This document shows, in pieces, positions 1 through 64,000 of a stretch of DNA of 64,000 nucleotides. Position 1 is the first letter of the stretch; each line of letters opens with the position of its first letter. Made by a program: the position numbers and the translations under genes. The stretch comes from a virus (taxonomy: Duplodnaviria > Caudoviricetes). Under the pieces are notes generated by a model. The model worked only from the letters and a program-made list of their open reading frames with translations, was not told the origin of the DNA and did not search any database. The DNA lies in the IMG/VR virus record IMGVR_UViG_3300010376_000002, positions 9,819-73,818 of that record, one strand, 5' to 3'.

Positions 1-462
1 GCTTAGGAATGTTGCCGCCCTTAAGTTTGACCGGGCCACGCTCAACCGACAACTGCACGCACTGATAACATCCGTAGAGATCCTGCGGCATGAACCCTAG
101 TATGCCGTACAAAACCGACAAAACCAAGCAGTACAATTCCGACCAGCACGATTCCAAAAAAGCAGGACAAAACCGACTTTTTGCCTCGAAAGTCGGAATC
201 GTACGTATAAAACCGGAATCGTCCCCTTGACGGCTATTGGGGTGTAGTAACACTAAGAGACGTTAGCTCACTGGTAACCTGAATTTTGTTTCCGCTCTCT
301 TTGGTCTTTTCAGAAGCTTGCTAACGTTTCATGAGTAGTTAGCACACTAAGCAGAAACCCTCTTAAGCTTAGCTTGTGGCGTAGCCCAACGTTCAGGGCT
401 TTTACAGTATGGCCACGGATGGGATAAGGCGTTAAACTCGAGCCTGGAACGAGGTAACGCCT

Positions 463-1893
463 ATGCGGCCGCAAGTTTACGCCCAATCCATGTATGGCGA
501 TTTTCCGCCAGGGGATATAGCACCCCAGCCATTCAAGCTAAACTTTCAACCCCAGAGCGCTAACGGCAAAGTCATCCTTCCCAAAGGGATGATCATTTTG
601 GCGTTGCCCCAAAGTGGGCAAGAGCAACCGGTTGATTCAGTGATTTACACCGGAAAGTTGGCTAACGGAGTCAGCTTGCGGGACCAGTGGAAGCTAATCC
701 AACCCAACAACCACACTTGGAACTGGAGTTACTTCGATTCGGAAGTCGCCAACGCTCAAGCGGCCGGTAAAAGCGTGATGCTCCGAATCAATACCCAGGA
801 TGGCAGTTGTCCTGGGTGGGTCAAAAACCAAGTAACCAACGTCATCGACACTAATAGCGGTACTCAGGTCCAATTGTGGTGGGATCCGACCTACATCGCT
901 TTAAGCCAAGCCTTGTGGCAAGCCGCCGCCGCCCGCTACGCAAACGTTCCTTGCGTCAAATACATCGCGATGAACCCGCCTTCGACCGGTGGCGGCGACT
1001 GGCAGGTTCCCTATCAAAATGCCGGCAACTGGAAAACCACAACCAACTGGAATATCCCCGCAGTAGGCTCAACGGTGAATCTTTTGCCGGCGGCCGGTAA
1101 CCCTCCGATCTACCAAGGTTCGTACGTGCTCGTTCAGGGCACCGCCGGCTACATGGGTTGGTTCTACGTTTTCAACGTCAACGGTTCGAGCAACGCACCA
1201 ACTAGCATCGATATCCAGAACCAAGGCACGCCCGCTTACGCACCGACGCCTAACGCGGCACCGGGAACTTCTGTGCCAAGCTCGATGGGCTTGAGCCAGA
1301 ACATGATCTTTAACTGGACCCAGGTCTACGGCTACACCACCCAAAACCTGCTGGGCGGCATTATGGCAGTAGCAGACACTCAGTTCAAAGCCTTCCCGCG
1401 CCAGCACTTCAGCATGAGTTTTGGGACCAATGGCGGCTTGGACACTGCCGTTAACCCTGCTTACACCAACCAAACCGCAGCTCAGATGATTGCCAACGCC
1501 TGCTACACCAAGTATGGCAGCAGGTTTTCGATGGCTAAGAACGGGATGAAGGCGAACACGCCTTGGCCTAACGCTAACGCCGGCACGATTTGGGAGATCT
1601 TTAACCTGTGTCCTTACATTAATCGGGAAGCCCAATTTTTCTGGTGGAGTGCGGGCGATCCGACCTACCTCAATAACGGAGGTGTTCCGGCCGATCCGGT
1701 CTTAGTCCTGCAACAAAGCGCTCAGATTGCGGCCGCTTACGGCGTAAGCAGGTTGGAATACTACATGCAAGACGTCGAACTCTTGCAAAGCTGCAACATC
1801 GTCTTTCGGCAAATGCCGTTGATTGCGCAATCCAGAACCTCCTTCACTCCGCGCACTATCGGCTATCTCGGACCCAATAAGATCGGAGTTTAA
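463..1893 (+). CDS. Putative virion-associated glycoside hydrolase (GH42/GH-A-like TIM barrel)
   Basis: WNWSYFDSEVANAQAAGKSVMLRI...PGWVK...WWDPTY...LWQAAAARYAN resembles the N-terminal barrel of GH-A beta-galactosidase-like enzymes; Gly/Asn/Thr-rich structural composition. Confidence 0.55.
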   Translation: MRPQVYAQSMYGDFPPGDIAPQPFKLNFQPQSANGKVILPKGMIILALPQSGQEQPVDSVIYTGKLANGVSLRDQWKLIQPNNHTWNWSYFDSEVANAQAAGKSVMLRINTQDGSCPGWVKNQVTNVIDTNSGTQVQLWWDPTYIALSQALWQAAAARYANVPCVKYIAMNPPSTGGGDWQVPYQNAGNWKTTTNWNIPAVGSTVNLLPAAGNPPIYQGSYVLVQGTAGYMGWFYVFNVNGSSNAPTSIDIQNQGTPAYAPTPNAAPGTSVPSSMGLSQNMIFNWTQVYGYTTQNLLGGIMAVADTQFKAFPRQHFSMSFGTNGGLDTAVNPAYTNQTAAQMIANACYTKYGSRFSMAKNGMKANTPWPNANAGTIWEIFNLCPYINREAQFFWWSAGDPTYLNNGGVPADPVLVLQQSAQIAAAYGVSRLEYYMQDVELLQSCNIVFRQMPLIAQSRTSFTPRTIGYLGPNKIGV

Positions 1894-1895
1894 CC

Positions 1896-2588
1896 ATGGC
1901 TTACGGCTACGTTGGCGATGCGACTCCCGATAACAATAGTCTCTTAGGAATCGGGAATTCGAAGTTCGCTCTTAAGCCAGGTAGCCTGATCCCAGAATAT
2001 TCGGCCGCATTAACTTTAGCCGAAGCCAAACGGCGCGGCCTCGATACTTCCAAAGGCGTCGCCTCGGGCGAAGAGTTCAGCTACAAAGGCAAAACCTACC
2101 GTTGGGATGATACCTTTGGCGGCGACTCTAGTTACGTCGACGTCTACACGCCTGATCACGCTCCGGATAAAGGCGTAAGCGCAGGTGAAATCGCCCGGCA
2201 AAGCGCGGTCGCTGCGAAACGGCCGGGAGCAACCGACGCACAGATCCGCGGTGCCACTCCGAGCCAACCGCAAACCGTTACCGTCAAGAAAACGCCGGAA
2301 CAACTCCATCAGGACACGACCTACCACGTCGACTCCAACGGCGAGAAGCACGACACCGAAACCGGCGACATTGTTTCCGATGACGAAGCGGCTGAACGAG
2401 CTCGAGCCGAAGAAGAAGTAAAGCAGCAACAGCAACCGGTTGTGGAACCAGAATCGCCTCCGGTCCGCATCATTACTCCACAACCTGCGGTGACTTTTGG
2501 TACGGTTCCAAAAGCTCCTATAAGCCCCGCTGGCGCGCCGGTCGCACCGGTAATGCCAATAGCCCCATTTGGAACTCAAAATGCCTGA
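1896..2588 (+). CDS. Hypothetical protein, possibly virion/ejection-associated
   Basis: 230-aa ORF coupled between the GH-like gene and the giant ORF; Pro/Ala-rich C-terminus. Confidence 0.55.
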   Translation: MAYGYVGDATPDNNSLLGIGNSKFALKPGSLIPEYSAALTLAEAKRRGLDTSKGVASGEEFSYKGKTYRWDDTFGGDSSYVDVYTPDHAPDKGVSAGEIARQSAVAAKRPGATDAQIRGATPSQPQTVTVKKTPEQLHQDTTYHVDSNGEKHDTETGDIVSDDEAAERARAEEEVKQQQQPVVEPESPPVRIITPQPAVTFGTVPKAPISPAGAPVAPVMPIAPFGTQNA

Positions 2589-5500
2589 GGAGCTTCCAGC
2601 TAGCGCACAAGAGGTCACGGGAGGTTACCTGCCGGAGTTATGGGATGCGTATTTAGCTGAGATCGAAAAAGCCAACGGACTCCCGGCCGGGACGCTGCGT
2701 ACGCTTGCCCGACAAAAAGACGTGCCAGTGCAAGCGCTTAATCCTCTTGGCGTTATGAGCAAAGAGGGACCGATGTCACGATTCGACTCATTTAAAGAAG
2801 CTCAAAGTGCCATCGCGCAACATGCGAAATCTTTAAGCCAAACGCCGGTACAAGCTCAAGTCGGCGGACCACCCGAAACGGCCGCACGGGCTGCTTCACC
2901 TCCGCCAGGCGCAGCGCTCCTTGATCCGATCACGCGGGAGGAAATGCAAGATGCCCACTCCAAAGCCCAAATTGCTCACGCAGATCCAGAAGAGGCTTAC
3001 CACACTGCAATTAACGATATTCTCACTACTCATTCTCAGCGTCTTGAGCCGAACGATTTTCGAGTGGCGCGCCGGATTAATCCGGATACGGGATCGGACC
3101 GATTAGTTGGCGCCTACATGGTGCCGGGAGATCCCATCAACGAGGGAATGACCCGCGGCCTTTCGCCGGAAGACAAAGCAAAACTGCCTTGGATTTCACA
3201 AGCGATTCTCGCCGGCCGCGCACTCAACTTCCTCTATGGAAGCGCCGAACAAGAAGATCCCACAAAACGCGCAACGGCCGAAGCTCGGCGCGCGGAATAC
3301 TCCGTTTCCAGTGCGGCACAACGGATTGCCGGCGAAACCGAGCAACAGAAGTCGCTCATCACGATGATTCCGGAACAACTGGTAGCGACTCAGCCAAAGT
3401 GGGACAAGAAAGAGGGGCGGCCGATCCCTTCCAACACGCTCATGGAAGGATTTGGAAGCGATAAAGCGCTCAACAACTCCGAGCACATTTTTAATGCGGC
3501 GAAACAAACCGGAACCAAGATCGCTTACCAGGGTCGCAACGATCCGAATTATCTGCCGGCGTTCGTGCATTACATCCAGAATCAAGCGCACGGTTATCGC
3601 GGCGACGGAAGCGGTCCCGACGTGGATGAAAGCGGACAACCGAATCAGATTTGGCTCAAAGACCAGCAACGGCCGGGACCGCAATACGTTCCGCATCTGT
3701 TAAGCAGGCCGCAGGCTGAATTCATTCACGCGAGTCTTAACATCGTACCGGGAAAGAAAGTCGGCTCCGAATCCGGAGCTCCGTCTTTTGCCGAGCACGC
3801 GAAATGGTTGCAACGCATTAACCGGGCCTATGCGGGGCATGACCCTGGCATGAACGCTCTGCTCGACGAACTCGACCGCAAGATGCCGCAGGTGCCGCAA
3901 CGTCGGAAAAACCGAAAGACGGGCGAGATCGAGCCGACCGGCAAAATGTTGTCTTGGCGTAAGGGAGTCTTGGAACCGACTTGGCGCGCGCACAGAGTCG
4001 AACTGATGGAGCATCCGGAAGCCGGCGCCCAAGCAATGCGCGAAACGGCCGCACCGGAAGCCGCCTTCCAGCAAGCTCCGCATTATCGGCGCACCACGGC
4101 CGAATTCGAGAATCCGCCTTCTGAAGGTGAAGTCGGTAGCTACGCCAGGTCGCCTGATCCGGAGATCCATCATGCGCGCCACCATGATGAATGGGGATGG
4201 AAACACCAATCGACTCCGATTGAACAGGATCCGCTCATCGGCGCACCAATCGGTGCCGGCGATGAGAAGATCACCCACGCTGCACTCCAGTATCCGAGCG
4301 GTAAGCGCTATCTTGGTATTAATCATGCAGAAGCATACTGGCGAGCCGACCAAGCAGGAGAACCAGGAGGCGACGTTGCAGAACAAGGTTTCCATACCAA
4401 TCACGGGAGATTTATCAGCCGAGTAGAAGCTTGGAAGGTCGCGAAAAAAGCAGGTCAAGTAAGCAAGCCGACTATAAAGACGGTGGAGTCCGTTCCAATA
4501 GGTTCTCCGTGGCTTGACGCTGAGCATTTCGATCCAGAGCGCTTTACTAAGCCCAGTGAAGGCGAAGTCGGTAGCTACGAAACCGCAGAACAACCCACGG
4601 CCGCAGCAAAACCAATCTACGCTTTCCGAGGCGGAGGCTTTAATGCCGAAAAGATGGGCAGCACCCCTCAATTTCGCGGCAACGGCGTTGCTTGGTTTAC
4701 GCCGCAGCACGAACCCGCGCAGATCTACGCTAACCGTGCCGCCGACACCGCTAAAGAACTGGCAGATGAAGGTGTATGGGAGCGAGATCCCGAGGCCGAG
4801 ACGCCTTACGTCGGTCATTATCAGCTCGACATTAAGAACCCCTTCGATATGTCGCAGCCGCTCACTAAGGAGTTCCTCACCAAGTTCAACAAAGAATGGG
4901 ATCGCGACAGGAAAGAGAAAGGCTTCGAACTACTGCCGAAGGACCGAACGAAGTTCATTCTAGGACAATACAAAGCCGGACTGCCACGATTAAGGGAACG
5001 GGGCTTGGATGATTCGATCTTTAATTCTCGCGGAGTAGTCACTAGCGGCACCGATGCGATCTGGCGCCGGATCCTTAAGCGCATGGGTTATGACGGAATC
5101 TATTTTCATGGACCCGATCCGATTCGACACAAAGAGCATAGCTACGAAAAACATTACGCTCAGTATGCCGCTTTCGATCCCGAACAGGTAAAAGACTTGC
5201 CGCAGAATGCCGAAGTCGGCAGTCCGGAGACACGCTTTACACCGGGACCGGCGCAGCCAGGTCTAATCGGTGCCGAAGCCGCTCAGCAAGGCGCAAGCGC
5301 TCCGATGCCGCAACCGGCCGAACCGCAAGGCGGACAGATGCTCAGCGATTTTGAGCCAGGGGAGGAAGGCGGAGGGGCCGGTATGGAGTTCGCCAGCCCG
5401 TCGATTCGCGAAGGGATGAAGCTCGCCGGCGCAAAGAAAGCGCTCGGAAGCGACGTCCACGCTAGTTACAAGGACTACGTCACCCGTTTGGAGCGCGACG

Positions 5501-7644
5501 CTGCCGCACAAAGTCAGACTCGGCCGGCGGAAGTTCGGGACGCACTTGGAAGCTGGACCGACGGCGCCGAGAATTCGTTGCGAAGCGTTTACGACGATCA
5601 AGACGCGGAGACCAGGCGCATTGTTTCCTCTCTCAAAGGGTTGCATTCGGCTCAGAAAAACGTCCTCAATTTTCGATACGATCCCGAGGGACCGCACTTC
5701 ATGTATCACCTCGGATTCAAGTACGATAGCCCCGATAAGGTTGCTAAGTTGCTTGAAGAACACGGGTTAAGCTTCCGCACGCTTGAAGGAGGCAAAGGGC
5801 AACCGGTATGGGCGCACATCGTAGACAAGGATAAAAGTGCAGTAAATGGTATCGACAAGCTATTCGAGGGAGGGCATATTAATCAAGCCTATCGGCGCCT
5901 CGGGCATGCCGAGATGCTCGGAGATCCAAATGAAACATCAAGAGAAGACGCCGCGACAGCTTTCAGACGAACTCTGCAAGAAGCACGGGATAAAGACGCT
6001 CAACGACAAGGGCGGGGAGGATCACCTAGTGTACCGTGGTGGGAACCGTACTGGCGCGAAGCCGAAGAAAACTTCCAAAAGCTAAGAGCTTCTGACGAGT
6101 ACGAGAACCAGCAGGTCGCTCAAGACTATAAGCAGTCAGCCGCCGACCTAAACGATATCCCGCCTGAACAAAAGGCGAAGCTCGCCGAATATCAACACCG
6201 GGCAAAAGACTGGATAGCAAACGAAGGCAAGAAATGGGAGGAGGAAAACCCCCAATGGCATCGTCAAACGATGTACGCCTATCTGCTCGGCAAGAATAAC
6301 TTCCCGATCGATCCGGAAACCGGTCAACCGCGGATCAATATGACGAAGGCGGATATCGCCGCGCACGTCGAACGGATGCACAAAAAGCTCGATTTTTCTA
6401 AGCCGAGCCATCGGGAAAAAGCGGCCGAGATGATGCTCTACGACATGATGCATTCTCTCGCCGGCAGTTTCCGCGGCGATCCAAGTGCGGCTTATGGATG
6501 GTATGACCGTGCCGTCTCGAAGACCTTCGACAAAATGGAGGAAGTCGCGCCGAAAATTAAAACCGATCCGCTGCACAACTTGGCTTTCCGACTAGGACTA
6601 GCGATTACTAGCCAAGGCCAGAAGGTGCCCGAAAACGCGGAAAGTTCCTGGCATACCTACAACTACTGGCAGCAGCACCAGAACGACGCTAGACCTTTCC
6701 CAGAATCCAACGAGCACATTGGTGCCGGCGGAAAAGAGATCACCCAGATTGAAAACAATTTCCGCAAAGTGAACGACCTTTGGGAGAAGTACGGACCCGA
6801 GGCTGTTAACGATATTCTCACCTCAAAGATGTCGGTCAAAAAGCTCAAGGAGAAGTACGGCTTAGACGTCAGTGGCGAGGCAAAAGCTTACGAGGTCCGC
6901 GGTGCCATGGGGCTCGGACCCAAGATTGGCGCCTTCTTCTCAAACTTGAGCGGGATCTTCGATCCGGTAACGATGGACCGGTGGTTCGCTAGACAAATGA
7001 ATTTCTATGGTGGTGACATGTTTGGTTTCTCTGAAACGCCGATGAAAAAGGGCACCAAGGATTACGCACCGCACCTCGATGACTTGGAGAAACTCCTTGA
7101 GTCACCGGAAGCGATGAAGTCGGCCGGCCCGGAGGAGATCAAAAAAATGCGTGCCGAGATCGCAAAATTGCGCGCCGTGCCCGAGGGCAAGATGACTCGC
7201 AATAAAGCGAAGAAATTAGCTCCGGAAATCCACGCTTGGGCAAAACGAGCAACTGGAGTTTACGGTCGCAGTTACGCCGGCCAAGAAGACAAACCGCAAC
7301 GTTCTTTCCATCCTGACTTCGATACTCCGGAAAACGGACTCGCTAAACGGATGCACGAAAACGTCACCGATCTCGCTGATGCTCCGCGCAACTCTGGCGA
7401 GCGAGACGCTTTTCGCAATATTGTCGGTGAACGCGTTGAAGCGATGCTCAAAGCGCATGGCATTCATTTAACTAACGCCGACAAGCAAGCGGTTCCCTGG
7501 TTCGACATCAAGGACGTATTCAGGTTAGCAGGCTCAAATGCCTTGACTAACGTGAATTACCTTGACGCAGCTTACACGCTAGTGCGTCGTATTAAGCAGG
7601 GTTTAATCCCTAACTTGCTAGAACCTGAGGCAAAAGCAGCATGA
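2569..7644 (+). CDS. Large polyvalent (probably injected) protein with an ART-PolyVal-like ADP-ribosyltransferase domain and a C-terminal HhH/glycosylase-like domain
   Basis: About 4606-5200: YAFRGG..WFTP...A.IYA...LDIKNPFD...GYDGIYF...YAAFDPEQVK. About 6487-7510: GWY...LAITSQG...GPKIGAFFSNL...VTMDRWFAR...QAVPWF. About 4270-4530: THAAL...QGFHTNHGRFISRVEAWKVAKKAGQ small phage domain. Confidence 0.65.
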   Translation: MELKMPEELPASAQEVTGGYLPELWDAYLAEIEKANGLPAGTLRTLARQKDVPVQALNPLGVMSKEGPMSRFDSFKEAQSAIAQHAKSLSQTPVQAQVGGPPETAARAASPPPGAALLDPITREEMQDAHSKAQIAHADPEEAYHTAINDILTTHSQRLEPNDFRVARRINPDTGSDRLVGAYMVPGDPINEGMTRGLSPEDKAKLPWISQAILAGRALNFLYGSAEQEDPTKRATAEARRAEYSVSSAAQRIAGETEQQKSLITMIPEQLVATQPKWDKKEGRPIPSNTLMEGFGSDKALNNSEHIFNAAKQTGTKIAYQGRNDPNYLPAFVHYIQNQAHGYRGDGSGPDVDESGQPNQIWLKDQQRPGPQYVPHLLSRPQAEFIHASLNIVPGKKVGSESGAPSFAEHAKWLQRINRAYAGHDPGMNALLDELDRKMPQVPQRRKNRKTGEIEPTGKMLSWRKGVLEPTWRAHRVELMEHPEAGAQAMRETAAPEAAFQQAPHYRRTTAEFENPPSEGEVGSYARSPDPEIHHARHHDEWGWKHQSTPIEQDPLIGAPIGAGDEKITHAALQYPSGKRYLGINHAEAYWRADQAGEPGGDVAEQGFHTNHGRFISRVEAWKVAKKAGQVSKPTIKTVESVPIGSPWLDAEHFDPERFTKPSEGEVGSYETAEQPTAAAKPIYAFRGGGFNAEKMGSTPQFRGNGVAWFTPQHEPAQIYANRAADTAKELADEGVWERDPEAETPYVGHYQLDIKNPFDMSQPLTKEFLTKFNKEWDRDRKEKGFELLPKDRTKFILGQYKAGLPRLRERGLDDSIFNSRGVVTSGTDAIWRRILKRMGYDGIYFHGPDPIRHKEHSYEKHYAQYAAFDPEQVKDLPQNAEVGSPETRFTPGPAQPGLIGAEAAQQGASAPMPQPAEPQGGQMLSDFEPGEEGGGAGMEFASPSIREGMKLAGAKKALGSDVHASYKDYVTRLERDAAAQSQTRPAEVRDALGSWTDGAENSLRSVYDDQDAETRRIVSSLKGLHSAQKNVLNFRYDPEGPHFMYHLGFKYDSPDKVAKLLEEHGLSFRTLEGGKGQPVWAHIVDKDKSAVNGIDKLFEGGHINQAYRRLGHAEMLGDPNETSREDAATAFRRTLQEARDKDAQRQGRGGSPSVPWWEPYWREAEENFQKLRASDEYENQQVAQDYKQSAADLNDIPPEQKAKLAEYQHRAKDWIANEGKKWEEENPQWHRQTMYAYLLGKNNFPIDPETGQPRINMTKADIAAHVERMHKKLDFSKPSHREKAAEMMLYDMMHSLAGSFRGDPSAAYGWYDRAVSKTFDKMEEVAPKIKTDPLHNLAFRLGLAITSQGQKVPENAESSWHTYNYWQQHQNDARPFPESNEHIGAGGKEITQIENNFRKVNDLWEKYGPEAVNDILTSKMSVKKLKEKYGLDVSGEAKAYEVRGAMGLGPKIGAFFSNLSGIFDPVTMDRWFARQMNFYGGDMFGFSETPMKKGTKDYAPHLDDLEKLLESPEAMKSAGPEEIKKMRAEIAKLRAVPEGKMTRNKAKKLAPEIHAWAKRATGVYGRSYAGQEDKPQRSFHPDFDTPENGLAKRMHENVTDLADAPRNSGERDAFRNIVGERVEAMLKAHGIHLTNADKQAVPWFDIKDVFRLAGSNALTNVNYLDAAYTLVRRIKQGLIPNLLEPEAKAA

Positions 7645-7964
7645 GCGATATTCATTTCGAGAACGAACCGGAAATGCCCTCCGAGATGCAGGAGCATTTG
7701 TTAAAGGCCGTGGCGCATCATCGCGGTCACGAACCCGAACATCCCGGCATGTATACCGGCCCGCAAATGCTGGTTGAGGAGAAATTGCGCGAGATCGGTC
7801 CAGGGCAATCGGCGCCTCCGCCGGGACCGTTGCCGCCGCAAGAAGTGGTTGAGCAACCGCAGCAGCAAAAGAAAGGCAAGCCGCCGGCCCAACCGCACGG
7901 GCAAACGCCAGCGGCGGCCGGAGCTGCGGCCGTTCAGCCGGAGCAACCGGAAGGGAACTTCTGA
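7641..7964 (+). CDS. Hypothetical Pro/Gln-rich protein
   Basis: ATGA overlap with the stop of the giant ORF. Confidence 0.55.
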   Translation: MSDIHFENEPEMPSEMQEHLLKAVAHHRGHEPEHPGMYTGPQMLVEEKLREIGPGQSAPPPGPLPPQEVVEQPQQQKKGKPPAQPHGQTPAAAGAAAVQPEQPEGNF

Positions 7965-8059
7965 ACGTCAGCCATTTAACCGCTAGCGAACGGATCGAGC
8001 GAATCGTTGAGCGAGTCCGTTGGGAGGCTCGTAGGAAAAACAAGGGAGCGCTTTTCCAT

Positions 8060-9702
8060 TTGGTCGTGCGCTATTGGGAATTGGAAACCGACACCCAACG
8101 AGCGCTGGTGATGTGGGATCGGCCGCGGACCAAAACGACTTTCTACGCCAAAGGCGCCCGTGATGCGCTTGGCTATGCAATTGCAGTACTCATGAAGTAC
8201 AAGCATCGTTGCCCTGGAGTGACGCTCGATGAGGTCGGTGCTGCGATTCAAGAACTCAATAAATCGCAGATGTTTAACGGCGCGCGTTCTGAGCACTTGC
8301 CAGTGCCGGCCGGGATAGCGTAAAGAGAATAGTCACAGATAATAATAGTGACTGACGACGCTATACTTAGACGAATCTACGGCAGCTGGAGCCGGAACCT
8401 GCACGAGTGGTGCCTTTCGCAGCTCGGTCAGCGAGTCGATTCGTATGCGCACTTCGGAAATCCGGATTGGACCTTCTCGATCTACTCCGGTCGCGCAGTG
8501 ATCGAGATTTCCGATGCCGGGATCCCGCGTTACGTCCGACCACCAGGGGAACGGTCTTTTACACTCATCCTTCCGCGCGGCCGCGACAACCCGAGCGAAG
8601 AACACGTTAACGAGATCTTCCGTCAAATCTGTCTGGGAGCAGCCCGCGTTATGCAAATCGATCTCGGCAAAGTTCAACTCGAATCCAATGAGCATACTGA
8701 CTGACGACGATAAAAAGCAGCTGATAGAATATCTCTTGGAGCATGCTCCCAAAGACGCCATGATCGTAGTCACGATTTTGACCGAGGAAGGCGCCATCAC
8801 CTTCACCAACATCACCTTCACCAAGACAGAATTTCCCTGTGAGTGAAGTGCTTGAGATTTACGTGGTTTACGAAGATCCGAAGGATTTTCCCGGTAAGTT
8901 AGTCCTGAGACGTTGGGTCGGCTTAACGCCGGATCCGGAGCCTCTGATCGTGGCGACTGAACTCAAAGAAATACGCGAAACAATTCCCGATCACTGCGTT
9001 CCAATTAATCGCTTCGATGACGATGATGCTAAGATCAAGGAAGTATGGATTTAAAGGGTCAGATTATGAATCTAAGTGGCTACGTGTTCTGTAAACAATA
9101 TCGGCCGGCGTTCTTCGAAGGATTTGAGGATGAGGAAGGCTACGTTCGGACCGTTGACGAATTGCTTGCGATGCCTTTTATCAAGCGTTGGAGCGACGGC
9201 GAAGCTAGCCCAGGCTTTACCCGTTTCAGCGTCTCCTGGCCTTACAGCACCGACTATCCCGATTATCACCATCTGATGGCGGAGATTAACGATAACCAAC
9301 AATGGTGGGTCGTCGCGCTTCTGAAAGGGCCGCACGACCATCCGATTTTCCAAGAAATGCCTGAGTGGCATTCACCACGAAAAGATGCCGATCGAAACTC
9401 TACTGCTTGCGAATAAGCCGGTAAAATTTAAGAGCTGTCCGAAGTGCGGAGCTGAGCCGTTCGATCCTTTCTTGCGCGGCCAAATCCAACGCACTCAACA
9501 CAAGTATCTCGGATTCGGTCCGCGGCAGGATTACTGCGCACTGATCTGTTGGCGATGCAAAGAGGTCGTCGGTTACGAATCTCCGCCATCGAATGCGCCA
9601 TGCTGGCAACCCAATTTCGATTGGCATGTGATCTGGCTAGCCTTGGTTATTTTCGCCATGATGGGGCTCGCTATTTACTTGTTTTCCACAAGAGCCGGAT
9701 AG
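8060..9702 (+). CDS. Cluster of small hypothetical phage genes (8060-8323, 8348-8704, ~8688-8846, 8839-9054, ~9066-9416, 9385-9702)
   Basis: Abutting or overlapping same-strand ORFs of 50-120 aa; the last has a CxxC..CxxC Zn ribbon and a C-terminal TM segment. Confidence 0.55.
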
Positions 9703-9713
9703 CATGTTGGGCT

Positions 9714-10853
9714 ATGCCCAACGGTAATAATTCTTCCCCCGTCGCGCAGCTGTTCCTACCTGAAGAGACGCGGCAAATCCTTCGTAAGAGCGCTCTATGC
9801 TCGAAGCTTTCGGACGACCAAGCTGCCTATTTTTTTGAAGTTTGCGAAAGAACAAAGTTGGATCCGTTCACCGGAATGATCCGGCCGGATATCCGAAAAC
9901 GGAAACTCGAAGACGGCAGTTACGAACCGGTGATGCTGATTATTACGACCTTGCAAGGCTTGCGCGGAATCGGTGACCGCAGCGGATTGCTTGACGGTGA
10001 GAGCGAGATCGAATGGACCGGCGTAAACGGCGAGTGGCATAACGCCTGGCTGCCCAAGGAACCGCCGATCGCAGCTCGAGCAAGCATCTATAGAAAAGAC
10101 CGGACTCATCCTCAGACTGAAATCGTGCGTTGGGATGCCTTTTGTCAGTTCGTGTACAACAAAAAAGGCGAACCCGTACCAAACGCTTTTTGGGACAGGA
10201 TGGGTTCGCATATGCTGGGCAAATGCGCGCGCGCGGCCGGTTACCGCGGAGCGTTCCCGAACTTGTGTAGCAACCTCTACATCACCGAAGAAATTCACGA
10301 AGAACTCGATAAAGATTCAGAAGAAGCAATCGAAGCTGAAATGACACGCAGAGCCCGAGCCGACAAGACGTACTGGGAAGAGGAAAATAAGAAGGGCAAC
10401 TTCTCCATCGATCAGCAGCAGCAACGCGAGAAAGGGGAAATAGCATCGATGGGAACCTCGCCAAAGCTGACTGATCGCAAAGTGGCTCAAACTGAAAAGA
10501 CCGGTGCAGAACTTTTCGCTGGTGCGCGCACTGCTCCGCTGCCGGCACCTTTGCCAAGTGAGGCCACTACTTTGCCAAGTGAAGAGACCACTTCTCCAAC
10601 TAACCTCATCGATATGGGCGGTTGGCAGAATTTTGTGATAACCCGAATTCAGCTTTTCAAGGGGCGCACAGTCGCTAGTCTAACGAAGAACGAGATGGAC
10701 GGACTCCAAGGTTTGATGGAAAAACTCAAAGCTTCTTGGGGCGGCTTAGATGAGGATTTCAAAAACCACTTCAACGCAATCCAGGCTCGCATGGATGACG
10801 ACTACCAAAAAGAGCTGGATAAGATGGCGGCAGGCGATTTCCAATTGACGTGA
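9714..10853 (+). CDS. bet: Single-strand annealing recombinase, Bet/RecT family
   Basis: LSDDQAAYFFEVCERTKLDPF...LRGIGDRSG...RWDAF...FWDRMGSHMLGKCARAAGYRGAFP...LYITEE. Start moved to the ATG at 9714, just after the upstream stop. Confidence 0.85.
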   Translation: MPNGNNSSPVAQLFLPEETRQILRKSALCSKLSDDQAAYFFEVCERTKLDPFTGMIRPDIRKRKLEDGSYEPVMLIITTLQGLRGIGDRSGLLDGESEIEWTGVNGEWHNAWLPKEPPIAARASIYRKDRTHPQTEIVRWDAFCQFVYNKKGEPVPNAFWDRMGSHMLGKCARAAGYRGAFPNLCSNLYITEEIHEELDKDSEEAIEAEMTRRARADKTYWEEENKKGNFSIDQQQQREKGEIASMGTSPKLTDRKVAQTEKTGAELFAGARTAPLPAPLPSEATTLPSEETTSPTNLIDMGGWQNFVITRIQLFKGRTVASLTKNEMDGLQGLMEKLKASWGGLDEDFKNHFNAIQARMDDDYQKELDKMAAGDFQLT

Positions 10854-11380
10854 ACCCAGACCTAGAAAGATGGCTTAATGAGGGTCTAGCAGAAGCGGTT
10901 GCCGGCGTCCCCGAGCCACCTCCTGCGCCGGCAGCAGCTCAAGGGCCAAAGCGCAATACCAAGCACGGTGGTGTCGTTCGTAGCACGACAACTCGAGTCT
11001 TAAGCGGACAAATTGCTAATCCCGTCGCTAATCCCAAAGCTCCGGCTCAAGCAGCCCGTCCAGTCAAAACCGTCGCGCCTCCGACTCCGGAAGAGGAACT
11101 CAAAGCCGAAAACCCTGCCTTAGCCATCCCTTCGATGATGACCGGCATGGATTACGATTCTCGGAAAAACGGCGCCCGGCCGAATCCGAATTCGTTTGTG
11201 GAATCAGCACCCAACCCAACTCCGGAGGTTGCAGAGGCGCCTTTAAGTTGGGCAACGACCCTCAAAGATCTCTACGATCGCACTGTTCGCCGCGGTGGCC
11301 TTTATCACGTTGGTAATTCGATGGTTGTCGTCTCAGTCCAAAAACTCAAGCCTCGGGCGTTGTCTGTACCGGAGCATTAA
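10850..11380 (+). CDS. Hypothetical protein
   Basis: GTGA overlap with the bet stop; Pro/Ala-rich. Confidence 0.5.
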   Translation: MNPDLERWLNEGLAEAVAGVPEPPPAPAAAQGPKRNTKHGGVVRSTTTRVLSGQIANPVANPKAPAQAARPVKTVAPPTPEEELKAENPALAIPSMMTGMDYDSRKNGARPNPNSFVESAPNPTPEVAEAPLSWATTLKDLYDRTVRRGGLYHVGNSMVVVSVQKLKPRALSVPEH

Positions 11381-11726
11381 CGCTCGCCAAAAAATCGCTG
11401 ATCTTTTGCAGATTATCGGGATTAGGTACGTACTTTTTCTCGAGCCACGTCCGCACCGTATAGGTGCTTACTCCAATCGTCCTGGCTACCATGTTTACGT
11501 GTAGCTTTTGTCGCTTCATCGCCTCGCGCAGAGCGTTCACCAAGTTCCCGCTTGGGCTAGGTTCTTCGATCGGTTCCGAACCATTGTTGGCTTGGTCGCC
11601 CGCTGCATCGTGCAAGAACTCAATCGCTTTAGCTACCGCTTCAATGCGATTCTTAGCCCATACGTCAGGGAACATCAGTTGAGCAACGCGCCTTGCCTGC
11701 TCCTTGGTAATCATTGCCATTGCCAC
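11346..11726 (-). CDS. XRE-family helix-turn-helix regulator
   Basis: LREAMKRQKLHVNMVARTIGVSTYTVRTWLEKKYVPNPDNLQKI fits HTH_3. Confidence 0.75.
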   Translation of the reverse strand: MAMAMITKEQARRVAQLMFPDVWAKNRIEAVAKAIEFLHDAAGDQANNGSEPIEEPSPSGNLVNALREAMKRQKLHVNMVARTIGVSTYTVRTWLEKKYVPNPDNLQKISDFLASVNAPVQTTPEA

Positions 11727-11785
11727 TCCATTAAAACGCCTGGCGCCTGCCTATGCAAATTCTCCCAGAAAACATTTTACGCTGC

Positions 11786-12178
11786 ATGCACCCTGAAGAC
11801 CTAAGGCTCTACGCCAAGGGACAACTGACAGCCGAGCAAGCCATAGACAAATACTGCGCCCGCGAAGAAAAAAACCTCCACAAGAAATTCGAAAATTGGT
11901 GTTTGCTCAATCGCGAGTACCTAGACTATAGCCATGCAAGGATGGACAAACCGACCACCAACGAGGTCGGATTATTAGACTTTCACGTTTGGACAGCTCA
12001 GCATCATTGCTTCGTTGAATTCAAGTCTGAACACGGTAGAACCTCGCCGGCGCAGGAAAAATTTATCCAGAATCAATTACGCCTGGGCGTTCCGGTTTTG
12101 GTGAGCACCTCCTTTTCTGCGGCAACTGGTTTCGTCCGGCGCCAGTTGCACGTCTCAATTGTCGAGATCGGCACGTGA
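11786..12178 (+). CDS. VRR-NUC (PD-(D/E)xK) nuclease
   Basis: GLLDFHVW...FVEFKSEHGRTSPAQEKF; likely start is the ATG at 11786. Confidence 0.8.
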   Translation: MHPEDLRLYAKGQLTAEQAIDKYCAREEKNLHKKFENWCLLNREYLDYSHARMDKPTTNEVGLLDFHVWTAQHHCFVEFKSEHGRTSPAQEKFIQNQLRLGVPVLVSTSFSAATGFVRRQLHVSIVEIGT

Positions 12179-12442
12179 ACGCGCCGGCCGTTTTTTGGTT
12201 TGGACGAAATCGCGCCGACAGGATTTACAAACCGGATGAAAAACCCATTTGCCATGAGAAGCAGGCATCCCAGTCTGCTCCCATTCGCTGCCGCACTCGG
12301 TGCAGGTTGTCCATTTTTTGGCCCATTGAGAAACGGGACCACGCGTTCCACCCATGAAAGAAATCCAACGGATCTCAAGTTCAGTCTCAGGCTTGCGCTC
12401 ACCCGTCATTAACGCTACGAAAGTTTGTAAATCGTCAGACAT
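12155..12442 (-). CDS. Small Zn-finger hypothetical protein
   Basis: CTECG...CKSC motifs. Confidence 0.45.
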   Translation of the reverse strand: MSDDLQTFVALMTGERKPETELEIRWISFMGGTRGPVSQWAKKWTTCTECGSEWEQTGMPASHGKWVFHPVCKSCRRDFVQTKKRPARSRADLDN

Positions 12443-12481
12443 GAATAATTACCCATAACATTTTTCTTAAGTAAAAAAAGC

Positions 12482-13969
12482 ATGAGAACCGATGTAATTG
12501 TTAAGACGTGGTGGAACGACCTCTGTTGGGTCAGTTATGCACTCAAGTTCCTCCTGAAAAACTGGAAAGAGCCGAACTCGAATTTTATCGTTCTAGCTGA
12601 CGAGAATTGTCACAAGGTAATCAAGACTTGGGGCTTCCCTTCGAGCGTGAAGTATTACTACTTCCGACCTTGGCCGGATGGGAACGGCTTCCAGCAGTAC
12701 CTCACGTTTCTGTCTGACCACGTCAGTGACGCTGATTTCTTCGCGATCTTTGACAGTGACATCATGCTCATCGAGCCCATGCAGGTTAGCGACCATATGA
12801 TCGACGGAAAACCGATTATCTGGTTCAACCGTTATGATTCCTTTTCGACTCCCAGTGACATGGAGAAGGTATGGGGTCCGGTCACAGAGCGCTGGCTAGG
12901 AGTTAAACCTTACGCCGACTACATGGTCCGCTTTCCCTTCCTTTACCGGGCGAGCACGATTGCCAATGTGCGCCGATTCATTACCGCTAAGACCGGACAC
13001 GGCTTGGAGGATAGCCTCTATAGCACTACGCCTTATAAGCCGGAAAACTTTTTCAGTCATCCTTTCAAACTCTCGGAGCACAATCTGATCGGGTTTTACG
13101 CCCAGTTGCACGAAGCCGATCAATACGCCTTCTGCGATATCGAGGGGACTTCACCCTGGCAGCAACGCTATCGGCATTATCATAGCTGGACCCAGTGGAG
13201 CACCGAGCGGATGCGGGAGCTGGACAATCTCTATCTGATGGGCATCGAGAATCCAACTCCGGAGGATCAGATTATGCAGACACCGCAAGGATATTGGGTC
13301 TTGAGGCGCGATACGCATATCAGTCGGTGGGTCGAACAAACCGGACGCCTGGATCACGACCAGACTGTCCTCCAGCAACTCCGGCAGTATATCCGGCCGG
13401 GCTCGACCGTGATCGATGCCGGTGCCGCGATTGGCGATCATACCGTGTTCTATCTCGACTCTGTCGGCGAAACGGGAAAGGTCTACGCCTTTGAACCTCA
13501 CCCCCTCCAATACCTGTGCCTCGTTCGAAACTGCCCACGGGCGCTTTGTTATCCAGAGGCTCTAGGTGAGACTTTCGGCAAGGTCCACCTCTTTCACGAA
13601 CCCGATGTAGTTGCTGGTTCGCGCCTAATCGATCCTAAACTCCAGTGGCCGATGACCGAGTGCGACCGCGTACTTCTGGATGACGTCGTCCTAGAAAAGA
13701 ATGATGTCTCCTTCATCAAGATCGACGTCGAGGGTTGTGAACCGGAAGTTTTGCGCGGAGCTCGGGAGATCCTCAAACAGAGCCGACCCACAATCTGGTT
13801 TGAGCAAAATCCAGAAGCTTTACGGCGCCAAGGTCACTCAATCGACGAGATTCGGAATTTGATTAGTGAACTAGGTTATCGCGTAGTCCGATTCTATCCC
13901 GATGGTTCCAGTTGGCAGGGTAGTCCTGATCAAAAATCCCAGTGCGACGTTCTCTGTGCGCCCGTATGA
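12482..13969 (+). CDS. Fusion of a GT-A-like glycosyltransferase domain and an FkbM-family SAM methyltransferase
   Basis: N-terminal FAIFDSDIML (DxD); C-terminal VIDAGAAIGDHT, VYAFEP, FIKIDVEGCEPEVLRGA, PTIWFE. Confidence 0.8.
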   Translation: MRTDVIVKTWWNDLCWVSYALKFLLKNWKEPNSNFIVLADENCHKVIKTWGFPSSVKYYYFRPWPDGNGFQQYLTFLSDHVSDADFFAIFDSDIMLIEPMQVSDHMIDGKPIIWFNRYDSFSTPSDMEKVWGPVTERWLGVKPYADYMVRFPFLYRASTIANVRRFITAKTGHGLEDSLYSTTPYKPENFFSHPFKLSEHNLIGFYAQLHEADQYAFCDIEGTSPWQQRYRHYHSWTQWSTERMRELDNLYLMGIENPTPEDQIMQTPQGYWVLRRDTHISRWVEQTGRLDHDQTVLQQLRQYIRPGSTVIDAGAAIGDHTVFYLDSVGETGKVYAFEPHPLQYLCLVRNCPRALCYPEALGETFGKVHLFHEPDVVAGSRLIDPKLQWPMTECDRVLLDDVVLEKNDVSFIKIDVEGCEPEVLRGAREILKQSRPTIWFEQNPEALRRQGHSIDEIRNLISELGYRVVRFYPDGSSWQGSPDQKSQCDVLCAPV

Positions 13970-13970
13970 G

Positions 13971-14762
13971 CTAACCCGGTCCTCTTAAGACGCGGCTACC
14001 TAAAACGCTCGGAACTTTTGCCGGATTGCGGCCGCGGAGTAAATGCGTACGTGCTAGTCCTCTCGCGGTCGCATCTTTGACTCCATGAAGAAGCGCCGGT
14101 CGAACTCCGTTTTTGGAAACAGTTTTCCATTCCGGCTCCGTAAGCAGCTTACGCCGGTAGTAAGAGGTGATGAGATTAGTGTCCTGGGCTTGCGAATTGA
14201 TAAACTCTCGGTGATGAAAGTCCCACGCCGTAGTAATGGGAGTCTCGAGCAAGTGCGGCCAATCTTTCGCTAGCCAAACCGGAAACATCGCGTTGCCGTT
14301 GATGTGTCGCGGGATCCCGCCTTCGGCCTCTTGATCGTGCACGTTGCCGACGACCGGCTTAGAGCGTTCGTCATATTCCTTTTGCAAAAGTTCAATCCAG
14401 TTTGTCTGTAAGGGACAGCAATCCGGCTCAAAAGTCAGCACCCCTTGCTCAGTGATATCGCCAGCATGAAAAAGCCTTTCGACGTCTTTCATCGTGCTAG
14501 CCCACAGAGCGTTCGAACCGGCCGGCCAGCCCGTGGCGTAAAGCTCCGCTTCGGTCGCCCAAACTCGGTTATAGCACTTCGAGAGAAATGTTTGAGCGGT
14601 CCAAATCCGCGATCGTGGAGTGTCTTTGCGATACACGATTAGCCACGCCGGCGGATCCGGAGTCGGATGGTCCTGCTCGAGCTCACCAATCAGTTTCGCA
14701 AGGTCCAAGAATGCGTCGCAATCAATGGGGCAAACTTGCAAAGCGAACAGAACAGAACTCAT
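13971..14762 (-). CDS. Putative glycosyltransferase-like protein
   Basis: LTFEPDCCPL (DxD-like)...VVGN...HINGNAMF...AWD...LLHGVKD, a GT-A-like pattern. Confidence 0.5.
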   Translation of the reverse strand: MSSVLFALQVCPIDCDAFLDLAKLIGELEQDHPTPDPPAWLIVYRKDTPRSRIWTAQTFLSKCYNRVWATEAELYATGWPAGSNALWASTMKDVERLFHAGDITEQGVLTFEPDCCPLQTNWIELLQKEYDERSKPVVGNVHDQEAEGGIPRHINGNAMFPVWLAKDWPHLLETPITTAWDFHHREFINSQAQDTNLITSYYRRKLLTEPEWKTVSKNGVRPALLHGVKDATARGLARTHLLRGRNPAKVPSVLGSRVLRGPG

Positions 14763-14820
14763 ACCTGCAAGAGAAAAATACCGAACTCGACGACGTCAAG
14801 AAAAAGTCGTACGATCAGAC

Positions 14821-15057
14821 ATGGCTCTCAAACCTGTCCCTCAACCGTGGACGCTGCTAGCGGTTCAATGCCCGCTAAATCCAGCACAACCCCAGAATGT
14901 CAACTTAGGGCCAGGCTCTAATCCTGGCAGTTGGACTGGTTATCCCAAACCGGAAAGAACTGGACCTACAATGATCCCGCCGGGATGCGCGCCAGGACTA
15001 CCACAGATTAACTTCACCGGTCCTTGGCAACCATATCCGGCAACCGCGCACGGCTAA
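14821..15057 (+). CDS. Small Pro-rich protein heading a structural cluster
   Basis: MALKPVPQPW...; ATG at 14821 inside the tracked 14620 ORF. Confidence 0.5.
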   Translation: MALKPVPQPWTLLAVQCPLNPAQPQNVNLGPGSNPGSWTGYPKPERTGPTMIPPGCAPGLPQINFTGPWQPYPATAHG

Positions 15058-15063
15058 ACCCTG

Positions 15064-15900
15064 ATGGGCGGCTGGAGTACTTTCGGCGCCGGTAAGTTTT
15101 TGCAGGCACTGCTTGGTAACCAAGCAACTGGAGTGCCTGCAACTTGGTATTTCCAGCCGATGATCACCGCTCCGACCTTTGCCGGCGGAGGCAGCCCTTC
15201 TATCCTCGTTCCACGGCTAGGGCTTCTCCCAAACACTAGCAACTTCAGCGCAGCCACCGGCACCGGCACCGTCACGGGCGCTAACGCAATCCCGTTGACC
15301 TTTCTTACCGCTAGCGCTGGCACCCAGGAAATCTGGACCGCTATCGGGCTCTACGACGCAAACGCCGCTGGCAATTTCTACGCTTGGTGGAACATCCCGG
15401 CCGGTCAGCAACCCACGGTCAACCAGGGCACCCAATACCAGGTCGCGATCGGTAACCTAAAATTTGCCCTTACTTCCGGTGCCGGAGGCGGAGTGAGCGA
15501 CTTCGCCATGAAAGCGCTCATCAACAATTTTTTGCAGAAAGCGGCTTTGGGCGCACCGGCTAGCTGGTATCTGGGAGGTTATACCGCCAATCCAACTAGC
15601 GCCGGAGGCGGCACTGAGTCGACCAGAACCGGCTATGCTAGAATCGCTATCGGCAATGACTTGACTCATTTTGGTGCGCCAGGTGGCACGCTAAACGTCA
15701 GCGTTACCAATCTATTAGCCTCAATTTTCGCGGCTCTTGGCGGTGCCGGCACCGAGACTTGGACCGGCTACGGACTCTTTGATGCACCTAGCGCTGGCAA
15801 TATGTGGCTTTGGAGTCCGGTCACTAACATCGTAGCAGGCAACGCTAGCGTCATCACTTTCCCGGCCGCTTCTATCGGCTCAATTTTAACCAGTTCATAA
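15064..15900 (+). CDS. Tail-associated structural protein with two tandem copies of one domain
   Basis: WY..T.PT.AGGG...WT..GL(Y/F)DA..AGN...W occurs twice. Confidence 0.65.
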   Translation: MGGWSTFGAGKFLQALLGNQATGVPATWYFQPMITAPTFAGGGSPSILVPRLGLLPNTSNFSAATGTGTVTGANAIPLTFLTASAGTQEIWTAIGLYDANAAGNFYAWWNIPAGQQPTVNQGTQYQVAIGNLKFALTSGAGGGVSDFAMKALINNFLQKAALGAPASWYLGGYTANPTSAGGGTESTRTGYARIAIGNDLTHFGAPGGTLNVSVTNLLASIFAALGGAGTETWTGYGLFDAPSAGNMWLWSPVTNIVAGNASVITFPAASIGSILTSS

Positions 15901-15912
15901 GCAGCCTGGGTT

Positions 15913-16746
15913 ATGGCTAACACTGTCGTCCAAACCAAGAGCACGACTGCCCAGCCTGCTTCCAGTGCCGCGCCTACGCTGGCTTTTGCTAGCAACAACA
16001 CCTCTGGCAATGCCCTGATTGTCACGGTCGCCGTCCAGACTCAAACCGTTACCGGAGTCAGTGATTCTCACGGTCAAACCTACACGCTAGATAAGTCAGG
16101 AACCGGCGGTGGCTGGAATCTTTACATCTACCGGTTCTTCAATTGCCGCGGTGGCGCGTGCACCGTCACAGTCAACTTGAGCGCAGCGACGGCTAACGTC
16201 AAAATCACCATTACCGAGTTAGCTGCTACCGCAGGCATGGTCTTTTGGGGCGTCGACGTCACCGGCAGCCTCACCGGCACCGGCACCGCAGTGAGCTGCG
16301 GTCCTTTTACGACCACTAAGCCTAACGATGTCATAATCGCCACTTCGATGAACTCAGGTCCACAGACCACAACTGTGGGCAGCGGTTATACGACACTTGG
16401 CGCGCAATGGACGGCAGGCAACCCCGATGAATACCAGATCTTGACCGCAACTGGTTCGCAAACCCCATCGGCCACTCTGGCAGCTTCAGCAACCTGGGGA
16501 ATGATTGCGGTGGCTTATGCGGCCCAGACTCCTACCGACTCAGGATCGCTGACTGCGACCGAAGCCACCTCAACGCCGGCTAGCGCTCCCTTCATCGGAG
16601 TCAATTCCGGCGCACTAACCGCACTGGAAAACAGCTCGAGTCCGCCATCGCACCCGACCGTTACAGGGACAGCACCGCTGCCTCCTGTTTCACAAGCCCA
16701 AAACCAAGATGGATGGCCCGGCGAATTCTCGTCTGGTGGTTGGTAG
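15913..16746 (+). CDS. Putative virion structural protein
   Basis: Thr/Ala/Gly-rich; FASNNTSGNALIV..VTGVSDSHGQTYT resembles the N-terminus of the 51493 protein (FGQANIAGDMLV..VTAVHDSAGNTYT). Confidence 0.55.
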   Translation: MANTVVQTKSTTAQPASSAAPTLAFASNNTSGNALIVTVAVQTQTVTGVSDSHGQTYTLDKSGTGGGWNLYIYRFFNCRGGACTVTVNLSAATANVKITITELAATAGMVFWGVDVTGSLTGTGTAVSCGPFTTTKPNDVIIATSMNSGPQTTTVGSGYTTLGAQWTAGNPDEYQILTATGSQTPSATLAASATWGMIAVAYAAQTPTDSGSLTATEATSTPASAPFIGVNSGALTALENSSSPPSHPTVTGTAPLPPVSQAQNQDGWPGEFSSGGW

Positions 16747-16769
16747 CCTCTTAGGCTAAGCACAAGTCA

Positions 16770-18626
16770 ATGGAACGAGGCGCCACAGCCTCGAGCAGTC
16801 CCTATTTGCTCGATCAGCTTCGCGAAACGCTCGGTGACGGCTCCGACGAAGACCGGCTCCAGGCTGTCCGGATGATCGAGCCTCGGTGCGAGCAACTAGT
16901 ACAAGCCGACGCTTTTCTTTGGGCGGTTGTGAGTCGGATGCTGCGAGCCAACCGCTTGCGCGCGGTCGCTAAGCTCATTTGGACTCTCGAGCTTTTCGAC
17001 GAACGACCCGAATGCGTCGCGCAGATCTGGAGAACGATTTTCAACGAACCGAAAACGATTCTCCTCGGTTGCGGTTCGGCCGGCAAAACTTACAGCTCCG
17101 CAGCTTGGTTCTTGTTGGATTGGTTGCGGGATCCGCAGTTCACCAACACGAAGGTAATTTCAAGCACGGCCGGGCACGCAAAATCAAATGTATTCAGCAC
17201 ACTGCACAAGCTTCACGAAAGCTCGCGAATCCGCTTACCGGGAATTCGCCTTGATGGTTTCATTGGGCTCAATAGCCAGAATAGACACGCAGGCATATCC
17301 CGCGTCTCGATTCCACCAGGCGCCTCAGGCCGCGGAGCTCTCCAAGGATTTCACCCAATTCCGCGAACCCATCCGGATCCGATTTTTGGACAGGTTGGAC
17401 GAGTAAGAGCTTTCATCGATGAAGGCGAGGAGTGCCCGGTCGGACTTTGGAAGGGCATCGATAATATGCTGCTCAGTTTGCATGGAACTGACCTCATTAA
17501 AATCTGTTCGGCTTGCAATCCGCGTGACGTGCTTTCGCCGCTCGCGATGTATGCGCAGCCGCAGCAAGGCTGGACGCGAGTAAAGGTCGACGTCGATAAG
17601 GAATGGTACTCAACCGAGAACTGGAAAGTCTTGCGAATCGATGGTTGCGACCTAGAAAATGTGAGGGAACGCAAGCTGATCTACCCGGGATTCATGACGT
17701 TCCCAGGTTACGAAAACCTGCGTCTGAAAGCGGGCGGTAATACGCCTGAATATTGGACGATGGCGAGGGGCATGTACCCGCTTGAGGGCGCGGCTAACAC
17801 CGTCATTCCGATCGCGTTTTTGGACGAGCTCGTCGGCACTCTGCTTTTCGTCGGACAAGTCGTTCCATGCGGTGCGATCGATGTCGCCTTTGAGGGCGAT
17901 GACGAATGTATTTTCTGCGCCGGCCGCTACGGTCAGGCGACGGGTTGGCGCGACCCGCTCACCGGCAAAGTGCATTTCTTCGAAGGTGGCAATCGGTACT
18001 GCTTGCAAGTCGATCAGTTTTTCACTTTCCCCAAGCTGCGCACCATCGCTCTCGCTCAAGAGGTGATGGACCTCTGTAAAAAGCTAGCGATTCAGCCAGA
18101 ATGGTTCTGTTGCGACCGAACCGGAGTCGGAGTCGGACTACACGACGCTCTGATTGCTTCCTGGGATCCCGAGACTATGGGCATAAACTGGGGGCAAGAT
18201 GCGACCGAGCGCAAAATTCTCGAGGACGATACGACCGTCGCAATCGAGGAGTTCGAAGGCATCAGCTGCGAAATGTACATGGCGATGCGTAGGTGGATCG
18301 AATTCAGCTACATGCGAATCGCTCCGAGCCTGGATTCCGGCAAGCTTTTCAAAGAAATGACTTCGCGAAAATACGAACAAACCGGCAAAGGTCCGACCGG
18401 TTTAGGCCGAGTCCGGCTCCAGCCGAAAAAAGAATTCAAACGGCTATACGGCTGGAGTCCGGACCGGTGCGACGCATTGGTTATGCTGCTCCACGTCTGC
18501 CGAATGCGCGGCCCAGAACGCGCGCGCATGGCACTCCGGAGCCGAGTTACTCGCCGGCCGTTCGCAAGAACCGGCATTATCGAGAAGTCGCAGATTCTGC
18601 GTTGGGATCCGAAGCTGGATGCATAA
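16770..18626 (+). CDS. terL: Terminase large subunit
   Basis: Walker A GCGSAGKT, Walker B AFIDEGE, RNase H-like GAIDVAFEGDDE, C-terminal SPDRCDA. Confidence 0.9.
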   Translation: MERGATASSSPYLLDQLRETLGDGSDEDRLQAVRMIEPRCEQLVQADAFLWAVVSRMLRANRLRAVAKLIWTLELFDERPECVAQIWRTIFNEPKTILLGCGSAGKTYSSAAWFLLDWLRDPQFTNTKVISSTAGHAKSNVFSTLHKLHESSRIRLPGIRLDGFIGLNSQNRHAGISRVSIPPGASGRGALQGFHPIPRTHPDPIFGQVGRVRAFIDEGEECPVGLWKGIDNMLLSLHGTDLIKICSACNPRDVLSPLAMYAQPQQGWTRVKVDVDKEWYSTENWKVLRIDGCDLENVRERKLIYPGFMTFPGYENLRLKAGGNTPEYWTMARGMYPLEGAANTVIPIAFLDELVGTLLFVGQVVPCGAIDVAFEGDDECIFCAGRYGQATGWRDPLTGKVHFFEGGNRYCLQVDQFFTFPKLRTIALAQEVMDLCKKLAIQPEWFCCDRTGVGVGLHDALIASWDPETMGINWGQDATERKILEDDTTVAIEEFEGISCEMYMAMRRWIEFSYMRIAPSLDSGKLFKEMTSRKYEQTGKGPTGLGRVRLQPKKEFKRLYGWSPDRCDALVMLLHVCRMRGPERARMALRSRVTRRPFARTGIIEKSQILRWDPKLDA

Positions 18627-19374
18627 AAGTTCGCAACATCGCCTCCCTTACTTCCTCATGCTGAAGGCAAGCGAAATTAACGCACTGCGTAACCTGCTCC
18701 ACTGTCAGTTCAGCTATTCGAATCCGTTCTATAATTTCGGCTTCCAACGAGTCCATCTGATATCTCTGCCAAGCGTAGCTTTGCAGGCGATCGCGTAAGA
18801 CCGATAAAGGCTCCTGATCAGGATCTTCGACCTCTTCGCCTTTTTCTTTCAGTTCAGCCTCTACTTCCGGCGGAGGAGGCACCTTAACCCCACGATCCGA
18901 TCCGAAATAGGATCCTGAAGGTGCTCCGTTGCTTGTTCCTAGGCTGCTCTCAACGTCAATCACTTCCGCACGTTTGCGCTTTCGCGACTTGCCTTCGGAT
19001 TCTTCCCTCTCCGAGATCCATCTCAACGCTCCGGCGATCGTTGGAATTTGATCCAATTCCAACGGCCTCTGTTGACTTTCAAGCCTAGCAATCAGGAATG
19101 ATCGATTAACTGCTAGCCTCATACATACCCTTATTGTGGTCATTCCAATTTTCCCTTCAAAGTTGTCACGTAGCCACTTTTCCCAACCATTACCCCGTTC
19201 ATACTTCTCTATTCGCTCACGTGCCTTGATAAACCAGTCTCCACGAGCAAGAGCTCTCCAAAAGATATCGCCGAGAGCCATTGAGTCCTGCTGAATTCCA
19301 GCTATGACTGCCCTTATCTCTTCAGGCATAATCGGACCCTCTTCTTTGGCCTCTTTATCTGCTAGCGCATTCAT
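18577..19374 (-). CDS. DUF3102-like protein
   Basis: RGDWFIKARE...GWEKWLRDNF...TTIRVCMRLA. Confidence 0.55.
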   Translation of the reverse strand: MNALADKEAKEEGPIMPEEIRAVIAGIQQDSMALGDIFWRALARGDWFIKARERIEKYERGNGWEKWLRDNFEGKIGMTTIRVCMRLAVNRSFLIARLESQQRPLELDQIPTIAGALRWISEREESEGKSRKRKRAEVIDVESSLGTSNGAPSGSYFGSDRGVKVPPPPEVEAELKEKGEEVEDPDQEPLSVLRDRLQSYAWQRYQMDSLEAEIIERIRIAELTVEQVTQCVNFACLQHEEVREAMLRTFMHPASDPNAESATSR

Positions 19375-19619
19375 CAGTTAAGGGAATTATCAATTAAGGG
19401 AAAAGCTAGCGCCGCAATTGCCTGGAGTTCGGCATCCATGGCTCGAAATTCCTGGGGGAGCATTCCATCCTTATCTCTGTATTTTGCCATTAAGGCGTCC
19501 CACTCCAGCTTTTGTTTTCGCGTCTCTCGTAGGTCGGCTTGATTCTTAGCGACCCGCCTTATAATTTCGTCGATCTCCTTCTGAGAAATCGGACCGTTTT
19601 TTGGATCGTCAGTTTTCAT
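19374..19619 (-). CDS. Hypothetical protein
   Basis: Coupled to neighbours on both sides. Confidence 0.5.
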   Translation of the reverse strand: MKTDDPKNGPISQKEIDEIIRRVAKNQADLRETRKQKLEWDALMAKYRDKDGMLPQEFRAMDAELQAIAALAFPLIDNSLN

Positions 19620-20413
19620 TTATAGAATCGCGGACGCGTCTTACGGGTAATCTTGAGTCCAGGGAACCACCCATCACGAAATTGCTCACCGGCTTTTTCA
19701 CGGCGTTTAATTTCGCGAGTAAACCAAACGTCATTGGCTATCATTTCAACAGCTTCCGCAGGAAGCTTAGCTGCGAGCACCCGGTTCTCGATCTCAACCT
19801 CGTAGTAAACCTCGACTCCTAAACCCTTGTCAGTTTCGGATCTGGCATCGACCTCTTTAGCCGCCTTTGACAGTTCTTTGGCGGCTTGAGCTGCGGCCCG
19901 CTTCTGCGCGGAACCAGTAGCGTATTTCGCCTCGTGTTCTTTTTCCCTGGCTCGAGCTTCTAAGCGTTCCCTTTCAGCTCGTTTGCCAGTCTCCACTTTA
20001 TCTATCCAAGCAGTTACTCGACCTCTCAGAGTCGACGACAACATTTCTAACTGCCGACTCATCGGCATAACCGCTCCGTTGATCTGACTTAAAACCCTCT
20101 GCCAGGGTTCCCGTTGTTCCTTCTCTAGATTCTTTAACCTAGCGATAGTGTGGTCGACGGCTGAATGCGCCTCAATGCAACGTTGTTTCTGACCCTCGTT
20201 ACGGATGATTTGGTCCTCCCTTCGACCGGTTTCTAAGGCTAACTCGCACTCAGCTTGAGTATCCCGACTGAGATAGACATCTTTGAATATGGGCGGCTTG
20301 TTTGCAGTCGCGCCATTCTTGTAATTAAGTTCGAATTTGACTAAATCGTCATTCATGGCTCTTGGTCCGTAACACCGAAGCAAAATTGATTCAAGATTTT
20401 TATCTTGCATCAA
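19616..20413 (-). CDS. Coiled-coil protein, Gam/gp157-like, paralog of 23974-24828
   Basis: Long charged coiled coil followed by YEVEIEN...PGLKITRK. Confidence 0.5.
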   Translation of the reverse strand: MMQDKNLESILLRCYGPRAMNDDLVKFELNYKNGATANKPPIFKDVYLSRDTQAECELALETGRREDQIIRNEGQKQRCIEAHSAVDHTIARLKNLEKEQREPWQRVLSQINGAVMPMSRQLEMLSSTLRGRVTAWIDKVETGKRAERERLEARAREKEHEAKYATGSAQKRAAAQAAKELSKAAKEVDARSETDKGLGVEVYYEVEIENRVLAAKLPAEAVEMIANDVWFTREIKRREKAGEQFRDGWFPGLKITRKTRPRFYK

Positions 20414-20622
20414 TAGCTTATCCTGCTAGCGTTGCCTTGCACGGTAAAAGCTAGCGAGGAAGAACCAACCGCAGTCCGCCAGTGTCCCGAATAAGTCGCC
20501 AGTGCGAGAGATCCTCTAGAGATCCAGTGCCAGAGCGCAGTGACGAGTGCAACATAAGCCGGTGATGTCGCTACTATCCGTACGATTCATGGCAAGGTAA
20601 GGCCAAACCTTGGGCATTCCCC

Positions 20623-21792
20623 TTGATCACGGGAATGCCCTCTTTGCTTTTTTGCTCTGATTTCATAGCTTCGCTCATCATGCTGAACGAGGCAGATTTT
20701 CAAGAATGGGCGCAAGCTTATGCAAGATGGCACGCAGCCGATTACGTATCCTGGCGCGAGCACCTTATTCAAACTCTCCCGGCCCTTAAAGGCATCCCTC
20801 TAGGCAAGCTAACCGAGGACGAGATTGACAAAAAGATTAAACCCTTTGTCTCCAAGCTCGCCGGAAAATATAAGCAAGTGAAAGCGCAGCCAGGTCAGCG
20901 CACGCAACAGGAAATGCAGTTTATTGCCGACTACGGTTACTCGCAGTACGCGATCGCGCACCTTGATCACTACCGAAAAGAAAAGGCCGGTGCGACACCC
21001 GCCGCACCGGCTCCTCCTAAGGCAAAGATCGATTTGCAGATCGCCGAAGAGACTAGCGAAGCGTTGGCACCCGTCAACAATAATGGCGAACTTGTTGGCG
21101 CCGACATGGTTCTAAGCTTTCTGCGGACGCAAAGGCAGGAGTTACTCAATCATTCCAAAGACCTCGATCAGTTGGCGAAAGAAATTAAGAAGGCGAAGGA
21201 AATCGAGAGACTGGCGAAGTTAGCCGGCGACATCGGAGAGAGTAAAGAAATCGCAATCGAGGCGAGCGCTTGGGAATGTGATGCCAGGTTCGAGGTTTCG
21301 CGGATCATCAATCTGCGCCGAGAAGAGGGCGAAATGTCGGAGGCGGGCCGCGCAGGCAAGAGAAGCGGGACTCCTCTAAACAAGGTTCTGCCGGAAAAGA
21401 CGGATCGAAATTGGAATGCAATCCTTTCGCCTCTTACGCCAGAGGAATATCAACAACGGCTCAAATCCGGCTTAGAAGAAAAAACGTTAAGTAAAAAGAC
21501 GTTTTCGCTTAAAAAACCTAAGAGCCCTTCGAAGGGCTCTTCTAAACAAAGCTTCGTTGACCCTCACCAGCACCTAATCAATTTTCTATGCGACGTCAGG
21601 GACAATCCCTCCTACTACCCGATTGAAGGCGAAGAAGGGATTACGAGTTGGACAGAATTGCCGAAATTTGTCCAAAACTTCCCTAGGGCAACGGCTCTCC
21701 GAGCTATTTTGTTTTTGAAGCACGCTCAAGAGAAACTGCATCCGAAACCCGAGCCAGCAGCCGAGCCTGCGCAGTCGGAACCCTTCCCGTAG
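20623..21792 (+). CDS. Hypothetical protein
   Basis: 389-aa ORF with no recognised motif. Confidence 0.55.
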   Translation: MITGMPSLLFCSDFIASLIMLNEADFQEWAQAYARWHAADYVSWREHLIQTLPALKGIPLGKLTEDEIDKKIKPFVSKLAGKYKQVKAQPGQRTQQEMQFIADYGYSQYAIAHLDHYRKEKAGATPAAPAPPKAKIDLQIAEETSEALAPVNNNGELVGADMVLSFLRTQRQELLNHSKDLDQLAKEIKKAKEIERLAKLAGDIGESKEIAIEASAWECDARFEVSRIINLRREEGEMSEAGRAGKRSGTPLNKVLPEKTDRNWNAILSPLTPEEYQQRLKSGLEEKTLSKKTFSLKKPKSPSKGSSKQSFVDPHQHLINFLCDVRDNPSYYPIEGEEGITSWTELPKFVQNFPRATALRAILFLKHAQEKLHPKPEPAAEPAQSEPFP

Positions 21793-21799
21793 AACAAAA

Positions 21800-21815
21800 T
21801 GTTCTACGTGGAACA
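21800..21815. other. parS-like palindrome TGTTCTACGTGGAACA
   Basis: 15/16 match to TGTTCCACGTGGAACA; intergenic between convergent genes; extra half-sites at 21789 and 21819. Confidence 0.55.
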
Positions 21816-21855
21816 TTTGTGGAACATTAGTCATCCGGCAGGTCATTCGCTTTGG

Positions 21856-23977
21856 TCATCCCTCGAAATGCTTTTGGCGGATGTATTCGATCTTCTCCTG
21901 CACCCGGATGCAATCGCGCCGGTCCATCGTCTCAGCGTGCTTGTCGGCTAGCTCGAGCACTCGAGTAAGGTTCTCGCGCCGTTGTTCTTGGGTGAGTTCA
22001 CCGTGCGTATGCGGCAACTCCCGCTTCGGAAGCCGAACGCCGACAGCATTAACGATCTCGGCGTTCATCACATCCATGAGGTAGCCTTCGCCAAGTGAAA
22101 CCCCTTCCTCCGACTTGATGTGGAAACTCGGCAGCTCGTTCGCCGGCCGACGTTCAATCATTTTGCCGCTCTCTTTGTCGTAGATGTAGACTTTCTTCAT
22201 GCTGATGGCCGCCGGAAGCTTTCGTCGTAAACGCGGACCAGGGTTGGACGAATCTGGTCCAGGCTTGCGTCTATCTTTGCAATTTGGGTCGCGGTTAGCT
22301 GACCGCTGTGACGCACATCGAGCAGAGCGGAATAAAGAAAGCCGACTATGAAAGCTAGGCGGGAGGTGTACTCGGTGTCGGTCAGCGGTCTGGGTTCTTC
22401 AGTCTCAGCGCTCATCTCTTCTCTCGTTGCTGTTTGAGGATTTCGTCCAGCATTTGCCCGGTTTCTTCGCTGCCCGGCTCAATCACGCGAATCTGGTCAA
22501 CGAATTCTCCTTCTCCGCGGGCGACCTTCTCTTGGTGCCGCTTGGTCATTTCCTCCATCACCTCGTCGGCTAGGTCGTCGCGAGCCTTGATAATCTCGGC
22601 CCGGTTCGGTTCATCAAAAATGAATACGATCCCTAGGCAATCGACGACACCCACTGCGTCGACCTGAAAAAGCAGACAGTAAGCAAATTGGAGATTTTCA
22701 TCGACCCGGTATTCATTGATCACCGGCGCCGAAGCGAGAACCCTTCGGCCGGGCACTGCGACCTCCTTGCGCACCTCTTCCATCTCCTGTTCCAGTCTGA
22801 ATAGCCTTACCCAGAATGGCGCCTGCGCTTTGCTGTTAACTAAGATTTTTAGCTTCATTGCCCATCGCTTCGAGTGCGTCGTGAACCACCGGACCTTCAA
22901 GCTTATCGGCTAATAGCCTCAACTTTGCCGGCAGTGCCAAGAGAGTCATCGGATCAGTTTCGCAAGACATGCCTGTTCCTTTGATCCCGTCCAGTACTAG
23001 GAGAATCACTCCTTTTGCTTTTAGCTCCTCTGCGAGCTTCTTAGTCTCTTCGTCGTATTTACCAGCAGCTAGCATTGTTGTTCTCTCTTCCATCGGCCGC
23101 GGAACCAAGGTTCGAGCTCGATCACGCGCAGCATTTGTTTTACGTAGTCGTCTGGGTTTAGCCGTTCTTCCCATGATTCAAACTGTAGTCGGAGATCATT
23201 GATTAAAAATTCAGCGTCGAATCCAACCGACACTGTGTTTTCACCGGCACGCTCAAAGAGCAGGGCATAGCCGAAAACCCAATGGGGACCGACATTAAAC
23301 GTCGGAAGGTCAGGGTTCCGATACCTACCGTTGTCGTCGCACCAAACGTCAATAATGATCTCTCGGCCGTTGTCGTTCGCCTCTATTACACCGATGCCTA
23401 GCTCATCACTTTGAATAGCTTGGCGCCACGCCGACAACTCTTCGTCGATCTGGAGTGGGCATGCCTCCCTCTTCCATGGATCGATGTACCAAGTCCAAAG
23501 CAGCTTATTTGTGCTCTCCATCGATTAGGGAAGGCTCTTTGGTCTGCAAATACGACCACTGCATCAGTTCAAATACAGTCGATACGGATGGGCGAACCTC
23601 TGGGTTGTGCGTGATCCAATCCGCCAAAAGCTCATCGAAAGCTCGGTGCAGTTCTTCATGTCTTTGGATGTGTTCTTCTCTGGTCATTTTGGCACCTTAC
23701 CCACTGCTTCAGGCGGGAAGGTTATTCCTTTACCCTTCACCCACTCGGCGCAAGTAAAGTCACCTCCGTCCGTAATGATTATCCTCTCGACCCAGCCAAT
23801 TGCCGTGACCGGACGTTTGATCAGGCTTGCGAACAATTCCATTGCCGGTCCTGGCATCAGAAAACGCCACTCGTCTTCTGTGTGTGAACTCCCGTCCCGA
23901 TAAAACACGTAGACTGAGAACTCCGGCCGCTCCGCTTCGTAGTCTATTAGCTCTTGCCAGATAGGGTTGGAATTCAT
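21856..23977 (-). CDS. Cluster of small hypothetical genes (21856-22200, 22197-22415, 22412-22900, 22836-~23075, 23069-23521, 23505-23687, 23684-23977)
   Basis: Chain of minus-strand ORFs with overlapping start and stop codons. Confidence 0.55.
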
Positions 23978-24828
23978 TCGCTCTCCTCTCCGTGAATCCG
24001 GATTGCCGCAGCTCCCTTGAAAGAGGTCCGACTATGCTTTCGAATCACGAGGCCCGGCACCGAAAGCGGTTTGCCTTGATCGTCGAGGCTTTTGGCGAGT
24101 GCTTGAGCCAACCCCTGCCGGAGTTCGATTTTAAGGAGGTCGCGATGCTGCGCGAATACTAATGCCTCGTCGACCATTTCGACTTCGTAGCGAGTGAATC
24201 CGGAGCTTCCCGGTGCCTTCGGAAGCGGCAGGTCCGGCTTGCTCAGTGGAACGTTTTCCTTCTCCAATTGAAGGGATATTTGCGCGCTCTCGATTTGGCC
24301 GGCGAGTTTGTTCTCCGCCTTAGTGTGATTGCTTTTTTCTACGAGGTCGTCAGTCATCTTCGCGCGTAAGCGCTCCTGTTCCCGCTGACGTTCCAGCTCC
24401 GCGATTCGCGCCTTGGCTTCGGCCTCTTTGCGGTCCGCTTCGGCTTTGGCTTTCGCCTCTTCCATCTCCTTTTCCCGCCGAAGACCATCCGTGAAAGCGC
24501 TGACCACCTGATCCATGCGCTGATACTGTTCCTCGAGCGGTTTGTAGAGTTCGTTAAAGAGGTTGTCCAGTGCTCGCTGAATCGCGAGTAGAGGCGCCTT
24601 TGCCGCGTCGTAATTTGCCCTGAGTCCTTTCATTAACCCTTTGAGCTCTCCGCCTATCAACCCCGCTTGATTGTGCGTCTTAGCGTCTTTGACTTTAGTT
24701 ATGACCTTCGCGCGGGCGATGACAGAATTCATTGCCACTATCGCTTGGTCCGGCCTGAGAACCTCAAGGTCGTCAGTTTGGAGTGGCTGCCCTTTGACGA
24801 GCACCAAACTTATGTTGTTGCTACTCAT
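23974..24828 (-). CDS. Coiled-coil protein, Gam/gp157-like, paralog of 19616-20413
   Basis: KAPLLAIQRALDNLF...coiled coil...YEVEMVD...PGLVIRK. Confidence 0.5.
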   Translation of the reverse strand: MSSNNISLVLVKGQPLQTDDLEVLRPDQAIVAMNSVIARAKVITKVKDAKTHNQAGLIGGELKGLMKGLRANYDAAKAPLLAIQRALDNLFNELYKPLEEQYQRMDQVVSAFTDGLRREKEMEEAKAKAEADRKEAEAKARIAELERQREQERLRAKMTDDLVEKSNHTKAENKLAGQIESAQISLQLEKENVPLSKPDLPLPKAPGSSGFTRYEVEMVDEALVFAQHRDLLKIELRQGLAQALAKSLDDQGKPLSVPGLVIRKHSRTSFKGAAAIRIHGEESE

Positions 24829-24885
24829 GAGGCTTTACGGTACTGGAGTGAGATTTGTTCTGCAATTTTTTCCTTGAACAATATT

Positions 24886-25350
24886 ATGTCTGAAGCTTAC
24901 GACTCTTCCTTGGACACGATGGAGCACATCAAACAGGTGCGAACCTTTCTCGATGAGATTGTCCGCAATATCCAAACGCGCGCCCGAGTCCACGATGCCA
25001 GCAAACTCGAAGAACCTGAGAAGTCCGCCTTTGATACGATGACTCCAAAGCTCAAAGGCACGACGTACGGGAGCGAGGAGTATAAATCCGCTCTCGCGGA
25101 AATGCGCGGCATTCTAAAGCATCATTACGAGGCCAATAGCCACCATCCCGAATACTACATCAACGGGATTGGAGGCATGAGCATGCTCGACTTGCTCGAA
25201 ATGCTGGCGGATTGGAAAGCGGCCGGCATGCGCCATCTGGATGGCGGTTCACTTGAGCGGTCGCTCCGAATCAACAAGGACCGGTACAAGATTCCTGATC
25301 CGCTTTTCAACCTGTTGTACTTAACTGCGAAAGAACTCAAATGGATGTAG
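24886..25350 (+). CDS. DUF5662-family (HD-like) protein
   Basis: HIKQV...HDASKLEEPE...HHYEANSHHPEY...LLEMLADWKAAG; start moved to the ATG at 24886. Confidence 0.75.
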   Translation: MSEAYDSSLDTMEHIKQVRTFLDEIVRNIQTRARVHDASKLEEPEKSAFDTMTPKLKGTTYGSEEYKSALAEMRGILKHHYEANSHHPEYYINGIGGMSMLDLLEMLADWKAAGMRHLDGGSLERSLRINKDRYKIPDPLFNLLYLTAKELKWM

Positions 25351-25740
25351 AAGCCTTAATTAACGATCTCAGAGAACTGACCAAAGCACAGACCGAAGCA
25401 CTCCATGCGCTGCGCGACATTTGCGCACTCCAAGGCGAACGTATCAAACTTTTGGAGGACACAGTCTATGAAAGAAAAGGCCGAACAACTGACGAAACAA
25501 ATTCTGGAGATCCTGCGGGATCATTACCTTAGCGCCGGCCAATTCAAGCGCGAGAATGTTTACGAGGCTTTGGGCGCGCTAGGAATCGCAGTAGCCGTCA
25601 CGGTGGAAGGCTGCGGCGATCCGGAGGCTGTCGAATACTTCAACGATGTCGTGCAAAGGCAGCGTGACGAAATTGTTGCTAACTCGGCCAAAATAATCTC
25701 AGAGGGACTAGCGGCCGAGCAAGACCCAGAACTAAACTAA
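25341..25740 (+). CDS. Two small hypothetical genes (25341-25532, ~25468-25740)
   Basis: Coupled ORFs. Confidence 0.45.
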
Positions 25741-25788
25741 ACTAACTGCTTGCATGCCTAGCTTGCTAGCGTTAGCCCTGTCGTTGTT

Positions 25789-26352
25789 ATGCCAATACTT
25801 GACGTCTGTATTGTAGGCAAAGCTTACCTCCCAGAAATTGGGGGAGGTCCAATTATTCCGCCAACGCCAGGACAGCCTCCAGGCATTTGGGGGCCGACCG
25901 ATCCGCGTCCGACTCCACCAATTCATATCCCGCCAACACAACCGGGACAGCCTCCAGGCATTTGGCCACCCAGTGGGGTAGTTACCCCACCCATTTATTA
26001 TCCTCCGGAAATTTGGCCAACTCCACCGGCTAAACCTCCGCTCGGTATCTGGGGCGGTGCACCGTTGCCGGTGCCGACTCCGCCGATCTATATCCCGCTT
26101 CCGCCGGATAGCGATCTCAAACCGGAACATCCCATTGTGCTGCCGCCGGGAACAATCCCTGGATTTCCGGCTCACCCGATAGTCATCGTCCCGCCACCGC
26201 CAGCCGATGGCGGAGTTAAGCCACCGCCACCAGAGGGAGGCTGGGGGTATTCACCCGAACATGGGTGGGGTTATTTTCCCCCGCAGAGCGATAAACCGCA
26301 GCCGGCACCGACGCCGCCAAATCCTGATGCGCCTCACGTAGAGCCGCACTAA
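25789..26352 (+). CDS. Proline-rich repeat protein
   Basis: PGQPPGIW/PPIYxP repeats; GGACAGCCTCCAGGCATTTGG repeated at about 25870 and 25945. Confidence 0.7.
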   Translation: MPILDVCIVGKAYLPEIGGGPIIPPTPGQPPGIWGPTDPRPTPPIHIPPTQPGQPPGIWPPSGVVTPPIYYPPEIWPTPPAKPPLGIWGGAPLPVPTPPIYIPLPPDSDLKPEHPIVLPPGTIPGFPAHPIVIVPPPPADGGVKPPPPEGGWGYSPEHGWGYFPPQSDKPQPAPTPPNPDAPHVEPH

Positions 26353-26353
26353 G

Positions 26354-26892
26354 TCATTTCTCCGTCATGCTCTTGAACGCAAGCTCTCGAGCATGACGCG
26401 CAGCTTTAACCCCTCGGGCGAAACTCGCACTCGCTTCCTCTTCGTCGCCTGGGGGGTTAGTAATTAAGCGATCATAGAGATTGTGGTAGAGTTTCACGAT
26501 CACTTCCTCGTAGCCATGTTCGACGCAATCCCGGTCACTCATGGAGTGATATTACTTCCGAATGACTGTTTCTTAAACTTCTCCTGATTCTGTTGAATCG
26601 TCTGAAGCAATTCTTTGTGGTCATCCAGAATCTGAGTCTGCCCGTTTAAGATCTGCGCCTGATTATTGAGGTTGGCTCTCATGCTGTCTTCAAAATCATC
26701 CATGGTTTTATGCAGCTCCCGAATTTTGGTCAACGCTTCCTGTTGCTCGTAGCTCAGACTACCTTTGTTGCGCTCGCTCAACACAAGGTTGCCACCGCCG
26801 GTGACCAAGATAAGCACCAGTGTCGGCCAATCTAACTTGCCGCCGCTGATGATTTTCCCGATGCCGGTTTTGTCGTTACCGTTTTCACTCAT
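26354..26892 (-). CDS. Two hypothetical genes (26354-26542; 26539-26892 with a hydrophobic segment and coiled coil, possibly holin-like)
   Basis: ATGA-coupled ORFs; WPTLVLILVTGGGNLVL segment. Confidence 0.45.
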
Positions 26893-26927
26893 TTACCAGC
26901 AACGCGTTCCATTGCATCTGCATCATA

Positions 26928-27170
26928 TCAGAAACCCGTTGCTACGTGGTGAGCTTTTCTGTGGCAGTTCCAGCAAAGAGCCGCCCAGTAATCGGTATCC
27001 AGTAACCAGCGGCCGAAGCGGCCTTTCTTGTGATGGATCTCCGCAGAGCGTTTCTTGGCGCAAGCTTCGCAAATTGGATGCTCGTTCAGAAATGCTTTCC
27101 GCAGCTTCGAATATTCGCGCAGTTGTGCAGCTCGCTTCTTACTGACGGGTTTGAGGCGAGTCCGTTTCAT
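26928..27170 (-). CDS. Small HNH endonuclease
   Basis: CEAC...EIHH...ALCWNCHRKAH. Confidence 0.8.
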   Translation of the reverse strand: MKRTRLKPVSKKRAAQLREYSKLRKAFLNEHPICEACAKKRSAEIHHKKGRFGRWLLDTDYWAALCWNCHRKAHHVATGF

Positions 27171-27197
27171 CGATATTGATCACGTCTAGACGCCATT

Positions 27198-28102
27198 TCA
27201 TCGGATGCGAACTTTCCACGTCGCCCAAATCACCGCATTGCTCGCGCACATCAAAACGTCTCGGTAGAGATACCAATAGGTTTGCCAATAAAGATCACCC
27301 AGAACCAACCCCAGGTTAGCTATACAAAGGGCACCGGAAGCAATTAGCATCCAGGGTCTTATCCGCTGCGCCCAGTTCTTTCCTCCGCCTCCAAAATCGC
27401 CTCTGTCCATTGTCGAACACGTACTCCGTTCTCTTTGGCAAGCAGTTCGTTGACCTGATCGATCAACTGTTGGTTGAAGGATTTGAGATCCTCGGGATTA
27501 GCTCCTTGCGCAACTGACTTTAGATATGCGTCTTGAAGCGTTTTCTCGACTCGCTCAAGACTGGTTGCGGTGACGCTGCCAGCGATGAGGTTGCTGATTT
27601 CGCGATATCGTCGCGCACGGTGGAGATGACGCAACAGTTCGTAGATCATCGAACCGGCGCCGTTTTCTGAGCCTTAATCGACTTGGCCGGCTCAGCTTTC
27701 TTCATCTTCTGAGCCGCCTTAGTCCTATTAAACGTTCGCAGTTTTGGTTGTCTTTGCTTTTCCATGTCCTCGCTTCAGGTGTTTTCGGCTTCCTATTTCG
27801 CGGCGTTCGGCAGCCCGTGCCGCTTTGGCGGCTCGGCGTTCATTTGCTTTCTCTACGTCCCGATGGCCCTTTTTCCAGACTCGGTAACCCTGTTCTCCGT
27901 GCGGTCCCTCCGCTTCTAAAATTCGGACTTTAACGCCGATACTGCGCGCAAGCTCGTAAAGCGCTTCGCGCCTTTTGGGCGAGAAAAAGGATTCCTCGAG
28001 CCGCATAGTGAGCAATTTGTTGTGCTCCTCTGAGGCGTGGCGCCCACGGGTCTCGATTGTTTCTATCCCACTTTCGATAGGGTATTCGTATTGGTTGGTC
28101 AT
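27198..28102 (-). CDS. Small hypothetical genes (27198-27410 membrane, 27359-27649, 27728-28102)
   Basis: Minus-strand ORF run. Confidence 0.45.
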
Positions 28103-28260
28103 AGATTCTACGGTAAAAAATATTCAGTGCGATCGGATCGGTTATCCGACCGGAACGCCGGCCAAAGCTGTAATCGATCCCAGATTGGTAATCACCTCGG
28201 GTCACAGTACAGGGTTGCACACCTCGGATTTGCCTGCAATTATTCTCTTGCATATTATTC

Positions 28261-28824
28261 ATGATGATGAAATCCGCTGTTCAGAGAAAGGGCCGCCACT
28301 TCCAGGGAATCCCCGTGCGCGAAGCACGAGCAGATATATTGGTTCAACCTTCGAAAGCCGACATCGAAAAATCGACTCGCCGCGATCCGGAAAACTGCGC
28401 ATATGCCGTCTGTTGCCGGCGCATGTTTCAGACTCGCAGAGCGTTTGTCTATTCCGGTGTCGCCTACGTAGAGGTCTTAGACGAAACCGGTCATCCGATA
28501 ATGGAGCGCTACGTCATTAGAAATAGCGCTAAGGATTGGATGAGAGACTATGACGACGATCAACCAGTTAATCCAGGCGGATTCGTCTTACACAAACCTC
28601 CGAAAGGCTACACGCTAGAATGGAAACATCGCTATGGTAAACGGTGGCAAAAGGCCAATCCGGACAAAAGGAAGCTTTATGGGCAGCGTTCCTGGGCTAA
28701 ACAAAAGGCGGCACGCAAAGCGCCAAAAGCCAAACAGATCAACGGCTTTTCATTCCGCGATGGAACGGGATGCGTTCGATTTTTGGGCACGCATGACGGA
28801 ATGATCACCACAAGGCGGGAGTAG
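28261..28824 (+). CDS. Hypothetical protein
   Basis: 187-aa ORF, basic C-terminus. Confidence 0.55.
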   Translation: MMMKSAVQRKGRHFQGIPVREARADILVQPSKADIEKSTRRDPENCAYAVCCRRMFQTRRAFVYSGVAYVEVLDETGHPIMERYVIRNSAKDWMRDYDDDQPVNPGGFVLHKPPKGYTLEWKHRYGKRWQKANPDKRKLYGQRSWAKQKAARKAPKAKQINGFSFRDGTGCVRFLGTHDGMITTRRE

Positions 28825-28831
28825 ATGACTT

Positions 28832-29446
28832 ATGGATCCCTTCGACGAACCTCTGAGAGAACTGACGCTCGAAGAGTACAATCAACTAAAGAGAGAAAGC
28901 GAGGACGTACCTCTCGAGATCGTCGAAGACTCCCGGCCGCTGAAGACCGGTCGGCAGATATGGGACTTGGCGTTAAAAGGCAAAAACCGGGATCAAATAG
29001 CTCAGAAGCTTAAGATCGATACTGATTTCCTTGATGAGGCTCTCTCGACTTATCGGACTCGCCTGGCTCTCAGTATCGAAACCTATCGCTTGTTGGATAA
29101 CGAACGGATCGACCGCTTAATCGCTTATTGGTTGCCGCTTGCGATGGAGGGCGCCATCACCGTCGAACGGATCCGGGCCGGCGAAGTTTTTCGCGAAGAC
29201 GATTTCGATATCCCGCTTAAAGCGAGCGCATTCTGTATCGGTGCCATGGAAAAGAGAATGAAAATTCTCGGCGCCACGGCCGGGCTGCTCGGCGGATCAG
29301 AAAGTGACAAACCTCATTCCGAGAGGAATATTGTTGTCTGGTTACGCGAAGTTCTCCCCTCCATCGAAAAGATAACCCAAGAATTAGACGGAGGTCATAA
29401 TGGCAACCAACCCCACGGAAACGGATCCCAGCAAAGCTCCTCCTGA
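28832..29446 (+). CDS. HTH protein, candidate terminase small subunit
   Basis: QIWDLALKGKNRDQIAQKLKI HTH followed by helices (ERIDRL...MEKRMKILG); no other TerS candidate seen. Confidence 0.4.
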   Translation: MDPFDEPLRELTLEEYNQLKRESEDVPLEIVEDSRPLKTGRQIWDLALKGKNRDQIAQKLKIDTDFLDEALSTYRTRLALSIETYRLLDNERIDRLIAYWLPLAMEGAITVERIRAGEVFREDDFDIPLKASAFCIGAMEKRMKILGATAGLLGGSESDKPHSERNIVVWLREVLPSIEKITQELDGGHNGNQPHGNGSQQSSS

Positions 29447-29663
29447 TGTGGCAATTAAGCCGGTCAAGGGCAGCTCGAACGTTGCCGCGGTAGGCTATCA
29501 TAAGCCTACAGGCGCGCTACACGTGGTATTCCATTCCGGAGGGCATTACGTGTACCAGCACGTAACGCAAAGCCTGTTCGACCGTTTTATGAAGGCCGAT
29601 AGCAAAGGCAACTTTCTGCACAAGCACATTAAAAACCGGCACCGCTTTTTGAAAGTCCTTTAG
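29400..29663 (+). CDS. KTSC domain protein
   Basis: SSNVAAVGYH...LHVVFHSGGHYVYQHV...FMKADSKGNFLHKHIK. Confidence 0.9.
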   Translation: MATNPTETDPSKAPPDVAIKPVKGSSNVAAVGYHKPTGALHVVFHSGGHYVYQHVTQSLFDRFMKADSKGNFLHKHIKNRHRFLKVL

Positions 29664-29717
29664 GGACACCACACTTTCTCTGTCGGACTCGCCTTGTGAT
29701 CTGCCAAACTCCTCGCA

Positions 29718-29903
29718 TCATGCGCTCAGTAGCTTCTCCGTAGCAGTGCTTGGGATCGAACTTTTTCCAGAAGACGTCAAACAGAGGGTCAGGCACCGAC
29801 TTGTGGTGCTTGAGTTCCATCGCGCAACGCAATAAGGGCATCCCCTGATAGAAATTTCAACAATTTTCTGCGAAGAGTGGTCTCGTTCCTGCTCGGAATA
29901 CAT
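29718..29903 (-). CDS. Small hypothetical protein
   Basis: 61-aa ORF with CPYC, divergent from the helicase. Confidence 0.3.
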   Translation of the reverse strand: MYSEQERDHSSQKIVEISIRGCPYCVARWNSSTTSRCLTLCLTSSGKSSIPSTATEKLLSA

Positions 29904-29989
29904 TACGAATATTTAACTTGAATCGCAAGGCATTGGCTAGTAGCAAGCTTGCAAGGCTTGCTCGCTTGCGATAACCTCACTTAAAGCCC

Positions 29990-31555
29990 ATGGACTTAAG
30001 ACCTTACCAGCAACTCGCTGTTAGAGAGTCCTTAGCAGCTTGGGAAAACTGGGATAGGATTCTCGGCGTTGCCGCTACCGGCGCAGGGAAAACAGTCATT
30101 GCCTCGCACCTTTTCCGTCAACGATTGTCTTTAGGTCCATGCCTTTTCATCGCTCATCGCAAAGAGTTGCTCTCTCAAGCAAGGGACAAAATTTATCGGG
30201 TTAATAGCGAGACGAACTGGAGATTCCAGATCGGACTTGAGCAGGCCGAAATTCGAGCGTCGACTCAAGACGACGTTGTTGTCGCGTCGGTTCAGTCTTT
30301 GCATCTGAACCGGCTCCAACGCTGGGACCGCAACCACTTCCGCACCTGCGTTATCGACGAATGCCATCGTTCGACCTCGAAATCCTATCAGCAGATTCTC
30401 AATCACTTTGTCGATTGCAAGACCCTGGGAATCACCGCAACACCGGACCGGAGCGATCAGCGATCGCTGGGAGAGGTCTTTGAACATATCGCGTTTGAGA
30501 TTGGGTTGATTGGATTGATCGACGACCATTGGCTTAGCCCAATTCGTGTCGAACAAATCCCTCTCCAGATTGACGTATCCGAGGTCGGCTTAGACAACCA
30601 AGGTGATTTAGACGCTAGCGAACTTGAGCACGTATTAGAGCCATATCTGGGCGCTTTGGCGGCTGAAATCGCCGCCCGGCCGGAGCGCAAAACGCTCGTT
30701 TTCCTTCCGCTCGTGAAACTGAGCCAGGAGTTCGCCGAAATCGCTCGTGACTTAGGAGTGGCGGCCGAGCATATCGACGGTTCGTTCAAGGACGACGAAC
30801 GCAAAGCCGTACTCCAACGCTTTCACGATGGCGACACCCGAGTCTTAAGCTGCGCCATGTTGCTTGCCGAAGGTTATGACGAACCCTCGGTGGACGCTAT
30901 TTGCGTCTTTCGTCCGACGCAAAGCCGGAGCCTCTATGCGCAGTGTGTCGGTCGCGGCACACGCATCTGCGACGGAAAAGAGAACTTGCTAATTCTGGAT
31001 CCTTTGTGGCTTTCCAGTGAACACTCGTTGATTAAGCCGGCTAGCCTCATCGCGAAGAGTGAGGCTGAATCAGAGGCAATTACGGAATTGCTCGCTGGGG
31101 AACCGGATTTACTCTCGGCTCAACGTAAAAACGATCGGATCAATCTCGAACTGGTTCGGCAACGGGCTGCGGCACTCGCGGAACGCGCGGCCGCGATGGC
31201 AAAACGTCAACGCCAGGTATTTGATCCGCTCGAATTCGCCAGCGTTTTAAGCGATCCAGAATTAGCAGATTTCGAAGGGACCATGCACTGGCACTTTGAG
31301 GACGTGTCGGATAAACAGGCGACACTCCTTCAGACCTACGGCGTGAACGTGGATGCGGTTCAGAATAAAGGGCACGCGTCCAAAATTCTGGGCAAATTGA
31401 TTGGGCGCCAGCGGCAAGACCTCGCGACTTTCAAACAACTGCGCTGGCTTGTGAAATATAATTATCCCGAGGCAGAGAAAGCCACTTTCAAGGAGGCGAA
31501 AGCCTTTTTGGATCGTCGGTGGGGCAACCGGGATCGACAGTTAAATTTAGTATGA
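29990..31555 (+). CDS. Superfamily 2 (DExH) helicase
   Basis: ATGAGKT, DECH, TATP, EGYDEP, QCVGRGTR. Confidence 0.92.
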   Translation: MDLRPYQQLAVRESLAAWENWDRILGVAATGAGKTVIASHLFRQRLSLGPCLFIAHRKELLSQARDKIYRVNSETNWRFQIGLEQAEIRASTQDDVVVASVQSLHLNRLQRWDRNHFRTCVIDECHRSTSKSYQQILNHFVDCKTLGITATPDRSDQRSLGEVFEHIAFEIGLIGLIDDHWLSPIRVEQIPLQIDVSEVGLDNQGDLDASELEHVLEPYLGALAAEIAARPERKTLVFLPLVKLSQEFAEIARDLGVAAEHIDGSFKDDERKAVLQRFHDGDTRVLSCAMLLAEGYDEPSVDAICVFRPTQSRSLYAQCVGRGTRICDGKENLLILDPLWLSSEHSLIKPASLIAKSEAESEAITELLAGEPDLLSAQRKNDRINLELVRQRAAALAERAAAMAKRQRQVFDPLEFASVLSDPELADFEGTMHWHFEDVSDKQATLLQTYGVNVDAVQNKGHASKILGKLIGRQRQDLATFKQLRWLVKYNYPEAEKATFKEAKAFLDRRWGNRDRQLNLV

Positions 31556-31664
31556 AGGCTGGGCGGGATAAGGTCGGCAGAGGCAAGCTCAGCTATGGCA
31601 TGGCTTGGTATGAAAAAGATGTCGCGGCGAGGGACCGCACAGAGCCGGTAGTCAGACGACGGTC

Positions 31665-31680
31665 TGGCATAAGCATTGCC
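31665..31680 (+). promoter_or_regulatory. Sigma54-like -24/-12 element TGGCAT-AAGCA-TTGCC
   Basis: GG-N10-GC spacing, close to TGGCAC-N5-TTGC; about 230 bp upstream of the 31911 gene run. Confidence 0.3.
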
Positions 31681-31797
31681 GCTCGGAGCCTGCGCTAACG
31701 TGGCGCAGGCATCCCTCCGATTTTATGAAGTTTTGGTTCCGAGAGAGCACCAAAGGCCGGTTTGCCTCGTTCCATTGCTGCTTACCGGATTAACGAA

Positions 31798-31838
31798 GCC
31801 GCTGGCAGGATCATGTGCAGTGATCGTCTGCCAGCGGC
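31798..31838. other. Intergenic hairpin
   Basis: GCCGCTGGCAG/CTGCCAGCGGC 11-bp perfect stem plus inner GATCA/TGATC. Confidence 0.6.
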
Positions 31839-31910
31839 ATCTCTCATGAAGGGCTTCTGTCCAAATTCTGAACTAGCAAAGAACTCGCTTGAGCGCTAGC
31901 CTCAAAGCTC

Positions 31911-32195
31911 ATGGGACGAGCAAAAATCGGCACCGGAACGCTGACTCCTTTCAAGAAGGGCGGCACCGGGAGCGAATCAATCGGCGGCTCAACCAGTAGG
32001 GAAGAGAGTGGACAACGCAAAGGTTTCACTAAGAAGATCTATTGCGATAAAGCCTCTCAATCGGTTACGAAACTTGTGCCGTTCTCTGACTCCGGCAGCG
32101 GAGGTCGCAATACGGGCGAAGGCGGAGTTCCGAACTTCCGCGTTCGCGATAACGGGATCAAGAACCCTGGTGGATACAGAGCATTTCGTAAGTGA
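31911..32195 (+). CDS. Small Gly/Lys-rich basic protein
   Basis: Its stop overlaps the HNH start. Confidence 0.55.
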   Translation: MGRAKIGTGTLTPFKKGGTGSESIGGSTSREESGQRKGFTKKIYCDKASQSVTKLVPFSDSGSGGRNTGEGGVPNFRVRDNGIKNPGGYRAFRK

Positions 32196-32716
32196 GCGAA
32201 GAAGAAGAGGTTTGGAGAGCAATACCAGGGCTTGAGAATTATCAAGTCTCCAGCTTTGGTCGTATCTATTCGATGCCCAGAATCACGCTGCTAGGGCGAC
32301 CGTTCAAAGGCAGATTATTGGGCCAATACGTGAATAACAAAGGTTACAAAACGGTCAGCATCCAAGGTAAGACTTATGCCGTCCACCGATTGGTGGCGCT
32401 AGCCTTCCTAGGACCACCACCAGAAGAAATGGTGGTGGATCATGGCGATACCGATAAGACAAACAATCATTTCTCTAACCTCGAATACGTCACTGCGAAA
32501 GAAAATGTCGACAGAGCGGTAAAAGCCGGAAGATATGCTGCAAACGGCTGTCCAGCTGGAGAGCGGCATCCAAATGCGTGTCTAACTGATGCCCAAGTCC
32601 GAGATCTCCTTCATCTTGGCATGGAGGGGATGAAACCAAAAGACATCGCCACACATTTCGGAATATCCAGAAGTCATGTTTACACGCTACTGTCTGGAAA
32701 AAAGAGAAAGGTATAA
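32192..32716 (+). CDS. NUMOD4-HNH homing endonuclease with C-terminal HTH
   Basis: WRAIPGLENYQVSSFGRI (NUMOD4); VHRLVALAF...VDHGD..K.NN..SNLEYVT..EN (HNH). Confidence 0.92.
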   Translation: MSEEEEVWRAIPGLENYQVSSFGRIYSMPRITLLGRPFKGRLLGQYVNNKGYKTVSIQGKTYAVHRLVALAFLGPPPEEMVVDHGDTDKTNNHFSNLEYVTAKENVDRAVKAGRYAANGCPAGERHPNACLTDAQVRDLLHLGMEGMKPKDIATHFGISRSHVYTLLSGKKRKV

Positions 32717-32721
32717 ACCCT

Positions 32722-33145
32722 ATGGCTAGTGGAGATTGGGGCGGTGGTGGAGCAAGTCAGATTCCGCGCATGGTCAGCCGAAACATCAATGTGACCAAGA
32801 AAGCCACGGTGAGCCGGCCGGCGCGCCAGGAACCTCAAGGCGATTCGCCTCCCCTGAAATATTATCCGAGTTCCATCTATTATAAGGAACCCGTGGATCG
32901 GGACTTCGCGAAAAACCGGGCAGCGGCAAACGGGCGCACGAAGCACGGGAGATAGTATGGCTGAGAAAAAGAAATGGATGGCGGAGGCTTTTAAGAATGC
33001 GCACGGGCAGCTCCGTCGCAAAACCGGCGCCAAACCTGGCAAACCAATTGCCGCTTCCAAGCTCGAAAAAGCGACCCATTCCGAAAGCACAAAGACTAAG
33101 AGACAAGCCGTTTTAGCCCAGACTGCACGTCGAGCTAATCGATGA
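32722..33145 (+). CDS. Two small basic proteins (32722-32955, 32957-33145)
   Basis: Lys/Arg-rich; the second resembles common small phage virion proteins (KWMAEAFKNAHGQLRRKTG..PGKPI...LEKA). Confidence 0.6.
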
Positions 33146-33783
33146 TGAGAGTTATCTCAGGAATGACCCCCCCAGGTGGTTGGCATTTCCGGCAGAAGTT
33201 GGTGTCTCAGCCGGCGCGGCCGCGGGCGCAAGTCATCGGAGCGATGAGTTATGAGCAATTGGTCGAGAATGTATTTCAGTTCCGGCTCAATAACCTCGAG
33301 ATGGTTCCTAGCGGCACAGCAACTCGTGAACAAGCAGAGCAAGACATCGCTTTCTATATCTGCGGACACTGGAGACACAACTGCACCGGCTCCGCAGCTG
33401 AACTTGCAAACGCTGGCAAGACGCCTCCGCCAGTTAAACATTACCCTCGACCGATTAACCGAATTGAGGACTGGCTTACCGTCTTAACTGAAAGGCCGCT
33501 AAAATGGGTGGACCAAGCTCGAGCAAGCGAACGAGCGCAGGTCTGTCTCAAGTGCCCGATGAACCAACCCTGGAGCGTCGGAAGTTGCAAACCTTGCAAC
33601 GCCAATGTGGACCGCAGGGAGAAGCTGATCCGCGGCAGCCGATCAACCGGATTGGAACCCAAGCTCAAAGGATGTGTCTCCTTCGGCACTTTGCTCGTGC
33701 TCAGCATCTGGCTCGAAGACGACTTTACCGGCCCGAGACGGCAGCCGCCGGCGGAATGCTGGAAACTGACTGAAAAACGATGA
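33142..33783 (+). CDS. Cys-rich hypothetical protein
   Basis: CLKCP..CKPC..GC; ATGA coupling. Confidence 0.65.
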   Translation: MMRVISGMTPPGGWHFRQKLVSQPARPRAQVIGAMSYEQLVENVFQFRLNNLEMVPSGTATREQAEQDIAFYICGHWRHNCTGSAAELANAGKTPPPVKHYPRPINRIEDWLTVLTERPLKWVDQARASERAQVCLKCPMNQPWSVGSCKPCNANVDRREKLIRGSRSTGLEPKLKGCVSFGTLLVLSIWLEDDFTGPRRQPPAECWKLTEKR

Positions 33784-33935
33784 TCACTTTGGAAGATCTT
33801 AAGCAACGCACTGACTGGGAAATTCGAGCGATGACCCTTATCCAGCTAACCCGAATCGCCACTGCTCTGGAAGATATCGAGGTAGCGCTAGGAGCAATTT
33901 CGGATCGTATTCGTGAAAACGACTGAAGCTGCCGT

Positions 33936-34322
33936 ATGAGCGAAAAGATCCCGCCGGAGCCTAAAAACACCATCTGCATAGACTTCGATGGAGTGTTAGC
34001 GGAGTACGACGGATGGAAAGGCGAAGAGCACTTCGGTTTTCCGATAGCTGGCGCCATCGACTTCGTTCGCGACCTGGTGAACGCCGGTTACCAAGTATGT
34101 ATCTGGACAACGCGCGCGAGTCGCGAAGGCGGCAGACGAGCATTGCAAGGTTGGTTTACCAAGCACGGGATGGATGAGACAAGGATTTCGCGACTCTGGT
34201 TTAGTGATGTGAAATTTCCCGCGATCCTCTACATCGATGACCGAGCCTATCGTTTCGATGGCATCTTTCCGACTCTGAAAGAGATCGACAATTTACGACC
34301 TTGGTGGGATAAAAAAGCGTAA
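33936..34322 (+). CDS. HAD-superfamily phosphatase
   Basis: ICIDFDGVL (DxDGV), IWTTR, LYIDDRA. Confidence 0.85.
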   Translation: MSEKIPPEPKNTICIDFDGVLAEYDGWKGEEHFGFPIAGAIDFVRDLVNAGYQVCIWTTRASREGGRRALQGWFTKHGMDETRISRLWFSDVKFPAILYIDDRAYRFDGIFPTLKEIDNLRPWWDKKA

Positions 34323-34344
34323 GGTTACACATCTAGGACATCGC

Positions 34345-34376
34345 AGAAGGACGTGCCGTCAGCAGCACGTCCTTCT
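34345..34376 (+). terminator. Putative intrinsic terminator or hairpin after the HAD gene
   Basis: AGAAGGACGTGC/GCACGTCCTTCT 12-bp perfect stem followed by TGCTTT. Confidence 0.5.
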
Positions 34377-34533
34377 TGCTTTCGGCCGCCATACTACTAA
34401 ATACATATAAAGCGCGCGGTAGTAGGAACGTATCTGCCGGTCACTTCGGATCATCGGCGTTGAGCTTGAAATTCTGGATAGCTGGCGTGAACGGGTTCCT
34501 CGGATGGGCAACCATTCGCCGCGCACCTTTTTT

Positions 34534-34658
34534 GGGTCTGATTGGTAGAGTGAGGGTTGCGCCAGGAAAGCGCGATGACTTAAGCATCAGCGTCCTAGCA
34601 GACTGTAAGGTCGTCAGAAACAGCGTAGCCACTGAGGGTTCGATTCCCTCCAGATCCA
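34534..34658 (+). ncRNA. tmRNA/tRNA-Ala-like structured RNA without an anticodon arm or normal mRNA domain
   Basis: Acceptor GGGTCTG/CAGATCC + A with G3.U70; T-arm GAGGG-TTCGATT-CCCTC; helix GGTTGCGC/GCGTAGCC; 3-nt linker; stemless D-loop containing TGG. Confidence 0.65.
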
Positions 34659-34724
34659 CTCTTTGTTTGATTTCAGCTCCGACCGCGCGCAAGATCGTTT
34701 CTTGGAACGAGGCTTCGCTGCGCT

Positions 34725-37163
34725 ATGCCTGACACCTATTCCCCCGCTACGTCGTACGGACCAGGTGGTATCGGTCAATTTAACCCACCCGAACTCAACG
34801 CAGCGGGACGTCCGACTAGCAAGCCGATCTCAAGTGCTCAACAGGCTTATTCGCTCTATCTGCGGTTCAAAAAACAAAACCGCGCGCGCGCAAACCGGAA
34901 CAAAATTATTGCCGATGTGTATAACGGCAAAAGTCCTTACGACCAAAAGGAACTCGACGACCAGAACCAGGGCTGGCGCAGCAATATGTCGACCCAGTTC
35001 CTTTCTTCGATCGTTGACCGCGTCACGCCTCGTTTCACCGGCGCCATTCACGATATCAAATATCTGACCGCGGCCGAACTGCCAGACAGCTACGACGACT
35101 ATCAGAACAAGTCCGAGCTGTACCAAATGAAGACGACCGAATTGATTAGGAAGTGGTCTGGCTGGACCGACTTCGTTCAACGCGTCGTCACCGAGGATGT
35201 GCTCCAGGGCTACACCATGGCTGCGAATATCGATGAGCATAATTGGCGGCCGCGGACCTATCGCCAGGAGGATGTGTACTTTGATGAACAGACTAGCCAA
35301 GACGTTCATAGGCTCGATTGCTTCTGTATTGAGCAAGATTTTTTCATTCACGAACTCATCTCCCTGCTCGAAGAGCCGGAGACGACTGAGCGCGCCGGGT
35401 TCAACGTCGAAAACTTAAAATACGCGATCGAACACGCGATGCCGCCACGCGATGATTTGCCGTCTGATCCGCGGCAACTCTCTGATATGGCACGGGAAGC
35501 CTCGCTTTATTTCTCCTGGCATAAAGCCTCAAAAATGATCCAAACGGTTCACGTTTTTGTTCGGAATTATGTTGGTGGAATAGATCACTGGTGGGTTAAC
35601 CGCGGCACCGGTCCGCAAGGGTCGACCGGTGTCGGACCGATGACTAACGATAACGTTGGCGGAGGTGAAGAATTATTCTTTGGCGACTCCGTTGCCGAGC
35701 TAATGGAAGACATAATTACCTTGTTTACCTTCCAATCTGGCAACGACCGGCTTTTTGGTAGTAAAGGGTTAGGGAGATTGTTAGTTAACATCGCAATTTC
35801 GATCGAACGTGAACGTAATTTATATTTCGACCAACAGTATATAGCCGGCTTACTCATCGGCACGGCCGAAGAAAAAGACATTCCATTTTTAGCGCCGAAG
35901 GTGCTCTCACCTTTCTTGATCCTACCTAAAGGGTTCGAACTGATGGCGCAACAATTGCAGTTTAATCCCGAGGCGTTTGCAGGTCTTGATAACAAACTCA
36001 CCGCCATCTCAGAAATCATCGCCGGCACTTTCATACCCGAGCAAATTCAAGCCAGCGGACAAGTCGGACAAAGCGACAAGACAGCCACTGAAGCAACTAT
36101 TGACGCAACTCGTGAACAGGAGATTCGTCAGGGTATTTTAAATAGGTGGTGGAATCAGTTTACGCACTTGGTTAGTCAGATGCAGCGGAGGATTTACACT
36201 CCGCTTAACATACGGGCTGCGCTTGCTTTCGCCGAGGCACGCGACGAAGCGATAACGGCCGGACTGAAGCTCGTCGACCAAGAGATGATGGAACGTCTTT
36301 TGAAAATCGATCCGGCCGCGGGCGAGAATTATACCACTGCTCCTCCCTACGGGCGTGCTGACGGCGAAGCTGTTCAAACCATAGTGCAGTTGCTAGACGC
36401 TGGGTTAGCTCCCGATGAAATCCTCTTATTAGCTTATACGCCGGCCCAGGAATACAATACGAATGTCGGTGCAATCGAGGATAACAAGCTCCTGCAATTC
36501 GCGATGCAGGCACTCGCAAATCCCTACTGGGACCAAGGAAAATTAAATTTCGAAGCGGGCGCGGCAATGATCGGATATCGACGGGCGAAAGACTTGTTCG
36601 TGGGTGATCCATCGATGTCGACTAACCTGGAACAACAGCGAGCGCAATACTCCGAATTCACCGACATGACCCAAGGTCAAGCGATGCCCGTCTCCGACCG
36701 CGACGATCACGTGCAGCATATGACTGCATTAAATCAAAAAATGATGGCATCGCTCAACACGATGAGGGAGATCCCGCCTGAGGTGATTCCAGAACAAGAC
36801 CTCAACACGATGAAGTTGGCGCTACTTCACGGTGAGGCGCACGTGCAGGCCGAGAACAAAAAGAACTCTTCTATCAAATCCGGCGGCAAGGGTAAACGGA
36901 CCAAAGAGATACAACCACTCGCCGCTCAGCTCGGTGAAGCTAACAAAGTCTTTGAAGCGATTTTAAATAACCGCGCGAAAGCTCAAGCCGCCCAAGCAAT
37001 GGCTAATCCGATGGATCGGTCAATGCAACCTCCGGCGCATACTTGGCCATCAGGACAGCCGGCTCCGCTACCTCCTGGCACCAGGCATGGCATCGGAGGA
37101 ATGCCCACCTCGCTTCCGCCGGCGACACCCAACCCCGCTACTGGAACCACTGTACCCGCTTGA
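34725..37163 (+). CDS. Probable portal protein
   Basis: 812 aa, mostly helical, low-complexity Pro/Gln/Ala tail, followed by a small gene and a scaffold-like gene. Confidence 0.65.
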   Translation: MPDTYSPATSYGPGGIGQFNPPELNAAGRPTSKPISSAQQAYSLYLRFKKQNRARANRNKIIADVYNGKSPYDQKELDDQNQGWRSNMSTQFLSSIVDRVTPRFTGAIHDIKYLTAAELPDSYDDYQNKSELYQMKTTELIRKWSGWTDFVQRVVTEDVLQGYTMAANIDEHNWRPRTYRQEDVYFDEQTSQDVHRLDCFCIEQDFFIHELISLLEEPETTERAGFNVENLKYAIEHAMPPRDDLPSDPRQLSDMAREASLYFSWHKASKMIQTVHVFVRNYVGGIDHWWVNRGTGPQGSTGVGPMTNDNVGGGEELFFGDSVAELMEDIITLFTFQSGNDRLFGSKGLGRLLVNIAISIERERNLYFDQQYIAGLLIGTAEEKDIPFLAPKVLSPFLILPKGFELMAQQLQFNPEAFAGLDNKLTAISEIIAGTFIPEQIQASGQVGQSDKTATEATIDATREQEIRQGILNRWWNQFTHLVSQMQRRIYTPLNIRAALAFAEARDEAITAGLKLVDQEMMERLLKIDPAAGENYTTAPPYGRADGEAVQTIVQLLDAGLAPDEILLLAYTPAQEYNTNVGAIEDNKLLQFAMQALANPYWDQGKLNFEAGAAMIGYRRAKDLFVGDPSMSTNLEQQRAQYSEFTDMTQGQAMPVSDRDDHVQHMTALNQKMMASLNTMREIPPEVIPEQDLNTMKLALLHGEAHVQAENKKNSSIKSGGKGKRTKEIQPLAAQLGEANKVFEAILNNRAKAQAAQAMANPMDRSMQPPAHTWPSGQPAPLPPGTRHGIGGMPTSLPPATPNPATGTTVPA

Positions 37164-37414
37164 AAACCCATTGGACGAATGACGATCGAGCCGCTTTCCG
37201 CGAATGGCTCCAAGAAAACCTAGGCCAAAAGTTCTTACGCTATCTCCAAGAACAACTTCCCGAAACACCGGAAGGTTTCGATCAAATGCAAATGGCTAGC
37301 TACGGCTTTGAGGTCCGCGGCTACCAAAAACTTCTGACTAAGATCGAGGAGATGAGTCGGTTGCCGTCGCCCGTCGTGGCACCCGCCCAGTTCGTCGACA
37401 CCCTGAGGGACTAG
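37160..37414 (+). CDS. Small protein between portal and scaffold
   Basis: TTGA overlap with the portal stop; typical podovirus position. Confidence 0.6.
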   Translation: MKTHWTNDDRAAFREWLQENLGQKFLRYLQEQLPETPEGFDQMQMASYGFEVRGYQKLLTKIEEMSRLPSPVVAPAQFVDTLRD

Positions 37415-37417
37415 CCT

Positions 37418-38728
37418 ATGTCAAGCAGTCTCGGCTCTACGATTCCCGTTACGCGGGATCCAAACTACCAAGTCACCACCAGGGAACAGGCACTCGACCT
37501 AGAAAAAGCCTTCGAGACAGCCTTTGGCGATAACGCCGAACCGCCGAAGGAGGAACCAAAAGCTCCTCCGGAACCGGAGCCAAAGGAAACGCCGCTGGTT
37601 GAAACGCCCGAGCCGAAGGAACCGGCAGAACCACCTCCGGCCGCACCTAAGCTTAGTCCGGAAACGCCGCCGGCCGAACCGCTGGCGCATCCTGATGACG
37701 AACCGGACGAGGAGCTCGATCAAATCCGAATCGGCGCCGATGCTCGGCCCGAGACGATCGAAGTCGTCCGCACGCTTCGCGGGATGGTAAAGACCGATAA
37801 GAAGCAGATTAAAGAGCTTCAACGGCGCCTGGAAACCCAAGACGGAGAGCTTAGTACTTTGCGCACGTCGGTGCGACCGGTCGCGGATCCGACTGTGCAA
37901 GCGGAGCTCACCGAACTTCGGACTTTTAAGCAGCAGCATCAGATTTTCGATGACACTGGCTATCACGCAGAATTCGAGCAGCCCGTCCGACAAATCTTCG
38001 ATGAGATTATTAAGGACGTAGTCAATCTCTCGGTCGATAAAGATCAGGCGGCCGAATGGGAAAAGCAGATGCGCTCGGCCGGCCCGGATCGCTTAGACAG
38101 AACCTATTGGAACGAAGGAGTCATCAACCAGTGTGGCGATCCGCTGCATCGGGAACGTCTTATCCGCAAAGTCTTGAGCCTGATGGATGCTCAAGAGAAG
38201 CGTAACGAATTCCGGACTAAAGTTGCGGCGCAGCCTGATGGCTATCAGCAATATCGCGACCAGCAAGCTAAAAACTATTGGGGGCAATTTACCACCGAAG
38301 CGACGGACGAAGCTATCAAGCTCGCTCCCACATTGGGTGAATGGGCCTCTCCCAAAGACGTTACTCTTGCCAAGAGTGCCACGGAGCGTGCTGCTTTCGA
38401 AGCGCACAACAAAGAGTACAAAGAGTGGGAAGACCTCTTTCAGAAAGTGCTGACAGAAGTTGCTACGCAGGGTCCGCGCGGAATGACTCGAGTCGCGCTT
38501 TCGGCCGTTGCCGGCGAAAGATTTCGTCGCGAACGCGATGCCGCGAACGCGAAAATTACCAAGCTTCAGGCGGAGCTCAAAACCGCCCAAGACGAACTCA
38601 ATAAAATCGCGGGCGCCCGTTCACGCGTTTCCACGGTTAGTTCCGGCACCTCCACTAGAACCGAGACACCGCGAACTAAGTTAGGGCAAAGCGTGGCAGA
38701 CGCCTTCAAGGAACACTTTGGATCATGA
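37418..38728 (+). CDS. Probable capsid scaffolding protein
   Basis: Acidic Pro/Glu-rich N-terminus and long coiled coils, downstream of the portal. Confidence 0.55.
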   Translation: MSSSLGSTIPVTRDPNYQVTTREQALDLEKAFETAFGDNAEPPKEEPKAPPEPEPKETPLVETPEPKEPAEPPPAAPKLSPETPPAEPLAHPDDEPDEELDQIRIGADARPETIEVVRTLRGMVKTDKKQIKELQRRLETQDGELSTLRTSVRPVADPTVQAELTELRTFKQQHQIFDDTGYHAEFEQPVRQIFDEIIKDVVNLSVDKDQAAEWEKQMRSAGPDRLDRTYWNEGVINQCGDPLHRERLIRKVLSLMDAQEKRNEFRTKVAAQPDGYQQYRDQQAKNYWGQFTTEATDEAIKLAPTLGEWASPKDVTLAKSATERAAFEAHNKEYKEWEDLFQKVLTEVATQGPRGMTRVALSAVAGERFRRERDAANAKITKLQAELKTAQDELNKIAGARSRVSTVSSGTSTRTETPRTKLGQSVADAFKEHFGS

Positions 38729-39570
38729 GCACTGCCTTACCCGCTATGTTCCCTCCGGATGCCGAGGAATCCGTTGACCTCGAGCAATCGAATTTCTCCA
38801 TGGCGCACCGGAAACCTTCCTACCCGGTGACGATTATGATGCCGTACGTCGACGGCATCCGCGGACCTGTCGTCGCCTCCATGCTCTACTATGCGAAGCA
38901 TTTGGATATCGGGTTCGAGTTAGTTGGTAATACGTTAGTAGCCCAAGCTCGCAATGAATTAGTTGGTCGGTTTCTGCGTTCAAACGCTGAATGGTCATTC
39001 TGGGTCGACAGTGACGTTTTCATCCCTTACGGCAAAGCCGATCCGTTCATCGGCTACACCAGGATTCAGAAGGGACGAAACTTCGCGGAGCACAACACGC
39101 TTCTCCGAATGATGAGTCACAACAAAGCTTTAGTCGGAGGCGTTTACGCCGGCCGATTTCGCGGAGCTCCGCTTACTATCCAACCAGACTTGGAACCGCG
39201 AAACGTGCACGACCAGCAAGTGAGCCACGCACTGAGAGAGGGCAAGCCGGCCGGCGGCTTGCACCCCGTCAATTGGGTTGCCGCCGGGCTAATGTTGGTT
39301 CACCGCGCGGTGTTCGAAAAGATCGCGGAAGCTTTTCCCTTCGAGCCGACCTATCCTAAGCAGAACTATCCCTACTTTATTCAAACCGATCGAGTAGGAG
39401 AAGACGTGTACTTTTGTCAGCAAGCCAAAGCTTGCGGAATTCAACCGTATCTCGACACTGAAGTGCGCGCCGGCCACATCGGACTCTCCTTTTTCATGCC
39501 GGAGGATTCGACACCGATCATTCCGTTACGCGGCAACCGGCCGGTCGCTCCGCCTCCACCACAGGAATGA
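38725..39570 (+). CDS. GT2-family glycosyltransferase
   Basis: VAQARNELV...FWVDSDV...AGLMLVHRAVFE...GEDVYFC...RAGHIG. Confidence 0.85.
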   Translation: MSTALPAMFPPDAEESVDLEQSNFSMAHRKPSYPVTIMMPYVDGIRGPVVASMLYYAKHLDIGFELVGNTLVAQARNELVGRFLRSNAEWSFWVDSDVFIPYGKADPFIGYTRIQKGRNFAEHNTLLRMMSHNKALVGGVYAGRFRGAPLTIQPDLEPRNVHDQQVSHALREGKPAGGLHPVNWVAAGLMLVHRAVFEKIAEAFPFEPTYPKQNYPYFIQTDRVGEDVYFCQQAKACGIQPYLDTEVRAGHIGLSFFMPEDSTPIIPLRGNRPVAPPPPQE

Positions 39571-39574
39571 AGGA

Positions 39575-39835
39575 GTGCATTCAGTAGAGTTGACTTCAGA
39601 AGAGCAGAAATTCTTACTGGCAGCACTTAAGGCGCATGCCTGTAATCAGCTCGTAGTCTCGGTGAGCAACTGGTTTGGAGTTGGTTGCAATTCGGAAGCT
39701 GACGTCAGCATGATCGAAGAAGAACTGATTAACAGCCTACGTTGGAAACTGAGCGAGAAGATCTCCTCGGAAGCGAGACAGTGGAGCGAAATTCTCCCTG
39801 ACTTCCATGAGGTAGCTGGACACGTTGCTGCTTAA
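39575..39835 (+). CDS. Hypothetical protein
   Basis: 86-aa ORF converging on 39832. Confidence 0.35.
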   Translation: MHSVELTSEEQKFLLAALKAHACNQLVVSVSNWFGVGCNSEADVSMIEEELINSLRWKLSEKISSEARQWSEILPDFHEVAGHVAA

Positions 39836-41175
39836 TTCTGCTCGATTATCGTCATCGGAGAATCGCTCTCGATTGTTATCCGATGTTTTTGCGCCGGCGT
39901 AGGTGTCGGCGTAGGTGTCGGCCGCGGAGGAGTGGGTGTCGGCTGCGGCGTGGGTGTCGGAGTCGGCTGCGGTCCACCACCACCGCTTACTGGCCCATAC
40001 TCATCAGTCGGCAAATCATTAGAAGGATGAGGGTATTGGAAAGGATGATAGGAGTAAGTGGTGCCACTGTTATCCGTTTTGAGCTGCCATTTTTTCATAG
40101 TCCCAGGCTGAGAGTCACTCACGAAATAATCCCGGTTGAGCACCACGTTCTCACCAGCACCCACTTTCATCGGGGTTCCGTCAAATTGGAAATTGTTCCA
40201 AATGTAGACGGGACTTGGATTCTGATTGATCCCGCGCGCGAGATACAACGGCTGAGAACCACCGTTTTCGTCGTACATGTGAATGATGCCGTTACCCCAC
40301 AAATTGGACCCTTCCACGTGACAGTCGAACACCACGCCACTGCCACCGCGCAGAGCGAAATAATCGCCTTGGTTCATCCCGGCAAAATCGCCTTCGGGCG
40401 GCGGCACATAAAAGGTAATGTCGTAGAACTCGAACCATCGTGCTCCCACTGATCCTGGCGTCCCATGCTGGTCGATATGGCTGCCCTTGCAGATATCGTG
40501 GCGCATCACCGTGCGGCTACCGTAATAGCCTTGTAGCGCTGCTGTGCCCCAAAAGTAGTCGTCTTGCAGTGGGTTCTTGCTGAACGTGCAATTCTCGACA
40601 TAGAGCGCTTCGTCGGTGCCGGGATGCACATCGTCTTTCCAGCCTGCTGTATTCCCAGCACCGAGACCGAAGTTATGGATCATCTCCGAGGCTCCTCCTC
40701 CGCTGAACGTACAGTGATCGACTAGACCTTTACCGTTGCCGCCAGTCTGGAAAAAGATCGATTGGGCAGTACCGCCATCGAAGGTGCAATTGTAAACCCT
40801 AAAGGTGGCTGCGTTTGGATTGCTGCTGATTTGCAGGTTGAACTGGTTTGTCCAAGCGATTCCATCCACGATAACTGGCGAAGCATCACAGGTCAGATTA
40901 CATACAAAATGATAATTCTGCGGTGTCACCGTTTCCACGGTGGTTTTATCGACGCCCGCGCCTTCCAGCCGAACACCGCGTGGACCGTTGACATAGGTAG
41001 TCCACTCGAATTTCCCGGCCGGGATCTTGACTGTGGCGCCGCTCGGTGCGGCGTTTAGTGCCGCTTGCACGTCACTTGCGCTGCCATTGGTGGTATAGAC
41101 GTTACCGCTTTTGGTAAAGCCTGGACTTGCGTGAGCCAGGGCTAAGAAAAAGAAGCTAACTAGGAACGCTTTCAT
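39832..41175 (-). CDS. Right-handed beta-helix (pectate-lyase-like) protein with signal peptide and PT linker
   Basis: MKAFLVSFFFLALAHA signal; DVQAALNAAPSGATVKIPAG; repeated VxNCTF/VDHCTF; PTPTPT tail. Confidence 0.7.
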   Translation of the reverse strand: MKAFLVSFFFLALAHASPGFTKSGNVYTTNGSASDVQAALNAAPSGATVKIPAGKFEWTTYVNGPRGVRLEGAGVDKTTVETVTPQNYHFVCNLTCDASPVIVDGIAWTNQFNLQISSNPNAATFRVYNCTFDGGTAQSIFFQTGGNGKGLVDHCTFSGGGASEMIHNFGLGAGNTAGWKDDVHPGTDEALYVENCTFSKNPLQDDYFWGTAALQGYYGSRTVMRHDICKGSHIDQHGTPGSVGARWFEFYDITFYVPPPEGDFAGMNQGDYFALRGGSGVVFDCHVEGSNLWGNGIIHMYDENGGSQPLYLARGINQNPSPVYIWNNFQFDGTPMKVGAGENVVLNRDYFVSDSQPGTMKKWQLKTDNSGTTYSYHPFQYPHPSNDLPTDEYGPVSGGGGPQPTPTPTPQPTPTPPRPTPTPTPTPAQKHRITIESDSPMTIIEQN

Positions 41176-41217
41176 TTGGGCTTGCTCGCACCTATCTGCT
41201 CCCTGAGCAAGCTACAG

Positions 41218-43308
41218 TTATAAGACTTGCGGAAAACTGTTTCCGTAGGTGCTCCGCGGCCACTGTAAAGTGATTGTCTGATGCGGATAGCGCGCCCGCC
41301 ATTCGTCATCCAACATGTCGACCGCGAGATTGATTTGGTCCATGGCGATCTGGACCGGCGCCGTTGGCATTAGCGTATTCATCGCACTTCCCCCCCCCGC
41401 GGTACGAAGCGCAGCGACGCCGGTCAAAGCTTGGATAATCGCTTCGCGCGAGCGCACGTGTAAGGGATCAGTTAGCTCGCTGATTTTGAGCCAGTTTTTC
41501 TTATATCTCAGCCTCACCCGTTTACACATCGTGCCGACCCTGATGATCCGATATTGCGGTTCAGTGTCCCACGGCCAATAGAGCGCGATGAAGTTTGTTT
41601 GCGGATAGTTGGTTTGCCAATTAGTGTTGCCGTCCCAGATCCCGGTCGGAGGAGGAAGAACAATTGGCGGCGTGGCTTGAAGTGCGAATGGATTAGTCGC
41701 GAAAAGGTTGAGAAATCCGAAGGTCGGATCTTTGGTCACCCGTTCGACTTGGTCGAAAATCTGTTTCGAAGGAGTGGTACGATTCGAGTAGCAGGGAATA
41801 TCGACACCCCAAGTTCCGCGAGAATTCAGTACGGGCTGGTCTTGGTAATAGCCGTAGACCGTAATTGTGGCGCCATTGTCCTGGGGGAGCTCGGGCACGG
41901 CAAAAAGCTGCGCCGGCCCTTTCAAGCGAAAAGCGAGCGGAGTCGAACCTTGCTCTTCCCAACCTTTTGCTAAGCGATTGGATCCATTGATGCGCGTAAA
42001 GGAACAGTTGGCACTCGTATATGGATCGCTCGGCCAGACACTCGAGCCTTGAGTTGCAGCGAGCTGCGGCCAAGGCACCCATTGGTTCGGATCCTGATCG
42101 AGGTCGCCAAACTCGCCCATGCCGGCGTAAGAAAATTCGAACCAAGGCGAATGATAGGCGCCGATCGTTCGATTGATGTTCATCGCCAGCACCGTGTCGA
42201 CGTACCGCGGTAACGCCACGTAATAATCGTCGTCCGCGCGCAAGGTAACAACGCCAGTGAGCGAGTCCCAGTATTGGCATTTGTTATACAACACCTCCAT
42301 CGTCGACGTAATCCGATCGAAAATCTTCTGCCGGCCGATCGGACCGAAGAGCCGCGCAGCATCATCATAAACGTCCGCGACGATCACGACGTCTCGCTGA
42401 CCAATCGTGAGATTGAGAGCACTGGAAACCTCGGTGGTAGCGCTCGCCGCGATGTATTGGTTGCGGGCGGCTTGCTCTTCAGTCAGAAGCTGAACCGCGA
42501 TCGCCTCGGTTTGCTGCGCCAGGTCGAAGTGCACCTCGTCCTCATACTTGATAGTCTGGCACTGCATGATAACGGCCTGCGACGAATTCAGCGGAATCAC
42601 GTCCAGAAGCGAGGTGATCTTCATGGTCTTCCGCCTGGCGAGCATCCGAACCGAGACTGCTTTCTGGCTCAGCTTGATACAGCTGAACTCCGGAAGTGTG
42701 ACCTCCGGATAGTAATAGGCCAAGATGTAGGGACCGGCCGATAAAGTCACAGTTCCCACGGTTACCGGTTTCACGACCTCAATCACTCCGTAGACATTCT
42801 GCGACGGCGCCGCCACGGTGCCGGCCGGCGCGATCGGAAGCTGGATCACGTAGTCGTTCGCACTCTTGGTTCGGATCTTGACGTTGAGTTCGAGAGCTTC
42901 GTCCGCTTCGGAGTCACTCGTTGCCGTCAGTGCCCAACCGCCGCGCGGGAATCGCCGCTGAATGGGAGAAGTGAGCCGGTCCTGCCACTGCCAGCCTGCC
43001 TCGAGGTCGGACGATCCTGGCCCATTCATTTGGAATTCATAGAGCGTGTTATGACTGAAAGCAGGGTTGCCGTTCAGGTTGCAGCGAATGGGCTTTTCGA
43101 TCTGGTAGGGTAGATAGACGTAATAGCTTTGCTGGACTGGCAGATCCAAATAAATCTGAAGCGGATCAAAGGTGACGCTGCCGGCGGCCGCACAAACTTT
43201 CCGCGCCAAGGTTTCCACGGCACGTGTCAGAACGCCGAACAAGTAGGGTTGGTCGCATCGACCCGTCACTTGTTCGACTTCGCCAATAATGTCTCCGACT
43301 AAAATCAT
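41218..43308 (-). CDS. Probable head-tail adaptor/tail tubular protein with internal duplication
   Basis: Two similar halves (YYVYLPYQIEKPI..NLNG..YEFQMNGPG vs YYVALPRYVDTVL..NINR..FEFSYAGMG). Confidence 0.5.
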   Translation of the reverse strand: MILVGDIIGEVEQVTGRCDQPYLFGVLTRAVETLARKVCAAAGSVTFDPLQIYLDLPVQQSYYVYLPYQIEKPIRCNLNGNPAFSHNTLYEFQMNGPGSSDLEAGWQWQDRLTSPIQRRFPRGGWALTATSDSEADEALELNVKIRTKSANDYVIQLPIAPAGTVAAPSQNVYGVIEVVKPVTVGTVTLSAGPYILAYYYPEVTLPEFSCIKLSQKAVSVRMLARRKTMKITSLLDVIPLNSSQAVIMQCQTIKYEDEVHFDLAQQTEAIAVQLLTEEQAARNQYIAASATTEVSSALNLTIGQRDVVIVADVYDDAARLFGPIGRQKIFDRITSTMEVLYNKCQYWDSLTGVVTLRADDDYYVALPRYVDTVLAMNINRTIGAYHSPWFEFSYAGMGEFGDLDQDPNQWVPWPQLAATQGSSVWPSDPYTSANCSFTRINGSNRLAKGWEEQGSTPLAFRLKGPAQLFAVPELPQDNGATITVYGYYQDQPVLNSRGTWGVDIPCYSNRTTPSKQIFDQVERVTKDPTFGFLNLFATNPFALQATPPIVLPPPTGIWDGNTNWQTNYPQTNFIALYWPWDTEPQYRIIRVGTMCKRVRLRYKKNWLKISELTDPLHVRSREAIIQALTGVAALRTAGGGSAMNTLMPTAPVQIAMDQINLAVDMLDDEWRARYPHQTITLQWPRSTYGNSFPQVL

Positions 43309-43493
43309 CGTGCGATTGGAACATGCCCCAAAAGACCGATCAAAACATAGATGACGTACACGACAAAAATGACAACACAGACCACCCGAATAATCTGTGC
43401 GAAGGGCGCCAAGAATGGCAGCTGATTAACCACCCAAATGACCAACCCCAAGATGATCGCTACGATGACCAAGTATAGAAGGGTCGCGATCAC
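43305..43493 (-). CDS. Small 2-TM membrane protein (holin-like)
   Basis: 62 aa, two hydrophobic helices. Confidence 0.6.
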   Translation of the reverse strand: MIATLLYLVIVAIILGLVIWVVNQLPFLAPFAQIIRVVCVVIFVVYVIYVLIGLLGHVPIAR

Positions 43494-44642
43494 TTCTTCT
43501 CTTCTTTTTTCTCCTCTTTCTTGGATTCGCCTAGACCGTGTTTTTTCGCGGCCGCATCGACCTCGTCCCGTGTCGACGGTTTCTGTTTTGCCTCGCCTTT
43601 GTGCGGCGTGACGTCGTGAATGTCCAAGTCGTAATTATGCGTCTGTTTCCCGCCCGGTTCGTCGCGACACTCGTGTCCGCGGCAGTGACCTTTGATGTGG
43701 GCTTCGAAAGGTTTGCCGGCCTCGATACCGGAGAGCTCGCCGGGCAGGTGGTGCAAGAACAAGCTAGGCGCAACTTCGTCGCTTCCGTTATCTTTTAGCA
43801 CCTTAGAGAGTTCTTTCTCCGAAGGTCGTTTTCTGGTGACTTTCATAACGTGCTCCAATCGATTGGCTTGTAAGGCAACGGATCCAGATCGTTCTCGCTC
43901 GCCGCACCAACAACCATATTGCGTTGCCACTCCGAAGCGTGAAACCCAGTGAAATCGAATGGACCAGTTCGGTCCTCTTCTGGTAGCCACCAATGGTGTT
44001 TCTCGATGATCGGCAAATGCGGATACTTGAGCTCGAGTCCTTTGCGGACGTACGGAACGGGCGCCGCCGGAGACTTTTTCAGTCCAAAGAGCGCAGCTAA
44101 GCCGCCCAAAAACAGACCTAAGAATGATCGACGTTTCATCGCTTCTTAGAACGAAACCCTCCTTTGGGTTTTTTCGCAATGTTATGCAAGTCAGCGGCCG
44201 GGATATCTCGCGCGATTCGCGCGGCTGACTTCGAGTACTTTGGCGAGACTTCGCCTTTCTGAATCCCGCGCGCGATCCCCATTATTTTCTGTTGGGGCGC
44301 CGTGGTCTTCTTGCCGTGTATTGTGCCTTTTGCTTTGCCTGGCATGGTGAACTCCTATTCGTCGAATACGAGATGCAGGGCACTAGCTATCTTCCCATTG
44401 AGTAACGCTCTTTCTTGGTCGCGCCCGTGGCGGAAGGCGAGCAGGTAAATCTGCATCACCGCAAGCAGAGCCTTGCGCTCAAAAGTGACAATGCCAGCAT
44501 CGAGCCCAAAAAGCTCTCGATCCCCTTTCAGATAAAATTTTACGCCACCGGTTTCGTTTCGTACCACGAAGTTGCCACTGTCGAGTTCGATCCTCTCGAC
44601 CAACTCGTCGTTCTCAAGACTGGTTTGAATTTCACTGCTCAT
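43490..44642 (-). CDS. Small hypothetical genes (43490-~43846, 43843-44139 with RRSFL motif, 44136-44345 basic, 44355-44642)
   Basis: ATGA-coupled chain. Confidence 0.55.
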
Positions 44643-45931
44643 GCAATCTTTCTTACGTAATCCCAGGCTACGTAGCCACTGGAATTCGCTTGATTGCTGT
44701 TGGCGTTATCGAAATCCAGAATCATATGATCCGGATAGTTGTTGTTCAGGCTTGGACCACCATTAAAGATTTCGGTGTAAAAGAGCGTCCAGTTCCATCC
44801 ATCGTTAGAAAGCCAGATTTGCAAATTGCCGCCGAAAAGGCCGATTTTTACGCGAAGGTCCAAACCGGTCATAACGAATTGCTGCCCATTATTGATCGGA
44901 CCTCCGCCGATCCCGATGTTTGTACTCGGACCATTGGTCGCCCAAGCGGTTAAAAAATAGAGACTCGCAGCAATGCCGCTAGGAGGATAAAAGGTTTGAG
45001 CCTCTATTAAGAAACCAATTGATCTAGTCGTCGAAAAGGTCAGTCCAAGATGGACATCCAGATAGTTCGAATTACCCGCAGTGGCAGGCGCATACGGGTT
45101 CATCTGGAACCGGAACTTAAATTGAAACTGAAACCCGGCCGCAAGCGGAGGATTTGCGCCAGTTCCGAAAGCTTGGCTGAGCTGAATCTTAGTGTGTCCA
45201 GTCGTACCGAAGGGTTGCACCATCTGGTAATACGTGGGCTGGAGCAAACCTGTGGTTGTGCCGGCGCTATTGCTCGGAGTCCATTTTGAACTCAGACTCG
45301 TGCCGGTGAATTCATCGTCGTAAACGCTAGGACTAAGCGGAGCTTGTAAATCCCCGTAGTCACTGGTCGCGCCCGGTAAAGGATGAACGTGGTTATCGCC
45401 TCCGACATAGGAGTTGACTTGCCCGTCAAGCTGCGCGAGCCAGCCAGGCGCAGTGGCACTAGCTAGGGCAACTCCATCGCTGCCGCCCGGCAAGTGAGTT
45501 GAACCGTGGGGCAGGGGAGTGAATGCGGCCGGAATCCCAGAGATATGAGACCAATCACTGGGAAAGACTGTCGGTTGGTTAGCAACCTGCGACCATTGGG
45601 TCGGAAAATAGGTCGGCAGATTAATTAACTGGAGATAGTCGCTAGGAGAAAAAGTCGCAGGTTTACCAGTGACACCGCTCCAGGGCACACTGTTAGCCGC
45701 ATTAGCCAAAGGCACCGATCCTCCTGCGGCCAAGTTATCAGCGGTAATCGCGTGGTCGACCTTGCCCGCGACATTGCTTGGAGCGTAGACACTTTTTAAC
45801 ATGTCTCCACCTCCTGGCCCGCTGCCGGTCGTTGCAACTGTGATCGAGGTAGCGGTTTCGGTCAGGTTGATGCCGGAGCCGCCCAGCAAAGCCTTGAGAG
45901 GTAAATAAACGCCAGCTTGTGCAAGTCCCAT
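44639..45931 (-). CDS. Tail fibre/receptor-binding protein
   Basis: WSGVTGKPATF, WSQVANQPTVFP and WSHISGIPAAFTP fibre repeats; beta-sandwich-like C-terminus. Confidence 0.7.
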   Translation of the reverse strand: MGLAQAGVYLPLKALLGGSGINLTETATSITVATTGSGPGGGDMLKSVYAPSNVAGKVDHAITADNLAAGGSVPLANAANSVPWSGVTGKPATFSPSDYLQLINLPTYFPTQWSQVANQPTVFPSDWSHISGIPAAFTPLPHGSTHLPGGSDGVALASATAPGWLAQLDGQVNSYVGGDNHVHPLPGATSDYGDLQAPLSPSVYDDEFTGTSLSSKWTPSNSAGTTTGLLQPTYYQMVQPFGTTGHTKIQLSQAFGTGANPPLAAGFQFQFKFRFQMNPYAPATAGNSNYLDVHLGLTFSTTRSIGFLIEAQTFYPPSGIAASLYFLTAWATNGPSTNIGIGGGPINNGQQFVMTGLDLRVKIGLFGGNLQIWLSNDGWNWTLFYTEIFNGGPSLNNNYPDHMILDFDNANSNQANSSGYVAWDYVRKIA

Positions 45932-45937
45932 ATGATT

Positions 45938-46693
45938 TTAGAGGGTTTGAATTGCTCCGACGAAAAACTTAAAACCGACCTGAACCGTGAAGTTCACTAA
46001 TCCCGGCGTGTCTAAGACCAGGCGCCAGCTCAGCGAGTTCGCTGCGGCCGGGAACATCATCAATAGAGAGGCCGAAGTTAGGATCGGACGCAGTAGATAG
46101 TTTTTTGCGTTCATCACACTGATGTCAGTGGATGCGGTTGCTGCAATCCAACTCGAGCTCGTCACGTCATAAACGTCAAAGTGGACCGTTCCAGCCGGCG
46201 CGGGGGCTTGGCTTGCGTCGTAGAGATAAGCCATGTCCACCGCGTAAACGCCAGGCACAGGGTTATTCAGCGTACCGGTAAAAAGCGTAGCTCCTGCTCC
46301 TGCACCCGCGCTCACGGTCGCCTTACCTTCACTGCGCAAGAGCATCTGCGATCCGAGACTCGAGTGAAAGATCAAGTCGCCACCGAGAAAATCAGTTGGA
46401 GCACCGCTGCCGGCCGGACACAAACCGTCTTGGGTGGTTGTGGCGACAGGAATCGGATCGTCTCCGTTGGCAAGATGCTGAATACCGTGAATTGGCAGAT
46501 TCAGTGCGGTAATCGCAGTGAGCGCTTTATCGACCGTGCCGGGCTGCCCGTTCGTCGCGTAGACCGACTTGAACATGTAGTCGCTCAGATCGGCCGCGGG
46601 TTGCATCACGACCAAGGGCAAACAAGGAGTATCGCCAAAATCCGTTGGCATCGGCGTTTCCACGACATCAGCTCTCGTAAATCGGGAAGGCAT
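45938..46693 (-). CDS. Tail fibre-associated protein, paralogous N-terminus to 44639
   Basis: MFKSVYA..G.VDKA.TA and HG..HL..G.D motifs shared with the neighbour. Confidence 0.6.
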   Translation of the reverse strand: MPSRFTRADVVETPMPTDFGDTPCLPLVVMQPAADLSDYMFKSVYATNGQPGTVDKALTAITALNLPIHGIQHLANGDDPIPVATTTQDGLCPAGSGAPTDFLGGDLIFHSSLGSQMLLRSEGKATVSAGAGAGATLFTGTLNNPVPGVYAVDMAYLYDASQAPAPAGTVHFDVYDVTSSSWIAATASTDISVMNAKNYLLRPILTSASLLMMFPAAANSLSWRLVLDTPGLVNFTVQVGFKFFVGAIQTL

Positions 46694-46700
46694 AAAAATG

Positions 46701-47195
46701 TTATCTCATTAATCGAGCGATTGCGGCTTGCTGGGCGCCGAGTGCGGTCGGACCCGGCGGAGGAATGACGGTGCCGCTCGACAGATCAATGTTGGTTGAA
46801 GGTAGAAAATCGATCTCGCCGCGTTTCATGGTTTGAACGACTCCTCCAGGCGAGCGGGATTTGCAGTCAAAAGCATAACGACCCTCTGGCACCTGGGCGG
46901 TGAGATCGCCCAACACAATTAAGGCAGTCCAACCGCAAGCTCCGTGATACTCGGTCCACGCCGTCACCAATAAATTGGTCGGATCAGTCGGATCCATGGA
47001 CGCTTTGACCACAAAATAAAACGAATACCCGGTGACATCAGGAGTCATCGGGCAATCGCAAAAGACTTCGATAAAGAACGCAAGCGTGTCTCCCTGGACA
47101 ACCTGCCAGCGTTCGTTTTCGTAAACGTCACCCTCACCCATCCAGAATGGGCGCATTGGTTGAGTTGGCGCGCACACTGAGTAGATTCCATCCAT
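46701..47195 (-). CDS. BppU-like structural protein
   Basis: VVQGDTL.F...DVTGYSFYFVVK...TAQVPEGRYAFD; likely ATG at 47195. Confidence 0.55.
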   Translation of the reverse strand: MDGIYSVCAPTQPMRPFWMGEGDVYENERWQVVQGDTLAFFIEVFCDCPMTPDVTGYSFYFVVKASMDPTDPTNLLVTAWTEYHGACGWTALIVLGDLTAQVPEGRYAFDCKSRSPGGVVQTMKRGEIDFLPSTNIDLSSGTVIPPPGPTALGAQQAAIARLMR

Positions 47196-47196
47196 A

Positions 47197-47688
47197 ATGG
47201 CAAGTAATTTAAAGCCGTTGATTGAGATGAAAGGGCAACAGTTCGGCAGATGGTCTGTCACGAATGAAGACCACGTGATTGTTCACAAGCAAGCTTACTG
47301 GCTTTGTATCTGCGAATGCGGTACGAGGCGATTTGTCGCGGGCCAAAATTTGCGAAACGGCAAATCTCTTAGTTGCGGGTGCCTTGCGGTCGAGAGGCAT
47401 CCGAACAAAGGAGGATGGAGTAACCATCCCTTGTACCAGCTGTATTGCAGCATGATTAAGAGGTGCGAAAATTCGCGCTCTGTTTCCTATAAATGGTACG
47501 GAGCACGTGGAATCACTGTTTGCAAACGCTGGCGAAAATCTTTCGGTAATTTTCTGCAAGACATGGGTGAAAGACCTTCGCCTGAACATTCGCTTGATCG
47601 CAAAAGAAATGACGGTCCTTATTCGCCCGAGAATTGTCGATGGGCGACTGCTCGCGATCAACGTATGAATCAAAGACGGCATAAGTAA
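47197..47688 (+). CDS. HNH homing endonuclease inserted antisense in the capsid operon
   Basis: WLCICECG...SCGC...SMIKRC...YGARGITVC..W..F..FL.DMGERP...SLDR..NDGPYSPENCRWAT. Confidence 0.92.
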   Translation: MASNLKPLIEMKGQQFGRWSVTNEDHVIVHKQAYWLCICECGTRRFVAGQNLRNGKSLSCGCLAVERHPNKGGWSNHPLYQLYCSMIKRCENSRSVSYKWYGARGITVCKRWRKSFGNFLQDMGERPSPEHSLDRKRNDGPYSPENCRWATARDQRMNQRRHK

Positions 47689-47690
47689 GT

Positions 47691-47752
47691 GCCCAGCTCC
47701 TAACAAACTGTTGGACGAGGACAGTTTGACAACGAAGAGACAGGAGCTGGGC
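47691..47752. terminator. Two-stem hairpin between convergent HNH and capsid genes
   Basis: GCCCAGCTCCT/AGGAGCTGGGC outer stem, CAAACTGT/ACAGTTTG inner stem. Confidence 0.5.
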
Positions 47753-47798
47753 TGCTCCGGTTTACTACGCTTGCTGCTTCGAACATTCTCCTAACCAG

Positions 47799-49055
47799 TT
47801 AGATGGTTAAGCTAATTCCGCCTCCGGTTCCGGTAGTACCCGGATAACCTAAGCAGGTAGCAAAACCAAAGTCTGGTTGACATCTTTGGTAGATAATAGG
47901 AATCACCGCATGCGGGCGTTCGGGCCTATACGCACGTGTTACTTGATACAGGTGGTAGCCAAAATCGCCAAAGGCGTTACAGTCGTTATCCCTCAGCACG
48001 ACGAACTCAAGCTCTCCTTGACTATACTGCGGCGGAAATTTCCACTCACCCGCGCCCGTGTATTGTTCCGGAACTAACCGGCGGAAACTATTACTAAACA
48101 CCATGAAAAGAACTTCATACATAGCATTTAGATAGTCAGGGTTAGCTCGCGCGCCGATACCTTTACTAACTTGCACTGCAATTTCGGGCTCAATGAAGTC
48201 AGGAATTAACTGACCATTTAACAAACCGAAAGTGTTAAAGCGCAGAGGCTGCTGATCGATGCCTAGGGCGACCCCCTGGTACGGTCCAGACCAGGTGTAG
48301 CCTGTTAAAGTCTCTTCACCAAGCGTGTATTTACCCGTGGTTAATGCACGCATATCGTACCTGACATTCAGGTCCGCGCGTAAGTTATCAATGATATCAG
48401 CACCCGCAATTACCTTAACAATGGTGCCGGCTTCGCTCTCAAACGGTTCGCAGAGTAGGTTCTCATGCGCCCACGTTTCTACGTACTTCAGGAAGGGGAA
48501 CGTAACCGCTGTGTCCGGCGGCGTATCGTCGTTCATGCTAACATCGATCGCTTGCACATCTCCACTAACCATCTGCGGGAAAGTGTAGGTAGTGTTACAT
48601 TTGATCTTAACACCACTGCGCAAAAACAATTGGCTCCTAACATCAATGTTAAGAAAATATAACATTTGTTTTTGCAGCGCATCTTGGGTAGCAGAATAAC
48701 TACCTTGGAAAGCCGACCGCATTTGCTTAATGCAAACTTTTGGTCCGCGGCCGCGCACAGTTCCTAACTTGGTAGTATATTCTGTACTACCCGTTTCGGC
48801 CACCTGCCCGAGGTCCGCGCATGAATCCACATCGTTGAAGAAAGTGGGTAATACTAACGAATGTCCTAACACCGGACGTTCCATCACGATGTTACGTTGT
48901 TCGTCACTAACAGCGCTCTCGAACACTCCGCCATCGAGCACGTCCGCGTAAGGTGCCCGCCTCATCAGGAGCAAGGTAATGTTACCAACGAGACGTAAAA
49001 TATCGCGTGAGGCAAAATCGATAACTGCCGCAGGGCTAAGTAGGCAATCGCCCAT
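47799..49055 (-). CDS. Probable major capsid protein
   Basis: 418 aa, long non-coding leader, heads the minus-strand structural operon; no other capsid candidate seen. Confidence 0.65.
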   Translation of the reverse strand: MGDCLLSPAAVIDFASRDILRLVGNITLLLMRRAPYADVLDGGVFESAVSDEQRNIVMERPVLGHSLVLPTFFNDVDSCADLGQVAETGSTEYTTKLGTVRGRGPKVCIKQMRSAFQGSYSATQDALQKQMLYFLNIDVRSQLFLRSGVKIKCNTTYTFPQMVSGDVQAIDVSMNDDTPPDTAVTFPFLKYVETWAHENLLCEPFESEAGTIVKVIAGADIIDNLRADLNVRYDMRALTTGKYTLGEETLTGYTWSGPYQGVALGIDQQPLRFNTFGLLNGQLIPDFIEPEIAVQVSKGIGARANPDYLNAMYEVLFMVFSNSFRRLVPEQYTGAGEWKFPPQYSQGELEFVVLRDNDCNAFGDFGYHLYQVTRAYRPERPHAVIPIIYQRCQPDFGFATCLGYPGTTGTGGGISLTI

Positions 49056-49232
49056 ATATAAAAATTTCTGTTGAATTAAAGGGGTTAAAAGTGCGAACGA
49101 AGACCTCGACTTCCGCGCCTGCGGAGCAAGGTTGATTTCGGCACCCGCTTGTTACGCCGCGGCGACCGGCGGACTCGAGTCGTTTCTGAAAGGCCGGGAA
49201 CGAGCCTCGTCAAAGATCCCGTGCTGAGAGGT

Positions 49233-49546
49233 CTACTCCTCCTTTTGCTCCTTGACAAGAGCTTTTAGTTTGCGCTTAGCTCGGGATTGCACGCGATTGT
49301 TTGTAGATTGGTTATTCCCTGAGTGTTTCATCATTAGAGGTCGAGTCTCTGAGTGGGCTCGACCTCTCGCGCTTTAAGGAAAAGCTTCGGCTTGCCCGGC
49401 CGCACGATCACTCGGTAATAGCGTCCGGTACGCGGAATGTGCGCGGTTGGTTCCCGGTGCTGACCGTGAACGAAGACCTTTAGCCCTTTGTAGGACCGTG
49501 TCTCGTTGTACCACTTCCAGAAATCTTTCTCTCTGAGCAGCCTCAT
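49233..49546 (-). CDS. Two small genes (49334-49546; an untracked 33-aa ORF at 49233-49334, MMKHSGNNQ...KEQKEE)
   Basis: TAATG coupling at 49334. Confidence 0.45.
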
Positions 49547-49608
49547 TCCACAAAAGACTTGAGCTTCGACCTTGGTGGCGTGTCAATAGGGATCGGAACG
49601 AGGCTCTT

Positions 49609-51486
49609 ATGGCTTACCCTGCCAACGCTCGCATACCGGTGCAGGACCGTTACTGGATCCAGGGCGCCAACTCCCTCGTCTTTCCGACCGACCTTCCGCA
49701 AGGCCAATACTATTGGGCCGAGAACCTAGTCAACCGCGGAGGCGTGATGCAAACTCGCTCCGGCCGCAATCGCATCTTCAGCTTGCCGGGCACGCGCGCG
49801 CAAGGAATCACGATCTACCGTCCCTATCGCGAGAAAGAACAACTTGTGTGGTCGGTAGACGGTCAGATTTTTTGGTCCGAATATCCCTTCACGAAGTATT
49901 CGGCGATCACGAAAAGCCAAGTCGCCTTCTACAAACACGCACCGCGCGTTTATTTCTGTCAGGCGCGCCAAGGCGTAAAGCTCAATATCGATGGTTCGCT
50001 CACCCTTCTGCCGCAACCCCAGGATATATTGATGATGCAGGATGGTTTTACGGCTAGCGCTGCCTACATCGCTACCTCTAGCACGGCTCCGCTGCAAGCT
50101 GCCCACAACCAGCCCGCAGCACCCTGGCTCCAGTGTCCGACCGGCACGATCATGTTCTATAGCGGCAACCGACTCTGGGTCGCGTACCAAGAAACCATTT
50201 ACGCTAGCGACCTAGACAACCCGAACAGTTTCTCGGAACGCACCTATTTAGCCGAAGCCGATGGATTCAAACTGCCAGAGCCGTGTACGGGGATGCTCGA
50301 GATTGCCAGCGGTCCGACTGAGCTAGCTTCGCTCCTAGCCTTTAGCCCATTTACGATTACGAGCTTACTCTCGAACGTTTTGGATAGGACTCAGTGGCAG
50401 AATACTGCCAATTTCCAAACCATTATCTCGCGCGATTACGGCAACGTGGCGCCGTTTCTGGTTGCGAACCAATTCGGACTTCCGTGGTTCTGGAGTGAAG
50501 TCGGACTTCTGTCGCTCGACGTTGCCCTGAACCAATACGGATCTTCGGCCGTGAATCCTCGCGACATGGAGATGCTGCGTTCTAAGGACAACATCTCGGC
50601 TTTCGCGGCACCTAATATCTGCGGAGTCGCCTTCGAGAATTTCCTGCTTGTCAGTGTGCCGAGTGGGTCACGTTACAACCGCCAAACTTGGGTCATGGAC
50701 GGGGCACCGCAAGCGCAGCTCAACGGTGGTGCCGGCCGATGCTGGACCGGTATCTGGACCGGCGATTATCCGGTGCAATATGCGACCGGCGAGATCCAAG
50801 ATGTCCCTAGGTGCTTCCACATTGGATACTCCTGCCAACCCGAGCCGGATCCAGCCGGCAATATGTGTCAAATTCACATTTGGGAGGATTTTATCGGCCG
50901 GCGAACCGATCAAATCGACGGACAAGACACTCCGATTGAGTGCTCGTGGGAATCAAAAATTTTCGAGGTCAGTCAAGTTGGCGAGTTGATTCGCTTTAAG
51001 TATGTCGAGATCGATTGCGTCGAAATCTTGGGCACTGTCGCATTGCAGATCTTCTACGCCGGCATCAAAGGCCACTACCGGCTTTGTTATTCGATGATTC
51101 TTTCAGCTGATGAAGGCTTGCCTGGCTGCGATGAGTTTCCTCTCTGGACCTATCAAGGGCTGGCTACCGACACCGTTTTCGAAAGTTTCCGGCCGCAGGT
51201 CCGGACCGTCCGCACTCCAGATTTCTCTGGCTCGGCGGCCGAAGACGATGGATGCAGCGACACGTGCGGAATCGAATCGGACTATCAGCACAACGTCGAC
51301 CGCGGCTTTCAGATCTTGATCAACTGGCAGGGTAGAATGGGAATCAGGGAAATGCGCCTTTTTGTTGAAAATTACCCTCAACCTGGGGTTGGCAGGTGCA
51401 CTCCCACTGAGACAGGCGAAGTGAATATTGTCTCTGCTGTCGGTTGTCTGCCGCCTCCGAAAGTCTGCCAAATAGTGGTGCCGTAA
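49609..51486 (+). CDS. Probable tail nozzle/DNA stabilisation protein (P22 gp10-like)
   Basis: WAENLVNRGGVMQTRSG N-terminus, beta-propeller-like pattern, size and position before tail and ejection genes. Confidence 0.6.
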   Translation: MAYPANARIPVQDRYWIQGANSLVFPTDLPQGQYYWAENLVNRGGVMQTRSGRNRIFSLPGTRAQGITIYRPYREKEQLVWSVDGQIFWSEYPFTKYSAITKSQVAFYKHAPRVYFCQARQGVKLNIDGSLTLLPQPQDILMMQDGFTASAAYIATSSTAPLQAAHNQPAAPWLQCPTGTIMFYSGNRLWVAYQETIYASDLDNPNSFSERTYLAEADGFKLPEPCTGMLEIASGPTELASLLAFSPFTITSLLSNVLDRTQWQNTANFQTIISRDYGNVAPFLVANQFGLPWFWSEVGLLSLDVALNQYGSSAVNPRDMEMLRSKDNISAFAAPNICGVAFENFLLVSVPSGSRYNRQTWVMDGAPQAQLNGGAGRCWTGIWTGDYPVQYATGEIQDVPRCFHIGYSCQPEPDPAGNMCQIHIWEDFIGRRTDQIDGQDTPIECSWESKIFEVSQVGELIRFKYVEIDCVEILGTVALQIFYAGIKGHYRLCYSMILSADEGLPGCDEFPLWTYQGLATDTVFESFRPQVRTVRTPDFSGSAAEDDGCSDTCGIESDYQHNVDRGFQILINWQGRMGIREMRLFVENYPQPGVGRCTPTETGEVNIVSAVGCLPPPKVCQIVVP

Positions 51487-51492
51487 ACCGCC

Positions 51493-54400
51493 ATGAATCT
51501 CGTCCAGTTTTCAGCCACCAGTACCTTCGGTCAGGCTAATATCGCTGGCGATATGCTCGTGGCAATCATAGGTGCACAACCTGCGGTCACGGCAGTCCAT
51601 GATTCAGCCGGGAACACTTATACCCAGGCTTATCTCTATTCCGGCACTCCGGTAAGCGGATACGATATTAGTGTTTGGGTCTGCTATTCGTGTGTCGCTC
51701 ACGCGAGCGGCAACGTTGTCAGTCTAACCGGCGGCACCTCAAACCAGACTGTGGTTTATGAGGTCAAACCAGACTTCGCGGCTACCTTTGGCTCAGCGGT
51801 GGGAGTGCAAGCCAACAGCACGGTTAGTAATCCTTCCATCGGTCCTCTAGCCGTCCCAGCTAACAGCTTTGTGCTCCTGGGTGGCTTTCCCGGCTCGATT
51901 GCCGGGTTAGTTCCTTCGACGGGTTGGACTATCGAAGTGGGAGGCGCATTCGGCGACCAATCCGCCTGGATGATCTCAGTAGCAGGCGGCAGTACCAGTG
52001 TCCAGATAACCAGCGCCGGCCGCAATCCTAACGCCTTGGTCTTGGTCGCTCTTACCGAGACCTATGCTCCGACTCAAACTCCGCCCGCCCAAGGCACGAT
52101 TGTTCTTGGGTCTGGCTTTAAAGATCAACTGGGCGCGGCCCAACCAAACTTGAGTGACGCGAATGCTTGGACCCGTTGGGATAATCCCGATTCGACCGGC
52201 ATTGACTACGTCTACTGTGATGCTGGGGTTGCCGTTAATCCTACGAGCGTCAAATTCTCGGCGCGTGCAACTCGGGAAGCAGGAACAGTCGGCGCAAAAC
52301 TCCAAGCGAGTAACGATGCGACCTGGGCAACCGGAGTGGTTACTCTTTGGCAAGTCAGTGCTGCGCCTACCTGCGGGACGCTGCTCAACGGCTTTAGTAT
52401 GGCCGCTTACTCTGGTTACACTTGGCGGTATTACCGTTGGCTAGTGCCCAATGGTCAAACCACGGGATTAGCAGATCTGGAGTTCTACGGCTATTACGCT
52501 AGCGGTGTAAATGGGCAGTGCGCGCCCGTCGCGATTACTAATTTCAATGGAACGACGGGAGGCTTTTACGATGCGCCAGTCCGAGTGCGGATGAGTTGTC
52601 CGACTACCACGGCCACCATTCGCTACACCACTGACGGCACCAACCCGCAAAGTTCAGGCACGGCCCAGACGTATACTGGGCCAATTGTTATTAGTACTAA
52701 CACTACGATTCAAGCCTGCGCTACCCTTACGGGTTTGGCTGCTTCTCGGGTTACAGCTGCCAGTTATTACATCAACGTGATTAGTGTCGGACAGGGCGCA
52801 GCCGACATCCAGCATGAAGTGACTCGAGGCGGCTATCGGTGGTTCGCCATGGGTATTCAGCTGATGTTCAATCCTCCGGATGGACTCTGGTATGCGTACG
52901 GGCAGAACAACGACATGGTCGGTTTTAATACCGAGGGGAACGCCGGCGTTAATGTTTACTCCTCGCCTGATCTCCGAAACTGGTCCTTTGTCGCCAATGT
53001 GATGCGTCCAGCAGCGACTTGGACAGCACCAAACAATTTCCCTAACCGGACCGCAGTCCTTTACTGTGCGGCCAATGGTACTTACGTGGCGTGGCAGCAA
53101 ACGGCGTATACGCCATACACGATGTATGTCTGGACGGCGACCAGTCCCGGCGGCCCTTTCACCTTGAACGGTGGTGCGACTGGCTACGAAGGTTCCCGTC
53201 CCACTATTGATGGCTTTACGCCAGGCGGCGACATCAAGACTTGGTTGGATGGATCTACTGGAAAAGCCTACCTGATTTTCAATGCTGGCGGCTCGATGGA
53301 AATCTGCCAGTTAACTCCTGATTTCGTTAATTCGGCCGGATCGCCCAATTACGTGCAGTACGAAATCATGGGCGGTTCGAATCCAGGCGGACCAAATCCT
53401 TTCTCGAATACTCCCGAAGGGTACTCGATGTTCAAAATCGGCTCGACCTATTATTGGATGGCGTCGATGCCTCAAAGCGTATTGCCGGGCCTGAACCAAT
53501 GCGTCGAGGGTTCGAGTCCGCTCGGTCCTTGGAGTGCTCCTTATAATCCCCTGCAACCGGATAGCGGCTCAACCGGCTCGGGCGGAAACTCTGGGTACAG
53601 TCCGAACATTTACAGCCCGTCCAATCAATACGGCTTCGACGGTCAGAATGGAGGTCTTTGGGTTATCCCGGGCCGAACCAACGGCTACATATGGCTAGCG
53701 GAACGCTATGACGCTGCCTCGAGCACTTGGCCCAATGCCAGCGATACCACCGCCCATTACCATCTGCTCATTCTGCCAATCAAACTAGATGCGAGTAATC
53801 ATCTTAAAATTACTTGGCTTCCACAATGGTCATTTGACACCGAGATGCCCCAAGGGACAGGGCAACCGGCCGCTCCGAGCGCTCTAACTCTGGGCGGTAC
53901 TCCCACGAGCGTTTCACTTACTTGGGTCAATAACGCCACACAAGGTTATGCTCTTTACCTGGATCGTGCTGCGGACTCCGGCTTTAGCGTCAATCTCGTC
54001 AGCGAAGTCCTGAACGCAGGACAGACCAGTTTTACCGATACGATCCCTGGGACGACCTATTACTATCGAGTTAGAGCCGTCAATGCCAGCGGTTCGTCAA
54101 TCTCGAATGTCGTCTCAACCGTTCCGCCGGCCGCAGCAACTTATTATGTTAATGCAACTGCTGGGAATGATTCCGCCAACGGCCTTACGCCCGGTACAGC
54201 TTGGGCATCGCTAGCCAAGGTTAACGCCCACTCCTTCGTTCCCGGTGACACCATCCTTTTCAATGGTGGCCAGACTTTCGCGGGCGGACTCGCGCTAAGC
54301 ACCAGCGGCACTTCGGGTTTGCCCATAAGCTTTGGCAGCTACGGGACCGGCGTGGCTACGATTCAGAGTCCGGTCGGCACGATTGGATTTTATGCCCATA

Positions 54401-55968
54401 ACTGCGGCTACATTGCCCTAAGCAATCTGAATTTCACCGGGCCAGGGATAGCAACTGCTAACGAGCACGGAGTATATTTCCTCGTTGATCAAGCCGCGAC
54501 TATCTATAACTACATCCGTCTCGATCACGTCAATGTGACCGGCTACCAGAACGGCATCTTCCTAAACGGAAACTCGGCTTGGCATACCTCGCCGCAGAAC
54601 GGCTATAACGATGTCCGGATCACTAATTGCAACGTCTACGCGAATCAGCTCAACGGCATCATGTTCACCGATGGGAACGTGACCGGAGCTTATTCGAATG
54701 TCTACGTAGGATATTGCAACACGTACAATAACCCTGGCATTCCCAGCGGATCTCCCGGCGGTTGGTCAGGGACAGGGGTAAACTTTAACGTCGTCAATGG
54801 GGGCACCCTCGAATATTGCAGCCTTTACGGGAATGGCACCAATGGCGGCAACTTTGGTGTCATTTTGGGGGGCTGCAATAACGTCACGGTGCAATTCTGC
54901 GAGGCGTACAATAATACCAGCGTAACGGGCAACGATGGTGGTGGCTTCGACATCGACGGTGAATGCACCAACTGCACAATCCAGTACTGCTATTCCCATG
55001 GAAATTACGGGGCAGGCTTTGCCCTGTTTCAGTGGGATACCGCCAATCCCTTTAACAACAACGTCATTCGCTACAATATCAGCGAGAATGACGGATTCGG
55101 CTTAGGACTCTGGGGGGAAAACGCTTCCTTCCCCATCACTAATAGCTCGGTCTACAACAACGTCTTCTATAGTAATAAGGGACCAGGGGTAAATAACTTC
55201 GGGTATTCGGTTGGCATCACCGTCCAGAACAACATCTTCTTTGCAACCAATAACCAGCTCCTAAATCAGACCTCGGCATCCACTACCGGAGTCACGTACG
55301 ATCACAACGATTATTACGCCGCTCCCGGCACGCCCTGGAAAATCTCTTGGGGCGGCACTACCTACACGACGCTGGCATCGTGGGGACAGGATGCTCATGG
55401 ATTAACTTCCGATCCGTTATTGGTCAATCCGGGGAATGGCGGCACCATCGGCGATCCCACAAAATTATCCATGCTGAGTGCGTACTTGCTCCTGGCAGCA
55501 TCGCCCATGATTGATGCTGGGGTTGCGATCGCCAATCATGGGGCACGCGACTTTTACGGCAATCCGCTCAGCACTGGCTCGAATGACATTGGGGCAAATG
55601 AATTCACGGTGATTCCGATTGCGATTCCGCCAATAGCTGTGGTTCCGCCCGCGGCCCAAGTTTTGGCTCCTCCTGGGCGAGCTCGTATCTATCATCCTTT
55701 TAAACGCGTCTGGACACCGCGCACTCCCGACTCGAGTTACGACTCTTTCGCCGGCTTGACTCCGCCTTTCCCCATTGTCCAGCTTTCTCCAAACATATTG
55801 GGAGAAACTCAAACCGACCCGAAAACGGGCGCCCAAGTCCCGGTCTTCATTGGCCTCGGAGTCACGATCGCTAATGCCGTCTACTTAGCAAATATCGTTG
55901 TCACTCAACCTCTCGACCGGCTAGGAGTCGGCGTGACCATCCACTCGGGAACTTATACTCATCCATGA
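51493..55968 (+). CDS. Multidomain tailspike: discoidin-like, CHB_HEX_C/Fn3-like, GH43-like propeller, Fn3, right-handed beta-helix
   Basis: IRYTTDGTNP..YTGPI; GVNVYSSPDLRNW..SPGGPF..GKAYL..SPLGPW; TYYVNATAGNDSANG..AWASLAKVN..PGDTILF. Confidence 0.8.
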   Translation: MNLVQFSATSTFGQANIAGDMLVAIIGAQPAVTAVHDSAGNTYTQAYLYSGTPVSGYDISVWVCYSCVAHASGNVVSLTGGTSNQTVVYEVKPDFAATFGSAVGVQANSTVSNPSIGPLAVPANSFVLLGGFPGSIAGLVPSTGWTIEVGGAFGDQSAWMISVAGGSTSVQITSAGRNPNALVLVALTETYAPTQTPPAQGTIVLGSGFKDQLGAAQPNLSDANAWTRWDNPDSTGIDYVYCDAGVAVNPTSVKFSARATREAGTVGAKLQASNDATWATGVVTLWQVSAAPTCGTLLNGFSMAAYSGYTWRYYRWLVPNGQTTGLADLEFYGYYASGVNGQCAPVAITNFNGTTGGFYDAPVRVRMSCPTTTATIRYTTDGTNPQSSGTAQTYTGPIVISTNTTIQACATLTGLAASRVTAASYYINVISVGQGAADIQHEVTRGGYRWFAMGIQLMFNPPDGLWYAYGQNNDMVGFNTEGNAGVNVYSSPDLRNWSFVANVMRPAATWTAPNNFPNRTAVLYCAANGTYVAWQQTAYTPYTMYVWTATSPGGPFTLNGGATGYEGSRPTIDGFTPGGDIKTWLDGSTGKAYLIFNAGGSMEICQLTPDFVNSAGSPNYVQYEIMGGSNPGGPNPFSNTPEGYSMFKIGSTYYWMASMPQSVLPGLNQCVEGSSPLGPWSAPYNPLQPDSGSTGSGGNSGYSPNIYSPSNQYGFDGQNGGLWVIPGRTNGYIWLAERYDAASSTWPNASDTTAHYHLLILPIKLDASNHLKITWLPQWSFDTEMPQGTGQPAAPSALTLGGTPTSVSLTWVNNATQGYALYLDRAADSGFSVNLVSEVLNAGQTSFTDTIPGTTYYYRVRAVNASGSSISNVVSTVPPAAATYYVNATAGNDSANGLTPGTAWASLAKVNAHSFVPGDTILFNGGQTFAGGLALSTSGTSGLPISFGSYGTGVATIQSPVGTIGFYAHNCGYIALSNLNFTGPGIATANEHGVYFLVDQAATIYNYIRLDHVNVTGYQNGIFLNGNSAWHTSPQNGYNDVRITNCNVYANQLNGIMFTDGNVTGAYSNVYVGYCNTYNNPGIPSGSPGGWSGTGVNFNVVNGGTLEYCSLYGNGTNGGNFGVILGGCNNVTVQFCEAYNNTSVTGNDGGGFDIDGECTNCTIQYCYSHGNYGAGFALFQWDTANPFNNNVIRYNISENDGFGLGLWGENASFPITNSSVYNNVFYSNKGPGVNNFGYSVGITVQNNIFFATNNQLLNQTSASTTGVTYDHNDYYAAPGTPWKISWGGTTYTTLASWGQDAHGLTSDPLLVNPGNGGTIGDPTKLSMLSAYLLLAASPMIDAGVAIANHGARDFYGNPLSTGSNDIGANEFTVIPIAIPPIAVVPPAAQVLAPPGRARIYHPFKRVWTPRTPDSSYDSFAGLTPPFPIVQLSPNILGETQTDPKTGAQVPVFIGLGVTIANAVYLANIVVTQPLDRLGVGVTIHSGTYTHP

Positions 55969-57428
55969 ATACCTTCGGTTTAGGCGGACGCGTCCAAGTC
56001 GCGGTGCTCGACGCTGCGACCGGCCGAGTCATGCGCAAATTGCCGTGGCAAACAAATCTCATCCTCGACCAGGGGATGGATATGATCGCCTCAATGCTCT
56101 TTAATCAAACCTTTACCAACTGCGCGGCCGGGACCGGCAGTGCGGCGACGGACCAAAGTTCCGGCACTACTACCGCGACGGTTAGCGGAACTACCATCAC
56201 CGCAAGCACGGCGTTCTTCACTACCACAATGATCAATGCCGACGTGCTCTTTCCAGGCAACGTCCGCTTTAAAATTCTCTCTCTCGGTGGCGCTTCGCCC
56301 TCCGCCACGGCCACTCTCAAAACCGCCGGAACGATTGCAAGCGCCACCGCTTTCACTGTCCAGTATGTCACTCAAGCCACGCTCTCGACCGAGGTGAAAC
56401 GCTCCGGTATTTACTCCGCTGCGCCGGGCGCTAACGAAGCTATCGTGGCGCCTGGCTCGGTCACTTTGCAGCGCACCTTTGCCTTCACGCCGGAGACGAC
56501 CAATATCACCTATACCGAGATTGGCCTTTCGCCGAACTCGAGCGCAGGACCGAATCTCTTTAGCCGGATTCTCTTAGCTACGCCGGTCAGTCTCCAGGGA
56601 CCGAGTGCGCTTCTGCCCAGTGGGCAAGCACTGCAAGTGACCTACCAATTGACGGTGAGCTTCGATTACGGCTCGGGCGCCGGCAATTTCTTCAGTGGAG
56701 TCAACACCGGCACAATTGCCGTTACCAATTTGCCGGTCGTATTTCCGATCACCAAATACGCGAATTCGGCGACGATTCCGGGGCAACTCGCCGTCACTGT
56801 GACCGGCAACATGCCGGCGGTTGTCGGTCAAAACGTTACCTTGGCCGGTTCCTCCCTCTACAACGGCAATTGGCAAGTGCTCGATGTGTCCTCGATCACT
56901 GATCCGACGCACGGTGCGTCGACGGTGGTGAGCTTATCGGTTTCCTACTCGAGTGCGCCCGCAATCACCTCCGATAACCTCACTACTCCGCTCACTGGCG
57001 GCTTTTTCCGCAGCTGCCAAGGCATCTATCTCATCGGTCCAACCGGGCAAAGTACGCCGCCGACTCCGACTGCGGATGCTTTTCTCGGTTTCGGCGAACC
57101 GGGCATTAGCGTGATGGGATGGGAACCGCAAGCTTGGGCGGCGCCGGCCGGTCCGTCATTGCTCGGCGGCAACGGTGCTCCCGTCTCAATCGATCCATCC
57201 AAAATCTACACGGTTACCTGTCTGCCGAACGCCTACACCAACGGCAATTTCTTTTTAGATCAGGTGGCCAACATCACGATTGGTACTCCTCCGGCTATCA
57301 GCTCTTTTGGCTTCGGACTTCCGGATCAAACCAATCAAATCGAAACCTATTTCTGGAACGGTCCGCAAGGGCTGGTCGTCAACTCCACGCTCTCGATCAC
57401 CTTCCGTTCCAGTTGGGCGCGTAACTAG
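55965..57428 (+). CDS. Tail structural protein
   Basis: NLILDQG...AAGTGS...L..EVKR...RTFAF...EIGL...LFSRILL. Confidence 0.6.
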   Translation: MNTFGLGGRVQVAVLDAATGRVMRKLPWQTNLILDQGMDMIASMLFNQTFTNCAAGTGSAATDQSSGTTTATVSGTTITASTAFFTTTMINADVLFPGNVRFKILSLGGASPSATATLKTAGTIASATAFTVQYVTQATLSTEVKRSGIYSAAPGANEAIVAPGSVTLQRTFAFTPETTNITYTEIGLSPNSSAGPNLFSRILLATPVSLQGPSALLPSGQALQVTYQLTVSFDYGSGAGNFFSGVNTGTIAVTNLPVVFPITKYANSATIPGQLAVTVTGNMPAVVGQNVTLAGSSLYNGNWQVLDVSSITDPTHGASTVVSLSVSYSSAPAITSDNLTTPLTGGFFRSCQGIYLIGPTGQSTPPTPTADAFLGFGEPGISVMGWEPQAWAAPAGPSLLGGNGAPVSIDPSKIYTVTCLPNAYTNGNFFLDQVANITIGTPPAISSFGFGLPDQTNQIETYFWNGPQGLVVNSTLSITFRSSWARN

Positions 57429-57430
57429 CC

Positions 57431-58165
57431 ATGGCTGTTCCTATTCCAGTCAGTTTCCAGTTAAATAAATCGCCGGCCGAAAAACCGCTCGGCGTTCAAG
57501 AGCTGCTCAACCTGATTGGCGATTCATTAGTCGCTTCCTTCGATCGAAGTAATTATATTTTGGGACAGCTCGGAGGGATTCTCCCTAACCAAAATTACGG
57601 TCCTTGGGCTAACGGCCGGGAATGGTGGTTCTGGAGCGACAACCAAGGTGCCTATGTCCGCGGCACGGACGGCGTGCCGGTTGGCACCATTATCATCTGG
57701 GGCGGACAAGGCTCACCTCCTAACTGGCTAACCTGCGACGGAAGCGAACAATCCCGCACCACCTACAACCAACTCTTTCAGGTCATTGGTACGACTTGGG
57801 GCGCCGGTGACGGGCAAGATACTTTTAATCTTCCGCCAGGCGCCGGAGTCTTTTATGCGGCCGCTCATTATCCGCCTAATGGCTCGATGTGGGATCGCGG
57901 CGTCCAAGGTGGAACCCAAATCGCTCCGCTGTTAGTCACTCCTAACATTCCGCCTTTGCAATGCAAGGTTGGTTTTACTGCCACCACTAAACAACAACCT
58001 GGTCCCTACGGCTTGCCAATCCTCGAACCTTCCTATCAAAATGTTGAAAATTACATCTATGAAGTCCTGACTCCGGACGGCACTCCGCTCAAGTTTCAGG
58101 AACAGACCCAGTTCTCGATCATGCCGCCATTCGCCAGCGCTAACTACGTTATCAAATACCAATAA
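57431..58165 (+). CDS. Tail collar domain protein 1
   Basis: PVGTIIIWGG..PPNWLTCDGSEQSRTTYNQLFQVIGTTWGAGDG..TFNLP. Confidence 0.9.
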   Translation: MAVPIPVSFQLNKSPAEKPLGVQELLNLIGDSLVASFDRSNYILGQLGGILPNQNYGPWANGREWWFWSDNQGAYVRGTDGVPVGTIIIWGGQGSPPNWLTCDGSEQSRTTYNQLFQVIGTTWGAGDGQDTFNLPPGAGVFYAAAHYPPNGSMWDRGVQGGTQIAPLLVTPNIPPLQCKVGFTATTKQQPGPYGLPILEPSYQNVENYIYEVLTPDGTPLKFQEQTQFSIMPPFASANYVIKYQ

Positions 58166-58918
58166 ATGGCTGTTCCGGTTCCCATCACTCTCACGCTCAA
58201 GCCTCCACCGCTCGGTTGGGTCGCCCAAAGTCCCAACAAGTATGCGGAACTGGTCCAGCTCGTCGCGGCTAACCTGAGTGGTTCGATGGACGTTGAGCTG
58301 CTTACGGGAAAAGTCGGAGGCTCACAACCTTCTAGCGATCTCGGTCCCTGGCTTAATAACCAAAAATGGTACGTATACGGCTCGCACGGTTATCAACCGA
58401 GCCAGCAAGGCGCACCCATTGGAACGGTCGCTATCTGGAGCAGCTATTACGGCGCCACTCCCTATCCTGATGGCTGGCTTTTCTGCTCCGGCCAAAGCGT
58501 TTCGACGACAACTTTTAGCGCGCTTTTCAATGCGATTGGCTATTTGTGGGGCGGAAGCGGAGCAAACTTCAATCTGCCTCCTGGCGGCGTCTTCTATTTC
58601 AATTGCTCGGGCGCGCTTATGGATCCGCTCGCTTTCCCTCCCAACGGAGGATTCCTTCATGCCGGCCAAGAAGGAGGCGCACTTTCTCAAAAGCTGAGCG
58701 GCACCAATATGCCGAGACTCAAAATTACGATCCCTTACCTGTACCCGAATATCATAGACGGCAGCGGCACTAGCCTTGGGGATATCAGCGGACCTACTCC
58801 TCTTGCCTACGATTATCCGGTGCAAGCCGAGTTCGGACCTCCGGTCGGTTCGAATCAACAACCCGTCGCGACTGTGCCCCCTTACGTCGCGATCTTCTAC
58901 ATCATCAAATATCAGTAA
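58166..58918 (+). CDS. Tail collar domain protein 2
   Basis: PIGTVAIW..PDGWLFCSGQSVS.TTFSALFNAIG..WG...FNLP. Confidence 0.9.
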   Translation: MAVPVPITLTLKPPPLGWVAQSPNKYAELVQLVAANLSGSMDVELLTGKVGGSQPSSDLGPWLNNQKWYVYGSHGYQPSQQGAPIGTVAIWSSYYGATPYPDGWLFCSGQSVSTTTFSALFNAIGYLWGGSGANFNLPPGGVFYFNCSGALMDPLAFPPNGGFLHAGQEGGALSQKLSGTNMPRLKITIPYLYPNIIDGSGTSLGDISGPTPLAYDYPVQAEFGPPVGSNQQPVATVPPYVAIFYIIKYQ

Positions 58919-59721
58919 TGGCTGTCCCTCTTCCAGTTGGTCTTTCAGTCGGAGCTGTTCCCATCGGCTGGGAAGGCAACCTGCCGGACCTTTTCAATTT
59001 GATTCAAGCTTCGTTCCAAGCCGAGCTGGATCCGACCTTTCTCATTGGAAAGGTCGGAGGCAACATGCCAAAGCACGATATCGGCCCGTGGTTCGACGGA
59101 AAAGGTTGGTGGTTCTTCGATCCGCTCGCTGGCCAATACACTCCTGATCAACAGGGAATGCCGATCGGTTCCATCGCGATGTGGGGCGGTTACGGAAACC
59201 AGATTCCGGCTAATTGGCTTTCCTGCTACGGACAAGAGGTTTCTCGTTTCACCTATTCATTTCTGTTCAATGCGATCGGTGAGACTTGGGGTCCAGGCGA
59301 CGGAGCGAGCACCTTTAACTTGCCGCCGGGCGGAGTCTTTTTTGTCAACGCCGCTGGCTTTTCCGCTCAAGCACAAGTGCCCTTGAACATGTTGCCAGCG
59401 GCACCGGGACAAACGCCGGTGCAATCCTCTCCAGAAGGAGTTGCCGCAATCGGCGGTTCGCAGACAACCGGCCTGCTCCCAAGCGACATGCCTGGCATGC
59501 AAGTCATTCTCAAATTAGTGACCCAGAATTACGCGAACGGCTCACCAACTACCCCAGGCACTCCCATCGCCAACATCCAGAAAGCACAAGCCGGTTTTTC
59601 GACCGGCCAAGCCGATATGCCGATTGTCGATATGTCGAATAACCCCACTGGATCAAATCAGAAAAACTTCTCGGTCATGCCCCCCTATGTCGGCATCAAC
59701 TTCATGATCAAATTTCAGTGA
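58918..59721 (+). CDS. Tail collar domain protein 3
   Basis: PIGSIAMW..PANWLSCYGQEVSR.TYS.LFNAIGETWG.GDG.STFNLP. Confidence 0.9.
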   Translation: MAVPLPVGLSVGAVPIGWEGNLPDLFNLIQASFQAELDPTFLIGKVGGNMPKHDIGPWFDGKGWWFFDPLAGQYTPDQQGMPIGSIAMWGGYGNQIPANWLSCYGQEVSRFTYSFLFNAIGETWGPGDGASTFNLPPGGVFFVNAAGFSAQAQVPLNMLPAAPGQTPVQSSPEGVAAIGGSQTTGLLPSDMPGMQVILKLVTQNYANGSPTTPGTPIANIQKAQAGFSTGQADMPIVDMSNNPTGSNQKNFSVMPPYVGINFMIKFQ

Positions 59722-60104
59722 GAAGCGCGCACCACATCCGCCAGATCCGCATCGATTCAGCCGAAGCGCTCGATGTCGCCTTGATCAGAGAATTTGCCGA
59801 GGATTGTGGCATCGAGATTTTACCGCGCTTTCCGCTCTGGATCGTCTTCGTAGACGGGCAACCCGCGGCGTTCTATTACGCCGCTCAGCAGGTTTGCATC
59901 TATCCCACGGTGCATCCGACTCGGATGAGTCCGCGCGCGTTCTACGAGGCGGCCTGCGCAATCGCGTCCGCGACCCAAGACAAGTACGGCAATCCCGTCT
60001 GGCTTATCGATGAGCACTCCAAACTCAACGTGCCGGCGATCTTGAAAAAAGTTGGACTCTTGGCGAAAGCGCTCGCAGTATACGAACCGGAACGAGGTCG
60101 CTAA
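59718..60104 (+). CDS. Small protein, possibly GNAT-fold, preceding ejection genes
   Basis: Position typical of podovirus pre-ejection genes; GTGA/TAATG coupling. Confidence 0.5.
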   Translation: MRSAHHIRQIRIDSAEALDVALIREFAEDCGIEILPRFPLWIVFVDGQPAAFYYAAQQVCIYPTVHPTRMSPRAFYEAACAIASATQDKYGNPVWLIDEHSKLNVPAILKKVGLLAKALAVYEPERGR

Positions 60105-60736
60105 TGCCTACTACGGCGCCAACGATGCCCCATTATCAGCAGCCGGGTCCGATGCCGGCATTCGTGGGCGCAAATCCGCAAAATATCGAGCAAGGCGCGG
60201 TCTCGATGGATCAACAGGCTTACGGATTGAGCGATACCGACTTCAAACAGCGCTACCCACAGTTGTGGCAAAGTCAGCAGACGTTTCTCGACAACCTAAA
60301 AAACCAGATAAGCGGGAACATCAACCCGCAGATGCAGAATGTCTGGGCGAGATCTGGCCTAGCGGGCGCTTTGGGTTCAACCGGCGGCTGGAGTCTAGGG
60401 ACAGGGACGACGGGAATGGCGAACATTGCGAGAAATTTGGGGCTCAATCAGATGGGCTACCAACAGCAGGTCTTGAATCAATTCCAGACGGCGAACGACA
60501 CCTTCCGGCCGCGGACGTTCGGACTCTCCGGCGCCGATGCTGCGCAGATAGCACTTGCTAACATAGCGGGCCAAAACAATTTCAACCAGGCAAACTATGC
60601 TTATAAAGTACAAGCTAGCCAATACGAGACCGGACTTGCCGCGCAGCAAAGTGTTATGAGCGCTAATGCCAGTAATGCCCAAACCTCGAATATCATCGGC
60701 GGAATCGCCGCGGCCGCGGTTGTTGCCTTGGCTTGA
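60104..60736 (+). CDS. Probable DNA ejection (internal virion) protein
   Basis: Gln/Asn/Gly/Ala-rich; hydrophobic GGIAAAAVVALA end, P22 gp7-like in composition. Confidence 0.55.
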   Translation: MPTTAPTMPHYQQPGPMPAFVGANPQNIEQGAVSMDQQAYGLSDTDFKQRYPQLWQSQQTFLDNLKNQISGNINPQMQNVWARSGLAGALGSTGGWSLGTGTTGMANIARNLGLNQMGYQQQVLNQFQTANDTFRPRTFGLSGADAAQIALANIAGQNNFNQANYAYKVQASQYETGLAAQQSVMSANASNAQTSNIIGGIAAAAVVALA

Positions 60737-60757
60737 AGAGCATGCCAGGAAAAGAGT

Positions 60758-61996
60758 GTGGACACTCAAGCCTACTATGTTAACTACGATCGATCTTGCC
60801 TCCGTGCTGAGCGTGCTCGCCACTTGTGGCGTCTGCCTTATTCCACTTTGCTCGAGTTCGGGATCTCCAGCTACCGGGACATCACCGAACTCGATACCAT
60901 CGGCATCCCGGTTTGGGTCGCGTACCGACCACCGAGCACCTCGATCAGCGTAACGTGCGGCAAATCGATTGATCCGCTTCTGGCTTTTGCGGGCGCAATT
61001 ACCGAAGCACTCGAGTTTTGGGCGGCTGAAAACCCCAAGGATAGTCCCTGCACTCTGTGTGCTTATTCGCGTCTAAAGGAGAAAACAGAAGCCGAGCATT
61101 TAGCACTCGAAGACTATCCCTTGGCCCGTGATAACATCATCGACGAGCAAACACCGATTGCTTGGGAGCTAGTCACTAAGCTTGGCGCCGGCGCCAAAAC
61201 CGTTTGGATGCCCTCTAACGTGATTTGGTTAGTTGATCGCGCCCAAGCTCAGTTTCAAGACGTGCAGCAAAGCTCAAATGGCTTAGCGGCAGGTTGCACT
61301 CTGGAAGATGCACTTCTGCAAGCTATCTATGAGCTAGTCGAGCGTGACGGTTGGACGATCAACGAACATATTCGCGAGGTGACCGGCCGATTTCCGCGCA
61401 AGATCAACCTCGCTAACCTCCCTTCGGAACTCGCCGATCTGGTCGCTAAGATGCGGGCCGCCGGCTGTCATCCGTTTTTGTTCGACTGCAAAAGCAATTT
61501 GGAAATCCCGGTCATCGGCTGCGCTCTCTTTGACGACGACAACGTCGGCACCTTCGGTGGCTATGGTTGTCACCTTTCTCCTCGTGTCGCGGCTGGGCGG
61601 GCGCTAACCGAGGCTGCGCAATCGCGGCTTTGCTACATTTCCGGAGCTCGGGACGATTTGTATCGACGCGATTTTCTTCTAATGAAGCGTAGCTCAAGTA
61701 AGTGGATTGTCTCGCAACTCGAAGCCCTGAAACCGACTTACAGAACTTGGGCCGAATATCCGGCCAAGTATGAAAGCTTCAACTCCGTTCGCGACGAACT
61801 GATGGAACTAGTGAAAATTCTCACGAACCAGCGAATCGACCTCTACTACAAAACACTGCACACTTTGGAACTCGGAGGCGAATCCGTCGTGGTTGTCAAA
61901 GCAATCGCCCCAAAACTCGAAGGCGTTTGGTGCGGCTCTTGGCAAACTACCGGACGGGCTACTTCACACTTAGCAAATGAACTTGGAACAACCTAA
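60758..61996 (+). CDS. ycaO: YcaO-family ATP-dependent amide-activating enzyme, TfuA-associated type
   Basis: ITELDTIGIPVW, GKS..AITEALE, SSNGLAAG.TLEDALLQAIYELVERDG, GGYGCH..VAAGRALTEAAQSRL.YISGARDDL. Confidence 0.93.
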   Translation: MDTQAYYVNYDRSCLRAERARHLWRLPYSTLLEFGISSYRDITELDTIGIPVWVAYRPPSTSISVTCGKSIDPLLAFAGAITEALEFWAAENPKDSPCTLCAYSRLKEKTEAEHLALEDYPLARDNIIDEQTPIAWELVTKLGAGAKTVWMPSNVIWLVDRAQAQFQDVQQSSNGLAAGCTLEDALLQAIYELVERDGWTINEHIREVTGRFPRKINLANLPSELADLVAKMRAAGCHPFLFDCKSNLEIPVIGCALFDDDNVGTFGGYGCHLSPRVAAGRALTEAAQSRLCYISGARDDLYRRDFLLMKRSSSKWIVSQLEALKPTYRTWAEYPAKYESFNSVRDELMELVKILTNQRIDLYYKTLHTLELGGESVVVVKAIAPKLEGVWCGSWQTTGRATSHLANELGTT

Positions 61997-62234
61997 AAGT
62001 TATACTTGCCCGAAGTGCGGAATGGTCAGCTATAATCCGTATGACATCCGCGACAAATATTGTGGCAACTGTCATCTCTTCGAAGGCGAGAGGAGACTTT
62101 TCTTTAAAGCTGCGGATGGGCGACTGTTTGAGTGTCCGATTGACATCGGACTTCCCAAGACAATGGACGAATTCCAACGACAATTGCTCGAACTAGCCCA
62201 TCGAATGGAAGAGGAACGTGGACGACCAACCTGA
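61977..62234 (+). CDS. Small Zn-ribbon protein between ycaO and tfuA
   Basis: TCPKCG...YCGNCH. Confidence 0.65.
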   Translation: MNLEQPKSYTCPKCGMVSYNPYDIRDKYCGNCHLFEGERRLFFKAADGRLFECPIDIGLPKTMDEFQRQLLELAHRMEEERGRPT

Positions 62235-63567
62235 GAAAGTCCTCATCTACGCCGGGCCGAGTCTCGACTACGGCACGATTGCCGAACAGCTTCCCGATTG
62301 CGAAGTCATCGTCAAAGGCCCGGTGCGCCACGGTGACTTCTCAACCGACTTGCTCGAGTGCGAACCTTCGCACGTCCTAATCATCGAAGGACTCTTTCAT
62401 CAAAACCTCAGTGTCTGGCACAAGGAGATTGTGTGGGCACTGCAAATGCCAGGCATCAAAGGCATCTACGGTGCGGCCTCGATGGGCGCATTGCGCGCGG
62501 CCGATTTGGCGCCGTATGGGATGATTGGCTGCGGCCGCATCTTCCGTTGGTTCTACGAAGGGATCACTTTCAAAGAAGCGGACGTCGCGTCTGCTTACGG
62601 TTTACGTACCGATGCCAATGTCATCTCGAGTGCTCTCACTGTTCCGATGGTCAACGTTTACGGTGCACTTCTCAAAGCGCTCGAAGACGGAGTAATCGAC
62701 GAAGGGACCGCAGAATATTTTGTCAGGCAAGAACGCGCAGTCCACTGGACGCAACGCACGCTTCGGCATATGGACCCGAACCTTGCGAAACTGATCGAGC
62801 AGCACGACCAGAAAAAGATCGACGCTCTCGAACTCTTATGCACCTTTCGCAAACTCGAGCCGGAGCCCGGTGCTACGAAGCTCGGCATCGAGGCTCTCTC
62901 GGGTTTGTTTACCGCCCAGTTTGAGCGCGATCGCTCGGTCAACGTCGGCGGCCGCCCGGTCAAGCTTCAGGATTTGGATGCGTTCGTGATGCTTCACGAT
63001 CAGGAGTACGACCAGCACTCGGCAAATGCCGATTACCGGATCCTGGCGCTAATGCTTGCCGACATCTACCGCATTACTCTTTCCTACACCGAACTCGATA
63101 CCGAGTGGCAACGCTTTAACGTCCGAATGAATCTGCGTTCGCTCGAAGAGCACAACCAATGGCTCAAGGACAACCATGTTAACGCCCGCGAATTGGTGCG
63201 AATTTTGTCAGACGAGGTACGGCTTCGGAAGTTGCGCCGGGCGCTTATGGTGCGTTCTGGGCCAAGGCGACATACCCAGAGACTCCTTGACTATCTCAAG
63301 CTTAACCGGAACTACACCTATTGGGCTAACGCCGCGGCCGCGCACGAAGAACTCATCGCCCAGAAAGGCGGAGAAGAATCACTCGAGCTCGGCGGTGAAA
63401 CCAACGTAGCAATCCTACTGAATCAGCACGCGCGTAAAGCTGGATTGACGATCCCTACTAGTCTGGGAGAATATGTCCGCGAGGCAGGCTTTGGAACGGT
63501 GCGCGAACTGATGGTCGCGTTATCGCGCGACAAGCTTGGCGACAATGCCGAACTTCCTCGACAATAG
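62218..63567 (+). CDS. tfuA: TfuA-like protein with a ~200-aa helical C-terminal extension
   Basis: YAGPSL, PVRHGD, VWHKEI..AL, YGAASMGALRAADL..YGMIGCGRIF, VPMVNV. Confidence 0.93.
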   Translation: MDDQPEKVLIYAGPSLDYGTIAEQLPDCEVIVKGPVRHGDFSTDLLECEPSHVLIIEGLFHQNLSVWHKEIVWALQMPGIKGIYGAASMGALRAADLAPYGMIGCGRIFRWFYEGITFKEADVASAYGLRTDANVISSALTVPMVNVYGALLKALEDGVIDEGTAEYFVRQERAVHWTQRTLRHMDPNLAKLIEQHDQKKIDALELLCTFRKLEPEPGATKLGIEALSGLFTAQFERDRSVNVGGRPVKLQDLDAFVMLHDQEYDQHSANADYRILALMLADIYRITLSYTELDTEWQRFNVRMNLRSLEEHNQWLKDNHVNARELVRILSDEVRLRKLRRALMVRSGPRRHTQRLLDYLKLNRNYTYWANAAAAHEELIAQKGGEESLELGGETNVAILLNQHARKAGLTIPTSLGEYVREAGFGTVRELMVALSRDKLGDNAELPRQ

Positions 63568-64000
63568 TCTAGCAGCACTCAACCGCGGCTATCAGCTAAT
63601 GTACGGTAGCGACGGGCGGCTCTATCAGGTGCCCGTCTCGAACCAAACCTACTTCGGAGGTCAACAAGCACCGGCAACGCCGACGCCAAGTCCGACTCCC
63701 GCTCCGCAACCGACGCCAACGCCATCGCCAACTCCGGTTCCTCCGCAACGCACTCCAACTTACGTTGGCGGCATTCCGTTAACCTACGCCGCACCGGTCG
63801 CTCAGAATCCAGAGGTCGGACAGTGGGACACCAACATGGGTGCCGTGGATCCGGCCGCACCGGTCAGTCCCGAGAACACGCTGGCTAGCGTCAACTTGTT
63901 GTCACCGGTTAAACCGGCAATGGCAACGAGTGTGAATCTGCCGGCCTTCACTCCGCTTCAGCAATCCGGACAGGATGGACAAGGTGGACAAGGTGGACAA
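63545..64000 (+). CDS. Untracked ORF truncated by the window end; Pro/Thr-rich with GQG repeats, probable virion/ejection protein
   Basis: ATG at 63545 gives MPNFLDNSLAALNRGYQLMYG...PATPTPSPTPAPQPTPTPSPTP...GQGGQGGQ, open to 64000. Confidence 0.75.
   Translation, partial: MPNFLDNSLAALNRGYQLMYGSDGRLYQVPVSNQTYFGGQQAPATPTPSPTPAPQPTPTPSPTPVPPQRTPTYVGGIPLTYAAPVAQNPEVGQWDTNMGAVDPAAPVSPENTLASVNLLSPVKPAMATSVNLPAFTPLQQSGQDGQGGQGGQ

Follow-up and report, generated by a model that had tools for sequence, protein, structure and literature searches.

Positions 34534-34658 (+ strand) of the window, the 64,000-nt stretch of phage DNA analyzed here, were first annotated as a tmRNA-like RNA with alanine identity. 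The question raised by this 125-nt stretch, referred to below as element B, is which kind of RNA it specifies: a tmRNA, a tRNA, a remnant of a tRNA gene, or a tRNA-shaped RNA with another use. The element was examined for its anatomy and fold, compared with known RNA families and with individual tRNAs, and placed in its genomic setting among related phages.

Phage and genomic setting

The window corresponds to bases 9819-73818 of a 73.8-kb IMG/VR virus record, which has direct terminal repeats and is rated complete. The gene content of the phage includes a helicase, an HNH/NUMOD4 endonuclease, a RecT-like protein, a large terminase, tail-collar proteins, and a YcaO-TfuA pair. No tRNA genes were found (ARAGORN at default settings over the window, and Rfam), no integrase was detected by Pfam, PHROG and further protein searches, and a Pfam survey of the 66 ORFs yielded no RNA ligase, CCA-adding enzyme or SmpB. 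On weak grounds, namely an intrinsic-terminator-like hairpin and the RecT-like annealing protein, the virus appears to be one of bacteria. GenBank phages contained no DNA match for the region and no protein match for the 812-aa protein encoded downstream of element B.

The 812-aa protein also had no Pfam and no PHROG match. Its neighbours in the ESM Atlas belong to the SU10/P22 portal families (score 0.97, TM 0.53), and on these leads, which come from the ESM Atlas only, the product is plausibly a portal, as the initial annotation had assumed. The protein defines a large family found in phage contigs of about 75 kb. Genes for tRNAs occur in this portal-sharing phage family, but they are rare and of odd form.

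The features of the locus are listed in Table 1. The terminator-like hairpin forms in the folds and is kept in the closest relative (L044) despite a different upstream gene (alignment). The AT-rich stretch behind it is a possible promoter region, and no sigma-70 consensus was found within it. A 118-aa ORF (34376-34732) was rejected as a gene: it matches no Pfam family and spans a second tRNA-shaped RNA (element A), where comparison with the copy in another phage genome (G001) revealed compensatory pair changes as well as indels whose lengths are not divisible by three.

Table 1. Coordinates of features at the locus, in positions of the window
Feature	Position	Strand	Basis or remark
Upstream accessory gene	33936-34322	+	Terminator-like hairpin ends the gene
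Terminator-like hairpin, 11 bp, 8-nt loop, T-rich tail	34346-34383	+	Sequence; forms in folds
AT-rich stretch, 20 nt	34388-34407	+	Absent from L044 (alignment); unique within the window
Left GCGCG direct repeat	34412-34416		Both window junctions compared with L044:165-205
Element A, second tRNA-shaped RNA	34414-34527	+	Fold; compensatory changes relative to G001
T6 spacer between elements A and B	34528-34533	+	Gives U at -1 of element B
Element B, acceptor stem, 5' strand GGGTCTG	34534-34540	+	G3 at 34536
Element B, stemless D-loop ATTGGTAGAGTGAG, 14 nt	34541-34554	+	G18G19-like GG at 34544-34545
Element B, 8-bp helix and 60-nt insert	34555-34630	+	Strands 34555-34562/34623-34630, two G.U
Element B, linker ACT, 3 nt	34631-34633	+	Sequence
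Element B, T-arm GAGGG-TTCGATT-CCCTC	34634-34650	+	Abuts the acceptor 3' strand directly
Element B, acceptor 3' strand CAGATCC and discriminator A (34658)	34651-34658	+	Sequence; U70 at 34655
U-rich trailer	34659-34689	+	Ends in the right GCGCG repeat (34685-34689)
Gene, 812 aa, probable portal	34725-37163	+	Starts 66 nt downstream of element B

Anatomy and folding of element B

All parts of element B described in the initial annotation were recovered, base for base. The acceptor stem (34534-34540/34651-34657) consists of six Watson-Crick pairs and a single wobble, G34536.T34655, which corresponds to G3.U70. The 8-bp helix is extendable to 10 bp by A34553-T34633 and G34554-C34632, with A34631 bulged. 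Within the insert, a hairpin at 34564-34596 has 11 pairs in three segments and the loop ACUUAAG, and a second hairpin is weak. The reported lack of a canonical anticodon arm and of an encoded CCA was confirmed, the discriminator A34658 being followed by CTC. A reading frame from GCA at 34598 reaches the T-arm without a stop codon, while closed frames have only 2-4 codons (GCG CGA TGA; GCA TCA GCG TCC TAG). Pseudoknot potential, judged by eye, amounts to 4 bp at most.

Folded alone, element B has an MFE of -42.5 kcal/mol (z = -1.8), and the MFE fold is the tRNA-like shape. Pair probabilities were 0.98-1.0 for the acceptor stem (1.0), the 8-bp helix and the T-arm, and 0.62 for the internal hairpin. 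When the flanks were included, a competing fold was about 2 kcal/mol better, and the acceptor stem was absent from the MFE fold.

The loose architecture of a T-arm abutting a 7-bp acceptor was found in 6% of simulated 64-kb windows. A chance origin of element B as such is negligible (rough estimate below 1e-6), since it combines the exact 11-mer GGTTCGATTCC with the tRNA D-loop 9-mer TTGGTAGAG directly after the acceptor strand. In an independent 73.9-kb ENA contig (ERZ27264385), an identical 812-aa protein is encoded behind a gap of the same 402 nt, which speaks against an artefact of assembly. Element B is a real, unusual tRNA-derived element.

Comparison with known RNA families

ARAGORN (default) and Rfam (gathering thresholds) reported no tRNA and no tmRNA in the whole window; the alternatives raised at the outset, a full canonical tRNA or a known Rfam family, were thus not found. 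In E-value mode, Rfam gave T-arm-level matches or none for elements A and B. The tmRNA model (RF00023, clan CL00001; gathering score 47) matched element B at the T-arm only (model positions 347-363, 11.7 bits), and the mascRNA model scored 12.7 bits (E = 8). A partial tmRNA match covering the ends had been anticipated; the match was indeed partial, but it was restricted to the T-arm. As a positive control, the TLD-only tmRNA of mycobacteriophage DS6A scored 43.2 bits end to end with the same model (positions 1-374). By the covariance-model test, element B appears to lie outside the tmRNA family.

The tRNA-like domain (TLD) of tmRNA comprises an acceptor with G3.U70 and A73, a T stem-loop, a reduced stemless D-loop, and helix H2, which mimics a long variable arm; the contact between D-loop and T-loop is needed for SmpB, and every ssrA gene keeps G3.U70 with A73, the identity set of AlaRS (PMC3968760, PMC8363625). 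In E. coli tmRNA, SmpB contacts A15, U17, G19 and A334, and the consensus reads GGaUUCGAC...GGAC (PMC8363625). This consensus is not present in element B, which has GGUAGAGUGA...CCACU instead, with only possible equivalents of G19-A20 and A-C left. The architecture first noted, TLD-like and devoid of a tag frame, did hold up, as the G3.U70/A73 acceptor, the T-arm, the stemless GG D-loop and a long elbow helix are all present, and by this analogy element B may on paper work like a TLD. Membership in the tmRNA family found no support, given the T-arm-only match to the Rfam model and the absent SmpB-contact consensus.

Element B also lacks features of a canonical tRNA (RF00005), having neither a D stem nor a 5-bp anticodon stem with a 7-nt U33 loop. 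When introns were allowed and the ARAGORN threshold was lowered to 80-85%, a tRNA-Ser(GGA) was called with a 53-nt intron at 37/38, which is the canonical intron position. Such a decoding tRNA is highly improbable: there was no call for element B at the default or the 90% threshold and no Rfam tRNA match, A33 stands in place of the near-universal U33, and the D stem would have 3 pairs including a mismatch. No bulge-helix-bulge was seen by eye around 34568/69 and 34621/22. The splicing endonuclease is absent from bacterial hosts, and the terminator-like hairpin and the gene content of the virus are of bacterial type, though these are weak grounds.

Kinship with ordinary tRNAs

The D-loop of element B reads UUGGUAGAG, as in ordinary tRNAs, and resembles a tRNA D-loop minus the 5' stem strand; its motif TTGGTAGAG was seen in real tRNAs among the metagenome pattern matches described below. 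When element B alone was searched against GenBank phages, its only matches were to tRNAs, at the T-arm and the acceptor end. For its 3' half, the top database match was tRNA-Leu(TAA) of the T5-like Salmonella phage S147, and the 3' 26 nt of the element are 96% identical to T5-like phage tRNA-Leu(TAA). The two acceptors are the same except for A3-U70 in the tRNA and G3.U70 in element B, the T-arms are identical at 16 of 17 positions, and both have discriminator A and a GGTAGA-like D-loop motif. CUUAA recurs in the hairpin loop of element B, where ACUUAAG resembles the anticodon loop CUUAAAA of the tRNA, shifted by one. Unlike the S147 tRNA, element B has no D stem, no properly spaced 7-nt anticodon loop and no long variable arm, and 3 nt, not 4-5 or more, precede its T stem.

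These comparisons make a tRNA origin of element B appear at least as likely as a tmRNA origin. They also qualify the proposal that G3.U70 is an alanine signature: the pair is present together with A73, but it could be incidental, being one transition away from the A3-U70 of tRNA-Leu.

The 273-nt insertion and element A

The closest relative, L044, has a 90% identical portal and shares the terminator hairpin and the 5' UTR, but is without positions 34417-34689 (273 nt), a block bounded by GCGCG at 34412-34416 and 34685-34689. Because the gene upstream of the terminator differs between the window phage and L044, and again in a third relative, the site before the probable portal gene appears to be a variable accessory slot. 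A block placed behind a terminator, in a slot of varying gene content, would be typical of accessory cassettes, and the alignment indicates that the 273-nt block with elements A and B was inserted recently.

Element A is closed by a 7-bp stem (GCGCGGT/GCCGCGC) and contains a 6-bp arm around 65 nt and a 6-bp GCAA-tetraloop hairpin that abuts the 3' strand. Its end, A-CC followed by T6, is the same in both genomes carrying it. The MFE is -47.9 kcal/mol (z = -3.1), pair probabilities are 0.96-1.0 even with flanks, and 7 of the 20 pairs are changed on both sides in the G001 copy. Element A had no Rfam match, and a motif scan of IMG/VR retrieved only the already-known G001 copy. The latter is at a non-syntenic site, directly after the stop codon of a gene, with no element B behind it.

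Distribution of element B

Element B was absent upstream of eight portal homologues, as judged by sequence or gap size in L001-L004, L044 and L079; in the P0002 contig (a 34-kb Logan contig, SRR490130; portal 83% identical), the gap of 206 nt is too short for the 273-nt block. Large collections were scanned with exact patterns, one per collection. The T-arm plus acceptor 25-mer had no matches in IMG/VR, and the D-loop 16-mer had 5 chance matches there. The D-loop...T-loop pattern gave one chance match in IMG/VR, located in a tRNA pair, and 33 matches in the JGI metagenomes, none with a pairing acceptor stem. Among 185,579 species genomes, the 3' 23-mer was found only in one AT-rich Nanoarchaeota tRNA, a coincidence. 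Our own scanner for a T-arm plus acceptor, applied to all fetched loci, recovered only element B, the DS6A TLD and one real tRNA. A covariance model built from element B scored 160 bits against itself and had no match in the 27 records of related viruses, of which seven have a completeness of 90% or more. On these scans, element B appears to be a singleton among the 27 related phage records, IMG/VR, the JGI metagenomes and the 185,579 species genomes.

As a separate observation, another unannotated acceptor-plus-T-arm element was noticed in Veracruz-like mycobacteriophages.

The T-arm and 3' acceptor end of a targeted tRNA gene are frequently found in phage genomes, and element B could on that pattern be an attP-type integration site, copied from the 3' end of a tRNA or tmRNA gene in the host. 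We consider this hardly credible: element B also includes the 5' acceptor strand and a D-loop, the searches detected no integrase, direct terminal repeats are present in the phage genome, and the 3' 23-mer is missing from the bacteria among the 185,579 species genomes, its only match being the Nanoarchaeota tRNA.

Occurrence in a single lineage, with absence from a relative whose portal is 90% identical, would also fit a functionless relic. In this reading, indels would have remodelled a tRNA gene of a phage, conceivably one of the tRNA-Leu(UAA) type, with loss of the 5' D-stem strand and insertion of about 55 nt in the anticodon region, and illegitimate recombination would have brought the product into the present genome too recently for decay. 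This is consistent with the 5-nt GCGCG microhomology flanking the block, the D-loop that looks like that of a tRNA minus the 5' stem strand, the near-identity of the 3' 26 nt to the T5-like tRNA-Leu(TAA) together with the loop resemblance, and the occurrence, rare and in odd forms, of tRNA genes in the phage family. Neutral decay, however, predicts otherwise than three separate indels with 0 substitutions in 20 core base pairs; moreover, the helix below the elbow is longer by three perfect pairs instead of eroded, and the sole wobble falls exactly at 3:70. We regard a relic as rather unlikely. Although the D stem and the anticodon loop are lost, the core helices are perfect (7/7, 5/5, 8/8), a pattern suggesting that the top half of the tRNA was under selection in the donor lineage. 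Perfect helices with the only wobble at 3:70 argue for selection, while the singleton status and the missing SmpB consensus argue for caution.

The position of the block invites a cis-acting explanation, in which the two tRNA-shaped elements would serve as signals for processing or termination where the early module meets the structural one, with RNase P and 3' nucleases setting the 3' end of the upstream RNA and the 5' end of the portal mRNA. Element B follows closely on a terminator, and the portal start codon comes 66 nt later; the two tRNA-shaped modules stand in tandem with a U-rich tract behind each; the A-CC-T6 end of element A is common to both genomes that have it, and in G001 element A directly follows the stop codon of a gene. 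The t-elements of plant mitochondria, which function in this manner as mascRNA does, provide an established precedent (PMC1920247). We nevertheless regard cis-acting punctuation as unlikely, as at least eight relatives, including those named above, have no such element at the portal site, and a processing signal requires neither G3.U70 nor a GG D-loop.

Proposed mode of action

The explanation that we tentatively prefer is that element B is a tRNA-processed, alanine-chargeable, non-decoding mimic whose action would resemble that of a tag-less tmRNA decoy. RNase P, the CCA-adding enzyme and EF-Tu need no more of a tRNA than its acceptor/T-arm half, and the same holds for AlaRS when G3.U70 is present. 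Element B has features that fit these enzymes (U at -1, a perfect 12-bp coaxial stack, A73 and G3.U70), and a processed, alanine-charged, trans-acting mimic is favoured for these reasons. The anatomy and tRNA origin of element B, its insertion, and the absence of related copies are shown by the comparisons above; we infer its transcription, processing and charging, as well as its target, along the following lines.

Elements A and B entered the phage recently as one 273-nt block in the accessory slot. Element B retains the top half of a tRNA (acceptor stem, T-arm and GG D-loop) and has lost the D stem, and in place of the anticodon arm it has a helix of 8-10 bp with the 60-nt insert, too long to reach a decoding centre. 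RNase P would cut the transcript before G34534, with U at -1; the 3' end would be trimmed to A34658, and the host CCA-adding enzyme would add CCA. Charging with alanine by AlaRS would follow, since G3.U70 and A73 are enough for AlaRS even on minihelices. The resulting anticodon-less alanyl tRNA mimic would act in trans on the host machinery that handles such RNAs. Most likely it would work in the manner of a tag-less tmRNA and damp trans-translation through competition for SmpB, EF-Tu or stalled ribosomes; by analogy, this decoy function is the best-precedented target role.

An extended version, which we hold to be distinctly unlikely, includes element A. Both elements would form a mobile phage cassette for a pair of tRNA-shaped RNAs that lack an anticodon and depend on the host's tRNA machinery for maturation, with A ready for CCA completion and B alanylated, and thereby provide a tmRNA-independent, tRNA-derived route to jam ribosome rescue or to feed untemplated alanine to stalled ribosomes.

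The retention of the top half alone could also point to element B being a decoy, or bait, for host defences or toxins that target tRNAs by their acceptor/T-arm half, such as acceptor-end modifying or cleaving toxins or sensors of tRNA fragments; this proposal draws wholly on context. Element B lies in an accessory slot, beside a gene with PHROG matches to HAD phosphatase / polynucleotide-kinase-like proteins, and phage proteins are known to interact with tRNA and tmRNA fragments in counter-defence (PMC11662646). Without an anticodon loop, element B cannot bait anticodon nucleases, and the Pfam survey of the 66 ORFs found no partner gene (no RNA ligase, CCA-adding enzyme or SmpB); bait of this kind is improbable.

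Comparison with known systems

Structurally, element B resembles the t-element/mascRNA type, in which an acceptor plus T-arm mimic lies beside a transcript end. The t-elements (PMC1920247) and the mascRNA of MALAT1 are likewise non-decoding acceptor/T-arm mimics beside an mRNA end, and all would be expected to be substrates of RNase P and a 3' nuclease. They differ in belonging to organelles or nuclei and in that their processing was mapped experimentally.

Bacterial and phage Y RNAs (YrlA; PMC4201824) are similar in being non-coding mimics of the acceptor, T and D region of tRNA and in occurring also in phages. Element B had no Rfam match at gathering thresholds, and neither Ro60/TROVE nor RtcB was found in the Pfam survey of the phage. 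In YrlA, the 5' and 3' ends of the RNA reportedly form the Ro60-binding stem, with the tRNA-like module internal, whereas the ends of element B form the acceptor stem itself.

In the tRNA cluster of phage T4, 'species 1 and 2' are stable RNAs, 120-140 nt long, whose ends are tRNA-like and whose production involves tRNA-processing enzymes. These are phage small RNAs of a comparable kind, likewise with tRNA-like ends, but they lie in a cluster of real tRNA genes, whereas the window phage has no tRNA gene.

Tag-less (CDS-less) tmRNAs are known from jakobid mitochondria, Mallomonadaceae plastids and mycobacteriophage DS6A, and the TLD-only tmRNA of DS6A inhibits E. coli tmRNA (PMC4131195, PMC11915505), which gives the decoy idea of the initial annotation a published precedent. 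The DS6A TLD was located at L042:28478-28560, where it has no GenBank annotation. Both RNAs are phage-borne, consist of a G3.U70 plus A73 acceptor, a T-arm, a stemless GG D-loop and an elbow helix, are without a tag reading frame, and do not fully encode CCA (CTA in DS6A, CTC in element B). DS6A has 83 nt with a 20-nt insert, whereas element B has 125 nt with a structured 60-nt insert; DS6A keeps the tmRNA consensus CGAC...GCAC, which element B does not have, and U4-A69 is found in element B in place of G4-C69. The covariance model of element B had no match to DS6A.

Tag-less tRNA-like mimics in phages are thus already known, and element B is not demonstrably a tmRNA. Elements of this kind escape ARAGORN and the Rfam models, and further examples may therefore be present in phage genomes. 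The present case comes from one genome, which limits its weight. If element B is made and charged, it would be a second and apparently independent phage case, after DS6A, of a tag-less alanine-accepting tRNA mimic, built from a tRNA and not inherited from a tmRNA, which would suggest that interference with trans-translation or with other readers of the tRNA top half is a recurring phage strategy.

Block upstream of the probable portal gene

The 273-nt block bordered by GCGCG direct repeats is absent from the closest relative (L044). Repeats at the borders, together with this absence, suggest that the block was gained or lost via microhomology; it occupies a variable slot ahead of the probable portal gene. 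Within it, the tRNA-shaped element A has no family in Rfam. Its RNA is conserved between the window phage and phage G001, the two copies differing by seven compensatory pair changes and lying in non-syntenic genomic places.

Coordinates of the features described in this section
Feature	Location	Strand	Remarks
128-aa protein gene	window 33936-34322	+	DxDG (HAD-type) motif; PHROG matches
GCGCG direct repeats	window 34412-34416 and 34685-34689		borders of the 273-nt block
Element A	window 34414-34527	+	structured RNA of tRNA shape; 3' end A-CC, then T-run
Element A copy	L006:1441-1550		phage G001
YcaO-TfuA pair	window 60758-63567	+	coordinates from the initial sequence reading; Pfam matches at window level
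Archaeal tRNA	L072:1388-1475		Nanoarchaeota MAG
99-nt tRNA	L086:1500-1598 (G019:44179-44275)		related phage; long variable arm
56-nt element	L087:378-439; Mycobacterium phage Veracruz ~48970-49031	-	unannotated
TLD-only tmRNA	L042:28478-28560		Mycobacterium phage DS6A; published

Accessory genes

Directly upstream of the RNA block lies the gene of a 128-aa protein, a possible RNA-end phosphatase; its PHROG matches are labelled phosphoheptose isomerase and polynucleotide kinase, and unrelated genes occupy its place in close relatives. The Pfam survey of the whole window detected two families, YcaO at E = 9e-55 and TfuA at E = 1e-28, a putative phage-encoded thioamidation pair.

tRNA-like RNAs in other genomes

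Element B, the anticodon-less RNA with G3.U70, matches a Nanoarchaeota tRNA exactly over 23 nt, comprising the T-arm and the 3' end of the acceptor. The match was judged coincidental, because the archaeal genome is AT-rich and the 5' part of the tRNA differs. The tRNA of the related phage G019 scored 38 bits with the Rfam tRNA model, and ARAGORN read it with a 4-nt anticodon (tacg) and isotype unknown.

The Veracruz element, also found in ~17 related phages, has a perfect 7-bp acceptor-like stem (GGATCGG/CCGATCC) linked by 24 nt to a T-arm (GAGGG-TTCGATG-CCCTT) and followed by G-C-T6. It had no Rfam match, and resembles a further truncated mimic of tRNA, or else a terminator with the shape of a tRNA. 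The GenBank record of DS6A carries no annotation of its TLD-only tmRNA; this RNA was missed by ARAGORN, and with the Rfam tmRNA model scored 43.2 bits, just below the gathering score of 47; DS6A also encodes an RtcB-like RNA ligase.

Follow-up and report, generated by a model that had tools for sequence, protein, structure and literature searches.

In cells, YcaO-TfuA pairs exchange an oxygen atom of a protein or peptide backbone for sulfur, and YcaO enzymes in general carry out several reactions from one activated intermediate. To our knowledge, few protein modifications are rarer than backbone thioamides, whose known carriers are only McrA, ribosomal protein uL16 and a few RiPP classes. The methanogen pair that installs thioglycine in McrA consists of adjacent genes, YcaO then TfuA, the former encoding a protein of about 400 aa and the latter a short protein of 215-217 aa, and its substrate is a large protein encoded away from the enzymes (PMC5589413). 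The E. coli-type YcaO, which belongs to a long (586-aa) subfamily and is TfuA-independent, thioamidates folded uL16 via its tertiary structure, a precedent for a target encoded elsewhere; uL16 was found to be a YcaO substrate with the help of in silico pairing (PMC13063428). Thioamitide-type RiPP clusters (thioviridamide-type, thiovarsolin) share an adjacent, thioamide-forming YcaO-TfuA module, which is accompanied by a short precursor peptide and further tailoring enzymes (PMC6511847, PMC8120280). Two further cellular loci are relevant here. An Azospirillum locus encodes a YcaO and a 473-aa TfuA, adjoined by a GG-ended ThiS-like carrier and a ThiF-rhodanese, and a lanthipeptide-type RiPP cluster of Micromonospora profundi combines a YcaO and a 470-aa TfuA with LanB, LanC, a halogenase, ABC exporters and a Cys/Ser/Thr-rich 63-aa precursor. 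In both, YcaO lies directly upstream of TfuA and overlaps it.

The locus described here belongs to an uncultured soil phage. The window, 64,000 nucleotides long, comprises bases 9819-73818 of the IMG/VR record IMGVR_UViG_3300010376_000002 (73,818 bp), whose 25-bp terminal overlap and completeness rating of 100% indicate a closed, circular genome. It encodes a YcaO-TfuA pair that has long belonged to the core genes of a deep lineage of 60-80-kb uncultured phages. What is new here is that the phage TfuA is a long form, whose C-terminal extension is common to the phage and to bacterial RiPP-type clusters. We propose that the pair is a two-enzyme backbone-thioamidation cassette that draws on a host carrier and has a co-expressed phage protein as its likeliest target, a reading to which we assign a probability of roughly 0.5. 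The features of the locus are collected in Table 1.

Table 1. Features of the YcaO-TfuA locus and of the late gene run that surrounds it (positions in the window).
Feature	Coordinates	Strand	Families and remarks
625-aa conserved structural marker of the lineage	49609..51486	+	Probable tail hub/nozzle-like; opens co-oriented late gene run
Tail fibre (487 aa) and three paralogous tail-collar proteins (244, 250, 267 aa)	55965..59721	+	PF07484, PHROGs
p128, 128-aa conserved protein	59718..60104	+	Precedes X in YcaO-bearing phages
X, Q/N/G-rich conserved protein, 210-aa tail-less form here	60104..60736	+	Directly upstream of YcaO
YcaO, putative ATP-dependent backbone-amide-activating enzyme, 412 aa	60758..61996	+	PF02624, TIGR00702
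Zn-ribbon ORF, 85 aa, CxxC...CxxC	61977..62234	+	ORFan at the YcaO-TfuA junction
TfuA, 449 aa	62218..63567	+	PF07812
TfuA catalytic N-terminal domain, residues 1 to ~204	62218..62829	+	PF07812, NF033432
TfuA C-terminal extension, residues 205-449, helical	62830..63567	+	Hallmark of long-TfuA subfamily
Y, Pro/Gly/Ala/Gln-rich low-complexity protein, ~610 aa	63545..64000	+	Overlaps TfuA stop; L002:26-1396

Both proteins were originally predicted to have intact motifs, and profile searches bear this out. YcaO matches PF02624 over profile positions 2-325 of 325 (E 9.4e-55, 186.6 bits, cut-off 25.7) and TIGR00702 well above its cut-off (E 1.6e-44, 152.5 bits against 75.65), and its closest solved structure is MJ1094 (6PE3/6PEU; E 1.6e-24). 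A comparison of 13 divergent phage copies, 30-58% identical, revealed that the signature residues E83, E86, N174, G175, E192, E195, R196, D197, R281, E285 and Q288 are invariant, and the acidic and arginine residues E83, E86, E192, E195, R196, D197, R281 and E285 sit in blocks that align to MJ1094 and E. coli YcaO. Query residues 173-290 align to chain residues 180-295, placing E192, E195 and R196 at positions 199, 202 and 203; the matching positions of E. coli YcaO are reportedly ATP/Mg2+ ligands. TfuA matches PF07812 over profile positions 2-119 of 119 (residues 58-181; E 1e-28, 99.9 bits, cut-off 30) and NF033432 over residues 7-200 (E 1e-33), and its structural model resembles TfuA of M. 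acetivorans (6XP8) with a Foldseek E of 4.2e-11 and a TM of 0.72 by target (sequence E 5.5e-16). The solved structures nearest to the two phage proteins are both of methanogen enzymes of the McrA-thioglycine type. The scores nevertheless remain below the cut-offs of the equivalogs tied to McrA thioamidation, namely 142 bits against 365 for YcaO with TIGR03266 (methan_mark_1) and 116.6 bits against 235.2 for TfuA with NF033432 (ThioGly_TfuA_rel), so that the phage proteins are related to these equivalogs but not members of them; they also differ from the methanogen pair in coming from a phage rather than an archaeon, and in the absence of McrA. With the uL16-type family NF040716, YcaO scores 38 bits (cut-off 700). 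Both genes are under purifying selection: relative to L121, the closest relative, pN is 0.15 and pS 0.71 for YcaO, and dN/dS is ~0.08 for YcaO and for TfuA alike.

The C-terminal extension, which the methanogen TfuA lacks, sets the phage protein within the long-TfuA subfamily, in which a homologous extension of ~245 aa is fused to the TfuA core. It is kept in all phage copies, and a profile built on it retrieved 416 representative clusters, nearly all of them TfuAs of 440-480 aa that match at ~205-450, including those of Azospirillum (E 7e-41) and Micromonospora (E 5e-35). The TfuAs of these two bacteria align to the phage protein over their full length, extension included, with ~30% identity over ~446 aa, and their YcaOs are 28-32% identical to the phage YcaO. 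A whole-model search of the PDB yielded no fold match for the extension, and a SurA-N-like similarity in the Atlas (TM ~0.4) serves as a lead only. A substrate- or partner-docking module is the likeliest candidate role. That cellular long-TfuA relatives occur in RiPP-type clusters tells against the cassette proposal, as it could equally indicate a small unrecognised peptide substrate. These cellular clusters come with their own sulfur relay, or with a RiPP tailoring and export set and a short precursor, whereas the phage has none of these and embeds its pair among virion genes.

The pair lies in a co-oriented and tightly packed run of tail and internal-protein genes on the plus strand, as had been proposed, and no convincing internal promoter or terminator was detected in the late run around it. 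The 625-aa marker that opens the run is 65-68% identical in close relatives and 34-39% in distant ones. Its ESM Atlas neighbours all come from Uroviricota, and some of their clusters contain the tail domains PF11134 (17% of members) or PF21430 (64%), an assignment that is to be taken as a lead only. The fibre and collar genes, syntenic in relatives, match PF07484 (Collar; E 3.6e-13) and PHROG tail fibre and tail collar families. Downstream of the pair, Y likely starts at the ATG at 63545, and its ORF runs over the circular junction; its N-terminus (MPNFL.NS...RGYQ.MYG) is common to close relatives, while across the clade its length ranges from 218 to 787 aa and its sequence is also highly variable. 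Neither Pfam nor PHROGs offered a family for X, Y or Z, PHROGs offered none for YcaO, TfuA or p128, and Pfam none for the 209-aa, 519-aa and 621-aa proteins or the giant proteins of a distant subclade. From their position after the tail-hub-like and fibre genes and their low-complexity composition, X, Y (and Z) may be ejection or internal virion proteins; ESM Atlas leads for such an identity of the neighbours are weak.

The pair is conserved well beyond this phage, which answers the call of the original prediction for a survey of phages and conserved neighbours. X, YcaO and TfuA are directly consecutive in 18 of the 19 IMG/VR loci that carry X with enough downstream DNA, and additional metagenome contigs share this order. 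The pair is invariably flanked by X on one side and by low-complexity proteins on the other, with tail genes lying upstream. YcaO and TfuA overlap at 16 of 20 loci, suggesting that they are translationally coupled. With the 625-aa marker, 80 loci of the wider lineage were retrieved. The pairwise divergence of the pair follows that of the marker (Spearman 0.77 and 0.68). In a phylogenetic tree, a 99/98 branch separates all phage YcaOs from the six cellular ones included.

Such conservation also bears on the possibility that the YcaO-TfuA block is host DNA misassembled onto a phage contig, to which we give next to no credence. Nothing was found in its favour, and GC is uniform throughout the window (0.50-0.57). 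About 20 other, independent viral contigs share the gene order with protein identities of 30-78%, and contigs from an independent soil run span the X-YcaO junction, the YcaO-Zn-ribbon ORF-TfuA junctions and the TfuA-Y junction with 0 differences. This conserved synteny and these independent read-derived contigs rule out an assembly chimera with host DNA, and the contig integrity that was to be confirmed is thereby secured. In addition, the closest cellular YcaOs found are merely 28-36% identical to the phage protein. When GTDB genomes were scanned with two peptide patterns conserved in YcaO, neither a prophage copy nor a cellular YcaO more than 36% identical was detected, within the limits of what these patterns can recover. 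The search for a host found no tRNA genes and no prophage match. TfuA is absent from 50,697 GenBank phage records, in which the sole YcaO match is the ycaO gene of the host, on a record derived from an E. coli prophage. In line with the earlier impression that the system was uncharacterised in phages, no description of a phage-encoded YcaO-TfuA pair was encountered in the searched literature.

The lack of a RiPP precursor, protease, transporter and ThiS/ThiF, first remarked upon for the window, extends to the whole genome. Across the complete genome, no match was obtained for ThiS/ThiF (PF02597, PF00899), for a C39 leader peptidase (PF03412), an ABC exporter (PF00005) or a PqqD-type RRE (PF05402), nor was an E1-like or Ocin-ThiF-like cyclodehydratase partner detected. 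In the loci examined, no small ORF is conserved alongside the pair; the sole small ORF at the locus of this phage is a private ORFan, and the precursor and tailoring enzymes of thioamitide-type clusters have no recognisable counterpart in the phage. X or Y may nonetheless serve as an unconventional precursor.

X is 69-87% identical to its counterparts in close relatives, is homologous clade-wide, and lies directly upstream of YcaO in relatives, often overlapping it. The relatives' X possesses a further tail of ~78 aa with a hydrophobic stretch and the motifs CW[LV]AR and RWKxFRxWM, which is absent here and in L121 and is not encoded anywhere else in the genome. Because this tail was lost while the enzymes stayed under selection, it can be dismissed as an obligatory substrate or leader. 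Its loss here and in L121 removes the most RiPP-like candidate core, a point that likewise counts against the cassette proposal. Related phages have X without the enzymes (L020/L064 and L093), and L020 also has Y-like proteins; X- and Y-like proteins can therefore function unmodified, a further argument against the proposal. Among residues that might co-vary with the presence of the pair, Y51-P52 of X is the sole lead. A complex prediction for YcaO and X (alignments A3 and A8), run without controls and with the fold of X itself uncertain, scored 0.00, a value that speaks neither for nor against an interaction. X bears no relation to the 174-aa neighbour of the Azospirillum genes.

How might the pair operate? 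Thioamide chemistry in the phage context is suggested by its relationship to the cellular enzymes. YcaO would activate the oxygen of a backbone amide at the expense of ATP, and the long-form TfuA would hydrolyse a thiocarboxylated carrier of the ThiS/MoaD type to deliver a sulfide equivalent. TfuA is a hydrolase of ThiS-type thiocarboxylate, as summarised in PMC13063428. This carrier would be host-derived: the phage encodes neither a carrier nor ThiF, so the host must supply it, and we assume that a suitable ThiS/MoaD-type protein is available there. The pair would be expressed within the late tail and internal-protein gene run, and its target would be a phage protein produced at the same time, such as the conserved N-domain of X, Y, or another virion or internal protein. 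Since the pair appears to be coupled and transcribed in this run, its target is most likely a virion or internal protein that the phage co-expresses, and a secreted RiPP is a less likely product. No substrate was identified here, which weighs against the proposal. The more specific claim, that the lineage thioamidates the backbone of a virion or internal (ejected) protein of its own with a host ThiS/MoaD-type thiocarboxylate, we place a little short of even odds. If true, this would be a first on two counts: a viral structural protein with a backbone O-to-S modification, and a thioamidation system taken up as a core function of virion maturation.

Alternatively, the pair could modify a host protein (ribosomal, polymerase or defence), being made late or packaged and injected, and thereby aid infection. 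This is the main competitor, although distinctly less probable than a phage target. Thioamidating YcaOs modify folded cellular proteins whose genes lie far from their own, such as McrA (PMC5589413) and uL16 (PMC13063428), no phage substrate has been pinned down, X- and Y-like proteins occur without the enzymes in related phages, and the pair occupies the gene run in which, by analogy, podoviruses keep injected proteins. A late position in the virion module would, however, ill suit a host-takeover enzyme unless it were packaged, and the uL16-type YcaOs are TfuA-free and form a different, longer subfamily, from which the phage protein is remote by its NF040716 score. We consider it unlikely that the phage makes its own RiPP, in the form of a small thioamidated peptide from an unrecognised short ORF or from processed X or Y, released by lysis or kept intracellular. 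The long TfuA shared with Micromonospora and Azospirillum RiPP-type clusters and the precursor-like position of X would fit such a product, but an exporter, a C39 peptidase and a PqqD-type RRE are all missing from the complete genome, no conserved small ORF travels with the pair in the loci examined, and the C-terminal tail of X, its most core-like element, is dispensable.

Less probable again is that YcaO catalyses a different reaction, be it amidine or azoline formation or plain ATP-dependent activation, or that the pair is structural or chaperone-like, with no thioamide formed. The versatility of YcaO enzymes and the scores under the McrA-thioamidation cut-offs leave room for this; against it stand the strict co-occurrence and predicted translational coupling with TfuA, a thioamide-specific partner whose N-domain is conserved and matches 6XP8, and the failure to detect a cyclodehydratase partner. 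We therefore retain thioamidation of a co-expressed phage protein as the preferred reading. A core pair under purifying selection in a virion gene run, with neither relay nor precursor, points to an unrecognised use of thioamidation in virus biology, possibly to stabilise or protease-proof a virion or ejected protein, or to alter a host target. The phage also constitutes a compact natural test bed for the role of the long-TfuA C-terminal domain and for the sulfur route to YcaO, and as its proteome offers fewer than 100 candidate substrates, the question of the substrate is directly testable.

The profile of p128 gives strong matches (E 1e-24 to 1e-59) at every YcaO-bearing locus, none at two loci that have X without YcaO, and weak ones (1e-4 to 1e-8) in some YcaO-less relatives. 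Its model (pLDDT 85.6) has a weakly GNAT-like fold (Foldseek E 0.03-0.2 to GNATs; VIA Z <=5.3). Its identification as a GNAT enzyme was rejected, as these echoes are weak and Pfam matches were obtained for 0 of 12 members; a kinship with the GNAT upstream of the Azospirillum YcaO was likewise discarded (hhalign probability 0.1%). As for the small Zn-ribbon gene that was thought to link YcaO and TfuA, it is present in this phage only, overlapping the former by 20 nt and the latter by 17 nt. No homologue exists in any retrieved locus or among 5.8 billion proteins, and given the direct overlap of YcaO and TfuA at those 16 loci, the ORF was rejected as a component of the system; to judge from these comparisons, it is a lineage-specific ORFan insertion outside the conserved system. 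L121 does not have it, and its YcaO and TfuA genes overlap; in L008, the YcaO-TfuA junction has received an HNH endonuclease instead.

The YcaO and TfuA genes of this phage, together with the small ORF between them, lie co-oriented exactly where the original prediction had placed them (see table). YcaO matches PF02624 over the whole profile (E 9.4e-55) as well as TIGR00702 (E 1.6e-44), and TfuA covers the PF07812 profile end to end (E 1e-28) and matches NF033432 through its residues 7-200 (E 1e-33). The closest solved structures are in both cases methanogen McrA-thioglycine enzymes, namely MJ1094 for YcaO (6PE3/6PEU, E 1.6e-24) and 6XP8 for TfuA (E 5.5e-16), the latter also by fold when the phage TfuA is modelled (pLDDT 76.8; Foldseek E 4.2e-11, TM 0.72 by target). 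Although McrA-type enzymes are also the closest HMM relatives, the phage pair scores below their equivalog cut-offs. YcaO positions E83, E86, N174-G175, E192, E195-R196-D197 and R281...E285...Q288 are invariant in an alignment of 13 phage copies, 30-58% identical to the query; E192, E195 and R196 correspond, from the alignment range, to E. coli YcaO positions 199, 202 and 203, which we take to be ATP/Mg2+ ligands. Comparison with the closest relative (locus L121, 78% identical) gives pN 0.15, pS 0.71 and a dN/dS of ~0.08 for YcaO, dS being saturated, and TfuA shows the same ratio (~0.08) against the next relative, L122; by this measure the pair is kept under purifying selection.

Features in and around the YcaO-TfuA locus (window coordinates unless a locus is named)
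Feature	Position	Strand	Remarks
1,691-aa protein	2569-7644		weak ART-PolyVal match
Tail fibre	5' of pair		PHROG 4176
Three tail-collar paralogues	5' of pair		PF07484
625-aa conserved protein	5' of pair		
Spike, 1,491 aa	51493-55968		5' of pair
p128, 128 aa	59718-60104		compact; model pLDDT 85.6
X	60104-60736		tail-less here; compare L005:7143-8000, L122:7854-8756
YcaO	60758-61996	+	412 aa; PF02624, TIGR00702
Zn-ribbon ORF, 85 aa	61977-62234	+	CxxC...CxxC; overlaps YcaO 20 nt, TfuA 17 nt
TfuA	62218-63567	+	449 aa; PF07812, NF033432

The source record is an IMG/VR virus of 73,818 bp, rated 100% complete, whose "terminal repeat" is a 25-bp overlap, and it is therefore a closed circular assembly. 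Matches to RecT and, weakly, to a large terminase lie elsewhere in the window, whose GC is even throughout. Atlas neighbours of the 625-aa protein all belong to Uroviricota, some with tail-hub or distal-tail domains, which can be taken only as a lead. A chimeric assembly would make the YcaO-TfuA block an artefact. However, the stretch is present in three soil-metagenome runs from three studies, and in X3, a run other than the likely source, identical contigs span 60387-60877 (X to YcaO), 61683-62225 (YcaO through the small ORF to the TfuA start) and 63423-63853 (TfuA to Y, the low-complexity protein downstream). Contig integrity, a concern raised with the original prediction, is thus confirmed at all junctions by read-derived contigs of an independent run; since the same gene order is also conserved in other viral loci, a chimera is refuted and the probability left to an artefact is negligible.

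TfuA is absent from 50,697 GenBank phage records, and so is any YcaO that truly belongs to a phage. YcaO relatives in IMG/VR and other metagenome collections form more than 100 clusters at 90% identity, reach down to ~35% identity to the query, and are all metagenomic, many on 60-80-kb contigs. The conserved order is a ~620-aa protein, the 625-aa marker, fibres, p128, the Q/N-rich protein X, YcaO, long TfuA, Y (218-787 aa and of low complexity in the clade) and Z, followed in a distant subclade by a giant protein of 2,100-2,800 aa. X is directly followed by YcaO and then TfuA in 18 of the 19 IMG/VR loci carrying X with enough downstream DNA. Overlaps of 8-94 nt between YcaO and TfuA (16 of 20 loci) fit translational coupling, and no convincing promoter or terminator was found inside the late run of this phage. 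Over 105 mutually non-independent locus pairs, identities of YcaO and TfuA rise and fall with that of the 625-aa marker (Spearman coefficients 0.77 and 0.68; mean identities 0.47 against 0.50), which indicates that the pair co-diverges with the phage backbone. Of 45 YcaOs placed in a maximum-likelihood tree, the six cellular sequences are separated from all phage copies by a single 99/98 branch; one ancient acquisition would fit this, with the caveat that the cellular rows are few and the branches long. X, YcaO and TfuA are all missing from at least 15 wider-lineage loci sampled through the 625-aa marker, each with at least 8 kb of downstream DNA, and two loci, L064 (same contig as L020) and L093, carry X without the enzymes. 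The pair is part of the core gene set of a deep lineage of phages, although not every member of the wider lineage carries it.

The proposal that the Zn-ribbon gene links the two enzymes did not hold. It is an ORFan missing from the closest relative; searches of every fetched locus and of 5.8 billion proteins turned up no homologue, and we reject it as a system component. Other loci carry different material at this junction, namely an HNH endonuclease (PF13392; L008:3163-3636) and inserts of 398 nt (L014:8169-8568) and 124 nt (L003), while in most YcaO and TfuA overlap without an insert; the site appears to be a hotspot for insertions.

All phage copies of TfuA keep a helical C-terminal extension of 245 aa. 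The nearest cellular YcaOs, from methanogens and Acidimicrobiia, adjoin short TfuAs of 215-253 aa without it. A profile of the extension alone retrieved 416 representative clusters, nearly all TfuAs of 440-480 aa, including those of Azospirillum and Micromonospora profundi. In Azospirillum, YcaO and long TfuA are followed by a 92-aa protein (L117:11419-11697) ending in ALAGG, the C-terminus of ThiS/MoaD-type sulfur carriers, and a ThiF-rhodanese fusion, a predicted self-contained thioamidation operon. Around the Micromonospora pair is a lanthipeptide-type cluster, which encodes LanB and a LanC-like protein, a halogenase and ABC exporters, and a 63-aa precursor rich in Cys, Ser and Thr. As the extension is shared with bacterial RiPP-type clusters, architecture places the phage pair in their long-TfuA branch.

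YcaO enzymes activate a backbone amide using ATP, and the thioamidating ones act on peptides (RiPPs). They can also act on folded proteins, as with McrA (PMC5589413) and uL16 (PMC13063428), and TfuA, as summarised in the latter, hydrolyses a ThiS-type thiocarboxylate to supply a sulfide equivalent. We propose, with a probability of about 0.5, that the pair would be produced alongside the late genes for tail and internal proteins, take sulfur from a host carrier and thioamidate a protein present at that stage, most likely a phage virion or internal protein (the N-domain of X, Y or another), the TfuA extension acting as docking module. Whereas Azospirillum encodes its own carrier and ThiF-rhodanese, the phage has neither: the original prediction saw no ThiS, ThiF or transporter in the window, and this now extends to the complete genome, where no member of the ThiS, ThiF, ABC exporter, C39 peptidase or PqqD-type RRE families was found. 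A small peptide as product is improbable in a phage genome lacking an ABC exporter. Other chemistry, or no catalysis at all, is more improbable still. A host protein as target is unlikely but a good deal less so. X (L020, L093) and a Y-like protein (L020) occur without the enzymes, which counts against a straightforward choice of substrate.

Of the neighbours, X is conserved best, at ~70% identity in close relatives and with homologues over the clade. In relatives the protein continues into a conserved C-terminal tail of ~78 aa (a hydrophobic stretch, CW[LV]AR and RWKxFRxWM), kept clade-wide even in YcaO-less phages, that could be a membrane anchor. X of this phage ends exactly before the tail, which is encoded nowhere else in the complete genome; L121 shares the loss and L122 retains the tail, so the loss is old. 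As the enzymes stayed under selection afterwards, we reject the tail as an obligatory substrate or docking element, and its dispensability likewise speaks against a simple substrate call. R-Y51-P52 of X is invariant in 18 YcaO-bearing phages and reads R-H-A in two YcaO-less ones, a weak comparative lead. X is split over two overlapping frames in L007 (8414-10004) and L009 (8366-10004) and is a single ORF in L008 and L010; the split may be a frameshift, programmed or due to sequencing error. The protein p128 always lies directly 5' of X in YcaO-bearing phages, with strong profile matches in every such locus and weak, GNAT-like fold matches only; proteins weakly resembling p128 are found in YcaO-less relatives too, and we therefore leave it out of the system.

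Full-text literature searches (YcaO/TfuA/phage; bacteriophage/thioamide; phage-encoded/RiPP) returned no description of a phage YcaO-TfuA pair. Enzymes of this kind are known, whereas their phage setting and implied use are new. The present analysis contributes the connection between long TfuA and RiPP-type clusters of bacteria, a complete genome without RiPP or sulfur-relay companions, an X whose tail was lost in nature, sister phages that lack YcaO, the exclusion of the Zn-ribbon ORF from the system, and junctions independently confirmed by read-derived contigs.

One whole-module copy, L007 (range 14699-35931 of a 315,443-bp ENA contig), stands in a phage-like local context; the contig may come from a prophage or a very large phage, or may itself be a concatenated assembly, and it might reveal a host. 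The tail-spike-like gene is specific to the present phage: close relatives have just ORFs of 81-145 aa at its position, with products resembling ~100 spike residues, and it looks like a swapped host-recognition module. Finally, the 1,691-aa protein, whose ART-PolyVal match (E 7e-4) falls below cut-off, may be polyvalent and injected, by analogy with the giant proteins of the distant subclade.
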